Source: Octopus vulgaris (lineage: Eukaryota). Taken from it: a DNA stretch of 64,000 nucleotides. Where the stretch lies: NCBI GenBank assembly GCA_951406725.2, contig OX597836.1, positions 28,706,001 to 28,770,000 of the forward strand, given 5' to 3'. The notes under the pieces are model-generated. The model was not told the origin of the DNA, did not search any database, and saw nothing but the letters and a program-made list of their open reading frames with translations. Each line of letters opens with the position of its first letter. Position 1 is the stretch's first letter. Positions 1 through 64,000 of this stretch are shown piece after piece. Made by a program: the position numbers and the translations under genes.

Positions 1-380
1 ATCAAATCTGACTTTACTTGTGCTTCATAAAACCTGATTTATGATATAAGATGCTTGGGCTGCTAACAAAACTACATAGGTTCCATGGGATTATTGCTCA
101 GACACAGATACATTCTGCACCGACAGCAGATTGTATTCCCAGAATACAGAATGATACCCTTTAGTGAACATATTGAGAAATGCTCAAAGCAACTGCTACC
201 ACATTTTGTAATCTTTCCATTCTATCAATGTGCCATTGGAACACCAAGACAAGTTAGATTAAATAAGGAAACCTACTTCATTGAAAAATATAAGCCAAAA
301 CTTAACCATTTCTAACATTTTTAAATAAGGAAACTCACCTCATTGAAAAAATATAAAGCAAAACCTAACCACTTGTAACA
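1..380 (+). mobile_element. Penelope-like element 3' end (GIY-YIG endonuclease C-terminus), degenerate
   Basis: NLIYDIRCLGC*QNYIG...LRHR...H...ETYFIEKYKPKLN, alignable by eye to the PLE at 62100-62420. The last ~55 bp of the ORF are tandemly duplicated (260-318 / 321-382). Confidence 0.8.
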
Positions 381-714
381 TTCTATTTCTTCTAAACCAA
401 ATCAAGTTAAATTAATAAAACCTAGTCATTCCCAACATTTTTTATTATCTCCCTTATACCGAAAAAATCCTTGATTACCTTCCCCTGTCTGGAACTCCAT
501 ATTTCACAACATAATGAAGACATGACACAATATAGGTAAAGAAATTTGAGAAATATGAAAAGAAAATACGAAACCAGTTATTTCTCCCCAAAAAATTTTA
601 CTATATGCAAAATTTTCTAACATTTTTCTAACATTATGATTTAAATATATTCTTTAACCATGTAACACATGCCTTCTGTAGTTTTTTCACTCTATTTTGT
701 CTTTTATACATCCA

Positions 715-838
715 ACCGCATGTGCAAAATACATATTAAAGTTGGAAATTCTAGCAATATTATTGGCAGAATTATTGTATAACAAAACAAGAAATTGGAA
801 ATGCTTTCCTTTCCTGTTTTGTTTTATGTATATAGTTA

Positions 839-927
<89 letters not shown>

Positions 928-1360
928 GGTGCAAAGAAAAGATGATTGTATATAGTAATAATAAGGAATTAAAGGTACATACCAGTTGTTTCAGGTGGCG
1001 CAGCTAAAATAAAACAAACAAAAAAAAAAACATTAGATATCACCAACTTAACTATCATCATCATCAACATCATCATCATCATTATTAGCATTTTCAATAT
1101 GGTCAGCAGCATCATTAACAAAATTGTTTTCCTTAATCAATTCTGAAATTTGGCCCCTAAAGTGAATATTAACTCTAAATCATCCACATTTCAAAATTGG
1201 CATGTCTCATCAGCCCCACAGTGCATGGTTAAAATTATGAAAGCTGTGCCAGTCTGACTGCTTATTTATCAAATTCATCTGGTGGTATATATCTACCAGA
1301 AAGTCTATAACATCCTCTATGATACTCGAATAGCCAAGTCTATGATGATGATTCATATTC
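715..1360 (-). repeat. Duplicated micro-exon cassette, copy 1 (21-nt family)
   Basis: Colinear with 2155-2720 and about 28955-29410: (GT)n, gaaggtgcaaa..agatgat, the exon, a (CAT)n tract, ttatcaaattcatctggtg. Confidence 0.85.
983..1003 (-). CDS. 21-nt micro-exon (AAPPETT)
   Basis: ttgtttgttttattttag|CTGCGCCACCTGAAACAACTG|gtatgt; phase 1-1. No stop codon is reached, so the gene continues beyond the window start. Confidence 0.82.
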
Positions 1361-1529
1361 TAAGACTGTATGTGTGTGTATGTATGTATGTATGTATGTA
1401 TGTATGTATGTATCTATCTATCTATCTATCTATATATCTATCTATGTATCTATATACACATAGAGAGAGAGAGAGAGAGAGAGAGATAGATAGATATATA
1501 AATAGATACATATATCTCCTGCACTATCT

Positions 1530-2005
1530 CTGACACCTCTGTCTCCTTTCTTGACATTTTGGTCAGCATTCATCACTCCACCCTTACCACCTCCATCCAC
1601 TACAAACACATAGACTCACACTCATACCTCAACTTATCCTCCTTCCACCCTAAACACACCAAGCTTTCCATCCCCTATTCCCAATTCCTCCATCTACGCA
1701 GGCTCTGTAGTGACGACCATGACTTTGAGACTCAGTCACTTCATCCTACGTGAATATCCCCTCACCACTATCCACACCTCCCTGGACTGTGCATCTGCCC
1801 TGGACCATGCATCTGCTCTCTCCCCCTCAACCCACCCTGCAGTCTCCCACCTACCTTGGCAATGACACCCCGGTCTCACGCCATTTCCGCTCTACCGGTC
1901 ACTCTTTGCAACACCTGTCCGTGTTCGGATTGTCCTTGCACAGAGGCCATCTGGACTTCCGTTTGCACCATGAACAGGGAGTAATTTTCTCTCTTCGTGC
2001 CACAT
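1530..2005 (+). mobile_element. Internally deleted Penelope-like element
   Basis: FLDILVSIHHSTLTTSIHYKHIDSHSYLNLSSFHPKHTKLSIPYSQFLHLRRLCSD (PLE RT thumb region), followed by PVSRHFRSTGHSLQHLSVFGL...EQGVIFSL (GIY-YIG C-terminus). Confidence 0.8.
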
Positions 2006-2154
2006 GGGCTCAACTCTCCTCCCCTTGCCTTTACAGAATAAATTATATTATATATGTTGGTAGGATAAAATTCCAGTCATTTCCTCTTGAAGTACATTTG
2101 CTTATTCCATTATTATAATCCAATATGTAGCTTATTTTAGTTTATGTTATTGCT

Positions 2155-2720
2155 GTGTATGTACAAAATGCATATCAAAGTTGGAAATTCTGGCAATATT
2201 ATTTGCTGAATTACTGCATAACAAAACAGGAAATAGAAAATACTCTAATTTCCTGTTTTGTTTGATGCGCACGCGTGTGTGTGCGTGTGTGTAGTTTGCA
2301 TGTGCATGAGTGTGTGTGAAGGTGCAAACAAAAGATGATCCTATACAATAATAGTAATAAAGAATTAAAGGCACATACCAGTTGTTCCAGGTGTTACAAC
2401 TGAAATAAAAGAGAAAAACAAAGATGTTAGACATCACCAACTTCACTATCATCAACATCAAGATCATCATCATTATCAACATCATCATCATCATCATCAA
2501 TATCATTATCTTCCTTATGATCAGCATCATAATCAACTTAATTTTTTACTAAAAGAATTTTAAAGTTGTAACCCCCAAAGAGAATATTAATTCTCACAAA
2601 AATATATTATCAACATTTCAAACTTGTTGTGTCCCATTAACTCCAGTGTGTACTTAAAATTATTCATGTTCTGCCAGTTTAGCTGATTATCAAATTCATC
2701 TGATGGAGTACACCTATGCT
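2155..2720 (-). repeat. Duplicated micro-exon cassette, copy 2 (21-nt family)
   Basis: Direct homology to 715-1290. Confidence 0.85.
2379..2399 (-). CDS. 21-nt micro-exon (FVTPGTT)
   Basis: tttttctcttttatttcag|TTGTAACACCTGGAACAACTG|gtatgt; phase 1-1. Confidence 0.82.
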
Positions 2721-3029
2721 GGACAGTTTGACAGGAGCTGGCAAATCAGAAGACTGCGCCAAGTTCTGCTGTCTGAGTTGGTAAGGTTTCTACAGCTGAA
2801 TCTCCTTCCTAACCACTTTACAGAGTGTAGTGGGTGCTTTTTACATGGCGCCAGCAGCAGTGAGGTCATCAAACAACTAAAAGACAAGATCTCTTGACTG
2901 AGGTTGAGGGTAATATTGAGGTAGGTGGCTTTGTGCCAGGTGATTATTAGATTGCTAAAGAATAAGGATACTGCAAGATGATAGGATAATAGAAGGAGAA
3001 ATGAAAGAGAAAATTCCAAAGAGTACAAA

Positions 3030-3485
3030 ATTCTGTAACACTATCTTTGTCCATTTTCTAAAATGGACAAAGATATTGCTACAGAACTTATGTATGAGAA
3101 TTAAGAAGCTGCTCTCAATACACAATGCACACCAACCTAAAAGTAATATCAACAGGCTCTTCCTACATTAAAAGGAAGGAGGCAGAAGACTGTTAAATGT
3201 AGAAGACACTGTTGGAAATATTATATTCAGTTTGAAAAATTATGTTGTATGTAGTGAAGAAGGAATACTATGTCCGAAAATTTACTAAAACAGTAGGAGG
3301 ATTCAAGAATACAAGGAAAAACAACAGAACAAGGAGCTGGAAAGAAATGGAATTACATGGCCAATTCATGCAACAATGATGGCTGTTGAAAGTAAAGAAC
3401 ACTGGTTGTGATTAATGGATGGGAACCTGAAACAAGGCACTAAATTGCTAGTTATAGCTGTTGAAGAACAAGCCATTAAATAGAA
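3030..3485 (+). mobile_element. Degenerate R4/Dong-like non-LTR retrotransposon fragment
   Basis: Remnant motifs RLFLH*KEGGRRLL, WKEMELHGQF and IAVEEQAIK, with stops and frameshifts. Confidence 0.6.
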
Positions 3486-3620
3486 GGAATCAATATTCAA
3501 TGTTATGTAACGGTATTCAATTATTGAGGTTTAAATTTCAATAGATCATGCAAGTTTGTTTATTTGTTAGGAATAAGAGAAAGCAAACAGACTGATATAA
3601 ATCATGCACAAAGTACTTAC

Positions 3621-3790
3621 AGTCCACTTTCAATATGACTGTGATTGACAAAAGTGTCTTGGATTCTGTTGAATTCATTATTTCAAAGATTATTGATAAA
3701 TCAATTTTTATAATTGGTACGTCAGGTTCCTTAGGATTTGGTTTTACCACATTAAATATAATAAAAAATCTTACAATGAGACTGCCATTT
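3621..3790 (-). CDS. SEA-domain exon 3 (GS-LIV motif)
   Basis: ctgtactatttcag acceptor, T|gtaagt donor; 170 nt, phase 2 to 1. NGSLIVRFFIIFNVVKPNPKEPDVPIIKIDLSIIFEIMNSTESKTLLSITVILKVD; completes GFANGSLIV with the previous exon. Confidence 0.88.
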
Positions 3791-3800
3791 CTGAAATAGT

Positions 3801-3831
<31 letters not shown>

Positions 3832-4039
3832 GACAGTGGTAGATAGTGAGAGGAAAAGAAAGAGAGTGTTAGAACATATGTATGCATGCATGCATGTATG
3901 TATGTATGTATGTATGTATGTATGTATGTATGTATGTATGTATGTATGTATGTATGTATGTATGTATGTATGTATGTATGTATGTATGTATGTATGTATG
4001 TATGTATGTATGTATGTATGTATTTATGTATGTCTGTAT

Positions 4040-4320
4040 GTGGCAACTGGTGGTGGTGTAACACACCATACTGATCATATCTGTCGGGCATGTGGAAGAG
4101 AGTGTAATTCGTCAGGAGGACTTAAACGACATGCAAAGGTACATGAAACCCAGTTACAACTACAGCCGGCTATTACCAGTAAAGGTTTTAGTTGCCAATT
4201 TTGTACAAGACATTGTAGATCTTTAGCTGGGCTAAAAAGTCACATTCGATCACAGCACCAGTAATAGTTAAGCTTCGTGCAATGGCCATACTCGATAACG
4301 AGGGGGCAGCCATAATGTAA
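4040..4320 (+). mobile_element. RTE-clade LINE 3' end with two C2H2 fingers, inside a (TGTA)n tract
   Basis: HICRACGRECNSSGGLKRHAKVH and FSCQFCTRHCRSLAGLKSHIRSQH; close match to the end of the RTE at 17540-17806; (ATGT)n tail. Confidence 0.8.
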
Positions 4321-4664
4321 GTATGTATGTATGTATGTATGTATGTATGTATGTATGTATGTATGTATGTATATACAAGTGTGTATATATAAGTGCATAT
4401 ATATATGTGTGTATGTATGTGTGTGTGTGTGTGTGTGTGTGTTTATATACACATACACATACGCATCTTGAGTAGATAGATAAAGATTAAAGTAAAAATG
4501 AAAAGGCACACTGTTTTGAATCACTTGCAAAGACATTTAATTTAGAGAGAGAAAGTAGACATATAAAGTTTCTTACAACTGTTTCTTGAATAGTGAAACA
4601 TGAGGATCAACATATACATACATACCTATATATGCGTGTATGTATGGGATATATATATATATAC

Positions 4665-4727
<63 letters not shown>

Positions 4728-4735
<8 letters not shown>

Positions 4736-5658
4736 TAGAAAAAAAACACCTTTTATCAATTCAAAATGAATAATTAAATTACACCATCTAGAAAATTACA
4801 TATAATAGAAAAGTTAAAATTAAAATAACAATTAAAAAGTAAAGATTAAGTAAATTACAAGAATAATGTAATGTATAAAATAGGTATAAATATGTATAAA
4901 TTTGTATGAATTGTTTATATATATATTTCTTTATTGCCCACAAGGAGCTAAACACAGAGGGGACAAACAAGGACAGACAAAGGGATTAAGTCGATTACAT
5001 CGACCTCAGTGCATAACTGGTACCTATTTTATACATTACATTATTCTTGTAATTTACTTAATCTTTACTTTTTAATTGTTATTTTAATTTTAACTTTTCT
5101 ATTATATGTAACTAGCAGTATCGCCCGGCGTTGCTCGGGTTTGTAAGGGAAATAACTATGAAGCATTTTTAGAGAGTTATAGCCAAAAAACAGCAAAAAG
5201 TGCATTAAAAATGGAAAAAAAATTATGGTAAATTTTTTTTTAAATCGTTGACTCATTGTAGACATTTTTAGAGAGTTACTTCCCTTATATTAAAAAATAT
5301 GCATTAAAATGGAAAAAAATGATGGTAAATTATTTTTAAAATCATAGACTCATCGTAGACGTGTGCTAATACCCAGAAGGGCTTGATATGAATCACAAGT
5401 ATAAGATACCCGGTTTTGGTTAAACTGCACCGCAAAATGTGGGAGTAGTTAGGAATCTAAATCGGAGTAGACAGACACACAACTTTTCTTTTATATATAA
5501 AGATTTTCTAGATGGTGTAATTTAATTATTCATTTTGAATTGATAAAAGGTGATTTTTTTCTAATATTTTATATATATTATATTGTGTGGAATTTGATTT
5601 AGTATTTATAAATTGAATTATTTTTCCTTGTAAGTTTGGATTTTATTCCCTCAAATAA

Positions 5659-5660
<2 letters not shown>
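4728..5660. mobile_element. Fold-back element between (TA)n tracts, interrupted by a Helitron
   Basis: 4728-4885 is the reverse complement of 5020-5111 plus 5504-5575. The end cttgtaagtttggattttattccct is a near reverse complement of the starts of the 25692 and 48723 elements. Confidence 0.7.
5112..5503 (-). mobile_element. Non-autonomous Helitron
   Basis: On the minus strand: 5'-TC, subterminal hairpin CCCGAGCAACGCCGGG, CTAG-3'; inserted between A and T with no TSD. A close copy lies at 54238-54631. Confidence 0.85.
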
Positions 5661-5713
<53 letters not shown>

Positions 5714-5904
5714 ATATATATCAAAAGAGGAATTTGGGAAAATATTTGGCATTATTTATTCACCATTACACGTTTCATCTTGGTAACAGGAATTACAAAG
5801 TTGCATGTCTTGGATAAACATGTAATAAATTCCCTATTAGAAATTCTTCAAATAGAAAATCAAATAATACATTTACATTTGGATGAACTGTTTATATATA
5901 TATA

Positions 5905-6135
5905 TTTCTTTATTGTCCACAAGGAGCTAAACACAGAGGGGACAAACAAGGACAGACAAAGGGATTAAGTCGATTACATCGACCCCAGTGTGTAACTGGT
6001 ACTTATTTAATCGATCTCAAAAGGATGAAAGGCAAAGTTGACCTCAGCGGAATTTGAACTCTGAACGTAACAGCAGACGAAATACCGCTAAGCATTTCGC
6101 TTGGTGTGCTAACGTTTCTGCCAGCTCGCCGCTTT
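5905..6135 (-). mobile_element. tRNA-derived SINE family C
   Basis: A-box/B-box-like head on minus (ggcgagctggcagaa...gagttcaaattcc). Other copies or fragments at about 4925-5025, 10410-10570, 14245-14440, 35195-35390, 38135-38345 and 56863-57095. Confidence 0.8.
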
Positions 6136-7003
6136 TGAACTGTTTATATATAATTAATCAGGAGTTGTATATATATATATATATACATACATATATATAT
6201 TATATACATATATATATATATATACATACATACATACATACATACATACATACATACATACATACATACATACATACATACACACACACAACATCACATG
6301 CTATGACAAATACAAAATTTTGGATGCAAGTTATTACAATAACACATATCTCTATTAAAATTGACATATATGCATATATAAAGATAAAAAATACATGAGG
6401 GACCATTGTCAAGTTCCAGGCTTTAGAGGTATCACTAAAGGCTTGGTTGGAGGTCCAACTTTCCAAGTTCTTTTACAGGGCTAAGAAAAACTGAAGGGCT
6501 GCTGCAATAAGTGTGTGAATCTGAGAGGGTAATATGCTGAATAAAATCATAATTAACTGATCCTCCAGTATTTTTTTTACCCAAAGCTAGGAACTTTTTA
6601 GCACCCCCTTGTGTGTGTGTGTGTGTATGTACAATTCAATTAGAGGTTATATTAACCTCATTAAGGGATGGTATCATCCAATGAATTACTGGTTTAATGC
6701 CTAATATTTGTTGTGAACAATAATATTCATAAAACAATACGTTTATATATAAATCATGGCTTATAATCATTCAAAAGAAATTAAGAAAATGGAGATATAA
6801 CATTTAATAAAAATTTTCTTATTTTCTTTACATATATATATATATATATATAATATCTTAACATTATATTCCATATACAATGCTTCAAACGAACTATAAA
6901 ATCTTATTGTATATATATATATAAAACATTTTTATTCTGGAAAAATGGATATATACTTTTGATTCAATAAGAGTGGTGTTATAGACATCATATGAACATC
7001 ATG

Positions 7004-7345
7004 TGGAGGTGCTATGGCCTAGTGGTTAGGGCAGTGGACTCATGGTCATAGTATCATGGTTTCAATTCCCAGACCGGGTGTTGTGAATGTTTATTGAGCG
7101 AAAACACCTAAAGCTCCATGAGGGTGGTAGCAAACTCTGCTGTACTCTTTCAGCACAACTTTCTCTCACTGTTGTATCTGTATTTCAAAGGGCTAGCCTT
7201 GTCATACTTTGTGTCATGCTGAATCTCCCAAGAACTATGTTAAGGGTACACATATCTGTGGTGAGCTCAGCCACTTCCACATTAATTTCATGAGCAGGCT
7301 GTTCCATTGGTTGGCTCACTCATTGTCGTAACTGACAGAGTGCCA
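7004..7345 (+). mobile_element. tRNA-derived SINE family B
   Basis: tggcctagtggttagg...ggtttcaattccc boxes; related copies at 33757-34140 (+), 44680-44985 (-) and about 9460-9850. Confidence 0.8.
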
Positions 7346-7459
7346 TAGTAGTAATAAACATCATATAGTTGTCATTATATAAACTTCTTGCACACAATTT
7401 AAACAGAAAGCAAAGACAGCATTTTATATAAATACACACACACATGTACACTTTTTATT

Positions 7460-7685
7460 GTACAAGGAGGTGCTGAACATTTCTAGTTTTGGGTAAAAGA
7501 AAATACAGGAAGATCAGTTAATTATAATTTTATTCAATATATTCCTCTCTGAGGTTTACATACTTATTGCAGTAGTTCTTTAGTTTTTCTAAGCCCTGCA
7601 AAAGAACTCAGAAAATTGAGCCACCAGCCAGGCCCCTCATGACACCCTTAAAGCCAGGAACTTTTCAGCCCCCCCCCCCTCATAT
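7460..7685. mobile_element. Mariner-type MITE
   Basis: Imperfect TIRs (aggaggtgctgaacatttct / aggaacttttcagcccccc); a related end lies at 6400-6610. Confidence 0.55.
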
Positions 7686-8120
7686 ATAAACTACAACACA
7701 AGCAAGTATGTAAAGGCACATGCATAAATGAATACGCACAAAATGAATATTCACGGATTTGATTTAGGTATTTGAATTAGTAACGAATATTGTTTTTTAA
7801 AAAAAGATCAATGTAAATTACATCTGTATTTAATTAATTAAATATGTAATGTATAAATTATGAGAAAATGTGTGTAACGCTTGATGCCAATAAATTATTA
7901 TTGTTTCTTATTGTGCACTGTCCACTTTTAGCTCTATACCTATTACTCACTGCTTGAAGCTTACACTCAGATCTCTGGATTGTATTTTTATATATTGATA
8001 TGTATATATCTATTTATACACACTTATATATAAAGAAAAAGTGCAGAATATTTGTAACTTTGAAGTTTTCTTCATAACAGCTCATTACAATATCAGAAAC
8101 AACTATCTCAGAAATAATAA

Positions 8121-9147
8121 CACTGGTCTGCATTTGGGAATTTTTTAATTTTTATTTTTGTTCATGGATGTGATCTTACATATTCTTGGGTTGCTGATTT
8201 TAAATATAAAAACCATTTTGCTCTATCATGCAAAGATTTTCAGTAAAATGCAAATTAATAATAATAAAAATTGTGAACTTTTAATAAATTGTCACTTTGT
8301 CAAATTGAAGCAAGTAATCATGGAAAAGCATTTTCTGTTAGATTTAAGAACGTATGTATAACAAATCAACATGAAATGAATCATGTTCATCATGAAATGA
8401 ATAATGAAGAATCAACATCAAATCAAATGAATGCGAAAAAGATATGCTCCTAATGGTTAGCCTACATATTGATTCAAATGAAGGATGACTGCTTTGGATT
8501 CTGCTTGTGTTGTGCATCCATACCATCATGTGTTAATGACCAGAAGTAATCTGCCATCATGCTGACATTCAATTTGCCCTAGTATTGAATTTCCATGGTG
8601 CAAATATACTCAGGGAACTGCTCTCCTTGTTTCTCACTTTTTCCCTACAATTCTTGGGAAAATAGTCAAGATGTAAGTGCAAAAGTACATCTTGACACTT
8701 ATTCTAGACCCAAGTTGTTGGAAACAAAATCGGGTCTTGGATTACTTTTTCATATTCTGGGGAGTAGCTGTTTCCCAAAAAGTCTTGGACTTCTGCTTGC
8801 AGGAAAACCAGGCATTCACCTCAACACCTGCTAATGCTTCCTCAAAACGCTTGTCCTTCATCAATTCCCGAATCTGAGAGTCAACAAAGATTCCTGCCTT
8901 TAGCTTGCCTTCACTTATATGAGGAATTTAATGTTATCAACTAATAAGTCAATATAAGGTAATCATTTTCACTGGTAATATACTATATCATTATCTTATG
9001 TTATACAAAAAGTGAAAAGTAACATTCCTGTATAACATGAGAATCTGATGTGATAGAGATGAATAAAAAACACTATGAATCACTATTTTTCATATATATT
9101 TTGAAAAAGATAGCATACAGTTAATAAAAAATCATGCAGACCAGTAT
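8121..9147 (-). mobile_element. Chapaev3-like (CMC superfamily) DNA transposon relic
   Basis: TIRs cactggtctgcat / atgcagaccagt. Minus-strand remnants ISEGKLKAGIFVDSQIRELM, EKQGEQF...MEIQY*G and MMADYFW. Family assignment is from recalled motifs, not a search. Confidence 0.65.
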
Positions 9148-10212
9148 AATTACAGCAGATTCTCATTATATACAATAAAAATCATTAAAATTCTTGAGAT
9201 AACAATGGTGAAGTTGATGGTGGAGGTGGGGTAGAGGAAGTTATGGTGGTAGTGGTGGTGGTGGTGGTGGAGGAGGAGGAGGAGGAGGAGGTGGAGGAAG
9301 TGGTGGTGGTGATTGTTGGCTGGTGGTGGTGATGTGGTATAATGGCATTAGCAATATTGATAGCAGTATTGGTGACATTAGTAGTCTCAAAGATAGATTG
9401 AAATGGTTATGATGCTACTGGTGGCACTTCTTCTTGTCTTCTGGCCATCCAATAATGTGTGAAGGCATGTGGCTTAGTGGTTAAAGTATTGCATTCATGA
9501 TCATGAGATCATGATTTCAAATCCCAGACCAGCTGTGCATTGTGTTCTTGAGTAAAATACTTCATTTCACATTACTCCAGTTCACCCCCACTGCAGTTGG
9601 GTAATCTTGTAATAGATTGACATATCAAGGGTGAAATTGGTACTCAAGAAAATCACCCAAATGGAGGTTTTGTGAACGCTGGACTGTATTCAGCAGTTGA
9701 GAGAATGAATAGTGCAAACTGTTCTGTAACTGTCGACAGTTTGGGATTGCTTGTTCCACCATTTTGAGGGATGAATGAATGAACGAATGTCTTCCAGCTG
9801 TCAAGCAGACCTTTCATAAAAGATGTTCCAGCCAAGGCCTTCCCTTTTTCTTTCTTCTAAGATTCTATGACTGATGAACTTATTCCCTTTTTTAAGTCAG
9901 TAGTATGTGTTACAATTTGATAAATTTGATTGGAACTTCTAGCTAATCAGGATATCTCAAAGTCACAAAAGGACTTCCACATTAGCTTGAGGTACCTGCA
10001 ATGTGTGTGTTTGTGTGTGTTTGTGTGTGTGTTTGTGTGTGTTTGTTTGTGTGTGTGTTTATGTATGAGTCGTGTTTGTGTATGTGTGTGTGCATGCATG
10101 TACATAAACATATGTATATGTGCATATATTTGTGTGTATGTATAGATTTGCATATATATATATGTTGTGTATATGTATCCATGTGTATGTATATCTATCT
10201 GTAATATATATC

Positions 10213-10246
<34 letters not shown>

Positions 10247-10815
10247 CACACACATGCTCACATTATACATATATGTATGTACCCATACATATATGCAGAC
10301 ACATATACACATACATACATACATGATTATATAAGTAGATAGATATGACAAATAAAAAACAGTATTATGATAATAGTCACATATATGATATAAGGTCATG
10401 AATTATGCAGGAAAGGGTTAGTCAATTTCATCAACCCCTGTATTTAGCTGGCTGTTCATTTCATCCCTCCTAAAATGCTTGAAAGTCAACCTCAGTGAGA
10501 TCTGAACTCAAAACATAAAGCAGTCGTAACTAAACACTGCAAAGCATTTGTATTTCAGCCACACCCTAACAGTAGTAGTACTCGCAATCCATTTATAATG
10601 CTGGTGGTTGTGGTGGTAGCAGTAGTTTTGGTGTTGGTGGTGGTGGTGGTGGTGATGGTGGAGGGATGTATAATATTTTTGTATTTTTTCAGTGATTGTG
10701 ATAATGAAACCATGCATAAAAATGAAATCATGCACAGAAAACTAACCTGCCGAATCTGCTGAGAAATTTTTAGAAAACAGAAATAAAACTTTCTTTAAAT
10801 TGAGAAAACAATTTA

Positions 10816-11143
10816 CAGACATACCTCAACTTATGTTGGTGATTGGTTCTCAGACTTGTGACCTTACTTGCAAATCAATGTAATACGGAAAACCTTTTAG
10901 AGAATCTATTAATTTGTAGATGTTTTGATAAATGGTTTGAGCATATTTTTACATGTACTTTATATAATTTATATGATTATATTTTAAATAATTTTTATGC
11001 TTTATCTATGTTCTCTGAGACCAATGTAAAAATCAGATAAATTAATTGAAATTGAAGTTTATTTTTTTCATTAAATTCTTTCAAAAAATGATGTAAAGTC
11101 AAGAAAGATGTAACTCGAAATAACATAAGTTGGGGTATGCCTG
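10816..11143. mobile_element. pogo/Tigger-like MITE
   Basis: TIRs cagacatacctcaacttatgtt / aacataagttggggtatgcctg, with TA on both sides. Confidence 0.75.
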
Positions 11144-11427
11144 TATGCCAAAGAATGAATCGTTTCAATATAGTTTTATTTTATTTGTTCATTTATCCTT
11201 TATCTTTTATCTTTTACTTGTTTCAGTCATTGGACTGTGGCCATGCTGGGGGTACTGGATTAAAGGGCTTTTAGTTGAACAAATCAATCTCAGAATATAT
11301 TTTTAAAGCCTGGTACTTATTCTATCATTCTTTTATGCTGAACTGTAAAGTTATAGGGATATCAACAAACCAACACCAGTTGTCAAGTCATGGTGGGGGA
11401 CTAACAAATGCAAAGACACACATTCAT

Positions 11428-12268
11428 ACAGGTGTAGTCCGATCAATAAGTACCCGGCACGCAGAGTAATGCTGTTTGGCATAGATTGATCTTGACATCT
11501 ACTGTACATATGCACTAAGTTTTAGGGCTATAGCTCACTTCTGCTGTTCACAACAGTGCTTGGAAGGAAGGTGTGTAGCATGTGATTGTCGCATTGACCT
11601 GACAGAAAAAGTTGAGCAGAGAAATCTGCATCAACTTTTGACATAAGCTTGGCAATATCTGCTCAGAGGCCTATGCAAAGCTTTCAAAAACTTTTCATTA
11701 TTTTCGACACAATAAAATAGATCTTGTGCAACTGAAACCTGAGTGTCTTCTTGGTCAGCTGAAAGCAATTTTGGCACAAACTTGGCAGACACGCATCCCA
11801 TATCCAAATCTTCAGTGATAATGAACTGAACTGAACCATAACTAATCTGCACATCCTCTGATAACTCATGGATGGTGTTTTGATGATTTCCCCTCACAGC
11901 TGCATGCACATCTGCAATATTTTTCTCAGTTCTGTTGGATGTGGGTCTCCCAGAATGTTCGTCACTATCGTCATGTTTTCGGCTCAAACACTCTCCATAC
12001 ACTTTCTGCAACTTTGTGTAGGCTTCTGAGTAGGTATCACCAACCGTTTGGCAAAATTTGATGCAGATTCATGGTCAATGTGATGATCACATGCTACACA
12101 CGTTCCTTCTAAGTACTGTTGTAAACAGCAGAAGTGCACTAGAATGTTAAAACTTATTGCACATGCACAGCAGAGTTCAAGATCAATCTGTGCCTAGTGG
12201 CTTTACCCTGCATGCTTTAGCTTTGTTACAATGGCAACAGTCCGGTTACTTATTGATCAGGTCACGCA
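11428..12268 (-). mobile_element. Mariner-derived element with N-terminal transposase remnant and long inverted ends
   Basis: ORF 11631-12011: DDSDEHSGRP...TIHELSEDVQISYGSVQFIITEDL...SAKFVPKLL (WVPK-like). TIR core gatcaataagta at both ends; about 11430-11670 is an inverted copy of 12040-12265. Confidence 0.85.
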
Positions 12269-12400
12269 TATGCTGCTGTTGTTTCAATGATTTCATTTGT
12301 AGAAGAGCTCAAAGTTGGAGAGAGATAGATGAAGAGAGAGAGAGAGAGAGAGAGAGAGAAGTAGAAAGAGAAAGTGAAAGAGTCAAACAGACAAACTTAC

Positions 12401-12468
12401 GCAAATCCAGTTACTTTGGTTCTATTGTAGACACCAGCCAGTGAGGAGTTTTGATAGATCTTGTCCAT
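12401..12468 (-). CDS. SEA-domain exon 2
   Basis: tttcactttcag acceptor, GC|gtaagt donor; 68 nt, phase 0 to 2; MDKIYQNSSLAGVYNRTKVTGF(A). Confidence 0.88.
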
Positions 12469-12549
12469 CTGAAAGTGAAAATATCTACAAGTCAGTTTAG
12501 AATTCTTACCTCTATTGACATACAGTTTGTGAAATGTCAAATAAGTTTC

Positions 12550-12765
12550 ACCCTTAAGCATTTAAACCAACCATATTTGGTCCAAATATTCAACCAGTTT
12601 TATGTTTAAACAAGCCAGATGTAACCTCTTGCACTTAAACTACAATGTCATTCTAAAAAATATATTATCATATCAGTGAAATCTCAAAGCTACATAATTA
12701 ATTCAAAACAATGTGAATAAAATAAGTATTACATTTAATAGAGTAATCTGAATGATAAAATTAGG
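12550..12765. mobile_element. Degenerate piggyBac-type MITE
   Basis: Begins acccttaagcattta and ends ctgaatgataaa, resembling eroded CCCTTTAGCATT termini. Confidence 0.4.
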
Positions 12766-13499
12766 TATTATGAGGAGAAGAACAATCTAATGTTTAATTC
12801 TCTGTTAAAGAACACCTGCCTAAAATATTAAACTTTCTATGCTTCATGTTGGTCAATACAGATTCTAAGTAAAATATTTAAATTTAAAAACTTATCCTAT
12901 TGAAATAAGAACTGGAATGATTGAAGATGGGTTAAGAGTAAGGTTATGCTAAGAGAAGTTCAGTTGACCTGTTTGTCTGTATTGCTAGATTGAAATCATT
13001 AAATTGTCTGTGTATGTCCATGTATGTATATATGAGTACATGAGTGTGTGTGTGTGTGCATGTGAGTATGTGTGTGTGTGTGTATAGAGGTAGTAAGGTA
13101 GATAAATGTAGTTAGGCTTGAGACACATATATACTTGGAGCACAAAATACAGACTATAGAATAAAGAAAAGAAGAAAAAATGATGTAATATTGTATCTTG
13201 ACAGCTGTTTGAAGATGGCCACAAAATGCATAATGCCTATATTCATATGCAATGTGAGCCTGATGTCATTGCTGTGTGCCCAGTGACAAGTTAGGCTTCT
13301 CTTTTCAAGAGAAGAGTAGCATTTTGGTTTCTTGAAAACTGGAAGTTGCTTTATTAATATTGTTTGTGAAAGCTAAAAATCAGTCTCATAGAGTGGAGGA
13401 CAGAAGAGCAAGTGAGGGAAATCTAAGTGAAAACAGAAAGTAGAATGGTATTTTACACTGATCCAAAAAGTTGTGTGAACTTTTGGTGGCATGTGTGCA

Positions 13500-13563
<64 letters not shown>

Positions 13564-14449
13564 TTCCTTATGTGTATGCAATTGTGGGATTGCATTCAAC
13601 ACAGGAATCTCAAATACAGAATCCCTGAAATGTTTTACAAATTTTCACTAATCGATTGTATTTGAAGAATGGGAATCAGTCTGTCCTGTTTTTTGCTTTT
13701 GGAAAATCTCACAATTTCTATGTTTGTATGCAAATCTGTTTGTTTCATAGTCTGGTTAGCAATGATAATCGGAACAAATGAAAAAATATAAGGCTGGATA
13801 TAAGAGCTGTACAGTTTTCATTTGTTTTCCATAGATGTTCTTCCCCTTAATTTTTGAAAAGACCTTTGCATGACGTTTGCACCCTGCCCTATGCAACCAT
13901 ATCAGACCTGTTGTTTTATACATAGAGTCACTGCTGTTTATTGAAATATTCCACCAGAATACTCTATTAAAAGGGTGGATATATTCTGCTTTTGGTGTGC
14001 TTTTGGTATGGCTATCAGAACAGTCCTTTCTGTGTATTGGCATTGCATATGGCTTTAAAAACAATGTCATGTGTCATGAGAAGGTAGTACCCCATAAACA
14101 TTTTTAGACAGCTTTTAACTTTATGAGTGATATCTTCCACACTGCTATGGCACATTCGACATTCTCTATCACAACATGGAAGTTAAAAGGAATCTTTTAC
14201 TTCTCTTATTGATCAGGTATTTACTATCTATCTCTACTTGAATAATCCTTTCTACTATAGGCACAAAGCCTGAAACGTTGAGAGAGGGGGATAGTGAATC
14301 ACACTGACCATAGTACTCAGCTGGTACTTATTTTATTGATCCCAAGGGGGTGAAAAACAAAGTCAACCTTAAGAGAATTTGAACTCAGAACATAATAAAT
14401 GCTGCAAAGTGTTTTGTCTGACATGCTAAGAATTATGCCACTTCACAAC

Positions 14450-15825
14450 TTTTCTGTTCCTGAATATGCTAACCAGACTATGCAATGTTTCGAGTGACAT
14501 AGACTCTTCAAGAGCAGAAGACCATCCCTGGAAGACGATGAGAAATCTGAAAGACCTGCTATGTGCATCACCCCCTGAAATGTGGTATTGTGCATTGAGA
14601 ATTTATCACCCAGGTCCAGACCATCAATCAAGAGTTAAGTGCCACACCCAAGCGGTTGAGGGAACCTGTGGAAGAGGTAGACCCAGGAAGACCTGGGATG
14701 AAGTGGTGAAGCACGACCTTCGAACATTAGGCCTCACTGAGGCAATGACTAGTGACCGAGATTTTTGGAAATATGCTGTGCTTGAGAAAACCGGGCAAGC
14801 CAAATAAAACCATAACCTCGTGGCTTATGCCAGGGATGTAACCAGCCCACCTTTCCTTCATTGGACACTAAACTCTGCTTGCAAAGACCTGTTGAGGCAA
14901 GTGAAATCGAAATCAAATTCAATGATTGGCATCTGTACTAGTGGAGCGCTAAGAGAACCATCTGAGCATGATCGTTGCCAGAGCAGCTAACTTGCTTCCA
15001 TACTGGTGGCATGTAAAAAGCACCATTCAAGCGTGATTGTTGCCAGCATCGCCTTACTGGCACTTGTGCCGGTGGCACGTAAAAAAACATTCAAGCGAGG
15101 TTGTTGCCAGTGCCACTGGACTGGCTCTTGTGCAGATGGCATGTAAAAAACACCATTTGAGCATGGCCGTTGCCAGTACCACCTGACTGGCCCTCATGCC
15201 GGTGGCATGTAAAAGCACTCACTACACTCTCAGAGTGGTTGGCATTAGGAAGGGCATCCAGCTGTAGAAACTCTGCCAGATCAAGATAGGAGCCTGGTGT
15301 AGCCATCTGGTTCGCCATTCCTCAGTCAAATCGTCCAACCCATGCTAGCATGGAAAGCAGATGTTAAATGATGATGATGATGATTTTGAAGTATTTGAGG
15401 GAGAACATTTGGTAAAAGCAACTGGATCTGTGGGGTATGAAGAATTGGATTCTTCATAATGACAATGCACTCTGTCACCAAGCTCTCCTCACTCATGAGT
15501 TTCTCTTCATAAATAACATGGCATTGCTTCTACACCTGCCCTATTCACCAGATTTAGCACCTGCGGATTTCCATCTCTTCCCCCCAAGAGGAAAATGCTG
15601 TCCAAAAGTCACCATTTTAACGCCATAGTTGAGATTCAAAGCGAATCGCAGAAGGTCCTCAACTTGGTTACTGAAAACGACTTCCAGGCTAGATTCCAAA
15701 AGTGACAAGAACATTGAGACTGATGTATTGTTGTGACTTTTTTGAAGGATCTGATGTTAAAATTTGATAAAGAAGTTTTTATTACACATAACTCGTCCTG
15801 AAACTTTTTGATATCACCCCACATA
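14450..15825 (+). mobile_element. Decayed mariner transposon interrupted by an RTE 3' fragment
   Basis: CFE*HRLFKS..SLEDDEKSERP and GIVH*EF before the insertion; WILHNDNA...PYSPDLAPADFHLFP after it; TIR-like end aactttttgatatcacccca. Confidence 0.8.
14630..15383 (+). mobile_element. RTE-clade LINE 3' end with (GAT)n tail
   Basis: VEGTCGRGRPRKTWDEVVKHDLRTLGLTEAMTSDRDFWK, then a 3' UTR with internal tandem repeats. Same family at about 30580-30730, 31850-32100, 41750-42090, 52160-52505 (RT piece), 53203-54205 and 58410-59165. Confidence 0.85.
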
Positions 15826-15949
15826 CATTTGATAATATTGAACAACTGATACAATTAAGCTAACTGGATTTCAACAAAATTAAAAACTCACCAGTCAAAC
15901 ACACACATACACACACACAAGCATATATTAGTATGAGAATAATTCAAAC

Positions 15950-16056
15950 CTTTTCTTCAAATTCTTTGGCCTTTTGCTGTGCTTCAGGTGAAGACATATC
16001 TGCTAGGGCTGGCACATATGTATCATTTAATTTTACAGAAGATTCCACTATCACTT
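15950..16056 (-). CDS. SEA-domain exon 1
   Basis: tttttgttctgtttttcag acceptor, AAG|gtttga donor; 107 nt, phase 1 to 0. VIVESSVKLNDTYVPALADMSSPEAQQKAKEFEEK fits the SEA N-terminal pattern (beta strand, N..Y...L.D..S.E, helix). Confidence 0.88.
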
Positions 16057-16099
16057 CTGAAAAACAGAACAAAAATACATGCATTATATCATATGCCTT

Positions 16100-17806
16100 T
16101 GGCAACATCTTTTAATCATCAAGTGACGAAGTGCATCCCTTGACCAAGTTTGCATACATGAGACGGATAACATCATAAGACTTGGAAGGTAGTACCTTGA
16201 GAAACATTCCTTGTCTGATAACCTTAAATACATGCCCAAAGAAGTAGCACAACTCTACCACAATGTATCATCAGATGAAAGGATGAGCCTATATGAGCAG
16301 AAGACTATGCATGAATATGTTACTAGAAAGCTCCATGATGATAGTAACATTCATCATCAAAGCAGTCTATCATGTCTTTGTCTTCTTGCATATGTCACGC
16401 CGACTCCAGGCAGTGCAAGCATCAGAGAATGCATTCAAAATGTGTTGCATATCAATCTCTGTGTGCGCTACTAGATCACAATCATCTGCATACAAAAGGT
16501 CTCTTATGATAGAGGTAAATACCTTTGTTTTTGCAGCAATATTACTTCTATCATAAGAGACCTTTTGTATGTAGATGATTGTGATCTAGTAGCGCACACA
16601 GAGATTGATATGTAACACATTTTGAATGCATTCTCTGATGCTTGCACTGCCTTAGGATTGACAGTCCGTCTCAAGAAAACTGTTGTCATGTACCAACCTG
16701 CCCCTGGTAAGCAGTATAGTGAACCAAATATCTACATGTATGGTAAACAACTTGGTGTAGTTGATCAGTTTGTCTACCTGGAAAGCACTGTTAATAGATA
16801 TAGCAATTTGGATAATAAAATTCCATACAGAATTAGGAAAGCAAGTGATGTTTTTGGAAGGCTAAGAAAGGTACCTCTGGAGTCAACGAGACATATGCAG
16901 GAAGACAAAGATAAAGGAGTACAAGGCGTATGTGCTCTCTTCTCTTATTTATGCCTGCGAGATGTGGGTCACATATCAATACTACCATAAACAACTGGAA
17001 CGTTCCCATCAAATGTGTCTCAGATGGATCTATGGCATTAAGTGGGAGGACCACATCAGTGATCTTGAAATACTCGAAGGCTCTCGGTGTGGAAGTATAG
17101 AAGCTCTTGTGTTAAAGCAAAGGCTCAGATGGAGTGGTCATCTGGTCAGGATGAAGGATTCAAGGATGCTAAAACAACTCTTTTATGGAGAGTTAGCTAA
17201 AGGAGAACGATCTCCACATAAACCAAAAAAGAGGTATAAGGACTTGCTGAAGGCTTCCTTAAGAGATGCTAGCATCTCTCCTGACATATGAAAGGGCATA
17301 GCTATTGACTGTAGCAGGTGGAGAAGGATTGTGCATGAGGGGACAGCTACTTTTGAGAAATCTCAAGTTGTGCATGAAAAAGTAAAGAGGGATGTCAGAG
17401 AGGGCATAGCTGTTGCACTTCCAGATGATAAGGATCTTCCTATGATGCTGACATGCAGTGTCTGTGCAAGACCCTGCTCAGTAAAGCTGGACTCAAGAGT
17501 CATCTTTGTAGTGAAACACATAATTGACAACCAGACTGCTGGTTGTGGTGCTACACACCATGCTAAACATATCTGTCAAGTATGTAGAAGGGAGTGTAAT
17601 TTTGCGGGAGGAATTAAACGACATGCAAAGGTACATGAAGCCCAGTTACAACTACAGCTGGCTATTGCCAGTAAAGGTTTAAGCTACCAATTCTATACAA
17701 GACATTGTTGATCTTTAGCTGGGCTAAAAAGTCACATTCGATCATGGCACTGATAACAGTTAAGCCCAGTGCAATGGTCATACTCAATAATGAGTGGGCA
17801 GCCATC
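16100..17806 (+). mobile_element. RTE/BovB-like LINE, 5'-truncated, with an inverted 5' segment
   Basis: RT end (DLLYVDDC, GLTVRLKKT, DQFVYL), QRLRWSGHLVRMKDSRMLKQLFYGEL, C-terminal C2H2 fingers and an (ATGT)n tail. 16408-16518 is an inverted copy of 16542-16652. Confidence 0.88.
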
Positions 17807-17813
17807 ATGTATG

Positions 17814-17847
<34 letters not shown>

Positions 17848-17884
17848 TGTATGTATGTATGTATGTATGTATGTATGTATGTGT

Positions 17885-18850
17885 CTTCTATTTTTTTTAA
17901 TTATTATAAATCTTTCACTGAGGAGGGTGAAGGTTTCCAACAAAGATACAAGGCTCCATCTTTGGGATGTAGTTAACACAGACAAATTCACATTTGGAAC
18001 TTGAGAAAAGAGTTGCATATTTTTACTGTTCCACTTACAGATTGCACTCGTAATGCACGAATCAGCCGGTTAGTTTCTCTTTCTGAAAATCCCAGTTTAT
18101 CCAGATTCTCCTTTAAGCATTTACTAACAAAACCTAGTGCTCCAATTATTATTGGAATGAATATGAATTCATAGTCTGGATACAGAAGCTGAAGGTTTCG
18201 AAATAGTTGTCCATAGATATCCTCTTTTTCTTTAATTTTCAAAGAGATATTTATATCTGTAGGGCAGCTGACCTCTATGATGGTACATACTTTTTGCCCC
18301 TCTGCCCCGAACAACAATATCTGGTCTGTTATGTTTACATTTGACAGAAATTTTGATGGGAATATTCCACCAGTATTCCTTGATTTGGTGTTTATGAATG
18401 TATTCCGTAATAGAGGCATTTTCTAAGTTTATTTTAGGATAGTCTTTTTCGTGGATGGCATTATAAATTGTTTTGGTAACAACATTGTACCGCAAATGGA
18501 GGTAGTACTGTGACAACATTTTAGGACAGCTGCTAATCACATGCGTGATGTCTTCTACAGAAACATGTAGCCTACACATGCAGTTGAACCTTATGATTAC
18601 AAGAGCATCACTCTCTGTTGTTCACCAAGTACTTTGTAGTAATCTCCTGTTCCTGGATTGCAAATGCATAGCCTTCAAAGTGTGATGTGATGTAGTGGTC
18701 TTGTGTCCAAGAGAGACTGTGCTTCATGTCAATTCTACTGTCTTTTACAAGCTTCTGGGTAACATACCCAGGCATAGTCTTTTTTTTTGTATGCTGAGTG
18801 CTTTCCATCCAGGTCTTCTCTGAGGTAAGAGAGCCCAGCTGTTTTGGGCT
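17885..18850 (-). mobile_element. R4/Dong-clade non-LTR retrotransposon 3' part (zinc knuckle + restriction-like endonuclease)
   Basis: AIQEQEI, CRL..EDITHVISSC, LRYN (RHN-like), HNRPDIVV, IIEVSCP...EKEDIY and IPIIIGALG; frameshifted; flanked by (TACA)n on both sides. Confidence 0.85.
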
Positions 18851-18851
18851 G

Positions 18852-18883
<32 letters not shown>

Positions 18884-18934
18884 TGTATGTATGTACATAT
18901 GTACATATATATATGTATATATTTTTTTTTTTAT

Positions 18935-19756
18935 TGTTTCATTTTTCTATTTGTTTCAGTCATTTTGACTACGACCATGCTGGAGCACCACCTTAAAGGG
19001 TTTTATTGGAAGAAGTCAATCCCAGGACTTATTCTTTGTAAGCCTAGTAGCTAGTCTATTGGTCTTTTTTGCCAAACTGCTAAGTTAGAGGGCTGTAAAC
19101 ACACCATCATCACTTGTCAAGTGATAGTGGGTGGGTGGGGGGAGAAACACAGACACAAAGACACACATATACATATATATACATATATATATATATACTT
19201 AATAATTAGGCTTCAGCAAAGATTTGCTTTACCACATACCGAAGTTTAGAAATAGCAGCCAAAAAACCTTAGCTATTTCTTCTACTTTAAAAAGGGACCC
19301 CCAGAGATGGATGACCAGATATTGATTGATTTTCGTTGCTTTCCTCTCTGCCTGTGTGAATTGTATTCAAGTATTTTGGTTTCTCTGGGAGTCCCTTTTT
19401 AAAGTAGAAGAAATAGCTAAGGTTTTTTGGCTGCTATTTCTAAACTTTGGTATGTGGTAAAGCAAATCTTTGCTGAAGCCTAATTATTAAGTATATATAT
19501 ATATATGTATATATATGTATATGTGTGTCTTTGTGTCTGTGTTTCTCCCCCCCACCCACCCACTATCACTTGACAAGTGATGATGGTGTGTTTACAGCCC
19601 TCTAACTTAGCAGTTTGGCAAAAAAGACCAATAGACTAGCTACTAGGCTTACAAAGAATAAGTCCTGAGATTGACTTCTTCCAATAAAACCCTTTAAGGT
19701 GGTGCTCCAGCATGGTCGTAGTCAAAATGACTGAAACAAATAGAAAAATGAAACAA
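18935..19756. repeat. Long near-perfect inverted repeat (~370-bp arms, ~75-bp spacer)
   Basis: 18935-19307 is the reverse complement of 19382-19756; each arm contains a SINE 3' half, (TA)n and about 110 bp of other sequence. Confidence 0.92.
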
Positions 19757-19856
19757 AAAAAAAAGACACTGCCATGCAATTACTTCAATTCTTAAGTTAC
19801 TATTTATATACTAAAATAACAATTTGAAGTTTGAATCTCTTCAATTCAATACTTAC

Positions 19857-19871
19857 GAGGTTCTGGAGCCA
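19857..19871 (-). CDS. 15-nt micro-exon (stalk, LAPEP)
   Basis: cctttttcttatatttttcag|TGGCTCCAGAACCTC|gtaagt; phase 1-1, paralog of 21123-21137. Confidence 0.8.
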
Positions 19872-20358
19872 CTGAAAAATATAAGAAAAAGGAAAACTTA
19901 ATGAAGGTTTAGAATGGCATAACAATTAATTTGGTATTTTAATTGAATAACTGATTCTTTACAGAAACACAAACCTTACATTTTCTTATGCAAATGATTT
20001 TGTTGAAGTAATATATATATATAACAATACAACAAATTAGACATACTGTGGTAAAAATGTGTGTATGTGTGTGTGGGTGTGGGTGTACATACACACACAC
20101 ATACACACACACACACATAAAATGATATGATAAAATACATACATGCATACATATATAAAATTAATATAAACAGTAGGTTGCAATATTTCACCAAAAAGGA
20201 TAATTATAATTGTCACTAAATTTGACTAAGGTGTTAAGAAACAACCACATTGCTAGAAATATCAGCTAAAATGCTCTAATGCTGTAGTTAATGCACATGA
20301 ATCAAAACATATACACTAACAGGGACCTGAAGTGTCCGAAAAATGCTGATCAAGAATT

Positions 20359-20407
20359 CTCAATACTGATGTCAGTTTCGGCAATTTCTGTTGCCTCATC
20401 AATTAAG
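20359..20407 (-). ncRNA. Minimal type I hammerhead ribozyme motif
   Basis: cttaa-TTGATGA-ggcaa(cagaaa)ttgcc-GAA-ACTGA(ca)TCAGT-A-ttgag. All three stems pair; C3U core variant; GUA cleavage triplet. Confidence 0.65.
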
Positions 20408-20447
20408 CTTGCTTGATCTCATCTTCTTCAGCTTGCTTCTCTATTAG

Positions 20448-20454
<7 letters not shown>

Positions 20455-20514
<60 letters not shown>

Positions 20515-20850
20515 TGTGTACAGTGCTCAGGTGCACTACAACTCATCTAAAGTGTATATATAATCAGGTGTAGTTTCGGCGGATTTCGGAAAGCATGAGG
20601 GCCTTAAAGGATGCAGTGTCATGGCAGTCAACAACTGATGCAGGCAGTTTATTCCATGCTTCAGCAACTCTGAGCGTGAAAAAATGTTTCCGAAAGTCAT
20701 GGGGGCTGTGTTGTTTTCTGACTTTGTAGGCATGTCCACGTGTGTTAGACACATGGAGATCAAAAAGGTGTTCAGTGTTGTTGTTGGTGAGGTGGTTGAT
20801 AACTTTGTGGGTGTTTACCAAGTCCGTCGCCAGACGCCGGTATGTTTCCG
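20455..20850 (-). mobile_element. CR1-clade LINE 3' fragment with (ATT)n tail
   Basis: RRLATDLVNTHKVI...NTRGHAYKV...RKHFFTLRVAEAWNKLPASVV. Confidence 0.8.
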
Positions 20851-21122
20851 CCACCCAAATTAATGGATGATTAGCGATTCACTAATGTTTATACATAGAA
20901 TTAATATAAACAGCAAGTTGCAATATTTCACCAAAAAGGGGAATTATAATTCTCACTAAATGTGACTAAGGTGTTAAGAAACACCTATAGTGCCAATTCA
21001 ATGACTGAAACAAAGAGAAAAGGTGAAAAAGACATTGCCATGCAATTACTTCAATTCTTAAGTTACCATTTATATACTAAAATAACAATTTGAAGTTTGA
21101 ATCTCTTCAATTCAATACTTAC

Positions 21123-21137
21123 GAGTAACTGGGGCCT
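21123..21137 (-). CDS. 15-nt micro-exon (stalk, EAPVT)
   Basis: cctttttcttatatttttcag|AGGCCCCAGTTACTC|gtaagt; strong splice sites, phase 1-1, paralog of 19857-19871. Confidence 0.8.
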
Positions 21138-21703
21138 CTGAAAAATATAAGAAAAAGGAAAACTTAATGAAGGTTTAAAATGGCATAAAAATTAATTTAG
21201 TATTTTAATTGATTAATTGATTACTGATTCTTTACATGAACACAAACCTTACATTTTTTATGCAAATGATATTGTTGAAGGAATATCCCTCTCTCTCTCT
21301 TTCGGAGAGGCACTGAGCAGCTATACGCACACATACACACACGGCAGTAACTTCCACCTACCGAATTCAATCACAAAGCTCCGGTCGGCTCGGGGCTATA
21401 GTGGAAGACACCTACCCAAAGTGCCACGCAGTGGGACTGAACCCGAAACAATGTAGCTAGGAAGCAAGCTCCCTAACCACACAGCCATATATATATATAA
21501 CAATACAACAAATTAGACATACTGTGGTAAAAATGTGTGAATGTGTGTGTGTGGGTGTGTGTACATACACACACACATATTCGCATAATCACCAAACCTG
21601 GAGTTTAACTATGGTCTGTCCATAGTAGTTACTTAGCGTTACCTGACACCTTTGGGTCTTATTGACACCATTACCTTTCATAACCTCTCTCTCTCCCTCT
21701 CTC

Positions 21704-21776
<73 letters not shown>

Positions 21777-22109
21777 TATATATATATATGTATGTATGTA
21801 TAAAATGATATGAAATATATACATATATATATACATAGTAGCAGAGATATCCGGCATTGCTCGGGATTAAAATGGCATAGTTTTTTATTGTTTTACTTGC
21901 TTCGGTCATGTGACTGCGGCCATGCTGGAGCACCACCTTTAGTCGAAGAAATTAACAAGATTTATTCTTTGAAAGCATAGTACTTATTTTATTGGTGTTT
22001 TGCAAAAGGCTAAGTTATGGGGACGTAAACACAGCAACATCGGTAGTCAAGTGATTGTGGCAGTACAAACACAGACACAGGCACACACACTCACACACAC
22101 ATGGATATA

Positions 22110-22183
<74 letters not shown>

Positions 22184-22195
22184 TATATTTATATA

Positions 22196-22848
22196 CTAGC
22201 TTAAGGTGACCCGCTCTACGCGCGGGTGAGGGTGTGGTTGTTACTTTCTGTTGCTTCCTTTCTGTTTCTTATCGCCACATTCTCCCTCTTTGTTTCTCTA
22301 TCCTTTCTCATTTTCCAACTCTCTTACTCTTCCTTTCTCTTGGACTTTCCCTCGCTTTCTCTTACTCTTTATCTTTCTCTATCTATCTCTCTGCCATTTA
22401 TTAAAAAAATTAGATTTCTGCGTTTAAATTACAAATCCACTTCCACTTTACCAAGTTGAAAATTTGATTGAAATTGGGCAAAAGGTGTCCGATCTATAGT
22501 ACACTTATTCCAAGAACACATACTTAAATTTTATGAATCTTCCATGAAAAGTGGATGCATTTGCACTTTCAAAGAGGCTTTGTCCCATGTTATAAACTCC
22601 ATTAGTAGGTTTAAATAATATTGTTAGATGGTGAAATTTTGGAAATCATCTTTATTTAGTACCTAGTAGTTATGTTGTTATTTTCATTGAAATCAGAGGT
22701 ATCTGAAACTTCATAGGGGGTGTTTGCCTCCCTTTAACCCCCATAACCGTCTTTCTCATAAAATTTAAAATGAAAACATATATGTATCTTCTATTCCCTT
22801 TCATCCTTTAGGTGTACAGAAACAGACGTAGAGCTTTATTATATAAGA
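22196..22848 (-). mobile_element. Non-autonomous Helitron (different family)
   Basis: On minus: 5'-TCTTATAT, hairpin CCCGCGCGTAGAGCGGG, CTAG-3', at an A|T site. Confidence 0.75.
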
Positions 22849-24666
22849 TTATCAGTCACACATATTTAGTGTATGTGTTTTGTTTATATGCCAAATTTGC
22901 TGCTGGAGAGCATCCAGGAAATGCTCTGTACATGAGGCTGAGTGTTAAAGAACACTAAATGTCACAGATTAGGTGAGACAACTCAACTCAGATGCCAAGA
23001 GTGGTAGATATCTGATATTTCACCATTATTATGGATTATCATGGTATTCTCAAACACTTGGGATCATGTAGCAAGCTGTACCTGGATGCCATCCGGCAGA
23101 AATTTTGGCATATAAACAAAACACATAAACTACATGCAATTAATAATGTTTATATTACTAGAGATGCTTTTAATTCGTATTACATATACATGTATACATG
23201 TGTGTATGTGTGTGTGGGGGTGTATAATAACACATGTAATAATTTAATTAGACTTCAGTATGATGTATTATGGCCTAAGTTATGCAGCTAAAAAGACAGT
23301 TCATGGAGTTCCAAGAGTTATGTCCTTTGGTTACATATCTATATCCATATTAGATCCATATTAAGTAATCACAGAAAAATAATTATTCAAAATTATGTTT
23401 CAGTATCTAATATTTATTAATTTCTGTATTCAAGGCATTCACATTTGCTATTTTCTAATTATTTTAAATTGTTTTAATTGTTAATTTTGGATGGAAGGTA
23501 TCTAATATTCTTCTTCTATTGCTCTGTATATCTATCTTTCTTTCCAAAGTCGTTCTCTATTCCTCTTCTTCTATCTCCGCGACTCCTCCTTTTCATATTG
23601 TATTCATTGTCTTTTTACACGTTTTTATATTTCAGCCCTGTTTGTTTCCTTTATATATTTGTTTTTTCTGTCTCTCCCTTCGTTTTTATCTTAAATCACA
23701 TATACCTGTGTATACATGTACATTTATATGTGTGTATATATATGTAGGTGTGTGTGTGCATGTATATGTATATGCATATGTGCACACATGCAAACATATG
23801 TGTGTGTGTGTGTGTGTGTGTGTGGAGGTGGGTATATATTATTTTATTCATTTATTTGTTTCAGTCATTTGACTGCAGCCATGCTGGAGCACTGCCTTTA
23901 GTTAAACAAATCAACCCCAGGACTTATTCTTTATAAGCCCAGTACTTATTTATTCGGTGTCTTTTGCCAAGCTGCTAAGTTATGGGAACATAAACACACC
24001 AACATCAGTTGTCAAGTGATGGTGGGGTAAGACAAATATGGATACACATACATACACATACACATACATACACACATACACAAACACACATATATATAAA
24101 TACGACAGGCTTTCAGTTTCCATCTACCAAATCCATTCACAAGGCTTTGGTTGATCTGAGGCTATAGTAGAAGATGCAGTGCCATGCAGTGGGACTGAAC
24201 CCAAAACCATGCAGTTGGGAAGAAAAGAAAATAAATAAAAGGTTAAATGAGTTTTTTGAGTCATCATGAATGTCTGCTCCAAAATGTCTAAAATTGTTAA
24301 TTTGTTTCTCATAGCTATTTGTCTGCTTTATTGAACATGAATGAGCTGGGAGCTTCTTTAATCTTAAGGTCTATAACTGTAAATTATAATTCCTCCCCTT
24401 CATGTCCTATATGATTCTTGATTGTCAGTTTCATGAAACACCCACTTAGTTCATTTTATAAATCAGTACTTTTGATTGTAACTTCACTTGTCTGAGGGCC
24501 AATCAATTACTCAACAAGTCATTATTCATTCTGTGTTAGATATTGCCTGATGAGCAAGAGAATTGCATGTGTTATGTAATCCCCAAAATTGTATGAGGCT
24601 TACATGAAAATAAAGATTTATAGTTAAACTAAATTTAAAATCCATTCATTTGTTTGTTTATGTATG

Positions 24667-24760
<94 letters not shown>

Positions 24761-24820
24761 TGTATGTATGTATGTATATATATATATATATGTATGTATG
24801 TATACACACACACACATATA

Positions 24821-25642
24821 TAAAGAGAAACCAACTAGTTTTAGATCATTGAGCGAGAAATATGTGGTAACAGTACTGAACAATAAAGTCTATTTGCCAA
24901 CACTATGTAGCCGTCCTACATAGAAGGATGTCACTACTGTTTAACCCCAGGAAAACATCTTTTCCAGCTGGCTACTGACACATCATTTGTGTCCATATAC
25001 CATGAGCAAGGGAGCTTATTGCTCTTTTTATGGCCTTTGTAGTACCTGTAGACCAATGGTTTCTGAGTTATTTCTCTTTTTCAATACAAGACAATCACTG
25101 GCTAGAGATGGCAGCCACTTGACTTGCTCATAGTACATTATTTTTTAAACGACACACAGTTGCTGATCTTGTAAAGAGAAAAACAACTAGTTTTAAATCT
25201 CTGAGCGAGAAATATGTAGTAACAGCACCGTACAGTAAAGTCTATTTTCCAACACAATGTCGCAGTCCTACACAGGACGATGTTACTACAGTTTAGCCCC
25301 AGAAAAACATCTCTTCTCACTCAGAGATTTAAAACTAGTTGTTTTTCTCTTTATGAGATCAGCGACTGTGTGTCACTTTAGAAGTATATATTATGAGCAA
25401 GTCAAGTAGCTGCCATCTCTAGCCAGTGATTGTCCTGCTCTGAAGAAGAGAAATAACCCAGAAACCATTGGTCTGCAGGTATCACTAAGGCCTAGAAAGG
25501 GAGCAATAAACTCCCTTGCTCATGGCATACAGACACAGACCATGTGTCAGTAGCCAGCTGGAAATGATGTTTTTCTGGGGCTGAACAGTAGTTACATCGT
25601 CCTATGTAGGACTGCCACATTGTGTTGGCAAATAGACTTTAC

Positions 25643-25645
<3 letters not shown>
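24821..25645. mobile_element. ~350-bp tandem repeat with one hammerhead motif per unit (non-LTR retrozyme-like), partly inverted
   Basis: The unit starts at 24821 and restarts at about 25172 (1.4 copies); an inverted ~0.9 copy follows at 25318-25645. Flanked by (TA)n on both sides. Confidence 0.75.
25434..25479 (+). ncRNA. Type I hammerhead ribozyme motif in the 350-bp unit
   Basis: cctgct-CTGAAGA-agagaaataaccca-GAA-ACC(att)GGT-C-tgcagg. The paralog at 25045-25090 (minus) has stem I cttgta/tacagg and stem II gag/ctc but a mutated core. Confidence 0.65.
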
Positions 25646-25691
<46 letters not shown>

Positions 25692-25694
<3 letters not shown>

Positions 25695-26254
25695 TAATAA
25701 AATATTAGGGAATAAATCCAAACTTACAGGGGAAAATCAGATTTAGGATTGAATCCAATTTTATAGTAAAATATTATATTATATTAAATTAGAGATAAAC
25801 CACTATTAGGCAAATCAAACAATGAAAAACTTAAGCCAATACATAAAATTAATTAATTTATATTATTTTAAATATATATCAAAATTATTAAAAGTTTAAT
25901 AAAAGATAATGAGTAAAACCCTACGATCGTTTCATGGCTATCAAATTCGTAATAATTCGAGTTATGGTTACAGTCAATCTTCAGGTAATTGAAATATTTA
26001 TCTTAGCGAGGTTTAGCAATGACCTCGCTAAGATAAATATTTCAATTACCTGAAGATTGACTGTAACCATAACTCGAATTATTACGAATTGGACAGCCAT
26101 GAAACGATCGTAGGGTTTTACTCATTATCTTTTATTAAACTTTCAATAATTTTGATATATATTTAAAATAATATAAATTAATTAATTTTATGTTTTGGCT
26201 TAAGTTTTTCATTGTTTGATTTGCCTAATAGTGGTTTATCTCTAATTTAATATA

Positions 26255-26258
<4 letters not shown>
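25692..26258. mobile_element. Fold-back mini-element with mirrored hammerhead-like motifs
   Basis: Arms about 25776-26012 / 26022-26258 with a 9-nt loop. CTGAAGA at 26050 and GAAACGATCGTA at 26101; stem I is weak. A second family copy lies at 48723-49040. Confidence 0.75.
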
Positions 26259-26289
<31 letters not shown>

Positions 26290-26454
26290 TACATTGTATA
26301 CATACATATACACACAACACACACACATAGGCACAGGCACTGCTCTGTTGTAAGAATATACGTGGCACCTTGGGTAAATGTCTTCTACTATAGACGCAGG
26401 CTGACTATAGCCTTCTGAGTGGATTTGGTAGACAGAAACTGAAAGAAGATCATT

Positions 26455-26503
<49 letters not shown>

Positions 26504-26507
26504 TACA

Positions 26508-26541
<34 letters not shown>

Positions 26542-27244
26542 CACACACACAAACACATGCATACATACATGTAGGTGTATGTGTGTATCTTAATGATTGC
26601 GTTTGTCCTCCATTACTGCTTGACAACTGGTGTAGGTTTGTTTGCATATACCTACTTTAGTGGTCTGCTGAAAGAGACAGGAAGAGTAAAGACCAGCCTT
26701 AAAAATATGGCTACTGGGGTCAATTTGTTTTACTAAACCCTTCAACATGGTGTCCCAGCATGACTGCAGTCCAATGACTGACACAAATAAAAAGTAAAAC
26801 ACACATACACACACATGCACACATATAGTGAAAGAAATAAAAGAAAAATGTTAGTTGGCTGCACATTCCAGTAAGATTGTGTAAAAATAGGACACAGTGT
26901 ACAAATTTTCTTCTTGAAATATAAACAAAAAAACACACACACAAATCTCTCTCCCTCCCGCTCTCTCTCTCTCTCTCTCCCTCTCTCTCTGTTTCTAAAA
27001 TGCTACTCCTATCTTCATGCCTCAGTGAATAATGACAACAACAAATTTGATTGCTAGCAAAGGCAAACCTCTTACAAGTTGGTTACTGTATTATTCTCAC
27101 CAATCCACCAACTACGTCACCACACCGCACCACCATAATCATCATCATTGTCATTGTCATTCATTGTCATCATCATCATCATCATCATCATTACGTGTAA
27201 TGAGTAATATCATTAGTCATATGCCAACAAGAGTAACTCTATGC

Positions 27245-28310
27245 CTACTATCACTTTTGTCTAATGTCAATTTGGTCTAATGACTTTGGTCTAATGAAAA
27301 TTTGATCTAATGACAGTTTAGTTTAATGTCAATGTTTAATGTCAATTAGTTTAATGACACTTTGGTCTAATAACTCTTTGGTTTAATGACACATTAGCGT
27401 AATATCATTTTGGTCTAATGACACTTTGGTCTAATAACGCTTTGGTTTAATGAGACATTAGCGTAATATCATTTTGGTCTAATGACACTTTGGTCTAATA
27501 ACGCTTTGGTTTAATGACACATTAGCGTAATATCATTTTGGTCTAATGACACTTTGGTCTAATAACGCTTTGGTTTAATGACACATTAGCATAATATCAT
27601 TTTGGTCTAATGACACTTTGGTCTAATAACGCTTTGGTTTAATGACATATTAGCGTAATATCATTTTGATCTAATGACACTTTGGTCTAATAACTCTTTG
27701 GTTTAATGACACATTAGCGTAATATCATTTTGGTCTAATGACACTTTGGTCTAATAACGCTTTGGTTTAATGACACATTAGCGTAATATCATTTTGGTCT
27801 AATGACACTTTGGTCTAATAACGCTTTGATTTAATGACACATTAGTGTAATATCATTTTGGTCTAATGACAATTTGGTTTAATGACACTTTGGTCTAACA
27901 TCACCTTCGTCTAAAGGCAATTTACTCAAAAGTTAATTTGATCTCATGACACTTTGATCTTAGGACAGTTTAATGTAATATATATTTGACTTAATGACAG
28001 GTTGGTCTAATGTTGATTTGGTCTAACAACTGTTTGGTCTTGCAACTGTTTGGTCTAACATCACTTTAGCCTAAAGACAGTTTCATCTAATGTTAATTTG
28101 GTCTAATGTCAATTTGGTTTCAAGAGAGTTTAGTTTAATATCTATTTGGTCTACGGAGAGTTAGTCTCCTATCAATTTGACCTAATGACACTTTGGTCTG
28201 AAGAAAGTTTAGTTGAATGGTACTTTGATCTAAGGATAGTTTAGTCTAATATCAATTTGGTCTAATGACATTGGTCTCTTGACACTGGTCTAATGTAAAC
28301 TAGGTCTAAT
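27245..28310. repeat. 16-bp minisatellite with a 64-bp higher-order core
   Basis: Monomer about tttggtctaatgacac. attagcgtaatatca (or a 1-nt variant) recurs every 64 bp from 27393 to 27841 (8 copies); diverged monomers lie on both flanks. Confidence 0.92.
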
Positions 28311-28954
28311 GGCACATTTTTTGCTACTTGACATAAAAATTACAAAGCAGAATAAATTTAGCAAGCATTAGAACACTGTGCAAATGGATGTAATTTTTTT
28401 TTTAAATGTACATATATATTTTTTTTTGTGCAAAGCTAAAAATCATGGGTTTTTTATATATATATGCATAGTTACTTTGTTGTTTTTTCCTATTTTTTCA
28501 GCTTTTGTAATTACTTTGTAGAAATATTTTCTTATAGAAATTGACATGTCCAAAGTCCTAACAGTCAAAAAATATCAGAACAACTTAGAAAAATCTCATC
28601 TGGTTTATCAGATGCTGAGCTTTCTGAAACTGATAATGTGCTTTCAGAAGCTGAATATAATAATATTAATGAAGCCCAGACATTTTGTTCCTCATTTGAT
28701 TCTAGTGGTGAAGAATCAATGGACATCTGTATTTAGATCCAAACAATAAACCAGATTATAACACTGATAATATAAGAAATGCTTGAAAGGTAAGGATGGT
28801 TCTTCTTGACAGTTTGATGTCACATCTCGCACAACATAATGTCTTAAAATTTCAGTCAGGCCCAATCATATACACTATAACTCGAGTCATTAGAGATAGT
28901 CCTTTTCCTTCCTTTAGAATTTTGATTGGTGCACAATAATAGAATATGAAACTG

Positions 28955-29410
28955 CATGTGTGTGTGTAAAAATGCAAAGAAAAGATGATCATATATAATA
29001 ATAAAATTAAATTAAAGATACATACCAGTTGTTTCGGAAATTCCCACTGCAAAAATGGAAGAAAAAATTAGATTAGATATCATCAACGTCACTATTATCA
29101 TTATCATCATCATCAACAACAACAACAACAGCAGAAGCAACAACAACAACAATAACATCATCATATTCAAAATAAATTTTTCTCTGAAACAATTTTGAAA
29201 TTGCAACCTCTAAAAAGGATATTAATTCTAACAAAATAATTTATCAACATCTTGAATAGCTCCAGTATGTGTACTTAAAACTACGCATGCTCTGTTAGTT
29301 CAGCTCTTTATTTATTAAATTCATCTGGTGATGTACATCAAACAGAAAGTCTATAGCATATATATGCTCTGGAAACCAAATTAACAAATCTAAGCTGTCA
29401 GTCCATATTC
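28955..29410 (-). repeat. Duplicated micro-exon cassette, copy 3 (21-nt family)
   Basis: Colinear with 915-1350 (tgcaaagaaaagatgat, cataccagttgtttc, ttagatatca, aaattcatctggtg, agaaagtctata). Confidence 0.8.
29026..29046 (-). CDS. 21-nt micro-exon (stalk, VGISETT)
   Basis: ttttttcttccatttttgcag|TGGGAATTTCCGAAACAACTG|gtatgt; phase 1-1. Exon and flanking introns are homologous to the micro-exons at 2379-2399 and 983-1003. Confidence 0.8.
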
Positions 29411-30242
29411 TCAAAAGAATTCTTTTTCTTACTTTTCTACATCAGTCAATGTACATTTACTTAAAGATTCTACCAAAACTACTTTCATGAGTACACTGAG
29501 GAAGAAAGGAAAATAACAAACCATATCTGATATTGCTTTACTTGAGGCAGCTAAGCAACATGTGTCTCCATTCTCACCAGCCCCAAGACAGCCAAGAAAG
29601 ATGGCACAGGCAGATGGCCAAGAACCTCCATCGCCATAAAGGTAGCACAGTTGTTATCAGATAAGCAAACCATGTGTTACTGTACCAATAGGTAGTTTCT
29701 CTTACCAGGTCTATAATTATTGCTGTTGTAAATTGTAAATGGCCTACAGTGTGCTTTTATGTGCAACAATAAATTATTCTGTTAAATATTCACAAGTGTT
29801 ATTCATGCAGCAAAGAAAAAATATTTCCATTCATTAACTCAACCAGCTACCATAGCAGCATTGATGAAACACTACCTTAATACTACCCATGACAAATGTT
29901 TGGGATTGGACATTCCTTACAACTATTTCATTGGAAGTCAAAAATTATATAAAAAATAAGCTAACCCAAAAAATTGGACTATTCAAAGCATATGCTATTA
30001 TAAAAAGCAAGAATATATTCTTGCTGGGACAGCTCCTCCTTACACTTTTGTAAATTGCTCACATGAGATGTAGGTGGAAATTGGATAGGATGAACTGGTA
30101 AAGTGTGGGAATACACAGAAAAGGTCAAGAAGCACTGATCTATATCTTTCACCTAAAACTGTCACTTTGTGCCAGTCACAATAATTGCCTTTTGAAATAC
30201 AAATAGCAATATAATGCACAACATATATTTATTAGAAAACCT

Positions 30243-30377
<135 letters not shown>

Positions 30378-32147
30378 TATATGTAAATATGTGTGTTTGC
30401 ATGTGTGTGTGTGTTATGTGCATGTGTATTATGGATATATATGGTAAGTATATATATATATATTTCTTCATTCCTCTTCTAATCACACACATACACACAC
30501 ACATATAGATATATAGATATGGATATATATATACACACACATATATGTATATAATACATATACATTTATATGCTTATGTCATCATCATCATCCTCATTTA
30601 ATGTCTGTTGTCTATGATGGCATGGGTTGGACGGTTTAACTGGGCTGGCACACTGCACCAGGCTCCAGTCTGATTTAGCATGGTTTTCTAAGGCTGGATA
30701 CCCTTCCTAATGCCAATCACTCTGAGAGTGTAATGGATATGTAGCATACACTTGAGTGAAATTCCTCTCCTCTCTATTATATATACATACATACAAACGT
30801 AGTAGATAACAGCTAGCTTTTGACTGCATTTTGGATCCTGTTGTGTCCACCACTCTGATTGGTTGGTATTGGCACAATTTGTCTCTTGCTCTATCGCGTG
30901 CCAATATGCAACCCAACTAATCACAGCCTTCAAATAAGGTCACATGTGACAACCTGTTTTCTACCTCAGCTGAGCCTACAACTCCTTATAAAAAACCAAA
31001 CTTTTCCTCACCTTGATGTCATTCGGTTCCAGACCTTTTAAGACACCGCCAGTTCCAGCAACAACACAAAAGCAGCCATGTGGAGACTCATCAACTTCGT
31101 CCAACAGTATTCAGCAACCTTCATCTCCACCACCACCACCATTCCTCCTAACATCAACATCTCACTACATACACAACTCAACAAGCAACTTGCCCAGGTT
31201 ACAACACTGCACTGTTCACGAATTACTTCACCATGGATCAACAGCGAATATACAATCTGCGAGAACTCCTGTACCAAGTGACCATGCAGCAGCATCACAG
31301 TCACAACTTCACGTATGACATATACCACAACTGGCTCTGCATCATCACCACAACTTCTCGACACAGCATTTCAGCTATCGTGTACAATTGACTACAAACT
31401 GGTGTTTATCATTCTTGTGTCTATGAACTTACTTCTCACTTCGATGGCTATAGACTCTTTCACTGTCTCTTAAACATCGCCATCCTTGTACGTTCTTAGC
31501 ATACATACATCTACGCCTACATACACACGCACACATCTTATTCTCATGACGGCCTGTCTATTATTCTGTATATATGATGCACTCATAATCACACATGTTA
31601 ACATACCAATAAATCTCCTCTCAAACATTCTACCTGGTTGTGTCTCTTATTTCCCTCTGGCACATATATTCATTGTTCTATTTATATTTATTGTATCAAC
31701 TGTGTGATGTATTAAGGAGCCATTCTCATCACCTCACTTCGCATGGATGTTACAAATCGGCGACCCATTCCAGCTCCTTGAAACTACAAAACAATTATAA
31801 TGGGAGAAGGAGATACTCCACAGGCATCTAAACCTTCATGCCCATTATAGATGCTTTTACATACCACCAGCACGGGTGCATTTACATGCCAATTTGTGTG
31901 ACATCGGATCTGCCACAACTGCAATTTTGTTTGGCTTGATGGGTCTTCTTCTCAAGCACGACATAATGCCAAAGGTCTTGGTCATTGCCTCTGTGAGGCT
32001 CAAAGTTCGAAGATCATGTTTCATTACCTCGTCCTATGTCATCTTGAGTTTACCTCTACCACAGGTTCCCTTCACAATTATTGATGGGTACTTCTTTACA
32101 CAGCATATGTATGTGTGTGTGTGTGTGTGTATGTGTGTGTGTGTGTA

Positions 32148-32227
<80 letters not shown>

Positions 32228-32232
32228 CTTAA

Positions 32233-32289
<57 letters not shown>

Positions 32290-32524
32290 AGAAATATGTT
32301 TTCCCCTATATATATATATATATATACACACATACATACATATATATATATACACATATATAGTATATATTTTATGTATATAATTATATTTATATATATT
32401 AAGCATATGTATATAATATATAAGATATAATATAATATATATATATAATATATCTAATATATATAATATATATATATATATAAAGTCAAAATAAGCAAAT
32501 AAGCAACAAGGATATCCAGAGGTA

Positions 32525-32613
32525 ATGCAGTATGATCGTTTCATGCAACTCCATTTAATTAAACAATGCAATCATTACATCAATTTAAAATGAAGAGCAA
32601 TCTTCAGCTGCAC
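32525..32613 (-). ncRNA. Type I hammerhead ribozyme motif
   Basis: gtgcag-CTGAAGA-long stem II (tgc..cttcattt / aaatggag..gca)-GAAACGATCATA-ctgcat. Stem I has 6 bp; one G>A change in stem III relative to GAAACGATCGTA at 26101. Confidence 0.65.
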
Positions 32614-33662
32614 AAAGACAGAATTTAATTAAATTAGAACAGATGGACATATTAGTATAATTATAACTAAAAACCTTCATGAAGTTAAGGAGATACACAA
32701 ACAACATGTTGTACCTACAACAGTATAGTCGTAACTAAAATTTTCAAGGAGACACTGCCTGTCACTGATTTTTTGTTTTTTTATGGGGTCAGTTTTAATT
32801 TATAGACTAGTTTATCAAATCCCTTGTATATTTAAGGCTGAGAGAAACAGAGGGCAGTATTTGTTTGGGGTAGGATTGAGGGAGTAGACAGACATTCTAG
32901 ATGGTATAGTCATAAAAATCAAGATTTATTAGAAGCAATGTCATGAGGTTTAAAGCACTGCCTTTAGTCAAACAAATCGGCCCCAGGACTTATTCTTTGT
33001 AAACCTAGTACTTATTCTATCAGTTTTTTGCCGAACTATTGGGTTACAAGGATGTAAACACACCAACATTGGTTGTCAAGCAACAGTATGGGCACAAACA
33101 GATACACACACACTTATATGTATATATATATGACAGACTTCTTTCAGTTCTGTCTACCAAATCCACTCACAAGTCTTTGCTTGGCCTGAGGCTATAGTAG
33201 AAGCCCAAGGTGTCACACATTGGGAGTGAACTGGGACTATGTGGTTGGTAAGCAAACTACTTACCACACAGCCAATATATATATATACAACTTCTTTGCC
33301 ACATTTATCACTGACGAAGAGAAGGTTCTTATGAATTAACTCTGAAATTGGGTCCAATATGGTAATAACGGAATTTTTTAGAAATTTCTGTCGGCTTTCT
33401 TCGAGACGCGTGCTTTTAGTGATGAATTATATGGTAATGGACGATGTGTCTAGTTTCGGCATATTTGGCATTAGAAATTTTTTTCTTTTGCCCTTGTTTA
33501 TAAGTTGTTTATAAATTTAACCTTTAAAGGTATTTTTTAATATACTGGCCATTGATAAAATTTTTTTCGAAAAATTTTATCCTATATTAGATATATATAT
33601 ATATACACACACACACTCATATATATATGTTATATATATATATATAAATACATATATAGGGC

Positions 33663-33694
<32 letters not shown>

Positions 33695-33723
33695 ACAGAC
33701 ACACATATATATGTGTATATATA

Positions 33724-33756
<33 letters not shown>

Positions 33757-34140
33757 GTGGAGGCGCAATGGCCCAGTGGTTAGGGCAGCAGACTCGCGGT
33801 CATAGGATCGCGATTTCGATTCCCAGACCGGGCGTTGTGAGTGTTTATTGAGCGAAAACACCTAAAGCTCCACGAGGCTCCGGCAGAGGATGGTGGTGAT
33901 CCCTGCTGTACTCTTTCACCACAACTTTCTCTCACTCTTACTTCCTGTTTCTGTTGTACCTGTATTTCAAAGGGCCGGCCTTGTCAATCTCTGTGTCACG
34001 CTGAATATCCCCAAGAACTACGTTAAGGGTACACGTGTCTGTGGAGTGCTCAGCCACTTACACGTTAATTTCACGAGCAGGCTGTTCCGTTGATTCGGAT
34101 CAACCGGAACCCTCATCGTCGTAGCCGACGGAGTGCTTCC
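33757..34140 (+). mobile_element. Young full-length tRNA-SINE (family B)
   Basis: Pol III-like boxes and retained CpGs; inserted in (TA)n. Confidence 0.85.
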
Positions 34141-34780
34141 AATAATATATATATATATATTCATGTGTGTGTCTGTATACAAAAAATTGTTTAACATGGA
34201 ATATAATGAATCGAGATGACTAATTCATAGAGTTATTTATCCTTTGTTCCTTTTTTTTTCGTGACAAGAAAATTGTGAGGTGTGTCTGACTGACATCTTG
34301 CTGATGTCATTTATCATTCACCTACGCCCCTCTCTCTATCTCACACTCTCTCTACCTATTTTCAGCTTTACCTTTTCTATATGAATGTATTCATGCATTT
34401 GTATTTTCTTTCTTTCTTAAATGTGTGTGTGTGTGTATGCATGCATGCATGTGTGTGTACATATATGTGTGGGCATGTGTTTATGCTTATATTCTTATCA
34501 ATACATTTTCTTTCTTTCTTTTTCATTTTTTCTTTACTGTGCTGAATATAAACGAAGCTAAACAGAAATAAAACCTTTTTGACTGAAGCTGAAGGGTTTT
34601 GTACTGAAATACATTAAAATATACCTAATTCAAATTTGCCTTTAGTTGGAGAAAGTAAGCAAAAACCTAACATCCATTGTAAGCAACTGTCAAGCATTAA
34701 GGACAATAATTTTAAGAAATCCAGAGTTAATCAGTCAACTTGCTTAGAAATACGAAAATCTGAAATTGCAACTGAAAGAC

Positions 34781-34824
34781 AATTATAGACATGTTTCAGT
34801 CTATTAGACCTCATCAGCTTAGTT
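34781..34824 (-). ncRNA. Minimal hammerhead motif of Penelope type
   Basis: CTGATGA-ggtct(aat)agact-GAAACATGTC; perfect core and palindromic stem III (ACATGT); stem I is eroded. Confidence 0.6.
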
Positions 34825-35909
34825 CAGTTTAAAGAAGCCTAGCATTCTGCTAACAAGGAGTTTTATACATAGAAAAACTATTACGAATTATTAGATTAGC
34901 GACAGAGTATTTCTTTATCATTTATATTATTCATTTATTGGTTTCCAGCATTGGACTGCAGCTGTAGTGGAGTAATGCTCACAAGACAACTATTTTAGTC
35001 TGATGTCATTTTTTTTAATTATGTATTGAAAGGTTCAGTATTTTTGTGAGCCCAGGGACACAACTTCATGAAATGGTCTACACAAATATAAGCACACATA
35101 CGCATATAGATCAGATATATATATGTGTGTGTATGTGTGCATATGTATGTAGATATATTATATATTATATATGTTTATATTATATTCTTTTACAAGATGG
35201 TAAGCTGGCAGAATTGTTACCACACAGGACAAAATGCATAGCATTTTTTTATGATTTGTGTTCAAATGCTGCTGAGGTCAACTTTGCCTTTCATCCTTTG
35301 GTAGTCAATAAAATAAAGTACCAGTCAAGCACTAGGGATCAATGTAATCAGCTTGTCCTCTCCCCTCAAAATGCTGGCCTTTTCCAAAAATGAGACAGAA
35401 TTATATTATATTCCTTTACAAGCTTCAGCTCAAGGTTGTAGCTGTGCTGGAGCATCACCTGTGCAATTGACACTGCTTCAAAAGTTGCTTTCTGGTGAAG
35501 GAGTGAATTTGATGCTGTTGTCCATAACAGCGCTTCTTGCAATTTCACATCAACCAAGGTTGATCTGAAATGTGTAGAACCCTACCATCAATCAGCACAT
35601 GTTTTGCTAATCAATAACACTAAATAATACACAATACATACATACATACATACATACATACATACAAACATACATACATACGTACATACATACATACATA
35701 CATACATACATACATACATACATACATACATACATGCATACATACACACACACATACATACATACATACTTACATGCATGCAAACATGCATGCATGCATA
35801 CATACACACACACATACATGCATGCATGCATACATACATGCATACATACATACATACATACATACATACATACATACACACACACACATACATACATGCA
35901 TACATACAT

Positions 35910-36058
35910 AGTGTACAGTTGTGGAAATCAGCTGCCCAGTGGATATTAACATAAAGCTGAAGATTAGTGAAAAAGAGAATACCTACACTGAATTATTGAG
36001 AAATCTGCAGTTACTCAATCCATATTACAAGTTCAGATTTGTACCTGTAATTTTTGAG
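35910..36058 (+). mobile_element. R4/Dong endonuclease fragment after a (TACA)n tract
   Basis: CTVVEISCPVDINIKLKISEKENTYTELLRNLQLLNPYYKFRFVPVI aligns to the 17988-18290 peptide. Confidence 0.75.
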
Positions 36059-36292
36059 TGTGTATGTATGTATTAGTCATCTATGCGTACTTGTTCACCT
36101 ATATGTGTTTGCATACAAGCACACACATACGTATACATATATATGAATGTGTATAAAGGCATATATGCTTTATTGCTTTATATGGAGAAAATGTGTGTTA
36201 TGTATAAGTGTTAACTTGTGTGTGTGTTTGCATGTGTGTATGTGGTTGTTGTGTGTATATGTGTGTATATATTAATATATATATATATAAAA

Positions 36293-36413
<121 letters not shown>

Positions 36414-36574
36414 CATTTATATATTTGTTTTGCAAGATCCTTGATGTGAAATCATATGTTGAAACAGATATTATTGTATTTAGGAATAGTCATGTTGCCA
36501 GTTTAGCCAATAAAACACATGCACTATATATTTGGTGTTAATTTGCTTCAGCTTTATTTTTTACATTAATCCTA

Positions 36575-37568
36575 TTTTGACCTCATCAGTGGTCCTTTGC
36601 TTTCTTCTTTCTTATTTGTGTGTCTTTCCTTACTAACAATCAGCCATTTTGTATTTTGTATTCCTATTCTATTTGCACATGCATATACCCCTATGTGTGT
36701 CTATGTTTTGTAAGTGCGTGTGTGTGGAGGCTGCCTGTATTATCTGTATCCCTTGTTTATAAATGTTCATTTAATGTTATGTATTTTGTTCATTTGTCTA
36801 TATCTACTAATTATTTTTTATTCTTTCTTTTTTTTGTATTTAATTTAATTTAATTTTGTTTTGTTAACATATATAGTTATTTTATTCCATTTGTTTATCT
36901 GTGTATTGTATTATTCATATTGTTATCAGTTTATGGGGATTTCATTCTGTCATATGTTGTGGTGTGTTGGGGGGGGGGGGGGTGCTAGTGTTCCATTCCA
37001 GTTTCCTATTCAGGCTAGGTTTATCTTCTATTATGTGTGTAGCTTCTGTAATTTGTCTAAGCATTGCGTCTATTCTATGTATGGACAAGATTTTAAATTC
37101 TATGTTGTTGAATGAGCCCCCATGTTGCTGCTTGGTATGCTGGTATAGAACTGATGAGTTCTTCTCTTCCTTAAGTTCCCTCCAATGCTCATTTACCCAC
37201 TCTCCTATGCTCTGTGCTGTTTCCCCTACGTACATCGCTGTCTTGTTACTGCACCATCCCTCTGTACATTTTATACTATAGAATACATTTCTGGCTTTAC
37301 AGTTTGTTTGTGGGCTAAATCTACATACAGTACAGTTCCTATCAGTATAGGGAGTTCTACTAAAAGGGTAGGTTCTACCGATTAGGGATTTGATAGGGTT
37401 GCCTGGCCTTTCAACAACCTTAATTCTTAGCTTAAGTTTGTCTAGGGCCCTTCTAAAGCAGTACGACAGTTCACCTCTAGGGATGGTGTTGACAAACATG
37501 ACACTCTGGTATTTTTGGCTATCATACCATGAGTTGGCCTTCCCTATTTTCTTCTTAGGAACATGCAT
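36575..37568 (-). mobile_element. Penelope-like element 3' part (GIY-YIG endonuclease + 3' UTR)
   Basis: ORF 36942-37568: CTVC...CKARNVFYSIKC...YVGETAQSIGEWVNEH...RQITEA...PSLNRK. Partial hammerhead core CTGATGAGGTC near 36580. Confidence 0.85.
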
Positions 37569-40500
37569 ATGAAATAGAACATGTATTTAATAATATCTCT
37601 AACTTCACTTCTAGTCTTTGAAATCAGATTAAATTTTAGAATATCCAGTGGTATAGCTGACTTATGAAACAATTATTGACTATTTGGATAAGAAGAATTT
37701 GCCATTAGTTTGGACTATAAGAAAAAATATAATAGACATTTTCCATAGTACTTAACTGCTTTCATAAAGCATTCTGTTTTATCTGTACCACACCAATTCA
37801 GAGTATGATGTTCACAGGATGAAAAAATAGTGTGATTTATTTTCATTAAGAAATATTCTTTTGTATTCCCTTCTAGCTGGCTGTCATCTTGGCGCCCTTG
37901 CCACATATTTCACCTCTACAATTGTTCTATGGAATGCTATTCCTCCTCATTTCCTCTATCAGGTTTGAAATCTGAAAACGTGTTTTCTCATGAGTACCTT
38001 CAAAAGAGAGAAATATCTCTTCAATCTTAAATTCACACAATCTATACTTTGAAGGTATCATATGGTAAATGTTGCTTATTTCATATGTGCAGAATTAGGT
38101 GTTGTATTAACTATTATTATTATTGAATAGTAAATGGTGACAAGCTAGCAGAGTCATCAACATACTAGATAAAATGCTTAGCAGCATTTCTTCTAGCTTT
38201 ACATCCTGAGTTCAAATTCTGCCAAGATCAACTTTACCTTTCATCCTTTCAGGGTCAATAAAACAAGACCAGTTAAGTACTGGGGATGATGTGATTGATT
38301 TACTCTCTCCTCCAAAATGTCAGGCCTTGTGCCTATAGTAGACAGAATTATTGTTGAATAGTATTTTACCGTTGAATTTTCAGAAACTTTGTTTTAAAAC
38401 AAGATCATAACAAAGAGAAGTAAAATTATTTTATGATTTTGTGACTTACAACATTTCTTCTTTTTTTTTCTGGCTCACTTTGGCCTTCCTAATGTAGGTT
38501 CAAGTACAGGATCTCAATGAGACAAACTTAAAGTACAAGGAAGCTACAGTTGTCAACATTGACAATCATATGAGAACTACCTCAGAATACAAAACTATGT
38601 TTATCCAAAAATAAAATGTCAATTAGATGGCATAAAATAAGATTCTAGATATTTTAGCCTCCTCTGGTTGAGTTCGTTTTTGTAAAAAAAAATATTCCAT
38701 TCAGGTGTAAGCTGTGTTGTAAGTATAATAGTTTGCTTCTCAGTCCCATGGTTCTGGGTTCAGTGCCACTGCGTGACATCTTGGACAAATGTCTTCTATT
38801 ATAACTCCAGTGAGTGGATTTATAACTTGTGAGTGGATTTGGTAGGCAGAAACTGGAAGAAACATGTGTGTGTATGTGTCTTAATGTCTTTTTGAATTGA
38901 CTTTGTGTGATAGTTGTGAGTATCACTGTCATGCAAGCAGTTTATTTCCAGTCTTCCATGAGACCACAACGAAGTATCCTCTTTCTTGGAAACAGTTAAG
39001 GGTTGGCAATAAGAAGAGCAACCAGCCATAGAAAGTCTATCTCATCTAATTCCATTCAACCCAAGAAAGCATGGAAAAGTGGACATTAAAATGATGATGC
39101 ATCTGTTTGGATGAATTCATAGTTCAGTTTATGCTAGTTACAACATTCATGCTCAGGAATTTTGTTGTATAATTTTCTCCATCTATTTACTGCAGACCTT
39201 CTACTCTTTTGTGTTGAAGCTGATGCATCAACTCTGCCTTTACAAAGAGTCAACACAGTAAACAAAATATGTCTTCTGTCTTAATACTTCATTCCAATCA
39301 ATCCCTCCTACCATCACCCCAGACAGTCAGCTATTTTAATTTCTATCTTTAAAGCTGCCAGCTGGAAAAGATTACTTCTCATTATCACTTGAAAATACTT
39401 CAGGCAAGGAAAAAAATGTTCTTTCAGCATATATTGTCTGCAATTTTTTCTAAAAAAGAATTAATATCACACCAGTCCAGTGTATTATTGGTATGTCCTT
39501 TTTCCTGACTTGGTTTTAAGCTAGTGCTATTCAGGGTGGTTTATTTGACCATTCCCAATGTTAGGTCAAAGGTATTCTGTGTGGTTTATTTGGCCATTGT
39601 AGATGGTTGTTAGATCTGGTATTTTGTGTGGTTTATATCGACAGTGCAAATGGTGAGGTCAATTGTATTTGTCACTTGGTTTCTTTGAACTAAGGCCTCT
39701 ATCCAGTGATGAAGTCTTCCTGTTTATCTCTTGGTTTTTCTCTCATTCCCTTTCATGACTCCTGCTTATACATTGCACTGATATGATTGAAACATGAAAT
39801 AAAATTCTTACTTGAAATTCTTACTTGAAACATGAAATGAAATTCTTACTGTAAAGGATTGTAATAATAAGGTTATAATTTTGAAACCAGATTTAAATAT
39901 TGGTTCAACCAAAGGTACATCCTATTGCAAACAAAATTATTGTTACTCAGTCCTCTGGAAGTCATAATGTGCAGTTTGCTAATGGGATGTATGTGAATGA
40001 CAACTGTTGAATGTATAGAGATAAAGAGAAGGGGAGAGGGAGAGAGACTGAGGGAGAAAAAGAGAGTTTGTGTACATGCGTGTTTTCAATAATTGTTTTT
40101 TATTTATGCTAAGGTCAGTAATTTTTAGTGAAGAGAATTAGAAAAATACCTTGTTATTTCAAGCATATAAGTTTTCTCTGTCCCCTATCTACCATAAATA
40201 TCACCAGTGTCATCACAACTAACATTATTAGTATTATCTTCAAACCATGACTATAACCATCATTACTGCTGCTGCCCTGCCCCGCCCTTGCCTTTATGCT
40301 TCACTGTACCCAATACTAAGTTCTACAACTATGTCAACCAGGAAGAGCAAAGGGATCACGTGGCAATCATCAACAATCTAACATTACATGAACCCAAATT
40401 TGGATAGTGTACATTCTTGACCTAAAAAAAAAAAACATACAAAGGCATGTATATATGAAATATGAATCAGTTGGTAGTTTTTTGAGATTATAAGAGTTGT

Positions 40501-41582
40501 GCAAAGTTTTCAAGAAATTTACTCTGGTAGCCATTGTATACGAGACTTCACTGGTCTCTTTGCCTTCTTGTTCTTCTCTGAGCTGCTTACATAAGATTTG
40601 TAGCTTTGTGTCTTAAGTACGTTTTAAATATGTAGCAGGGCAAGTACAACTACCAACCCAAGCATGTCACCTTCACACTATAACCGGATACTAGCAACAC
40701 TACAGAACAGCATATGCAGCCAGCTATCAAATTCAATAGATATAAACAGATCTGCTATAAATAGATGTCAAGTTTTTGTGAAACCACACCTTGCCATGTA
40801 AAAATTTTTTTAAAGGATATGGTAGCAGAAAATTAACAGTGTGGTCATAGCTGGAACACTTTTGATCATAGACCTGAATCAGGCTGATTCAGAGTGTCAC
40901 TCTGAATCAAGTGTCAGAGGGCTCAGCACCATGATAGACATACCACATAAACAAAAAATAAAAGTACTTAGAATTCCACCTCTACAACATACACACAACT
41001 CCATAAAATAGCAAAAACCAAAATAGCATCCACTTTAAAAACACTCACAAGGCAAAATTATTTATGAATTGAGTGCGAATAGTTTATTATTCACACGACT
41101 GAAATCAGGAAGCATTGTTACAATACATAAACTAAAATTTTGGTAAATGTGAGTAGTCATCAGTACAACAAGAATTGATTGCTTGCTGAAAGGGTTACAC
41201 AATATGTCCCACATTCAAATGTTGAATTGTTATGCATGGAACAGGTGATATTTTCATCATTTCACATGCAGAAAAGCATGCTATTTCCATGTCTTCAATA
41301 CTTTGTGTATAATGCTCACAAAGTAGGGAAAGCAGTTTGCAATTCTGCCAGCTTGCCACCTCCTATCATCATAATGATAAGAATTGATAATGTTTGGTTC
41401 TTAGTGGTTGTGTGAGGGACAAATCACCTGGTTTGAATGGTCCACTCTCTGAGAATCATTTAAAAAGACATATTTTCCCTCTCTTGGCAGATGTCTATTA
41501 CAACTTTTAGTAGACAGGGGACATTCCTAACAGACAGTCAGACAGACAAACAGACAGACAGATAGATAGATAGATAAATAGT

Positions 41583-41677
<95 letters not shown>

Positions 41678-42203
41678 GTATCTGTTAGGTGAGTGAACCC
41701 TACCACCTAACAGACCTCAGAGGACACACAAGCACTTACTCATACATTATCATCTTCATCATCATCATCATCATCATCATTTAACGTCCATTTCCCAAGC
41801 TGGCATGGGTTGGATGGTTTGAACAGGTTAGCATGTTGGAAGGCTGCAACAGACTCCAGTCTGATTTGGCATGATTTTCGACAGCTGAATGCCCTTCCTA
41901 ATACCAACCACTCTGAGTATGCAATGGGTGCTTTTTACACGCCACCAGCATGGGTGCCATTTGTATGACACCAGTATCTGCCACAACTGTGATTTTGCTC
42001 AGCTTCATGGGTCTTCTTCTTAAGCATGACATAATGCCAAAGGCCTTGGTCATTGCCTCAATGAGGCCCAACACTCGAAAGGAACTTAGCCACTTTGTGT
42101 CTATTCCTTTTATTTTATCTTTTTCAGTCAAATATCATTGCTGGACTTATTTCACTTAAACAATCCTCTCTATTATATATATGTATATGTGTGTGTATGT
42201 ATG

Positions 42204-42260
<57 letters not shown>

Positions 42261-42272
42261 GAGAAAGAAAGA

Positions 42273-42500
42273 GAGTTAAATGCAGGTGTTATTCAAATTC
42301 AGAATTTGAATAACACCTGCGTTTAACTCCATTTATTTATTTATATATATTATATGAAATATTTCACGTAAACCCAAAGTTTTTATCTTTAAAAACAAAG
42401 AGTTACAATCTTTTTACTTGTGTGATTTTTTGCTACCCTGGTAACTATTTACCTATTTTTTCCGTGTTAATTGTTAACAAGAGAAAAATACACACATCTG
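42273..42500. mobile_element. Short copy of the 45570-46550 Penelope-like family tail, with a small 5' hairpin
   Basis: Hairpin at 42273-42329; 42305-42500 aligns with 46357-46550. Confidence 0.7.
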
Positions 42501-42676
<176 letters not shown>

Positions 42677-42791
42677 CTATATACTGAACCTTACAAAGGT
42701 CCTGACAATTAATTTGTCGTATTTACATACCGAAATTTACCGGTAAATAATTGTTGGTTACATGAAAAACCACAGGAAAATTATTTACCAT

Positions 42792-44372
<1,581 letters not shown>

Positions 44373-44375
44373 ATG

Positions 44376-44464
<89 letters not shown>

Positions 44465-44469
44465 GTATA

Positions 44470-44609
<140 letters not shown>

Positions 44610-45621
44610 TATATACATATATATGTGTGCATGTTAAAAGCGTTGTAGTTCACTTGAAGTATTATAGTGAAAAAAACAGGCACTCCGTCACTTGCAACAA
44701 CAAGGTTTCCAGCTGATCCAATCAACAGAACATCTTGCTCATGAGATTAGCATGTAAGTGACATCACGGACACACATACCCCTTCATATACTTCTCAGGG
44801 AAATTTAACATGACACAAAGTATGACAAGACTGGCCCCTTGAAAAACAGGTACTACTCATTTTACCCAGCTGAGTGGACATGAAATAACATGCTTTGCTC
44901 AAGGACACAACACGCCACCAGGAATCGAACTCATAACCCTATGATCACGAGCCAAATACCCTAACCACTAAGCCATGCACCTTCACAATATTGTAGTAGA
45001 GAAGTAGAATATAAAAAGGTTTTTTTTCAACTTACATTTCTGCATTGTTAAAAGCTTTCCTGATTTCCCATGAAAAGGGAAATGAGGTAAGCTTCTAACA
45101 ATGTGGAGCTGAAAGTTGAAAAAACCTTTTTATATCCTGGTGCAAAGGCCCATCTTCAGAAGTGTATAGTCAAAGAGATATGTTTCTATCATTGATCCTA
45201 CCATTTGGATAGCTGGGTGGGAAGTGACCTGGTTTTAGCCTGGTGCTTGTGCTAGTAGTAGCAGCCCCACAAAAGATGGAACAACACCATCATTTGTATT
45301 AATAATTCTTGGGAGCTATTGTACCACTAGGAAGAATTCAAAAAATATGTTTGAAATGAATAAACTTACAAGTCTAATAATTAAATTTGTAGCAAGGAAC
45401 TATAAATAATTACAATTCAAAATCAGTAGTTCATATTTCCTCAGACACACATACACACACATGTTGAGGTGCAGGACTTAGTGGTTAAAATATTAGACTT
45501 ATGATCATAAGATTGTAATTCCTGGACCAGGTGATGGGTTGTGAATTCCTGCAATGGACTGGAGATATATATGAATATAAATAAAAAAATGAAGTTAACG
45601 CAGGTGTAATCAAATATTTTT

Positions 45622-45707
45622 ACTTTCGACACATGTTTCGAAAATTCCACTGATACTATTCAAAAGAATAAATGGTATAAACAATGCAATCTTCTCCTCA
45701 GGAAAGT
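45622..45707 (-). ncRNA. Mirror copy of the intact hammerhead, on the host-gene sense strand
   Basis: Reverse complement of 46266-46351. Confidence 0.8.
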
Positions 45708-46265
45708 GAAAAAAACGAAACTCGTCAATAAGACATTTTAGCAAAAAATGATGGATTTGTATAGCGATAGACAGAACGCTATTAATATTGTTTAAAAAAA
45801 CGTTATATGATATAACGTCATAAGTAGCTAACAGAAAGAGTAGGGATATTAATAGATATTAAAAGACCACAATGAACAATTTCATTTAGAATGGTTGATT
45901 CTCTCAATTTCGATACCATATGACAAAGGCAAGAAATTCTGTCTTCTCTGCAATTCTGAGCTATTTTTCATTATTTTTTCTAAAAATACTCTAGTAAACA
46001 CGGTTATAGAGCGAGCATACAGATGTAAGCATTGGCAAAAGCATACATTTAGTGCATATAAGTAGTCTCTATCATTATATATAATTTAAACTTTAATTTC
46101 CTTTATATCTAACATTCACTATTAATATCCTTACTCTTTCTGTTAGCTACTTATGACGTTATATAATATAAGGTTTTTTAAACAATATTAATAGCATTCT
46201 GTCAATCGCTATACAAATCCATCATTTTTTGCTAAAATGTCTTATTGACGAGTTTCGTTTTTTTC

Positions 46266-46351
46266 ACTTTCCTGAGGAGAAGATTGCATTGTTTATACCA
46301 TTTATTCTTTTGAATAGTATCAGTGGAATTTTCGAAACATGTGTCGAAAGT
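46266..46351 (+). ncRNA. Type I hammerhead ribozyme (apparently intact)
   Basis: actttc-CTGAGGA-gaagattgcattg...cagtggaattttc-GAA-ACATGTGT-C-gaaagt. 6-bp stem I, ~13-bp stem II, self-complementary stem III; predicted cut after C46345. Confidence 0.8.
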
Positions 46352-47789
46352 AAAAATATTTGATTACACCTGCGTTAACTCATTTTTTTATTCATATTAT
46401 TCAAAATATTCAACGTAAACACGAAGTTTCTACCTTTATAAACAAGGAGTTACAATACCTTTACTTGTGAGATTTTTGCTGCCCTGGTAACTATTTATTT
46501 ATTATTTTTTTTCCGTGTTAATTGTTAACAAGGTAAAAATACACTCATCTATTTATATATGAATATATATATCATGGGGGAGCAGCTAAGTTGATTTTAA
46601 ATTTTGCACAAGACCAGCTATTTTGGGGAAGGGGCTAAGTTGATTACATCAATATATATGATATGTGTATATATATATATATTTATATATTTATATATAT
46701 TTATATATATTTATATACAGATAATTAAAATAAGGACTCGAATTAGGCAATCAACTTTTCTTTATAAATGCAAACATAGTTATAAGTTCAATTTCAAATA
46801 TATATATATCAATACATATCGACATATAATATATAAATGCAAAAGCTAATTTCTGTGTGTCAGTGTGTCACACTTTACCCCTCTCTCTCACTATTCAATG
46901 AGACTTCTACTAATGTTCATATTGGGGTGAAAATAATAGTAGGCATAGAAATAGTGAGGGCACTGGTGAAAACAGAGAGAGGGGGGGAGAAAAAGAGAGG
47001 GAGAGAAAGAGAGACAAAGAAATTTAGGGAGAGTTGATGATGCTTTATTAAAAGTAATAGTGTTGATGGTAGCAGTAGGATAATAATAAGAGAGAGTGAA
47101 AGTGAGGGTATGTGAGAGAAAGAGACACTGAACACTGAACTAACATACTGAATGAACACACACATTTAGCCTTTTTGTGATGGTAATGGGGTGATAGTAA
47201 TAGTATGAGCTGTAGTTGTGATAGAGGCAGAGGCGGCAGTAATGATGGTGGTGGTGGTGGTGGTGGTGGTAGCCAAAGCTGTCAGGGATGATGCTGAGAG
47301 TAAATGACGTGAAAGACAGCGGTGATAGTAGTGGAGTGGAAGACAGCGAAATCAAAGATATTGATGGTGGTGGCATCAGAAGTCTGGATGCTGTGTGTAT
47401 GGCGGATGTGGTGGTGATGGTGGTGGTACTGTTGTTTATCATGCAGTTTTGCAATAAGTTCCAAGTCGACAAATTATATCAATATTTTGATGAAAATTGT
47501 TCATTGCTTGAAAAATATTGCTCAAGCTTAATAAAATTTAATATGTACTCAATGCATGATAAGACTGAGAATACTGAACATTTGAACGATTAACTGTTTG
47601 ACCAAAGTGTTTAACATATGAGTTTGAAAAACTAGTAAAAAATGGCTAATTGATTAATTAGTTATCAGAGTAACTAACCCATTAACTAATAATAGCAATA
47701 AAGGACCGAACCAGTGCATGTGTTTATTATTACCAGTATAATGCCCCTCCCAAGGTTCAATAGTACATATATGCTCTTACTCATTTCAC

Positions 47790-48190
47790 TCTTTTACTTG
47801 TTTCAGCCATTTGACTGTGGCCATGCTGGAGCACCACCTTTTAGTCGAGCAAATCGACCCCAGGACTTATTCTTTATAAGCGTAGTACTTATTCTATCAG
47901 TCTCTTTTGCCGAACCGCTAAGTTACGGGGACGTAAACACACCAGCATCGGTTGTCAAGCGATGTTGGGGGGACAAACACAGACACACAAACATATACAC
48001 ATACATATATATATAGATATATACGATGGGCTTCTTTCAGTTTCCGTCTACCAAATCCACTCACAAGGCTTTGGTTGGCCCAAGGCTATAGTAGAAGACA
48101 CTTGCCCAAGGTGCCATGCAGTGGGACTGAACCTGGAACCATGTGGTTGGTAAGCAAGCTACTTACCACCCAGCCACTCCTACGCCTACA
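47790..48190 (-). mobile_element. tRNA-derived SINE family A (full length)
   Basis: Head ggtaagtagcttgcttaccaaccacatggttccaggttcagtccc and tail ctccagcatggcc..ctgaaacaagtaa. Other copies or fragments at about 11215-11430, 21300-21487, 21890-22090, 23850-24225, 26355-26790, 32950-33275, 38730-38865, 59905-60050, 60720-61140 and 63430-63805. Confidence 0.85.
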
Positions 48191-48722
48191 TATATATGTA
48201 TGTATGTAAGTACGTATGTATGTATATATATGTGTGTGTGTGTGTGTGTATACATACTTACATGTGTGTGCATATGTATGTCTTTTAGATAAAAAAAATG
48301 TATAGAAAGAAAGAAAAAAGGGTAGGAAATAAAAGAAAAGAAAGACAAAGAAAAGGGATAGATTGATACACATCAGTCGATTCTATTTTTTTTACCCTTT
48401 TGTTTCCTTCACATTATTCCCATTTTCATTTTCCTTCTATCCATTCTTTCTTTAAAATTTACATATTGTGTTCATTCATTTGTGTGCATGTGTACTTGCA
48501 TGTGTGTCTCCATGTGTGTATGTGGATGCGGATTGGCTTACGTGACTTTATGTATTAGCAGATTAGCACTTGCGTGTTAATATGCAATTTTTTCCATGTT
48601 CACATTTATTGAGTTGCCATTTTGGCATTATTCACTAATGTCTAGGATCTTTTACTTTACACATACAAACATGCATATGTATATATATATGTGTATATAT
48701 ATAGTATATATATATATATATA

Positions 48723-49040
48723 TAATAAAATATTAGGGAATAAATCCAAACTTACAGGGAAAAATCAGATTTAGGATTGAATCCAATTTTATAGTAAAAT
48801 ATTATATTATATTAAATTAGAGATAAAACCACTATTAGGCAAATCAAACAATGAAAAACTTAAGCCAATACATAAAATTAATCAATTTATATTATTTTAA
48901 ATATATATCAAAATTATTAAAAGTTTAATAAAAGATAATGAGTAAAACACTACGATCGTTTCATGGCTGTCCATCATCATCATCATCATCATCGTAATAA
49001 TTCGACTTATGGTTACAGTTATGGTTACAGTCAATCTCTA
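48723..49040. mobile_element. Second copy of the 25692-26258 element
   Basis: Near-identical to 25692-25980, with a (CAT)n insertion in the hammerhead stem II region; between (TA)n tracts. Confidence 0.8.
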
Positions 49041-49414
49041 ATTTAATATAATATATATATATATATATATATATACATATGCATATACACATACATATAT
49101 GTATACATATATATATATATGTATGTATGTATGTATATACATGCATACATACATACATACATACATACATACATACATACATACATACACACACACACAT
49201 AAGAAACAAATTAAAAATAATGGTCATTACATATTTTTCCTTTATTGGACCAAATTTGATCTACAGCTGTTTCAGTAGTCATTATAGGTTCATTACTGAT
49301 AAGTTTACTCAGTTGGTCTATTGATCAATTGAGGAAATGTGAACAACCTAAGAAAATTAATGCTACAATGATGTTCCAGCTTTGACCACCCTGGCTTTTA
49401 TTTAAACATATATG

Positions 49415-49468
<54 letters not shown>

Positions 49469-49722
49469 AATATAAGAGAGCGACCACTATGTGGTCTACT
49501 CTAGCACTAAAAATAGATCCATTGGGCTTCAGCCACATAAAAAATGTCTCCGATGAATATTAGCACAACTACTGGCGCAGACAGGGCAAATAAACATAAC
49601 AAAAATTCAAATTAATGAAAATCCGGGTTTTATATGCACTAAGCCACTAGGTGTTAAATGGATGTACTATTAAATTAGTATAAAAATTTCTCGCCCTTAT
49701 TGGTTGTTTATATATATATGTA

Positions 49723-49791
<69 letters not shown>

Positions 49792-50006
49792 GTGGTGAGT
49801 GAAATGTGTAATTTACTTTTCAAACTAAGTTCTTTTTCCCCCATTTCATAGCCCGTCTGTAATGCTTTCATTTGATTAGTTGATGGGAAAGGCGAAGAGC
49901 GAAAGACAAAGGAAAGAGAAAAAGAGGATAAGGTGAAAAGTGAGAGAAAAAGATGGAGAGTGCTGTGTATAAAGTCTATAAAATTGTGCATAAAGTATAT
50001 GGAGTG

Positions 50007-50037
<31 letters not shown>

Positions 50038-50453
50038 CATTAAATAATCATCGTATTCCAATTTCCTTTACTTTTCAATGATTAGTGGATGAGCAACTGT
50101 CTTTTGATACAGACACAACACAGACTACATTTCCAGGTTTTTTGGATAAAGTTTTCGGAAATAACCCAATAATTTTACCATTAATTCCATGAAATATTCA
50201 CGGATCTTTCTAGTTGTTTCTAATTTAGGCACAATAATAGCAATTTTTTGTTAGAGTGCTGTTCTAGCTGATTACTTGCACTCCAGTACCTGAGTAGTAC
50301 TTTAGTTTCTCAGGTTTGAGGGACAAAAAAACTTCCACCTCAACAGGATCAGAATGTAAAGACTGCCCCAAAAATACAGTAATGCATTTTGTCCAACGTC
50401 CAAACAAATCTGCCAATTAAAAAAAACCATGTTATGGAAGAAAAGTAACTTAC

Positions 50454-50724
50454 CTTGGCCAGAAAAATAAATGGCCACGACAATTCCAGCAGCAACGCCT
50501 ATCACCACAAGTAGAATTCCAAAAATTATTAGAAACTTCTTGCAATTGTGGCCGTTGGAAGAATAATCTGAAGGCATGTCATCCCAGTCATTGTTACTCT
50601 CTCCAGAAAATAAAGTTTGCTTCTGTGTGTTTGGCCAGGTGCGCTGCAGCCGACTCACCAGTTCTGGCTGATAAGCCAAGTTGTCGTATTGAGGGCCCCA
50701 TTCTTTGTCAGCTGCATTTGAATA
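50454..50724 (-). CDS. Exon A of a type II transmembrane SEA-domain protein (cytoplasmic tail + TM helix)
   Basis: Acceptor ctttttcctttggcag and donor G|gtaagt; 271 nt, phase 0 to 1. Encodes YSNAADKEWGPQYDNLAY...NCKK-FLIIFGILLVVIGVAAGIVVAIYF-SGQ. Basic residues before a ~24-aa hydrophobic helix suggest type II topology. Joins in frame to the downstream exons. Confidence 0.9.
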
Positions 50725-52159
50725 CTGCCAAAGGAAAAAGAAAGAAATGGTAAAGAAAAATTCAATCATCAACATCATCAAAATCATCATCATCATTACC
50801 AAAACTACCACCACCATGGCACCCCTCTCATCATTGTCATAATCATCATCACCAGCATCATCATCATCATTATCATTATCATCATCATCTACATAACAAC
50901 AACAGAGGAGCAGCATCAAAGAGGTCTTAACAAGGTTGCATGAATCTGTTAAAAATAGCAGCCAATATTCCTTCAAATCATATTCTACTATTTCAGAAAA
51001 AGAAGGATACACTCTATAGTGTAGTCCTGAAAATATGGCTGTAGCTGAAATGCAAGCAAGAGTAGACCTTGTCGATCAGGTCAGACCTGGGACGAAGTAA
51101 CAACAAAAATGCCTCCCAAACACCCTTTCTACATCCTTACATAAAATATTGTGCATGTGCATATGTGTGTGAGTGTGTGCTGTGTGTATACATGAGTCTA
51201 TATGTGTGTGAAGACCTGTGTGTGTGTCTATGTATGTGTATGTAGGTGTGTATATGAGGAAGTGAACATGTGTGTATGTGCATGTGCACACATACAAATA
51301 TGTGAGTGTATGTACATGCGTGTGGATATGTTTGAATATGTATCTGTGTCTACATAGTGTGTGCAGGTGTTTACGTATGTATGAACTTATATACATACAT
51401 GCTTGTTTAAAACTAATCTTTCACTGTTGCTAACTGGAATTTTTTGCCTTGTCATTTTAGTCAGAATACAAAAACCTGTCAAAGGACAGATGAACTCTGT
51501 AGAGTCAATGGCCATCCAACAATTGGAAGGGAGACTTTCAATTTTTGTTTAGACATCACTCTAAGAGAAGGAAAACTCTACTGTAAAATCTGCAACTTCA
51601 TTTGTATCCAATGATAAAGATTAGTTACTCTTTTGGAGAAAATGCATACATTGTTTAGAGAGTGGGATTGGCCTTGCACAAGACTTTTCCTTACTTTAAA
51701 AAGCTTCAGACACAGGCATCGCTTGATTGTTAACACCTCTTGTATGTGTTTCAAACTATGGCTGGATATAACCGAAAAAAAGGCCAAACACTTGAAGAAA
51801 AATTACACGATGGAATGAAGGGATGTGTTAGTATGGGTGATAAGTTCTCAGAATACTTGCTGCAAGAGGTATCCATCGTTGCAACATCTGAGCTAAAGAG
51901 TATAGGCTGCTAGCAGGACTGAAAAGTCACATTAGTGCTGCTCATGTCTAAGAGAAAAACCAAATGATGATGTTGCTCAAAACTGAGCTGCAGTTTATCA
52001 TGTATGTATGTATGTATGTATGTATGTATGTATGTATGTATGTATGTATGTATGTATGTATGTATGTATGTATGTGTGTGTGTGTGTGTGTCTGTTTGTG
52101 TGTTTGTGTGTGTTTGTGTATGTATGTAGACATACATACATACATACATACATACATAC

Positions 52160-52505
52160 ACTGACTCTCTTCCTAATTAGTTGGGCTATGACCCTCTCCA
52201 TGACCTTCATTACCTGATCCAACAACTTGATACCTCTGTAATTATTTGTATCTAAAGTGTCACCTTTACCTTTGTAGCAGTTGACTATGGTCCTGCTACA
52301 CCAGTCATTGGGTATGACTCCTTCACGTATCACCTGGTTAAGTTAACTGGTGACTAGGCAATAGCCAACACCGCCAGATATTTTGAGCATCTCTGAGGTG
52401 ATTCCTGATGGGCCTGGGGCTTTCCCTGTCTTCATACTCCTAATTGCTTTATCTACCAAGGTACTGCCAATTCGGATAGCTGGTCCCTCTGTTGGGTCGA
52501 CATTC
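52160..52505 (-). mobile_element. RTE LINE RT fragment
   Basis: IPNDWCSRTIVNCYKGKGD..DTNNYRGIKLLDQVMKVMERVI. Confidence 0.8.
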
Positions 52506-52602
52506 GGCAGACTCTCCTTCTCTCATTCATTCTCTTTATTGAGCAACCTTTCATAGTGGCGTCTCCACGCATATATATATACATATAAATATATGCATAT
52601 AA

Positions 52603-52634
<32 letters not shown>

Positions 52635-52698
52635 GCATGTATGCATACATAAAATTATAAATACATATAAAATATGGAATTTAATATATGTATGTATA

Positions 52699-52741
<43 letters not shown>

Positions 52742-52746
52742 GTATA

Positions 52747-53112
52747 CTAGCAGTATCACCCGGTGTTGCTTGGGTTTGTTTCGACCCTTTAGAATTGAAA
52801 TTTTTGAAAAGTAAAAATCTCTTCAAGTGAACATTTTTCCAGTTGAAATACACCAAAAAATGGTGACACAGCAGTCAAAAATCGTAAAAAATAGGGATTT
52901 TCATAGAAAAAAAGCACCTTTTTGATGTGAATAATTTTCGGTGTTAACATGGTCCGATTTGAATTTTATCTTCTACAGAATGAAGAGCAAGCCTTCCTCT
53001 ATCATACTCTCAATTTTGGTCAACTTCCACTGCAGGGTCTCGAAGGAGATAGTGTTAGTTGAAGGCTACCAAACCCGCCACACACAGACAACTTCAGGTT
53101 TATATATATAGA
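52747..53112 (-). mobile_element. Non-autonomous Helitron
   Basis: Similar 3' hairpin and CTAG end to 5112 but a different interior; 5'-TCTATATAT end; A|T site. Confidence 0.75.
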
Positions 53113-53202
53113 TTTGCTACACACTACTTTCCATCCTTAATAATGAAACTTGGTAGATCCAAAAGTTAAACACACAGACACACAAGTTTGAGTTTTATAT
53201 AT

Positions 53203-54205
53203 CATCATCATCATCATCATCATCATCGTTTAACGTCCGTTTTCCGCGCTAGCATGGGTTGGACGGTTCGACCGGGGTCTGGGAAGCCAGGGGCTGCACC
53301 AGGCTCCAGTCTGATCTGGCAGAATTTCTACAGCTGGATGCCCTTCCTAATGCCAACCACTCCGCGAGTGTAGTGGGTGCTTTTTACGTGCCACCTGCAC
53401 AGGTGCCAGGTGGGGCCTGGCATCAGCCACAATCGGTTGGAGCTTTTAACGTGCCACTGGCACGGAAGCCAGTCGGGTCGGCGCTGGCATCAGCCACATT
53501 CGGATGGTGCTTTTTATGTGCCACCGACACACGTTCGGATGGTGCTTTTTATGTTCCACCGGCACGGAAGCCAGTCGGGGAGCGCTGGCATCGGCCACGT
53601 TCAGATGGTGCTTTTTATGTGTCACTGGCACAGGAGCCAGTCGAGGCGGCGCTGGCATCGGCCACATTCGGATGGTGCTTTTTATGTGCCACCGACACAC
53701 CTTCGGATGGTGCTTTTTATGTTCCACCGGCACGGAAGCCAGTCGGGGCGCGCTGGCATCGGCCACGTTCGGATGGTGCTTTTTATGTGCCACCGGCACA
53801 GAAGCCAGTCGGGGCGGCGCTGGCATCGGCCACGTTCGGATGGTGCTTTTTATGTGCCACTGGCACAGGAGCCAGTCGGGGCGGCGCTGGCATCGGCCAC
53901 GTTCAGATGGTGCTTTATATGTGCCACTGGCACAGGAGCCAGTCGGGGCGGTGCTGGCATCGGCCACGTTCGGATGGTGCTTTTTATGTGCCACCGGTAC
54001 AGAAGCCAGTCGGGGCGGAGCTGGCTGGAATCGGCCACGTTCGGATGGTGCTTTTTATATAGATATATATATTTAATATATGTATATATAGAGAGATCAG
54101 ACTGGAGCCTGGTGCAGCCCCTTGGCTTCCCAGACCCCAGTCAAATCGCCCAACCTGTGCTAGCATGGAAAACGGACGTTAAACGATGATGATGATGATG
54201 ATGAT
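53203..54205. mobile_element. Two oppositely oriented RTE 3' tails enclosing a 67-bp GC-rich tandem array
   Basis: 53203-53317 is an inverted copy of 54093-54205. About 9 copies of cggccacgttcggatggtgctttttatgtgccaccggcacagaagccagtcggggcggcgctggcat at 53420-54058. Confidence 0.85.
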
Positions 54206-54237
54206 ATATATATAAAATTCCATATTTTATATGTATA

Positions 54238-54631
54238 CTAGCAGTATCGCCCAGCGTTGCTCGGGTTGTAAGGGAAATAACTATATAAGCATTTTTAGAG
54301 AGTTATAGCCAAAAAATAGCAAAAAAATGCATTAAAAATTGAAAAAAAATTAAGGTAATTTTTTTTTTAAATCGTTGACACATCGTAGATATTTTTAGAG
54401 AGTTACTTCCCTTATATAAAAGCGAAAAAATGCATTAAAATGGAAAAATATGATGGTAAATTTTTTTAAAATCGTAGACTCATCGTAGACGCGCGCTAAT
54501 ACCCAGAAGGGCTCGATATGAATCACGACTATAAGATACCCGCTTTTGGTTAAACTGCACCGCAAAATGTGGGAGTAGTTACGAATCTAAATCGAAGGGG
54601 ACAGACACACAACTTCACTCTTATATAAAGA
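54238..54631 (-). mobile_element. Non-autonomous Helitron (copy of 5112-5503)
   Basis: High identity by eye; TC, hairpin and CTAG termini. Confidence 0.85.
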
Positions 54632-54639
54632 TGCTTTTT

Positions 54640-54958
54640 TTTTTCAGTCATAGAGTTAGATTTATGAAGGTCTTCAGTAGAAAATCTTTCGAATTCTGAC
54701 TCGCTGCTTGATATAATGAAATTCGTATCCATTTTTTGTCAGAATTAAAAATTTTGAAAACACAATAGGAACAAATTTCGGAAAAAAATCTCCCATAATT
54801 CACGGAATTAAAATTACACTTCGATTTTTGTACAAAACTGTATTTGAAGTGTTTACGAAGTATAATACGTGTTTTCACGAATGTACTAAAGAGATTTACT
54901 CTGATATTCTCATTTAAATATGAATAGGTAAATTCGGGCGGTTTGGTAACGAAAGGGT
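54640..54958 (-). mobile_element. piggyBac-like left-end fragment
   Basis: Minus strand begins ccctttcgttacc, followed by an acidic MDTNFIISSSESEFERFSTEDL start; truncated at the Helitron. Confidence 0.45.
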
Positions 54959-57900
54959 TTATATAAGTGTCGTCTGTTTATACATAAACACTGTTTCATA
55001 CTTTCAGTTTAGTCTTCCTCAAATCACTCTGTCGCTAATTTACTCTCTTCCAAGAACATTTTCACTCACTCTTATCTGTTAGCTTCCCATACATTTTACT
55101 CATGTATCTATCAGCGTGATAGACAGAAACAAATATTACATCTAGTTTCACTTTATTCGTTGCACACTGTGTGTGTGCGTTTGCGTGTGCTGTAAACCAG
55201 ACTAAGAAAAGCATTTGACATACACACCAGAATGTGAGTTTTCTGTAAATTTTGCTTAATTGGAGTTTAAATTTTAAAAACTGGACCTGGCATGACCCAA
55301 TGCATTCTACTCTTAAAAATGCTAGGTAAATTGTAATTGAAGAAATCCTATATTGTAGATTTCTATAACTTACAAAGGGAGGCAGATAAAATCTGCCTTT
55401 TATAATAAGAGATATAATTTTATGTATGCATACATGCATACTATATATATATTAATAGATATATATATATATATATATAGATATATGCATGTATGTGTGT
55501 GTGTGTATGTGTAATATTTATATCATACATATATATATAAGTATATGTGTGACAGCACACTTTTGATGCAAGTTGGATGAAGTGCCTCTCTAATGTCTAA
55601 AACTGCAAACATTATGTAAATTTTCACTTCAAATTTTTGTGCAAACTGGTGTTGCAAATAGAGTTGGTACAGAAGCAATTGTAACAAATCATTAAAGAAG
55701 TGTTAAAGAATTTTCTACCACGGCACCAGAGCTGCCTGGGGATACCCACTGATACAGGTAAGGAAATTCCCACACAACAGCACAAGCTTTGTTGGGTTGG
55801 AGATGCTGCAACTCTAAGTCAGATGTTTCTACCATCCTCAGTGTTCGTTTTTGTTGCAATGTATAATACTGAAGACTGTCATATTTTGGTGTTGTAAAGA
55901 CTGTTGCCAAAGAAACTGAAATGGTTTTATCTGTGGATAAAATTCCCAAAGACAGGGTCACAATTCTTGGCTGCAGGAATAACAAAACCAAGCTAATGGT
56001 AAATCATGAAAGTAATAAGGGTTTAAGGGAGTGAAGATACATACACTTATCTAGTGTGGTAATAAAAATGGTGGTAGTGGGGAGGGGTAACAACTAAAAT
56101 TTTTCTTCAGTACTTTGAAGATTTCTTCCTATGTAAAGTTAGAGGATATTGTAAATCTTTTAACCGTGACACAAAGTGTAAAATATTTTTTATAACAAGT
56201 AGCTAAGTGTGAGCAGAATGTAATACACTCAATGAAATCTAAATATAGATCGAAGGTCATGTGTCATTTCTTTCATTGAGTAATGAAAAACTTCCCAAAG
56301 CTCTCATGAAGATATGGTGTGATCACTCGTGTTTGCTGAGGATAAAATATAAAAAAGCACCCTGCATTGAGAGTATGTTAAAATGTAACCGAGCTTAATC
56401 TTCCAAGACAAGGAAAAAACTGAACCTAACTTATCAGGATTTAAAGTTTGAGATCAAAAAATTGGTTGAGTATGCTTGGACTATTATGAATCCAAAATAT
56501 CATGGAAAGACAAAAGAGAATAGACATGAAAACCAACCAACTGATTGAGAAATAGTGGAGATGATACAACATACTGAGAAGGAACATGAAGAAAGTGCAG
56601 GAAAAACAAAATGAGAATGCAGTTGAAGAAATAATTTTTGGAGATAAATGTATTCAGGTGGTGAGAGATATAATAGAAGAATTAAAGTAAAAATGATTTA
56701 TAGCAGAACAAGAGATCAAGTCTATTTATGTAATTAGAGAGAAACTTAAGTATTAGAAACAAGCTATATTGCAACAATTGTTGAAGAAGATCATTAATAA
56801 ACCAGCCAAGTAAGCCTGAGACTACTTGATAGTTATAGAGACCCTGATAACCCTGCATACCTATTTCTTTACTACCCACAAGGGGCTAAACACAGAGAGG
56901 ACAAACAAGGACAGACAAACGGATTAAGTCAATTATATTGACCCCAGTGCGTAACTGGTACTTAATTTATTGACCCCCGAAAGGATGAAAGGCAAAGTCG
57001 ACCTCGGCGGAATTTGAACTCAGAACGTAACGGCAGACGAAATACGGCTACGCATTTCGCCCGGCATGCTAACGTTTCTGCCAGCTCGCCGCCTTGACCC
57101 TGCATACCATAAATCCCTAACTGATCCAGATGTACATGTAATATTTTGAACTATTATTTTTGCTTTTAAATTTAATATTTCAGAAAAAAAGTAAAAACAT
57201 TGTTTGGAAGCATTATTAGTTGTATTATTTGTTGATTTGCCTTTTGCTCTGATATTGATAAGACATTGATATATATGTGTGGAATGAGATGGTGAAACTA
57301 TGTTAACATAAGGTATGTGTGTATGAGCATGCAAGTGAGTATGTATTAAATTTATTATCATATTATTGAGCTCAATTCTTAAATGTGCATACAATCATAT
57401 CTAACATGTTTGTGTACACTTGAACATGGGACGATCTTTTGTTGTGGAAATAGTCTAAGAAGAAAAACTTTCCCATAGACAATATGTGTGAAAACACATT
57501 TTTGGGTTATGAATGACTTCATTGGATCACAAGACACATGCATATCTGTGTTGTTATGCTTCATCAGCTACGAATACCAAGTCAGTTGTCCACAGCCCAG
57601 TAAACAGTAGTTCTTATATGTAAGAATACTAAATACTTTTGCTGGTGTGCACAAATTTTTTGACAAACTGGAATTAATGAACTAGAAACACCTAAAGAAG
57701 GATTGAATGGATCAAATAATCACCAGAATATTTTAGACATTTGTAATACTAACCAATCCTATAATATTAAAACATGATTTTTAAACAAATAAAAAAATAT
57801 TATGTATAGTTTTTATTCTGCATAGTTTTTATTTTATGTTATTAAATAGAACTATATACTACAAATATATTTTAATTGATATCCTCACATTTTCAACATA

Positions 57901-58047
57901 AAACTCCCAAATAAATTTATGTTCTCTTAGGGTTGTGTATCAACCGAGAATATTGAACTTGTGTTCTATAGAGTAATGATGAAAAATTGAAGCTTTGTGT
58001 TTCAGTTTAGTTTGAAATGATATTAGAATCTAGTAAAAGGAGTCACC

Positions 58048-59203
58048 TAGGGCCAGATTTATGTGTGGGCCAGTATGAGCCATGGCCAAGGGATCTCATT
58101 CATTCAGAGAAGCTTGTAGTTAAAGAATTTTTTTTAATCCAGCAGAAGCTTGTAGTTAAAAAAATTTTTTTTAATCCAGCAATGAAATAAATAATTAATA
58201 TTTTTTACTTGTTTAATTTTTTTTTTTAATCCAGTAGAATTCTTTAAAAACTATCGAATCTTCTATTGATTTGTTGGGTCCTTTTCATTTTAAAGTTCAT
58301 TAAATTTAATAGAGTCCCTCTGAATCTACTGAGGCTCCTTTAAGCATTGGGGCCTTTTCAAACTGCTTGAGGCACCTAGATGTATTATATTACTATGTTT
58401 TAAATTAGCAAAATCTGGAATTGTATCTTTGTGGTACCAGTGCCGGTGGCACACAAGAAAACCATCCGAACGTGGCCGTAGCCAGTACCGCACCGACTGG
58501 CCTCCGTGCTGTGGGCACGTAACAAACACCATCCGATCATGGCCGTTCGCCAGCCTCATCTGGCACCTGTGTCGGTGGCACATAAAAACACCATCCGAAG
58601 ACCCGGCAAGACTAGTCAGGCCATAACCTGTGGCCCCTACCTGGGACGTAGTCAGTCCACCTGTGCATACCTTCCTTCTTGTGACACTTGTGAAGACCTG
58701 TTGAGGCAAGTGAAAATCAAAACAAATCAAAATAGATGAACATCAATGGAATTTGTATCTTTGTGGTACCAGTGCCGGTGGCACGTGGCACACAAGAAAA
58801 CCATCCGAACGTGGCCGTAGCCAGTACCGCATCGACTGGCCTCCGTGCTGTGGGCACGTAACAAACACCATCCGAGCGTGGCCGTCTGCCAGCCTCGTCT
58901 GGCACCTGTGTCGGTGGCACATAAAAAACACCATCCGAGCGTGGCCGTTTGCCAGCCTCGTCTGGCACCTGTGTCGGTGGCACATAAAATCATCCACTAC
59001 ACTCTCGGAGTGGTTGGCGTTAGGAAGGGCATCCAGCTGTAGAAACACTGCCAGATCTGACTGGACTGGTGCAGCTTTCGGGCTCCCCAGACCCCAGTTG
59101 AACCGTCCAACCCATGCTAGCATGGAAAGCGGACGTTAAATGATGATGATGATGATGATGATGATAGGAGCACCCAAAACCTATTATTCTAAATCTGGCC
59201 CTG
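58048..59203. mobile_element. hAT-like MITE interrupted by an RTE 3' UTR fragment (58410-59165)
   Basis: TIRs tagggccagattt / aaatctggccctg; flanks agtcacc / ggtcacc resemble a degenerate TSD. Confidence 0.55.
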
Positions 59204-60079
59204 GGTCACCCATTCAAATTTATCACATAATTTACCGTGTTTAAGCAAAACTATTTATGTACTGAAAGATATCACAAAAGGCCACTTGGAAGATCTCCAT
59301 AGCAATAGGAAGACAATTTTGTTAAAGGTTATGGGTCAAGACAATAAAGAATGGTGCAATCAAGACAAGAATGGAAGCAAATTGTGACCAGCAGGGCACA
59401 ATGGCATTTGATAGTCTAGTTGATACTGTGATACTGTGATATTTACATATATTATGTAAGTATTTTTATGTTTGTAATATTTTGCTTATATTTGTAAGAA
59501 GAAATATTTCTCCTAACTTCAGCTGTTGAAAGCAAGCTAAGCAATTTCCCATCAGTCTTAAGGAAAGCAAAAATCAGCTGGATGGCCCTCATTATTTATA
59601 CACTCAGCTTATCATTCACAGCTGGAATGTGATCCAGGAACCCTCGTGGCAGGCCACTGATGTTAAATAAAGTATTAAACACTAATAACATGCAATTTAG
59701 TAGTTCCAGTTCTCAAAAGTTACTGGATTTGATATGTATACAAACGGAATTGATTAAGTAATGTAGGCACTTTTGATGAAACTTCAAAAAGTGTCAAAAA
59801 GTCAATTAAGGTTGTTCTTCATTTTATCAATTATGAGAGAAATAGGTAAATTTGATATGTTTGTCATATATATTGCATGGGTTTAAATAGATCAAAGGAG
59901 TAAGCATGGTAAGAAACTTGCTTCCCAACCATATGGTTCTGGGTTCAGTCCCACTGCATATCACCTTGGGCAAGTGTCTTCTACTATAGCCTTGGGCCAA
60001 TCAAAGCCTTGTGAGTGGATTTGGTAGACAAAAACTGAAAGAAGCCTTGTGGGTGTATATATATATATATATCTATCTA

Positions 60080-60423
60080 ATGTAGGATAAAATTTTTTTC
60101 GAAAAAAATTCTTTTCCAAAAAAATTTTATCAATGGCCAGCATATTAAAAAATAAAGGTTAAATTTATAAACAATTCATAAATAAGGGCAAACAAAAAAA
60201 TTTCTAATGCCAAATATGCCGAAAAATTGGACATATTGTCCGTTAACCATATAATTTTTTCACAATACACACGCTACTCGAAAAAAAGGTTGACAGAAAT
60301 TTCTGTCGACCTTTTTTTCGAGTAGCGTGCGTATTGTGAAAAAATTATATGGTTAACGGACAATATGTCCAATTTTTCGGCATATTTGGCATTAGAAATT
60401 TTTTTGTTTGCCCTTATTTATGA

Positions 60424-60428
<5 letters not shown>
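60080..60428. repeat. Fold-back element with a loopless ~130-bp-arm palindrome
   Basis: 60171-60299 mirrors 60300-60428 (centre gaaatttc). A related non-palindromic copy lies at about 33380-33590. Confidence 0.88.
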
Positions 60429-60475
<47 letters not shown>

Positions 60476-60918
60476 GGTAGGTATATATGTGTGTGCATGT
60501 GTATACACAAATATGTATGTATGTATATATATATATATATTTCTTGCCTACAGCTGTTTCCTCACTCAATCAATTCAAATACGGAAATATAATTCAAATT
60601 TCTATAATTGAAACCATTCAATTGGTTTAACTGAATGCTGGTAAAAACTGGAGAACTTAGATGCTTGCATCCTTTAAGGGACATTGGTTCCTTAACTAAA
60701 TAAAATAATATATATATTCCTTTATTTGTTTCAGTCATTTTGACTGTGGCCATGCTGGAGCACCACCTTTATTCAAACAAATAAACCCCAGTACTTATTC
60801 TTTGTAAGCCTAAAACTTATTCTATCGGTCTCTTTTGCCGAATTCCTAAGTTATGGGGACATAAACACACCAACATTGGTTGTGAAATGATGGCAGAGGC
60901 ACAAACACAGACACACAA

Positions 60919-60975
<57 letters not shown>

Positions 60976-61154
60976 TACATCAGACTTCTTTCAGTTTTCG
61001 TTTACTAAATCCACTCATAAGGCTTTGGTCAACCCAAGGCTATAGTAGAAGACACTTACCCATAGTGCAATGCAGTGGGACTGAACCTGGAACTATGTGG
61101 ATGGTAAGCAAGCTACTTACCATGCAGCCACTCCTGCACCTATAAGCCACTCCT

Positions 61155-62700
61155 GCGCTGTTGTGATGGGAACGAAAACAGCACCTGTCCTTGCGAACCT
61201 AATAATGGGTTTCTTTGAACCCTATATGAACTTTTGCTCCAAAAATTTGGAACCCCATTCCACCAATATATAAGAGAAAACTGGAAAAGGCACCTAGATG
61301 ATTGTTTTATCATCTGGAATGAAATCTATGATAAACTCTTGTTATTTCAAATCCACACTGAACAATATAAACCCCAACATCCAATTTACATGGAATATAG
61401 CAAGGACATTTCTGGACATTTTGATTTTTAAAAAGTCCAACAACCAAATTGCAACCGACATTTACTACAAACCAACAGACTCAAAACAGTATCTCCTTTT
61501 CAGTTCATGCCATCCTAAACACACCAAAATAAATATCCCATTCAATCTAACAAAAAAGATCTGTACAACTGTATCTGACACAACCAAGCCTACAAGAACT
61601 CAAAATAACACTCCTTGAACGCCATTACCCACCTCCACTTATAGAACATGGAATTAAACGTACAAAGAAATTGGACACAAACACACTAAGGACAACTAAA
61701 CAAAACACCACACCTCACCTTAAGTCACTCCCATACATATCAACCCACAACTCCAGAAACAATGAAGCATACAACACAGTTATACAAAATCTCCCTCTGC
61801 TCACTCAAGACCCGAAAATGAACAACATCCTAAATACACACAAAGTACTAAAATGCAAAAGACAAGATAATCACTCAAAAGACTCCTAACAGATGCAAAT
61901 CGAATAAGTCAATACTCAATACAAATGATACCAACTATACTCAATACTCAATACAAATGATATACTCAATACAAATGATACCAACTATACTCAATACAAA
62001 TGATACCAACAGTTAAAAAATACAGACAATCTAATTGTGGTACATGCCCATACCTAATTGAAGGCTCGGAATTCACATTCCAGCAAGGACGAAAATTCTC
62101 AATTATGACCAACTTCACATGTGCTTCCCAGAACCTTATTTATGTCCTAAACTGCTCAGGTTGTGGTCACAATTATGTGGGCCAAACAAGCCTTACTTTG
62201 CGACGCAGAGCCATGCTGCATAAAGAATAGATTCATTTCCCTCAATACAGACAGATAGCACTGAGCAGACATATCGACAGATGCGCAAGTAATAAAATGC
62301 TGAATTTTCATATCATCCCATTATACCAATGTAAAGATTCAATCTCAGTACAAGAACGCCTAAACAAGGAAAACCTGTTCATACAAAAGTACAGACCACA
62401 CCTCAATATACAAATTTGACCATTTAAAAAATTATACTAAGGAGCCAGTTGTCCCTCTTGCCACCTGTTACTTCCTTTGGTTCACTCTCTAGACTCATTC
62501 TTCTTATTCTTCAAACGTCCAAAATGACAAAACCCCTCTGTCACAAGAACTGATTACTGTACAATGTCCCTTGAAAAGCTAATTTAAATAGCAAAAATCG
62601 GTTGGATTTCACGACATTCATATAATATGTATATATTTATAAAAAGATATTAAACTATATGAAATGAAGGCATTTCTCTTGTACTTTTTATTTTTTTTTT
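61155..62700 (+). mobile_element. Penelope-like retroelement, 5'-truncated (RT + GIY-YIG), frameshifted
   Basis: MGTKTAPVLANLIMG, WKRHLDDCFIIW, FLDI...DIYYKPTDSKQYLLFSSCHPKH, CGTC and NLIYVLNCSGCGHNYVGQT. Eroded hammerhead at 62567-62606 (tcc..TTGAAAA-gcta/tagc-AAAATCGGTT-gga). Confidence 0.9.
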
Positions 62701-62832
62701 TCACATATTTTCAACTCATAATTTTGCCATGTGGTGTATACTGAGTCTTCAGTATCTTTACACCTTGTATATTTATATATATATATATATATATATATAC
62801 AGAGAGAGAGAGAGAGAAAGAGAAATAGATAG

Positions 62833-62863
<31 letters not shown>

Positions 62864-63567
62864 GATAGATACATAGATAGATAGATAGATAGATAATGGC
62901 TCCATTTTAGAACATTTAATTTATAATACAAAGATAGTGTAGAGTAGTAATAATAAATATATATAATTACTCTGCACTATGTTTACACTATAAATTAAAT
63001 ATTCTAGAATGATGCCAAATGTTTGGCTTGTTCATTATTTATTTTAATGTATATCTACCCTCTCAATGATGGACCACTTGTAGCCAGCTTTTATAGGCAA
63101 TTTCAGCACTACATGCCTCAATTGAAGTTCAAGCTGGAGTTATAGTGGTAAACCAAACTGAGGACTCATAGTATTTATCTATTACCTTACATCAATTGAT
63201 GGAAAAAATTTACATATACAGGGTGACCCAAAATTCATCAAAGGGTTTGAAATTTTAATAAATGTGTTTCAATTAAATTTCTATATTTGTATATATAGGA
63301 AATATATATACATTGAAAAAATCATATCTTGTATGTATGTATATACACCTTCACACGCACACACACACACACACACACATGTATGTGTATATATATATGT
63401 GTGTGTGTGTGTATATGTATATACATATATATGGCTGTGTGGTAAGTAGCTTGCTTACCAGCCACATAGTTCCAGGTTCAGTCCCATTGTATAGCACCTT
63501 GAACAAGTGTTTTCTACTATAGCCTTGTGAGTGGATTTGGTAGACGGAAACTGAAAGAAGCCCATTG

Positions 63568-63598
<31 letters not shown>

Positions 63599-63938
63599 TA
63601 GTAAATCTATGTTTGTTTCTCACCATCGCTTGCCAACCGATGATGGAGTGTTTACATCCCTGTAACTTAGCAGTTTGGCAAAAAAGACCAATAGAATAAG
63701 TACTAGGCTTACAAAGAATAAGTCTTCAGGTTGACTTATTCGATTAAAGGTGGTGTTCCAGCATGGCCATAGTCAAATGACTGAAACAAATAACAGAATA
63801 AAAGAATATATATATGTATATATGATATCTATATTATGTCTGCTTGTATGTATATATAATTATATACTGTATATAGTGCTGAGTTGCTGTAAATCTAAAA
63901 CAACATAAATAAATTATTAACACCTGTGTTACTTTTGC

Positions 63939-64000
<62 letters not shown>

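Follow-up and report, generated by a model that had tools for sequence, protein, structure and literature searches.

Work by Teshima and Innan in 2008, as cited in the 2011 review by Fawcett and Innan, reportedly dealt with the divergence peak. In that review, exon 5 of the opsin genes is described as a pair of tandem duplicates with a divergence peak under gene conversion, and shared variants are taken to mark the conversion (Fawcett and Innan 2011, PMC3924837). The locus analyzed here, a window of 64,000 nucleotides of Octopus vulgaris DNA (contig OX597836.1, positions 28,706,001 to 28,770,000), resembles human red/green opsin exon 5, as portrayed there, in its homogenised introns, diverged exon, tandem duplicates and shared variants. 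Unlike the opsin genes, the octopus pair consists of modules within a single gene; its target is either 15 nt long or made up of three SEA exons, divergence is lowest in the nearest flanks, and a functional difference between the copies is only hypothetical. If the analogy holds, the mechanism at work would be the already known one behind the opsin-type divergence peak.

Four other described systems provide points of comparison. With enteropeptidase and other type II transmembrane serine proteases (PMC9663175), the octopus gene shares transmembrane (TM), SEA, LDLa, MAM, SRCR and trypsin exons, all oriented the same way, and the His, Asp and Ser motifs, whereas it has two SEA domains, several MAM exons, LDLa and MAM-like exons past the protease and linkers made of micro-exons, and no CUB exon was recognised by eye in the exon scan of the gene. 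The alternatively spliced micro-exons of Li et al. 2015 (PMC4317164) are similar in their length divisible by three, near-invariant flanks and downstream TGCATG; however, those exons are conserved and brain-biased in mammals, whereas in the octopus the exon is the variable part. Schistosome micro-exon genes (PMC4350168, PMC10526429) also have short symmetric exons, but the coding sequence of the octopus gene does not consist mostly of short exons, and its eight candidates form the linkers of a large modular membrane protein, so that the host gene is not a micro-exon gene of the schistosome type. In viper three-finger toxin genes (PMC2474615), exons are likewise more variable than introns; in the octopus gene, omega between the first and second SEA domains (SEA1 and SEA2) is 1.06, which does not differ from 1 (p=0.86).

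Splice sites were scanned over the window plus a further 200 kb, which outlined the host gene on the minus strand. It is a single-copy gene of the predicted arrangement TM-SEA-SEA-LDLa-MAM-SRCR-trypsin, and its TM and SEA exons have genome matches at this locus only. The exon encoding the cytoplasmic tail and TM helix is followed by a 21-nt micro-exon and the two 15-mers; next come the three exons of the first SEA domain, four more micro-exons of 21 nt and the three exons of the second SEA domain, and after these a micro-exon of 30 nt and the LDLa, MAM, SRCR and trypsin exons. The following exons and candidate exons lie within the window, in the order of the gene:

50454..50724, minus strand: exon encoding the cytoplasmic tail plus the type II transmembrane helix, matching O. 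bimaculoides P0004 at 77/90 positions
29026..29046, minus strand: 21-nt phase 1-1 micro-exon candidate GISETT, a paralogue of the linker micro-exons, skipped by model P0001
21123..21137, minus strand: 15-nt micro-exon candidate of phase 1-1 (copy 1) with APVT as internal codons, read as EAPVT in model P0001
19857..19871, minus strand: 15-nt micro-exon candidate of phase 1-1 (copy 2) with APEP as internal codons, read as LAPEP in model P0001
15950..16056, minus strand: SEA1 exon a
12401..12468, minus strand: SEA1 exon b
3621..3790, minus strand: SEA1 exon c
2379..2399, minus strand: 21-nt linker micro-exon candidate VTPGTT, with a matching peptide in O. bimaculoides P0008
983..1003, minus strand: 21-nt linker micro-exon candidate APPETT, with an identical exon 3.1 kb further on, outside the window

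The hydrophobic stretch in exon 50454-50724 is common to the homologues and would act as a signal anchor, giving the predicted type II topology, and the SEA, LDLa, MAM and SRCR exons make up the stem of a transmembrane serine protease of type II. Pfam matched PF01390 in P0001 and, in nine exons, returned PF00057 for one, PF00629 for two, PF00530 for two (one below the cut-off), PF00089 for two, a weak PKD match for one and nothing for one. The trypsin exons combine PF00089 with the sequence motifs TAAHC, SDIALL and GDSGGP of a putative catalytic triad. The eight micro-exon candidates occur amid many domain exons of 68-271 nt, and all eight keep the frame and encode Pro/Thr-rich peptides (7/16 and 16/27 residues are S, T or P); from this composition and from general knowledge of mucin-like linkers, we infer that the stalk is an O-glycosylated spacer.

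The homologues compared (O. bimaculoides P0004 and P0008, Argonauta hians P0014 and Potamilus P0037) are all uncharacterised predictions. P0014 contains TM, a short stalk, one SEA domain, a Thr/Pro linker, LDLa and MAM in a single protein, 57-70% identical to the host-gene exons except for SEA2 (40%); because it joins TM through MAM, it ties the exons in the window to those downstream. It differs from the octopus gene in having only one SEA domain and a long linker of 7-residue repeats. P0037 spans SEA to trypsin. The homologous stalks in Argonauta, Solemya and one Logan protein are Pro/Thr-rich, unequal in length and poorly alignable. Both 15-mers are part of the predicted O. vulgaris protein P0001, whose SEA region is joined unlike that of the Argonauta protein and unlike the exons found here. 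Protein searches returned no transcript-based orthologue covering the 15-mers, and none of the papers listed by literature searches describes this gene or these exons. No RNA data set was listed for 12300-21300, a result without bearing on expression.

The 15-mers, which are likely spliced, judging from the sequence, as micro-exons between the TM exon and the first SEA exon, are each embedded in a duplicated cassette of about 290 nt, and further homologous pieces reach to about 20150/21840 (20011-20103 versus 21487-21579 differ at 4/93 positions). The cassettes and the motifs that they share are:

21000..21287, no strand: duplicated cassette 1, micro-exon candidate and intron flanks, from local alignment
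19726..20015, no strand: duplicated cassette 2, from local alignment
21039..21044, minus strand: TGCATG (RBFOX-type motif), 79 nt past the copy-1 donor
19773..19778, minus strand: TGCATG (RBFOX-type motif), 79 nt past the copy-2 donor

A genome search of the 2.8-Gb assembly identified exactly two copies of the cassette and no third copy that could have donated LAPEP. Both 15-mers have a pyrimidine tract with a CAG acceptor, a GTAAGT donor, a frame-keeping length and stop-free, Pro-rich codons. In their 15-nt length, phase 1-1 and TGCATG at +79 in both copies, they match the symmetric length and downstream motif of alternatively spliced micro-exons; TGCATG is present within 300 nt downstream in 3/8 of the micro-exon candidates, and we infer by analogy with PMC4317164 that it may function at the cassettes.

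A preliminary description of this DNA claimed that the two 15-mers are about ten times more diverged than their own introns. Its counts were reproduced exactly: on the minus strand, at an ungapped offset of 1266, 21123-21137 and 19857-19871 differ at 5/15 positions (19860, 19861, 19862, 19867 and 19871, the first three adjacent), the donor-side introns (19765-19856 versus 21031-21122) at 2/92 and the acceptor-side introns (19872-19946 versus 21138-21212) at 3/75, and the Fisher test of exon against intron that it proposed yields p=0.0004. These two flank windows, however, end just short of two indels. Across the full alignable cassette (255 columns, two indels), the exon differs at 5/15 and the introns at 11/240 positions, which lowers the contrast to 7.3-fold (p=0.001); because the cassette introns appear to have been homogenised after the duplication, as argued below, this figure is likely not a ratio of rates. 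If the three adjacent mismatches are taken as a single event, three events remain (p=0.04), and the chance that 5 of the 16 cassette differences fall in some 15-nt window is 0.068. G+C mutation bias was considered as a cause, and the contrast persists after correction (expectation 0.84 differences; P(>=5)=0.001, P(>=3)=0.048). Thus, the contrast is real and its base is three to five events. The first residue of each peptide (E, L) is set partly by the upstream exon.

The states of the cassettes in other animals were sought in contigs of four runs, which matched cassette 1 with 5, 4, 1 and 0 records (10 in total). X20 contributed one unrelated 41-nt match and X11 none, and X2 had no depth on the cassette. 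Such graph contigs drop variants, and words of 31 letters were assumed from the 30-nt overlaps; a first contig placement was swamped by repeats, and from that run the piece table alone was used. In X19 (98% read), a 179-nt contig of depth 13.1 equals cassette 1 without a difference, including EAPVT, and ends at 21148. Two arms begin at 21119, one of the cassette-1 type with G at 21149 (depth 6.3) and one of the cassette-2 type (depth 7.44); the fourth record is unrelated. Aligned with cassette 1, the cassette-2-type arm shows 6 differences plus a gap of 7 nt, and aligned with cassette 2 it shows 5 differences, where EAPVT with a cassette-2 intron is expected to show 6 and 5 and pure cassette 2, 11 and 0. 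The cassette-2 acceptor intron accordingly exists in X19, where it is identical to the window across 183 nt. Apparently, both acceptor introns join EAPVT in this animal, LAPEP having been replaced. In X18 (76% read), a 219-nt contig of depth 77.6 carries EAPVT and G at both 21149 and 21178; it ends at 21188, one base short of a copy-specific site, and continues in a single cassette-1 arm of depth 38.1, the three remaining records being unrelated.

The copy-specific bases in question are these:

21149..21189, no strand: conversion-marker sites 21149, 21178 and 21189 in the acceptor intron, with states shuffled between copies and animals

At 21149/21178, window copy 1 has A/A, window copy 2 A/G, X19 copy 1 G/A and the X18 contig G/G. 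The copy-specific bases are thus arranged in three ways in three animals, and such sharing of variants is the mark of conversion set out in PMC3924837. Comparison across individuals, which the preliminary description had suggested, revealed an EAPVT exon unchanged in both other animals covering it (X18 and X19) and shuffled intron bases, but none of the 10 records over the four runs bears LAPEP. Depth fits, under a rough Poisson model, favour two EAPVT copies (chi2 0.27-0.61 in X19, 0.02-1.86 in X18). The EAPVT/cassette-2 contig of X19 could, however, be a graph chimera, given that the identical 40-nt stretch exceeds the word size, and the depths do not reject such a chimera from a window-like layout in which one site is heterozygous and bubbles were removed (chi2 2.52, 2 df). 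A single-allele arm in X18 is likewise not rejected (1.53), and other window-like layouts fit poorly (8.9, 15.8). Furthermore, the changes at 21149 and 21178, both of them A/G, could be recurrent.

The module that holds the SEA exons is itself internally duplicated (window 2715-16089 versus G000:C23:28691030-28698258). Along a collinear chain, the two modules differ at 86/336 exon positions (26%; six of these columns border exons owing to a one-base counting offset, and the count by codons is 86/330), at 86/572 positions within 300 nt of the exons (15%, a figure that local alignment may push downwards) and at 103/2608 positions beyond (4%), with p=1e-19 for near flank versus deep intron. Three blocks of deep intron are particularly similar:

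13500..14466, no strand: deep-intron block with a 94% identical counterpart in the second SEA module
10629..11430, no strand: deep-intron block, 90% identical overall, with 10/500 differences over 10822-11345
2715..3313, no strand: deep-intron block, 99.3% identical to its counterpart (4/599)

Two deep blocks were searched genome-wide and have one close copy each, the next best matches being partial and 70-84% identical, so that a fresh transposon insertion behind the identity is ruled out for these two. About 10 kb of intron in the SEA modules gave no alignment at all. Global intron windows of fixed length yield divergences of 0.15-0.23 that mostly do not differ significantly from the exons (p=0.003 for windows of 30 nt and 0.05-0.46 for those of 60-140 nt), because these windows include non-homologous sequence. 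Since the SEA flanks and 4-fold sites are far more diverged, the duplication is older than the 1-4% of the deep introns implies, and conversion is therefore the most likely cause of their homogeneity. The ongoing conversion that goes with an opsin-type peak would thus show in the 94-99% identical deep-intron SEA blocks and, subject to the assembly caveat given above, in the marker mosaic of the 15-nt cassettes. The SEA profile is stronger evidence for conversion, and possibly for selection, than the 15-mers.

We favour, with modest confidence, the explanation that conversion homogenises the cassette introns, and a weakly constrained stalk peptide retains older differences. The 15-mers would be tandem duplicates that splicing inserts, as micro-exons, into the stalk, rich in Pro and Thr, of a membrane protease resembling enteropeptidase, and the cassette duplication would have a greater age than its 3% flank divergence indicates. 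Strand exchange stops at dense mismatches. Short conversion tracts would run both ways between the cassettes and mostly halt at the cluster of exon mismatches; in the window cassettes, identical runs of 58 and 40 nt stop at the first exon mismatch on either side. Constraint on splice signals, arising from the needs of a micro-exon, would help to hold the nearest flanks fixed, and an occasional tract would cover the exon, leaving two EAPVT copies, as the X19 contigs suggest. The stalk peptide, likely an O-glycosylated spacer, would need only to remain in frame, so that changes would be tolerated. The Pro/Thr-rich, length-variable stalks and the omega of 1.06 point to such weak constraint on the ectodomain peptide. 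The same process would act on the larger SEA duplication.

Gene conversion, one of the options in the preliminary description, is therefore the best supported of them, through the marker mosaic, the X19 contig and the deep-intron SEA blocks. Models of selection plus conversion expect the most divergence in the flanks nearest the exon, which are the least diverged here, so that constraint or tract-stopping must be added. The proposed constraint on intronic splicing signals has something in its favour: there are 0/80 differences within 40 nt of the exon and 11/160 farther away (p=0.018, with a window picked post hoc), and the 55 nt next to the donor and the 40 nt next to the acceptor are free of all 11 intron differences.

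Positive selection on the 15-nt stalk peptide, the other reading put forward in the preliminary description, is not supported: over the four internal codons, pN is 0.30 and pS 0.41, and EAPVT is invariant in three animals, whereas LAPEP seems replaceable in X19. In a broader form, selection would favour a difference between the two stalk peptides, as well as between the two SEA domains, and, as in opsins or toxins, purge conversions covering exons or fix changes fast, a possibility that we regard as real but doubtful. All five 15-mer differences fall within the exon, and the monotonic 26%/15%/4% peak around the SEA exons, too, is as this explanation expects. At the SEA domains, 0-fold sites (55/211) exceed the flanks at a distance of 51-300 nt (54/344; p=0.004), an excess not expected from drift alone, and seven codons have three differences where 1.9 are expected. 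SEA1 exon c is identical to that of O. bimaculoides at only 32/56 residues compared to 77/90 for the TM exon, and SEA2 has an excess of private changes, 15 versus 5 for SEA1 in the comparison with Argonauta (p=0.04) and 11 versus 5 in the comparison with P0008 (p=0.21). Conversely, omega between SEA1 and SEA2 is 1.06-1.07, not different from 1 (p=0.85-0.86), 4-fold sites (6/24) are as diverged as 0-fold sites, and a block-level test (3/3 exon blocks diverged versus 1/4 deep blocks) gives p=0.14; moreover, the indels that separate the SEA exon blocks from the converted deep blocks would form a neutral barrier. Selection for the divergence of the SEA exons is plausible, and selection for different domains is more plausible there than at the 15-mers.

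It also seems rather unlikely that the gene is a nested, intragenic counterpart of the opsin system, in which conversion homogenises the internal repeats and selection keeps the ectodomain exons apart, with the entire five-residue exon swapped and animals segregating EAPVT-LAPEP and EAPVT-EAPVT. Quite improbable is an account without conversion, that is, a recent duplication after which purifying selection preserved the splice signals in the introns and the exon took up a few neutral changes, including one multi-nucleotide mutation. It would accommodate the undiverged 40 nt next to the exon, the TGCATG kept in both copies and the flanks conserved over 75 bp known from PMC4317164 for symmetric alternatively spliced micro-exons, as well as the p=0.04 for three events and the scan null of 0.068; however, unless they are assembly effects, the shuffled markers and the EAPVT/cassette-2 contig go unexplained, as do the 94-99% identical deep-intron SEA blocks. 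That one or both 15-mers are unspliced or cassette 2 is an assembly product, making the contrast biologically meaningless, is hardly credible: P0001 is only a prediction with deviant SEA joins, cassette 2 adjoins a near-perfect palindrome and LAPEP was unseen in the X18 and X19 contigs, but both 15-mers have strong splice signals, keep the frame and lack stops in their Pro-rich codons, the cassette-2 acceptor intron is present in X19, and five clean substitutions would be an unlikely consensus error.

If conversion has indeed acted on the introns, an exon-versus-intron contrast between tandem copies cannot be read as positive selection, and the octopus gene displays this at both scales. The SEA duplication, with its 26/15/4% profile, offers a compact case in which to test, inside one gene, whether exons are shielded from conversion by selection or by indel barriers. 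The host gene encodes a cephalopod membrane protease that is uncharacterised and incompletely annotated and has an ectodomain that changes fast.

The 21-nt micro-exon candidates form a five-member family (29026-29046, 2379-2399, 983-1003, G000:C23:28703838-28703858 and 28699825-28699845) with variable 5' parts, invariant last 8 nt and homologous intron cassettes, and the matching linker of Argonauta has 7-residue repeats. Exons are more diverged than introns in 9/10 of its pairs, which are non-independent, an excess that is marginal at most (p 0.049-0.58; column test p=0.15), and in the youngest pair the exon differs at 0/21 and the intron at 2/168 positions.

The SEA self-cleavage motif is Gly-Ser-hydrophobic. 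SEA1 exon c (3621-3790) starts with NGSLIV and SEA2 exon c (G000:C23:28691767-28691927) with NGSIDT, which departs from the motif, so that the two domains may differ in autoproteolysis. Downstream of the trypsin exons, on the same strand (G000:C23:28549000-28618000), there are LDLa and MAM-like exons and a 27-nt micro-exon candidate encoding PASEETPS; these belong either to a longer mosaic protein or to a second gene. P0039, a second SEA/Fz/LDLa/trypsin/MAM protease model, is a paralogue located outside the 264 kb examined.

Near-perfect palindromes with arms of 216-384 nt, 97-99% identical, are present at 18926-19764, adjoining cassette 2, at 25775-26259 and at 45584-46389, with three more within the adjacent 200 kb; they are either foldback duplications or assembly effects. 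The window also contains minisatellite arrays at 27253-28295, with periods of 16/32/64 nt, and at 53376-54058, with periods of 67/101/168 nt.
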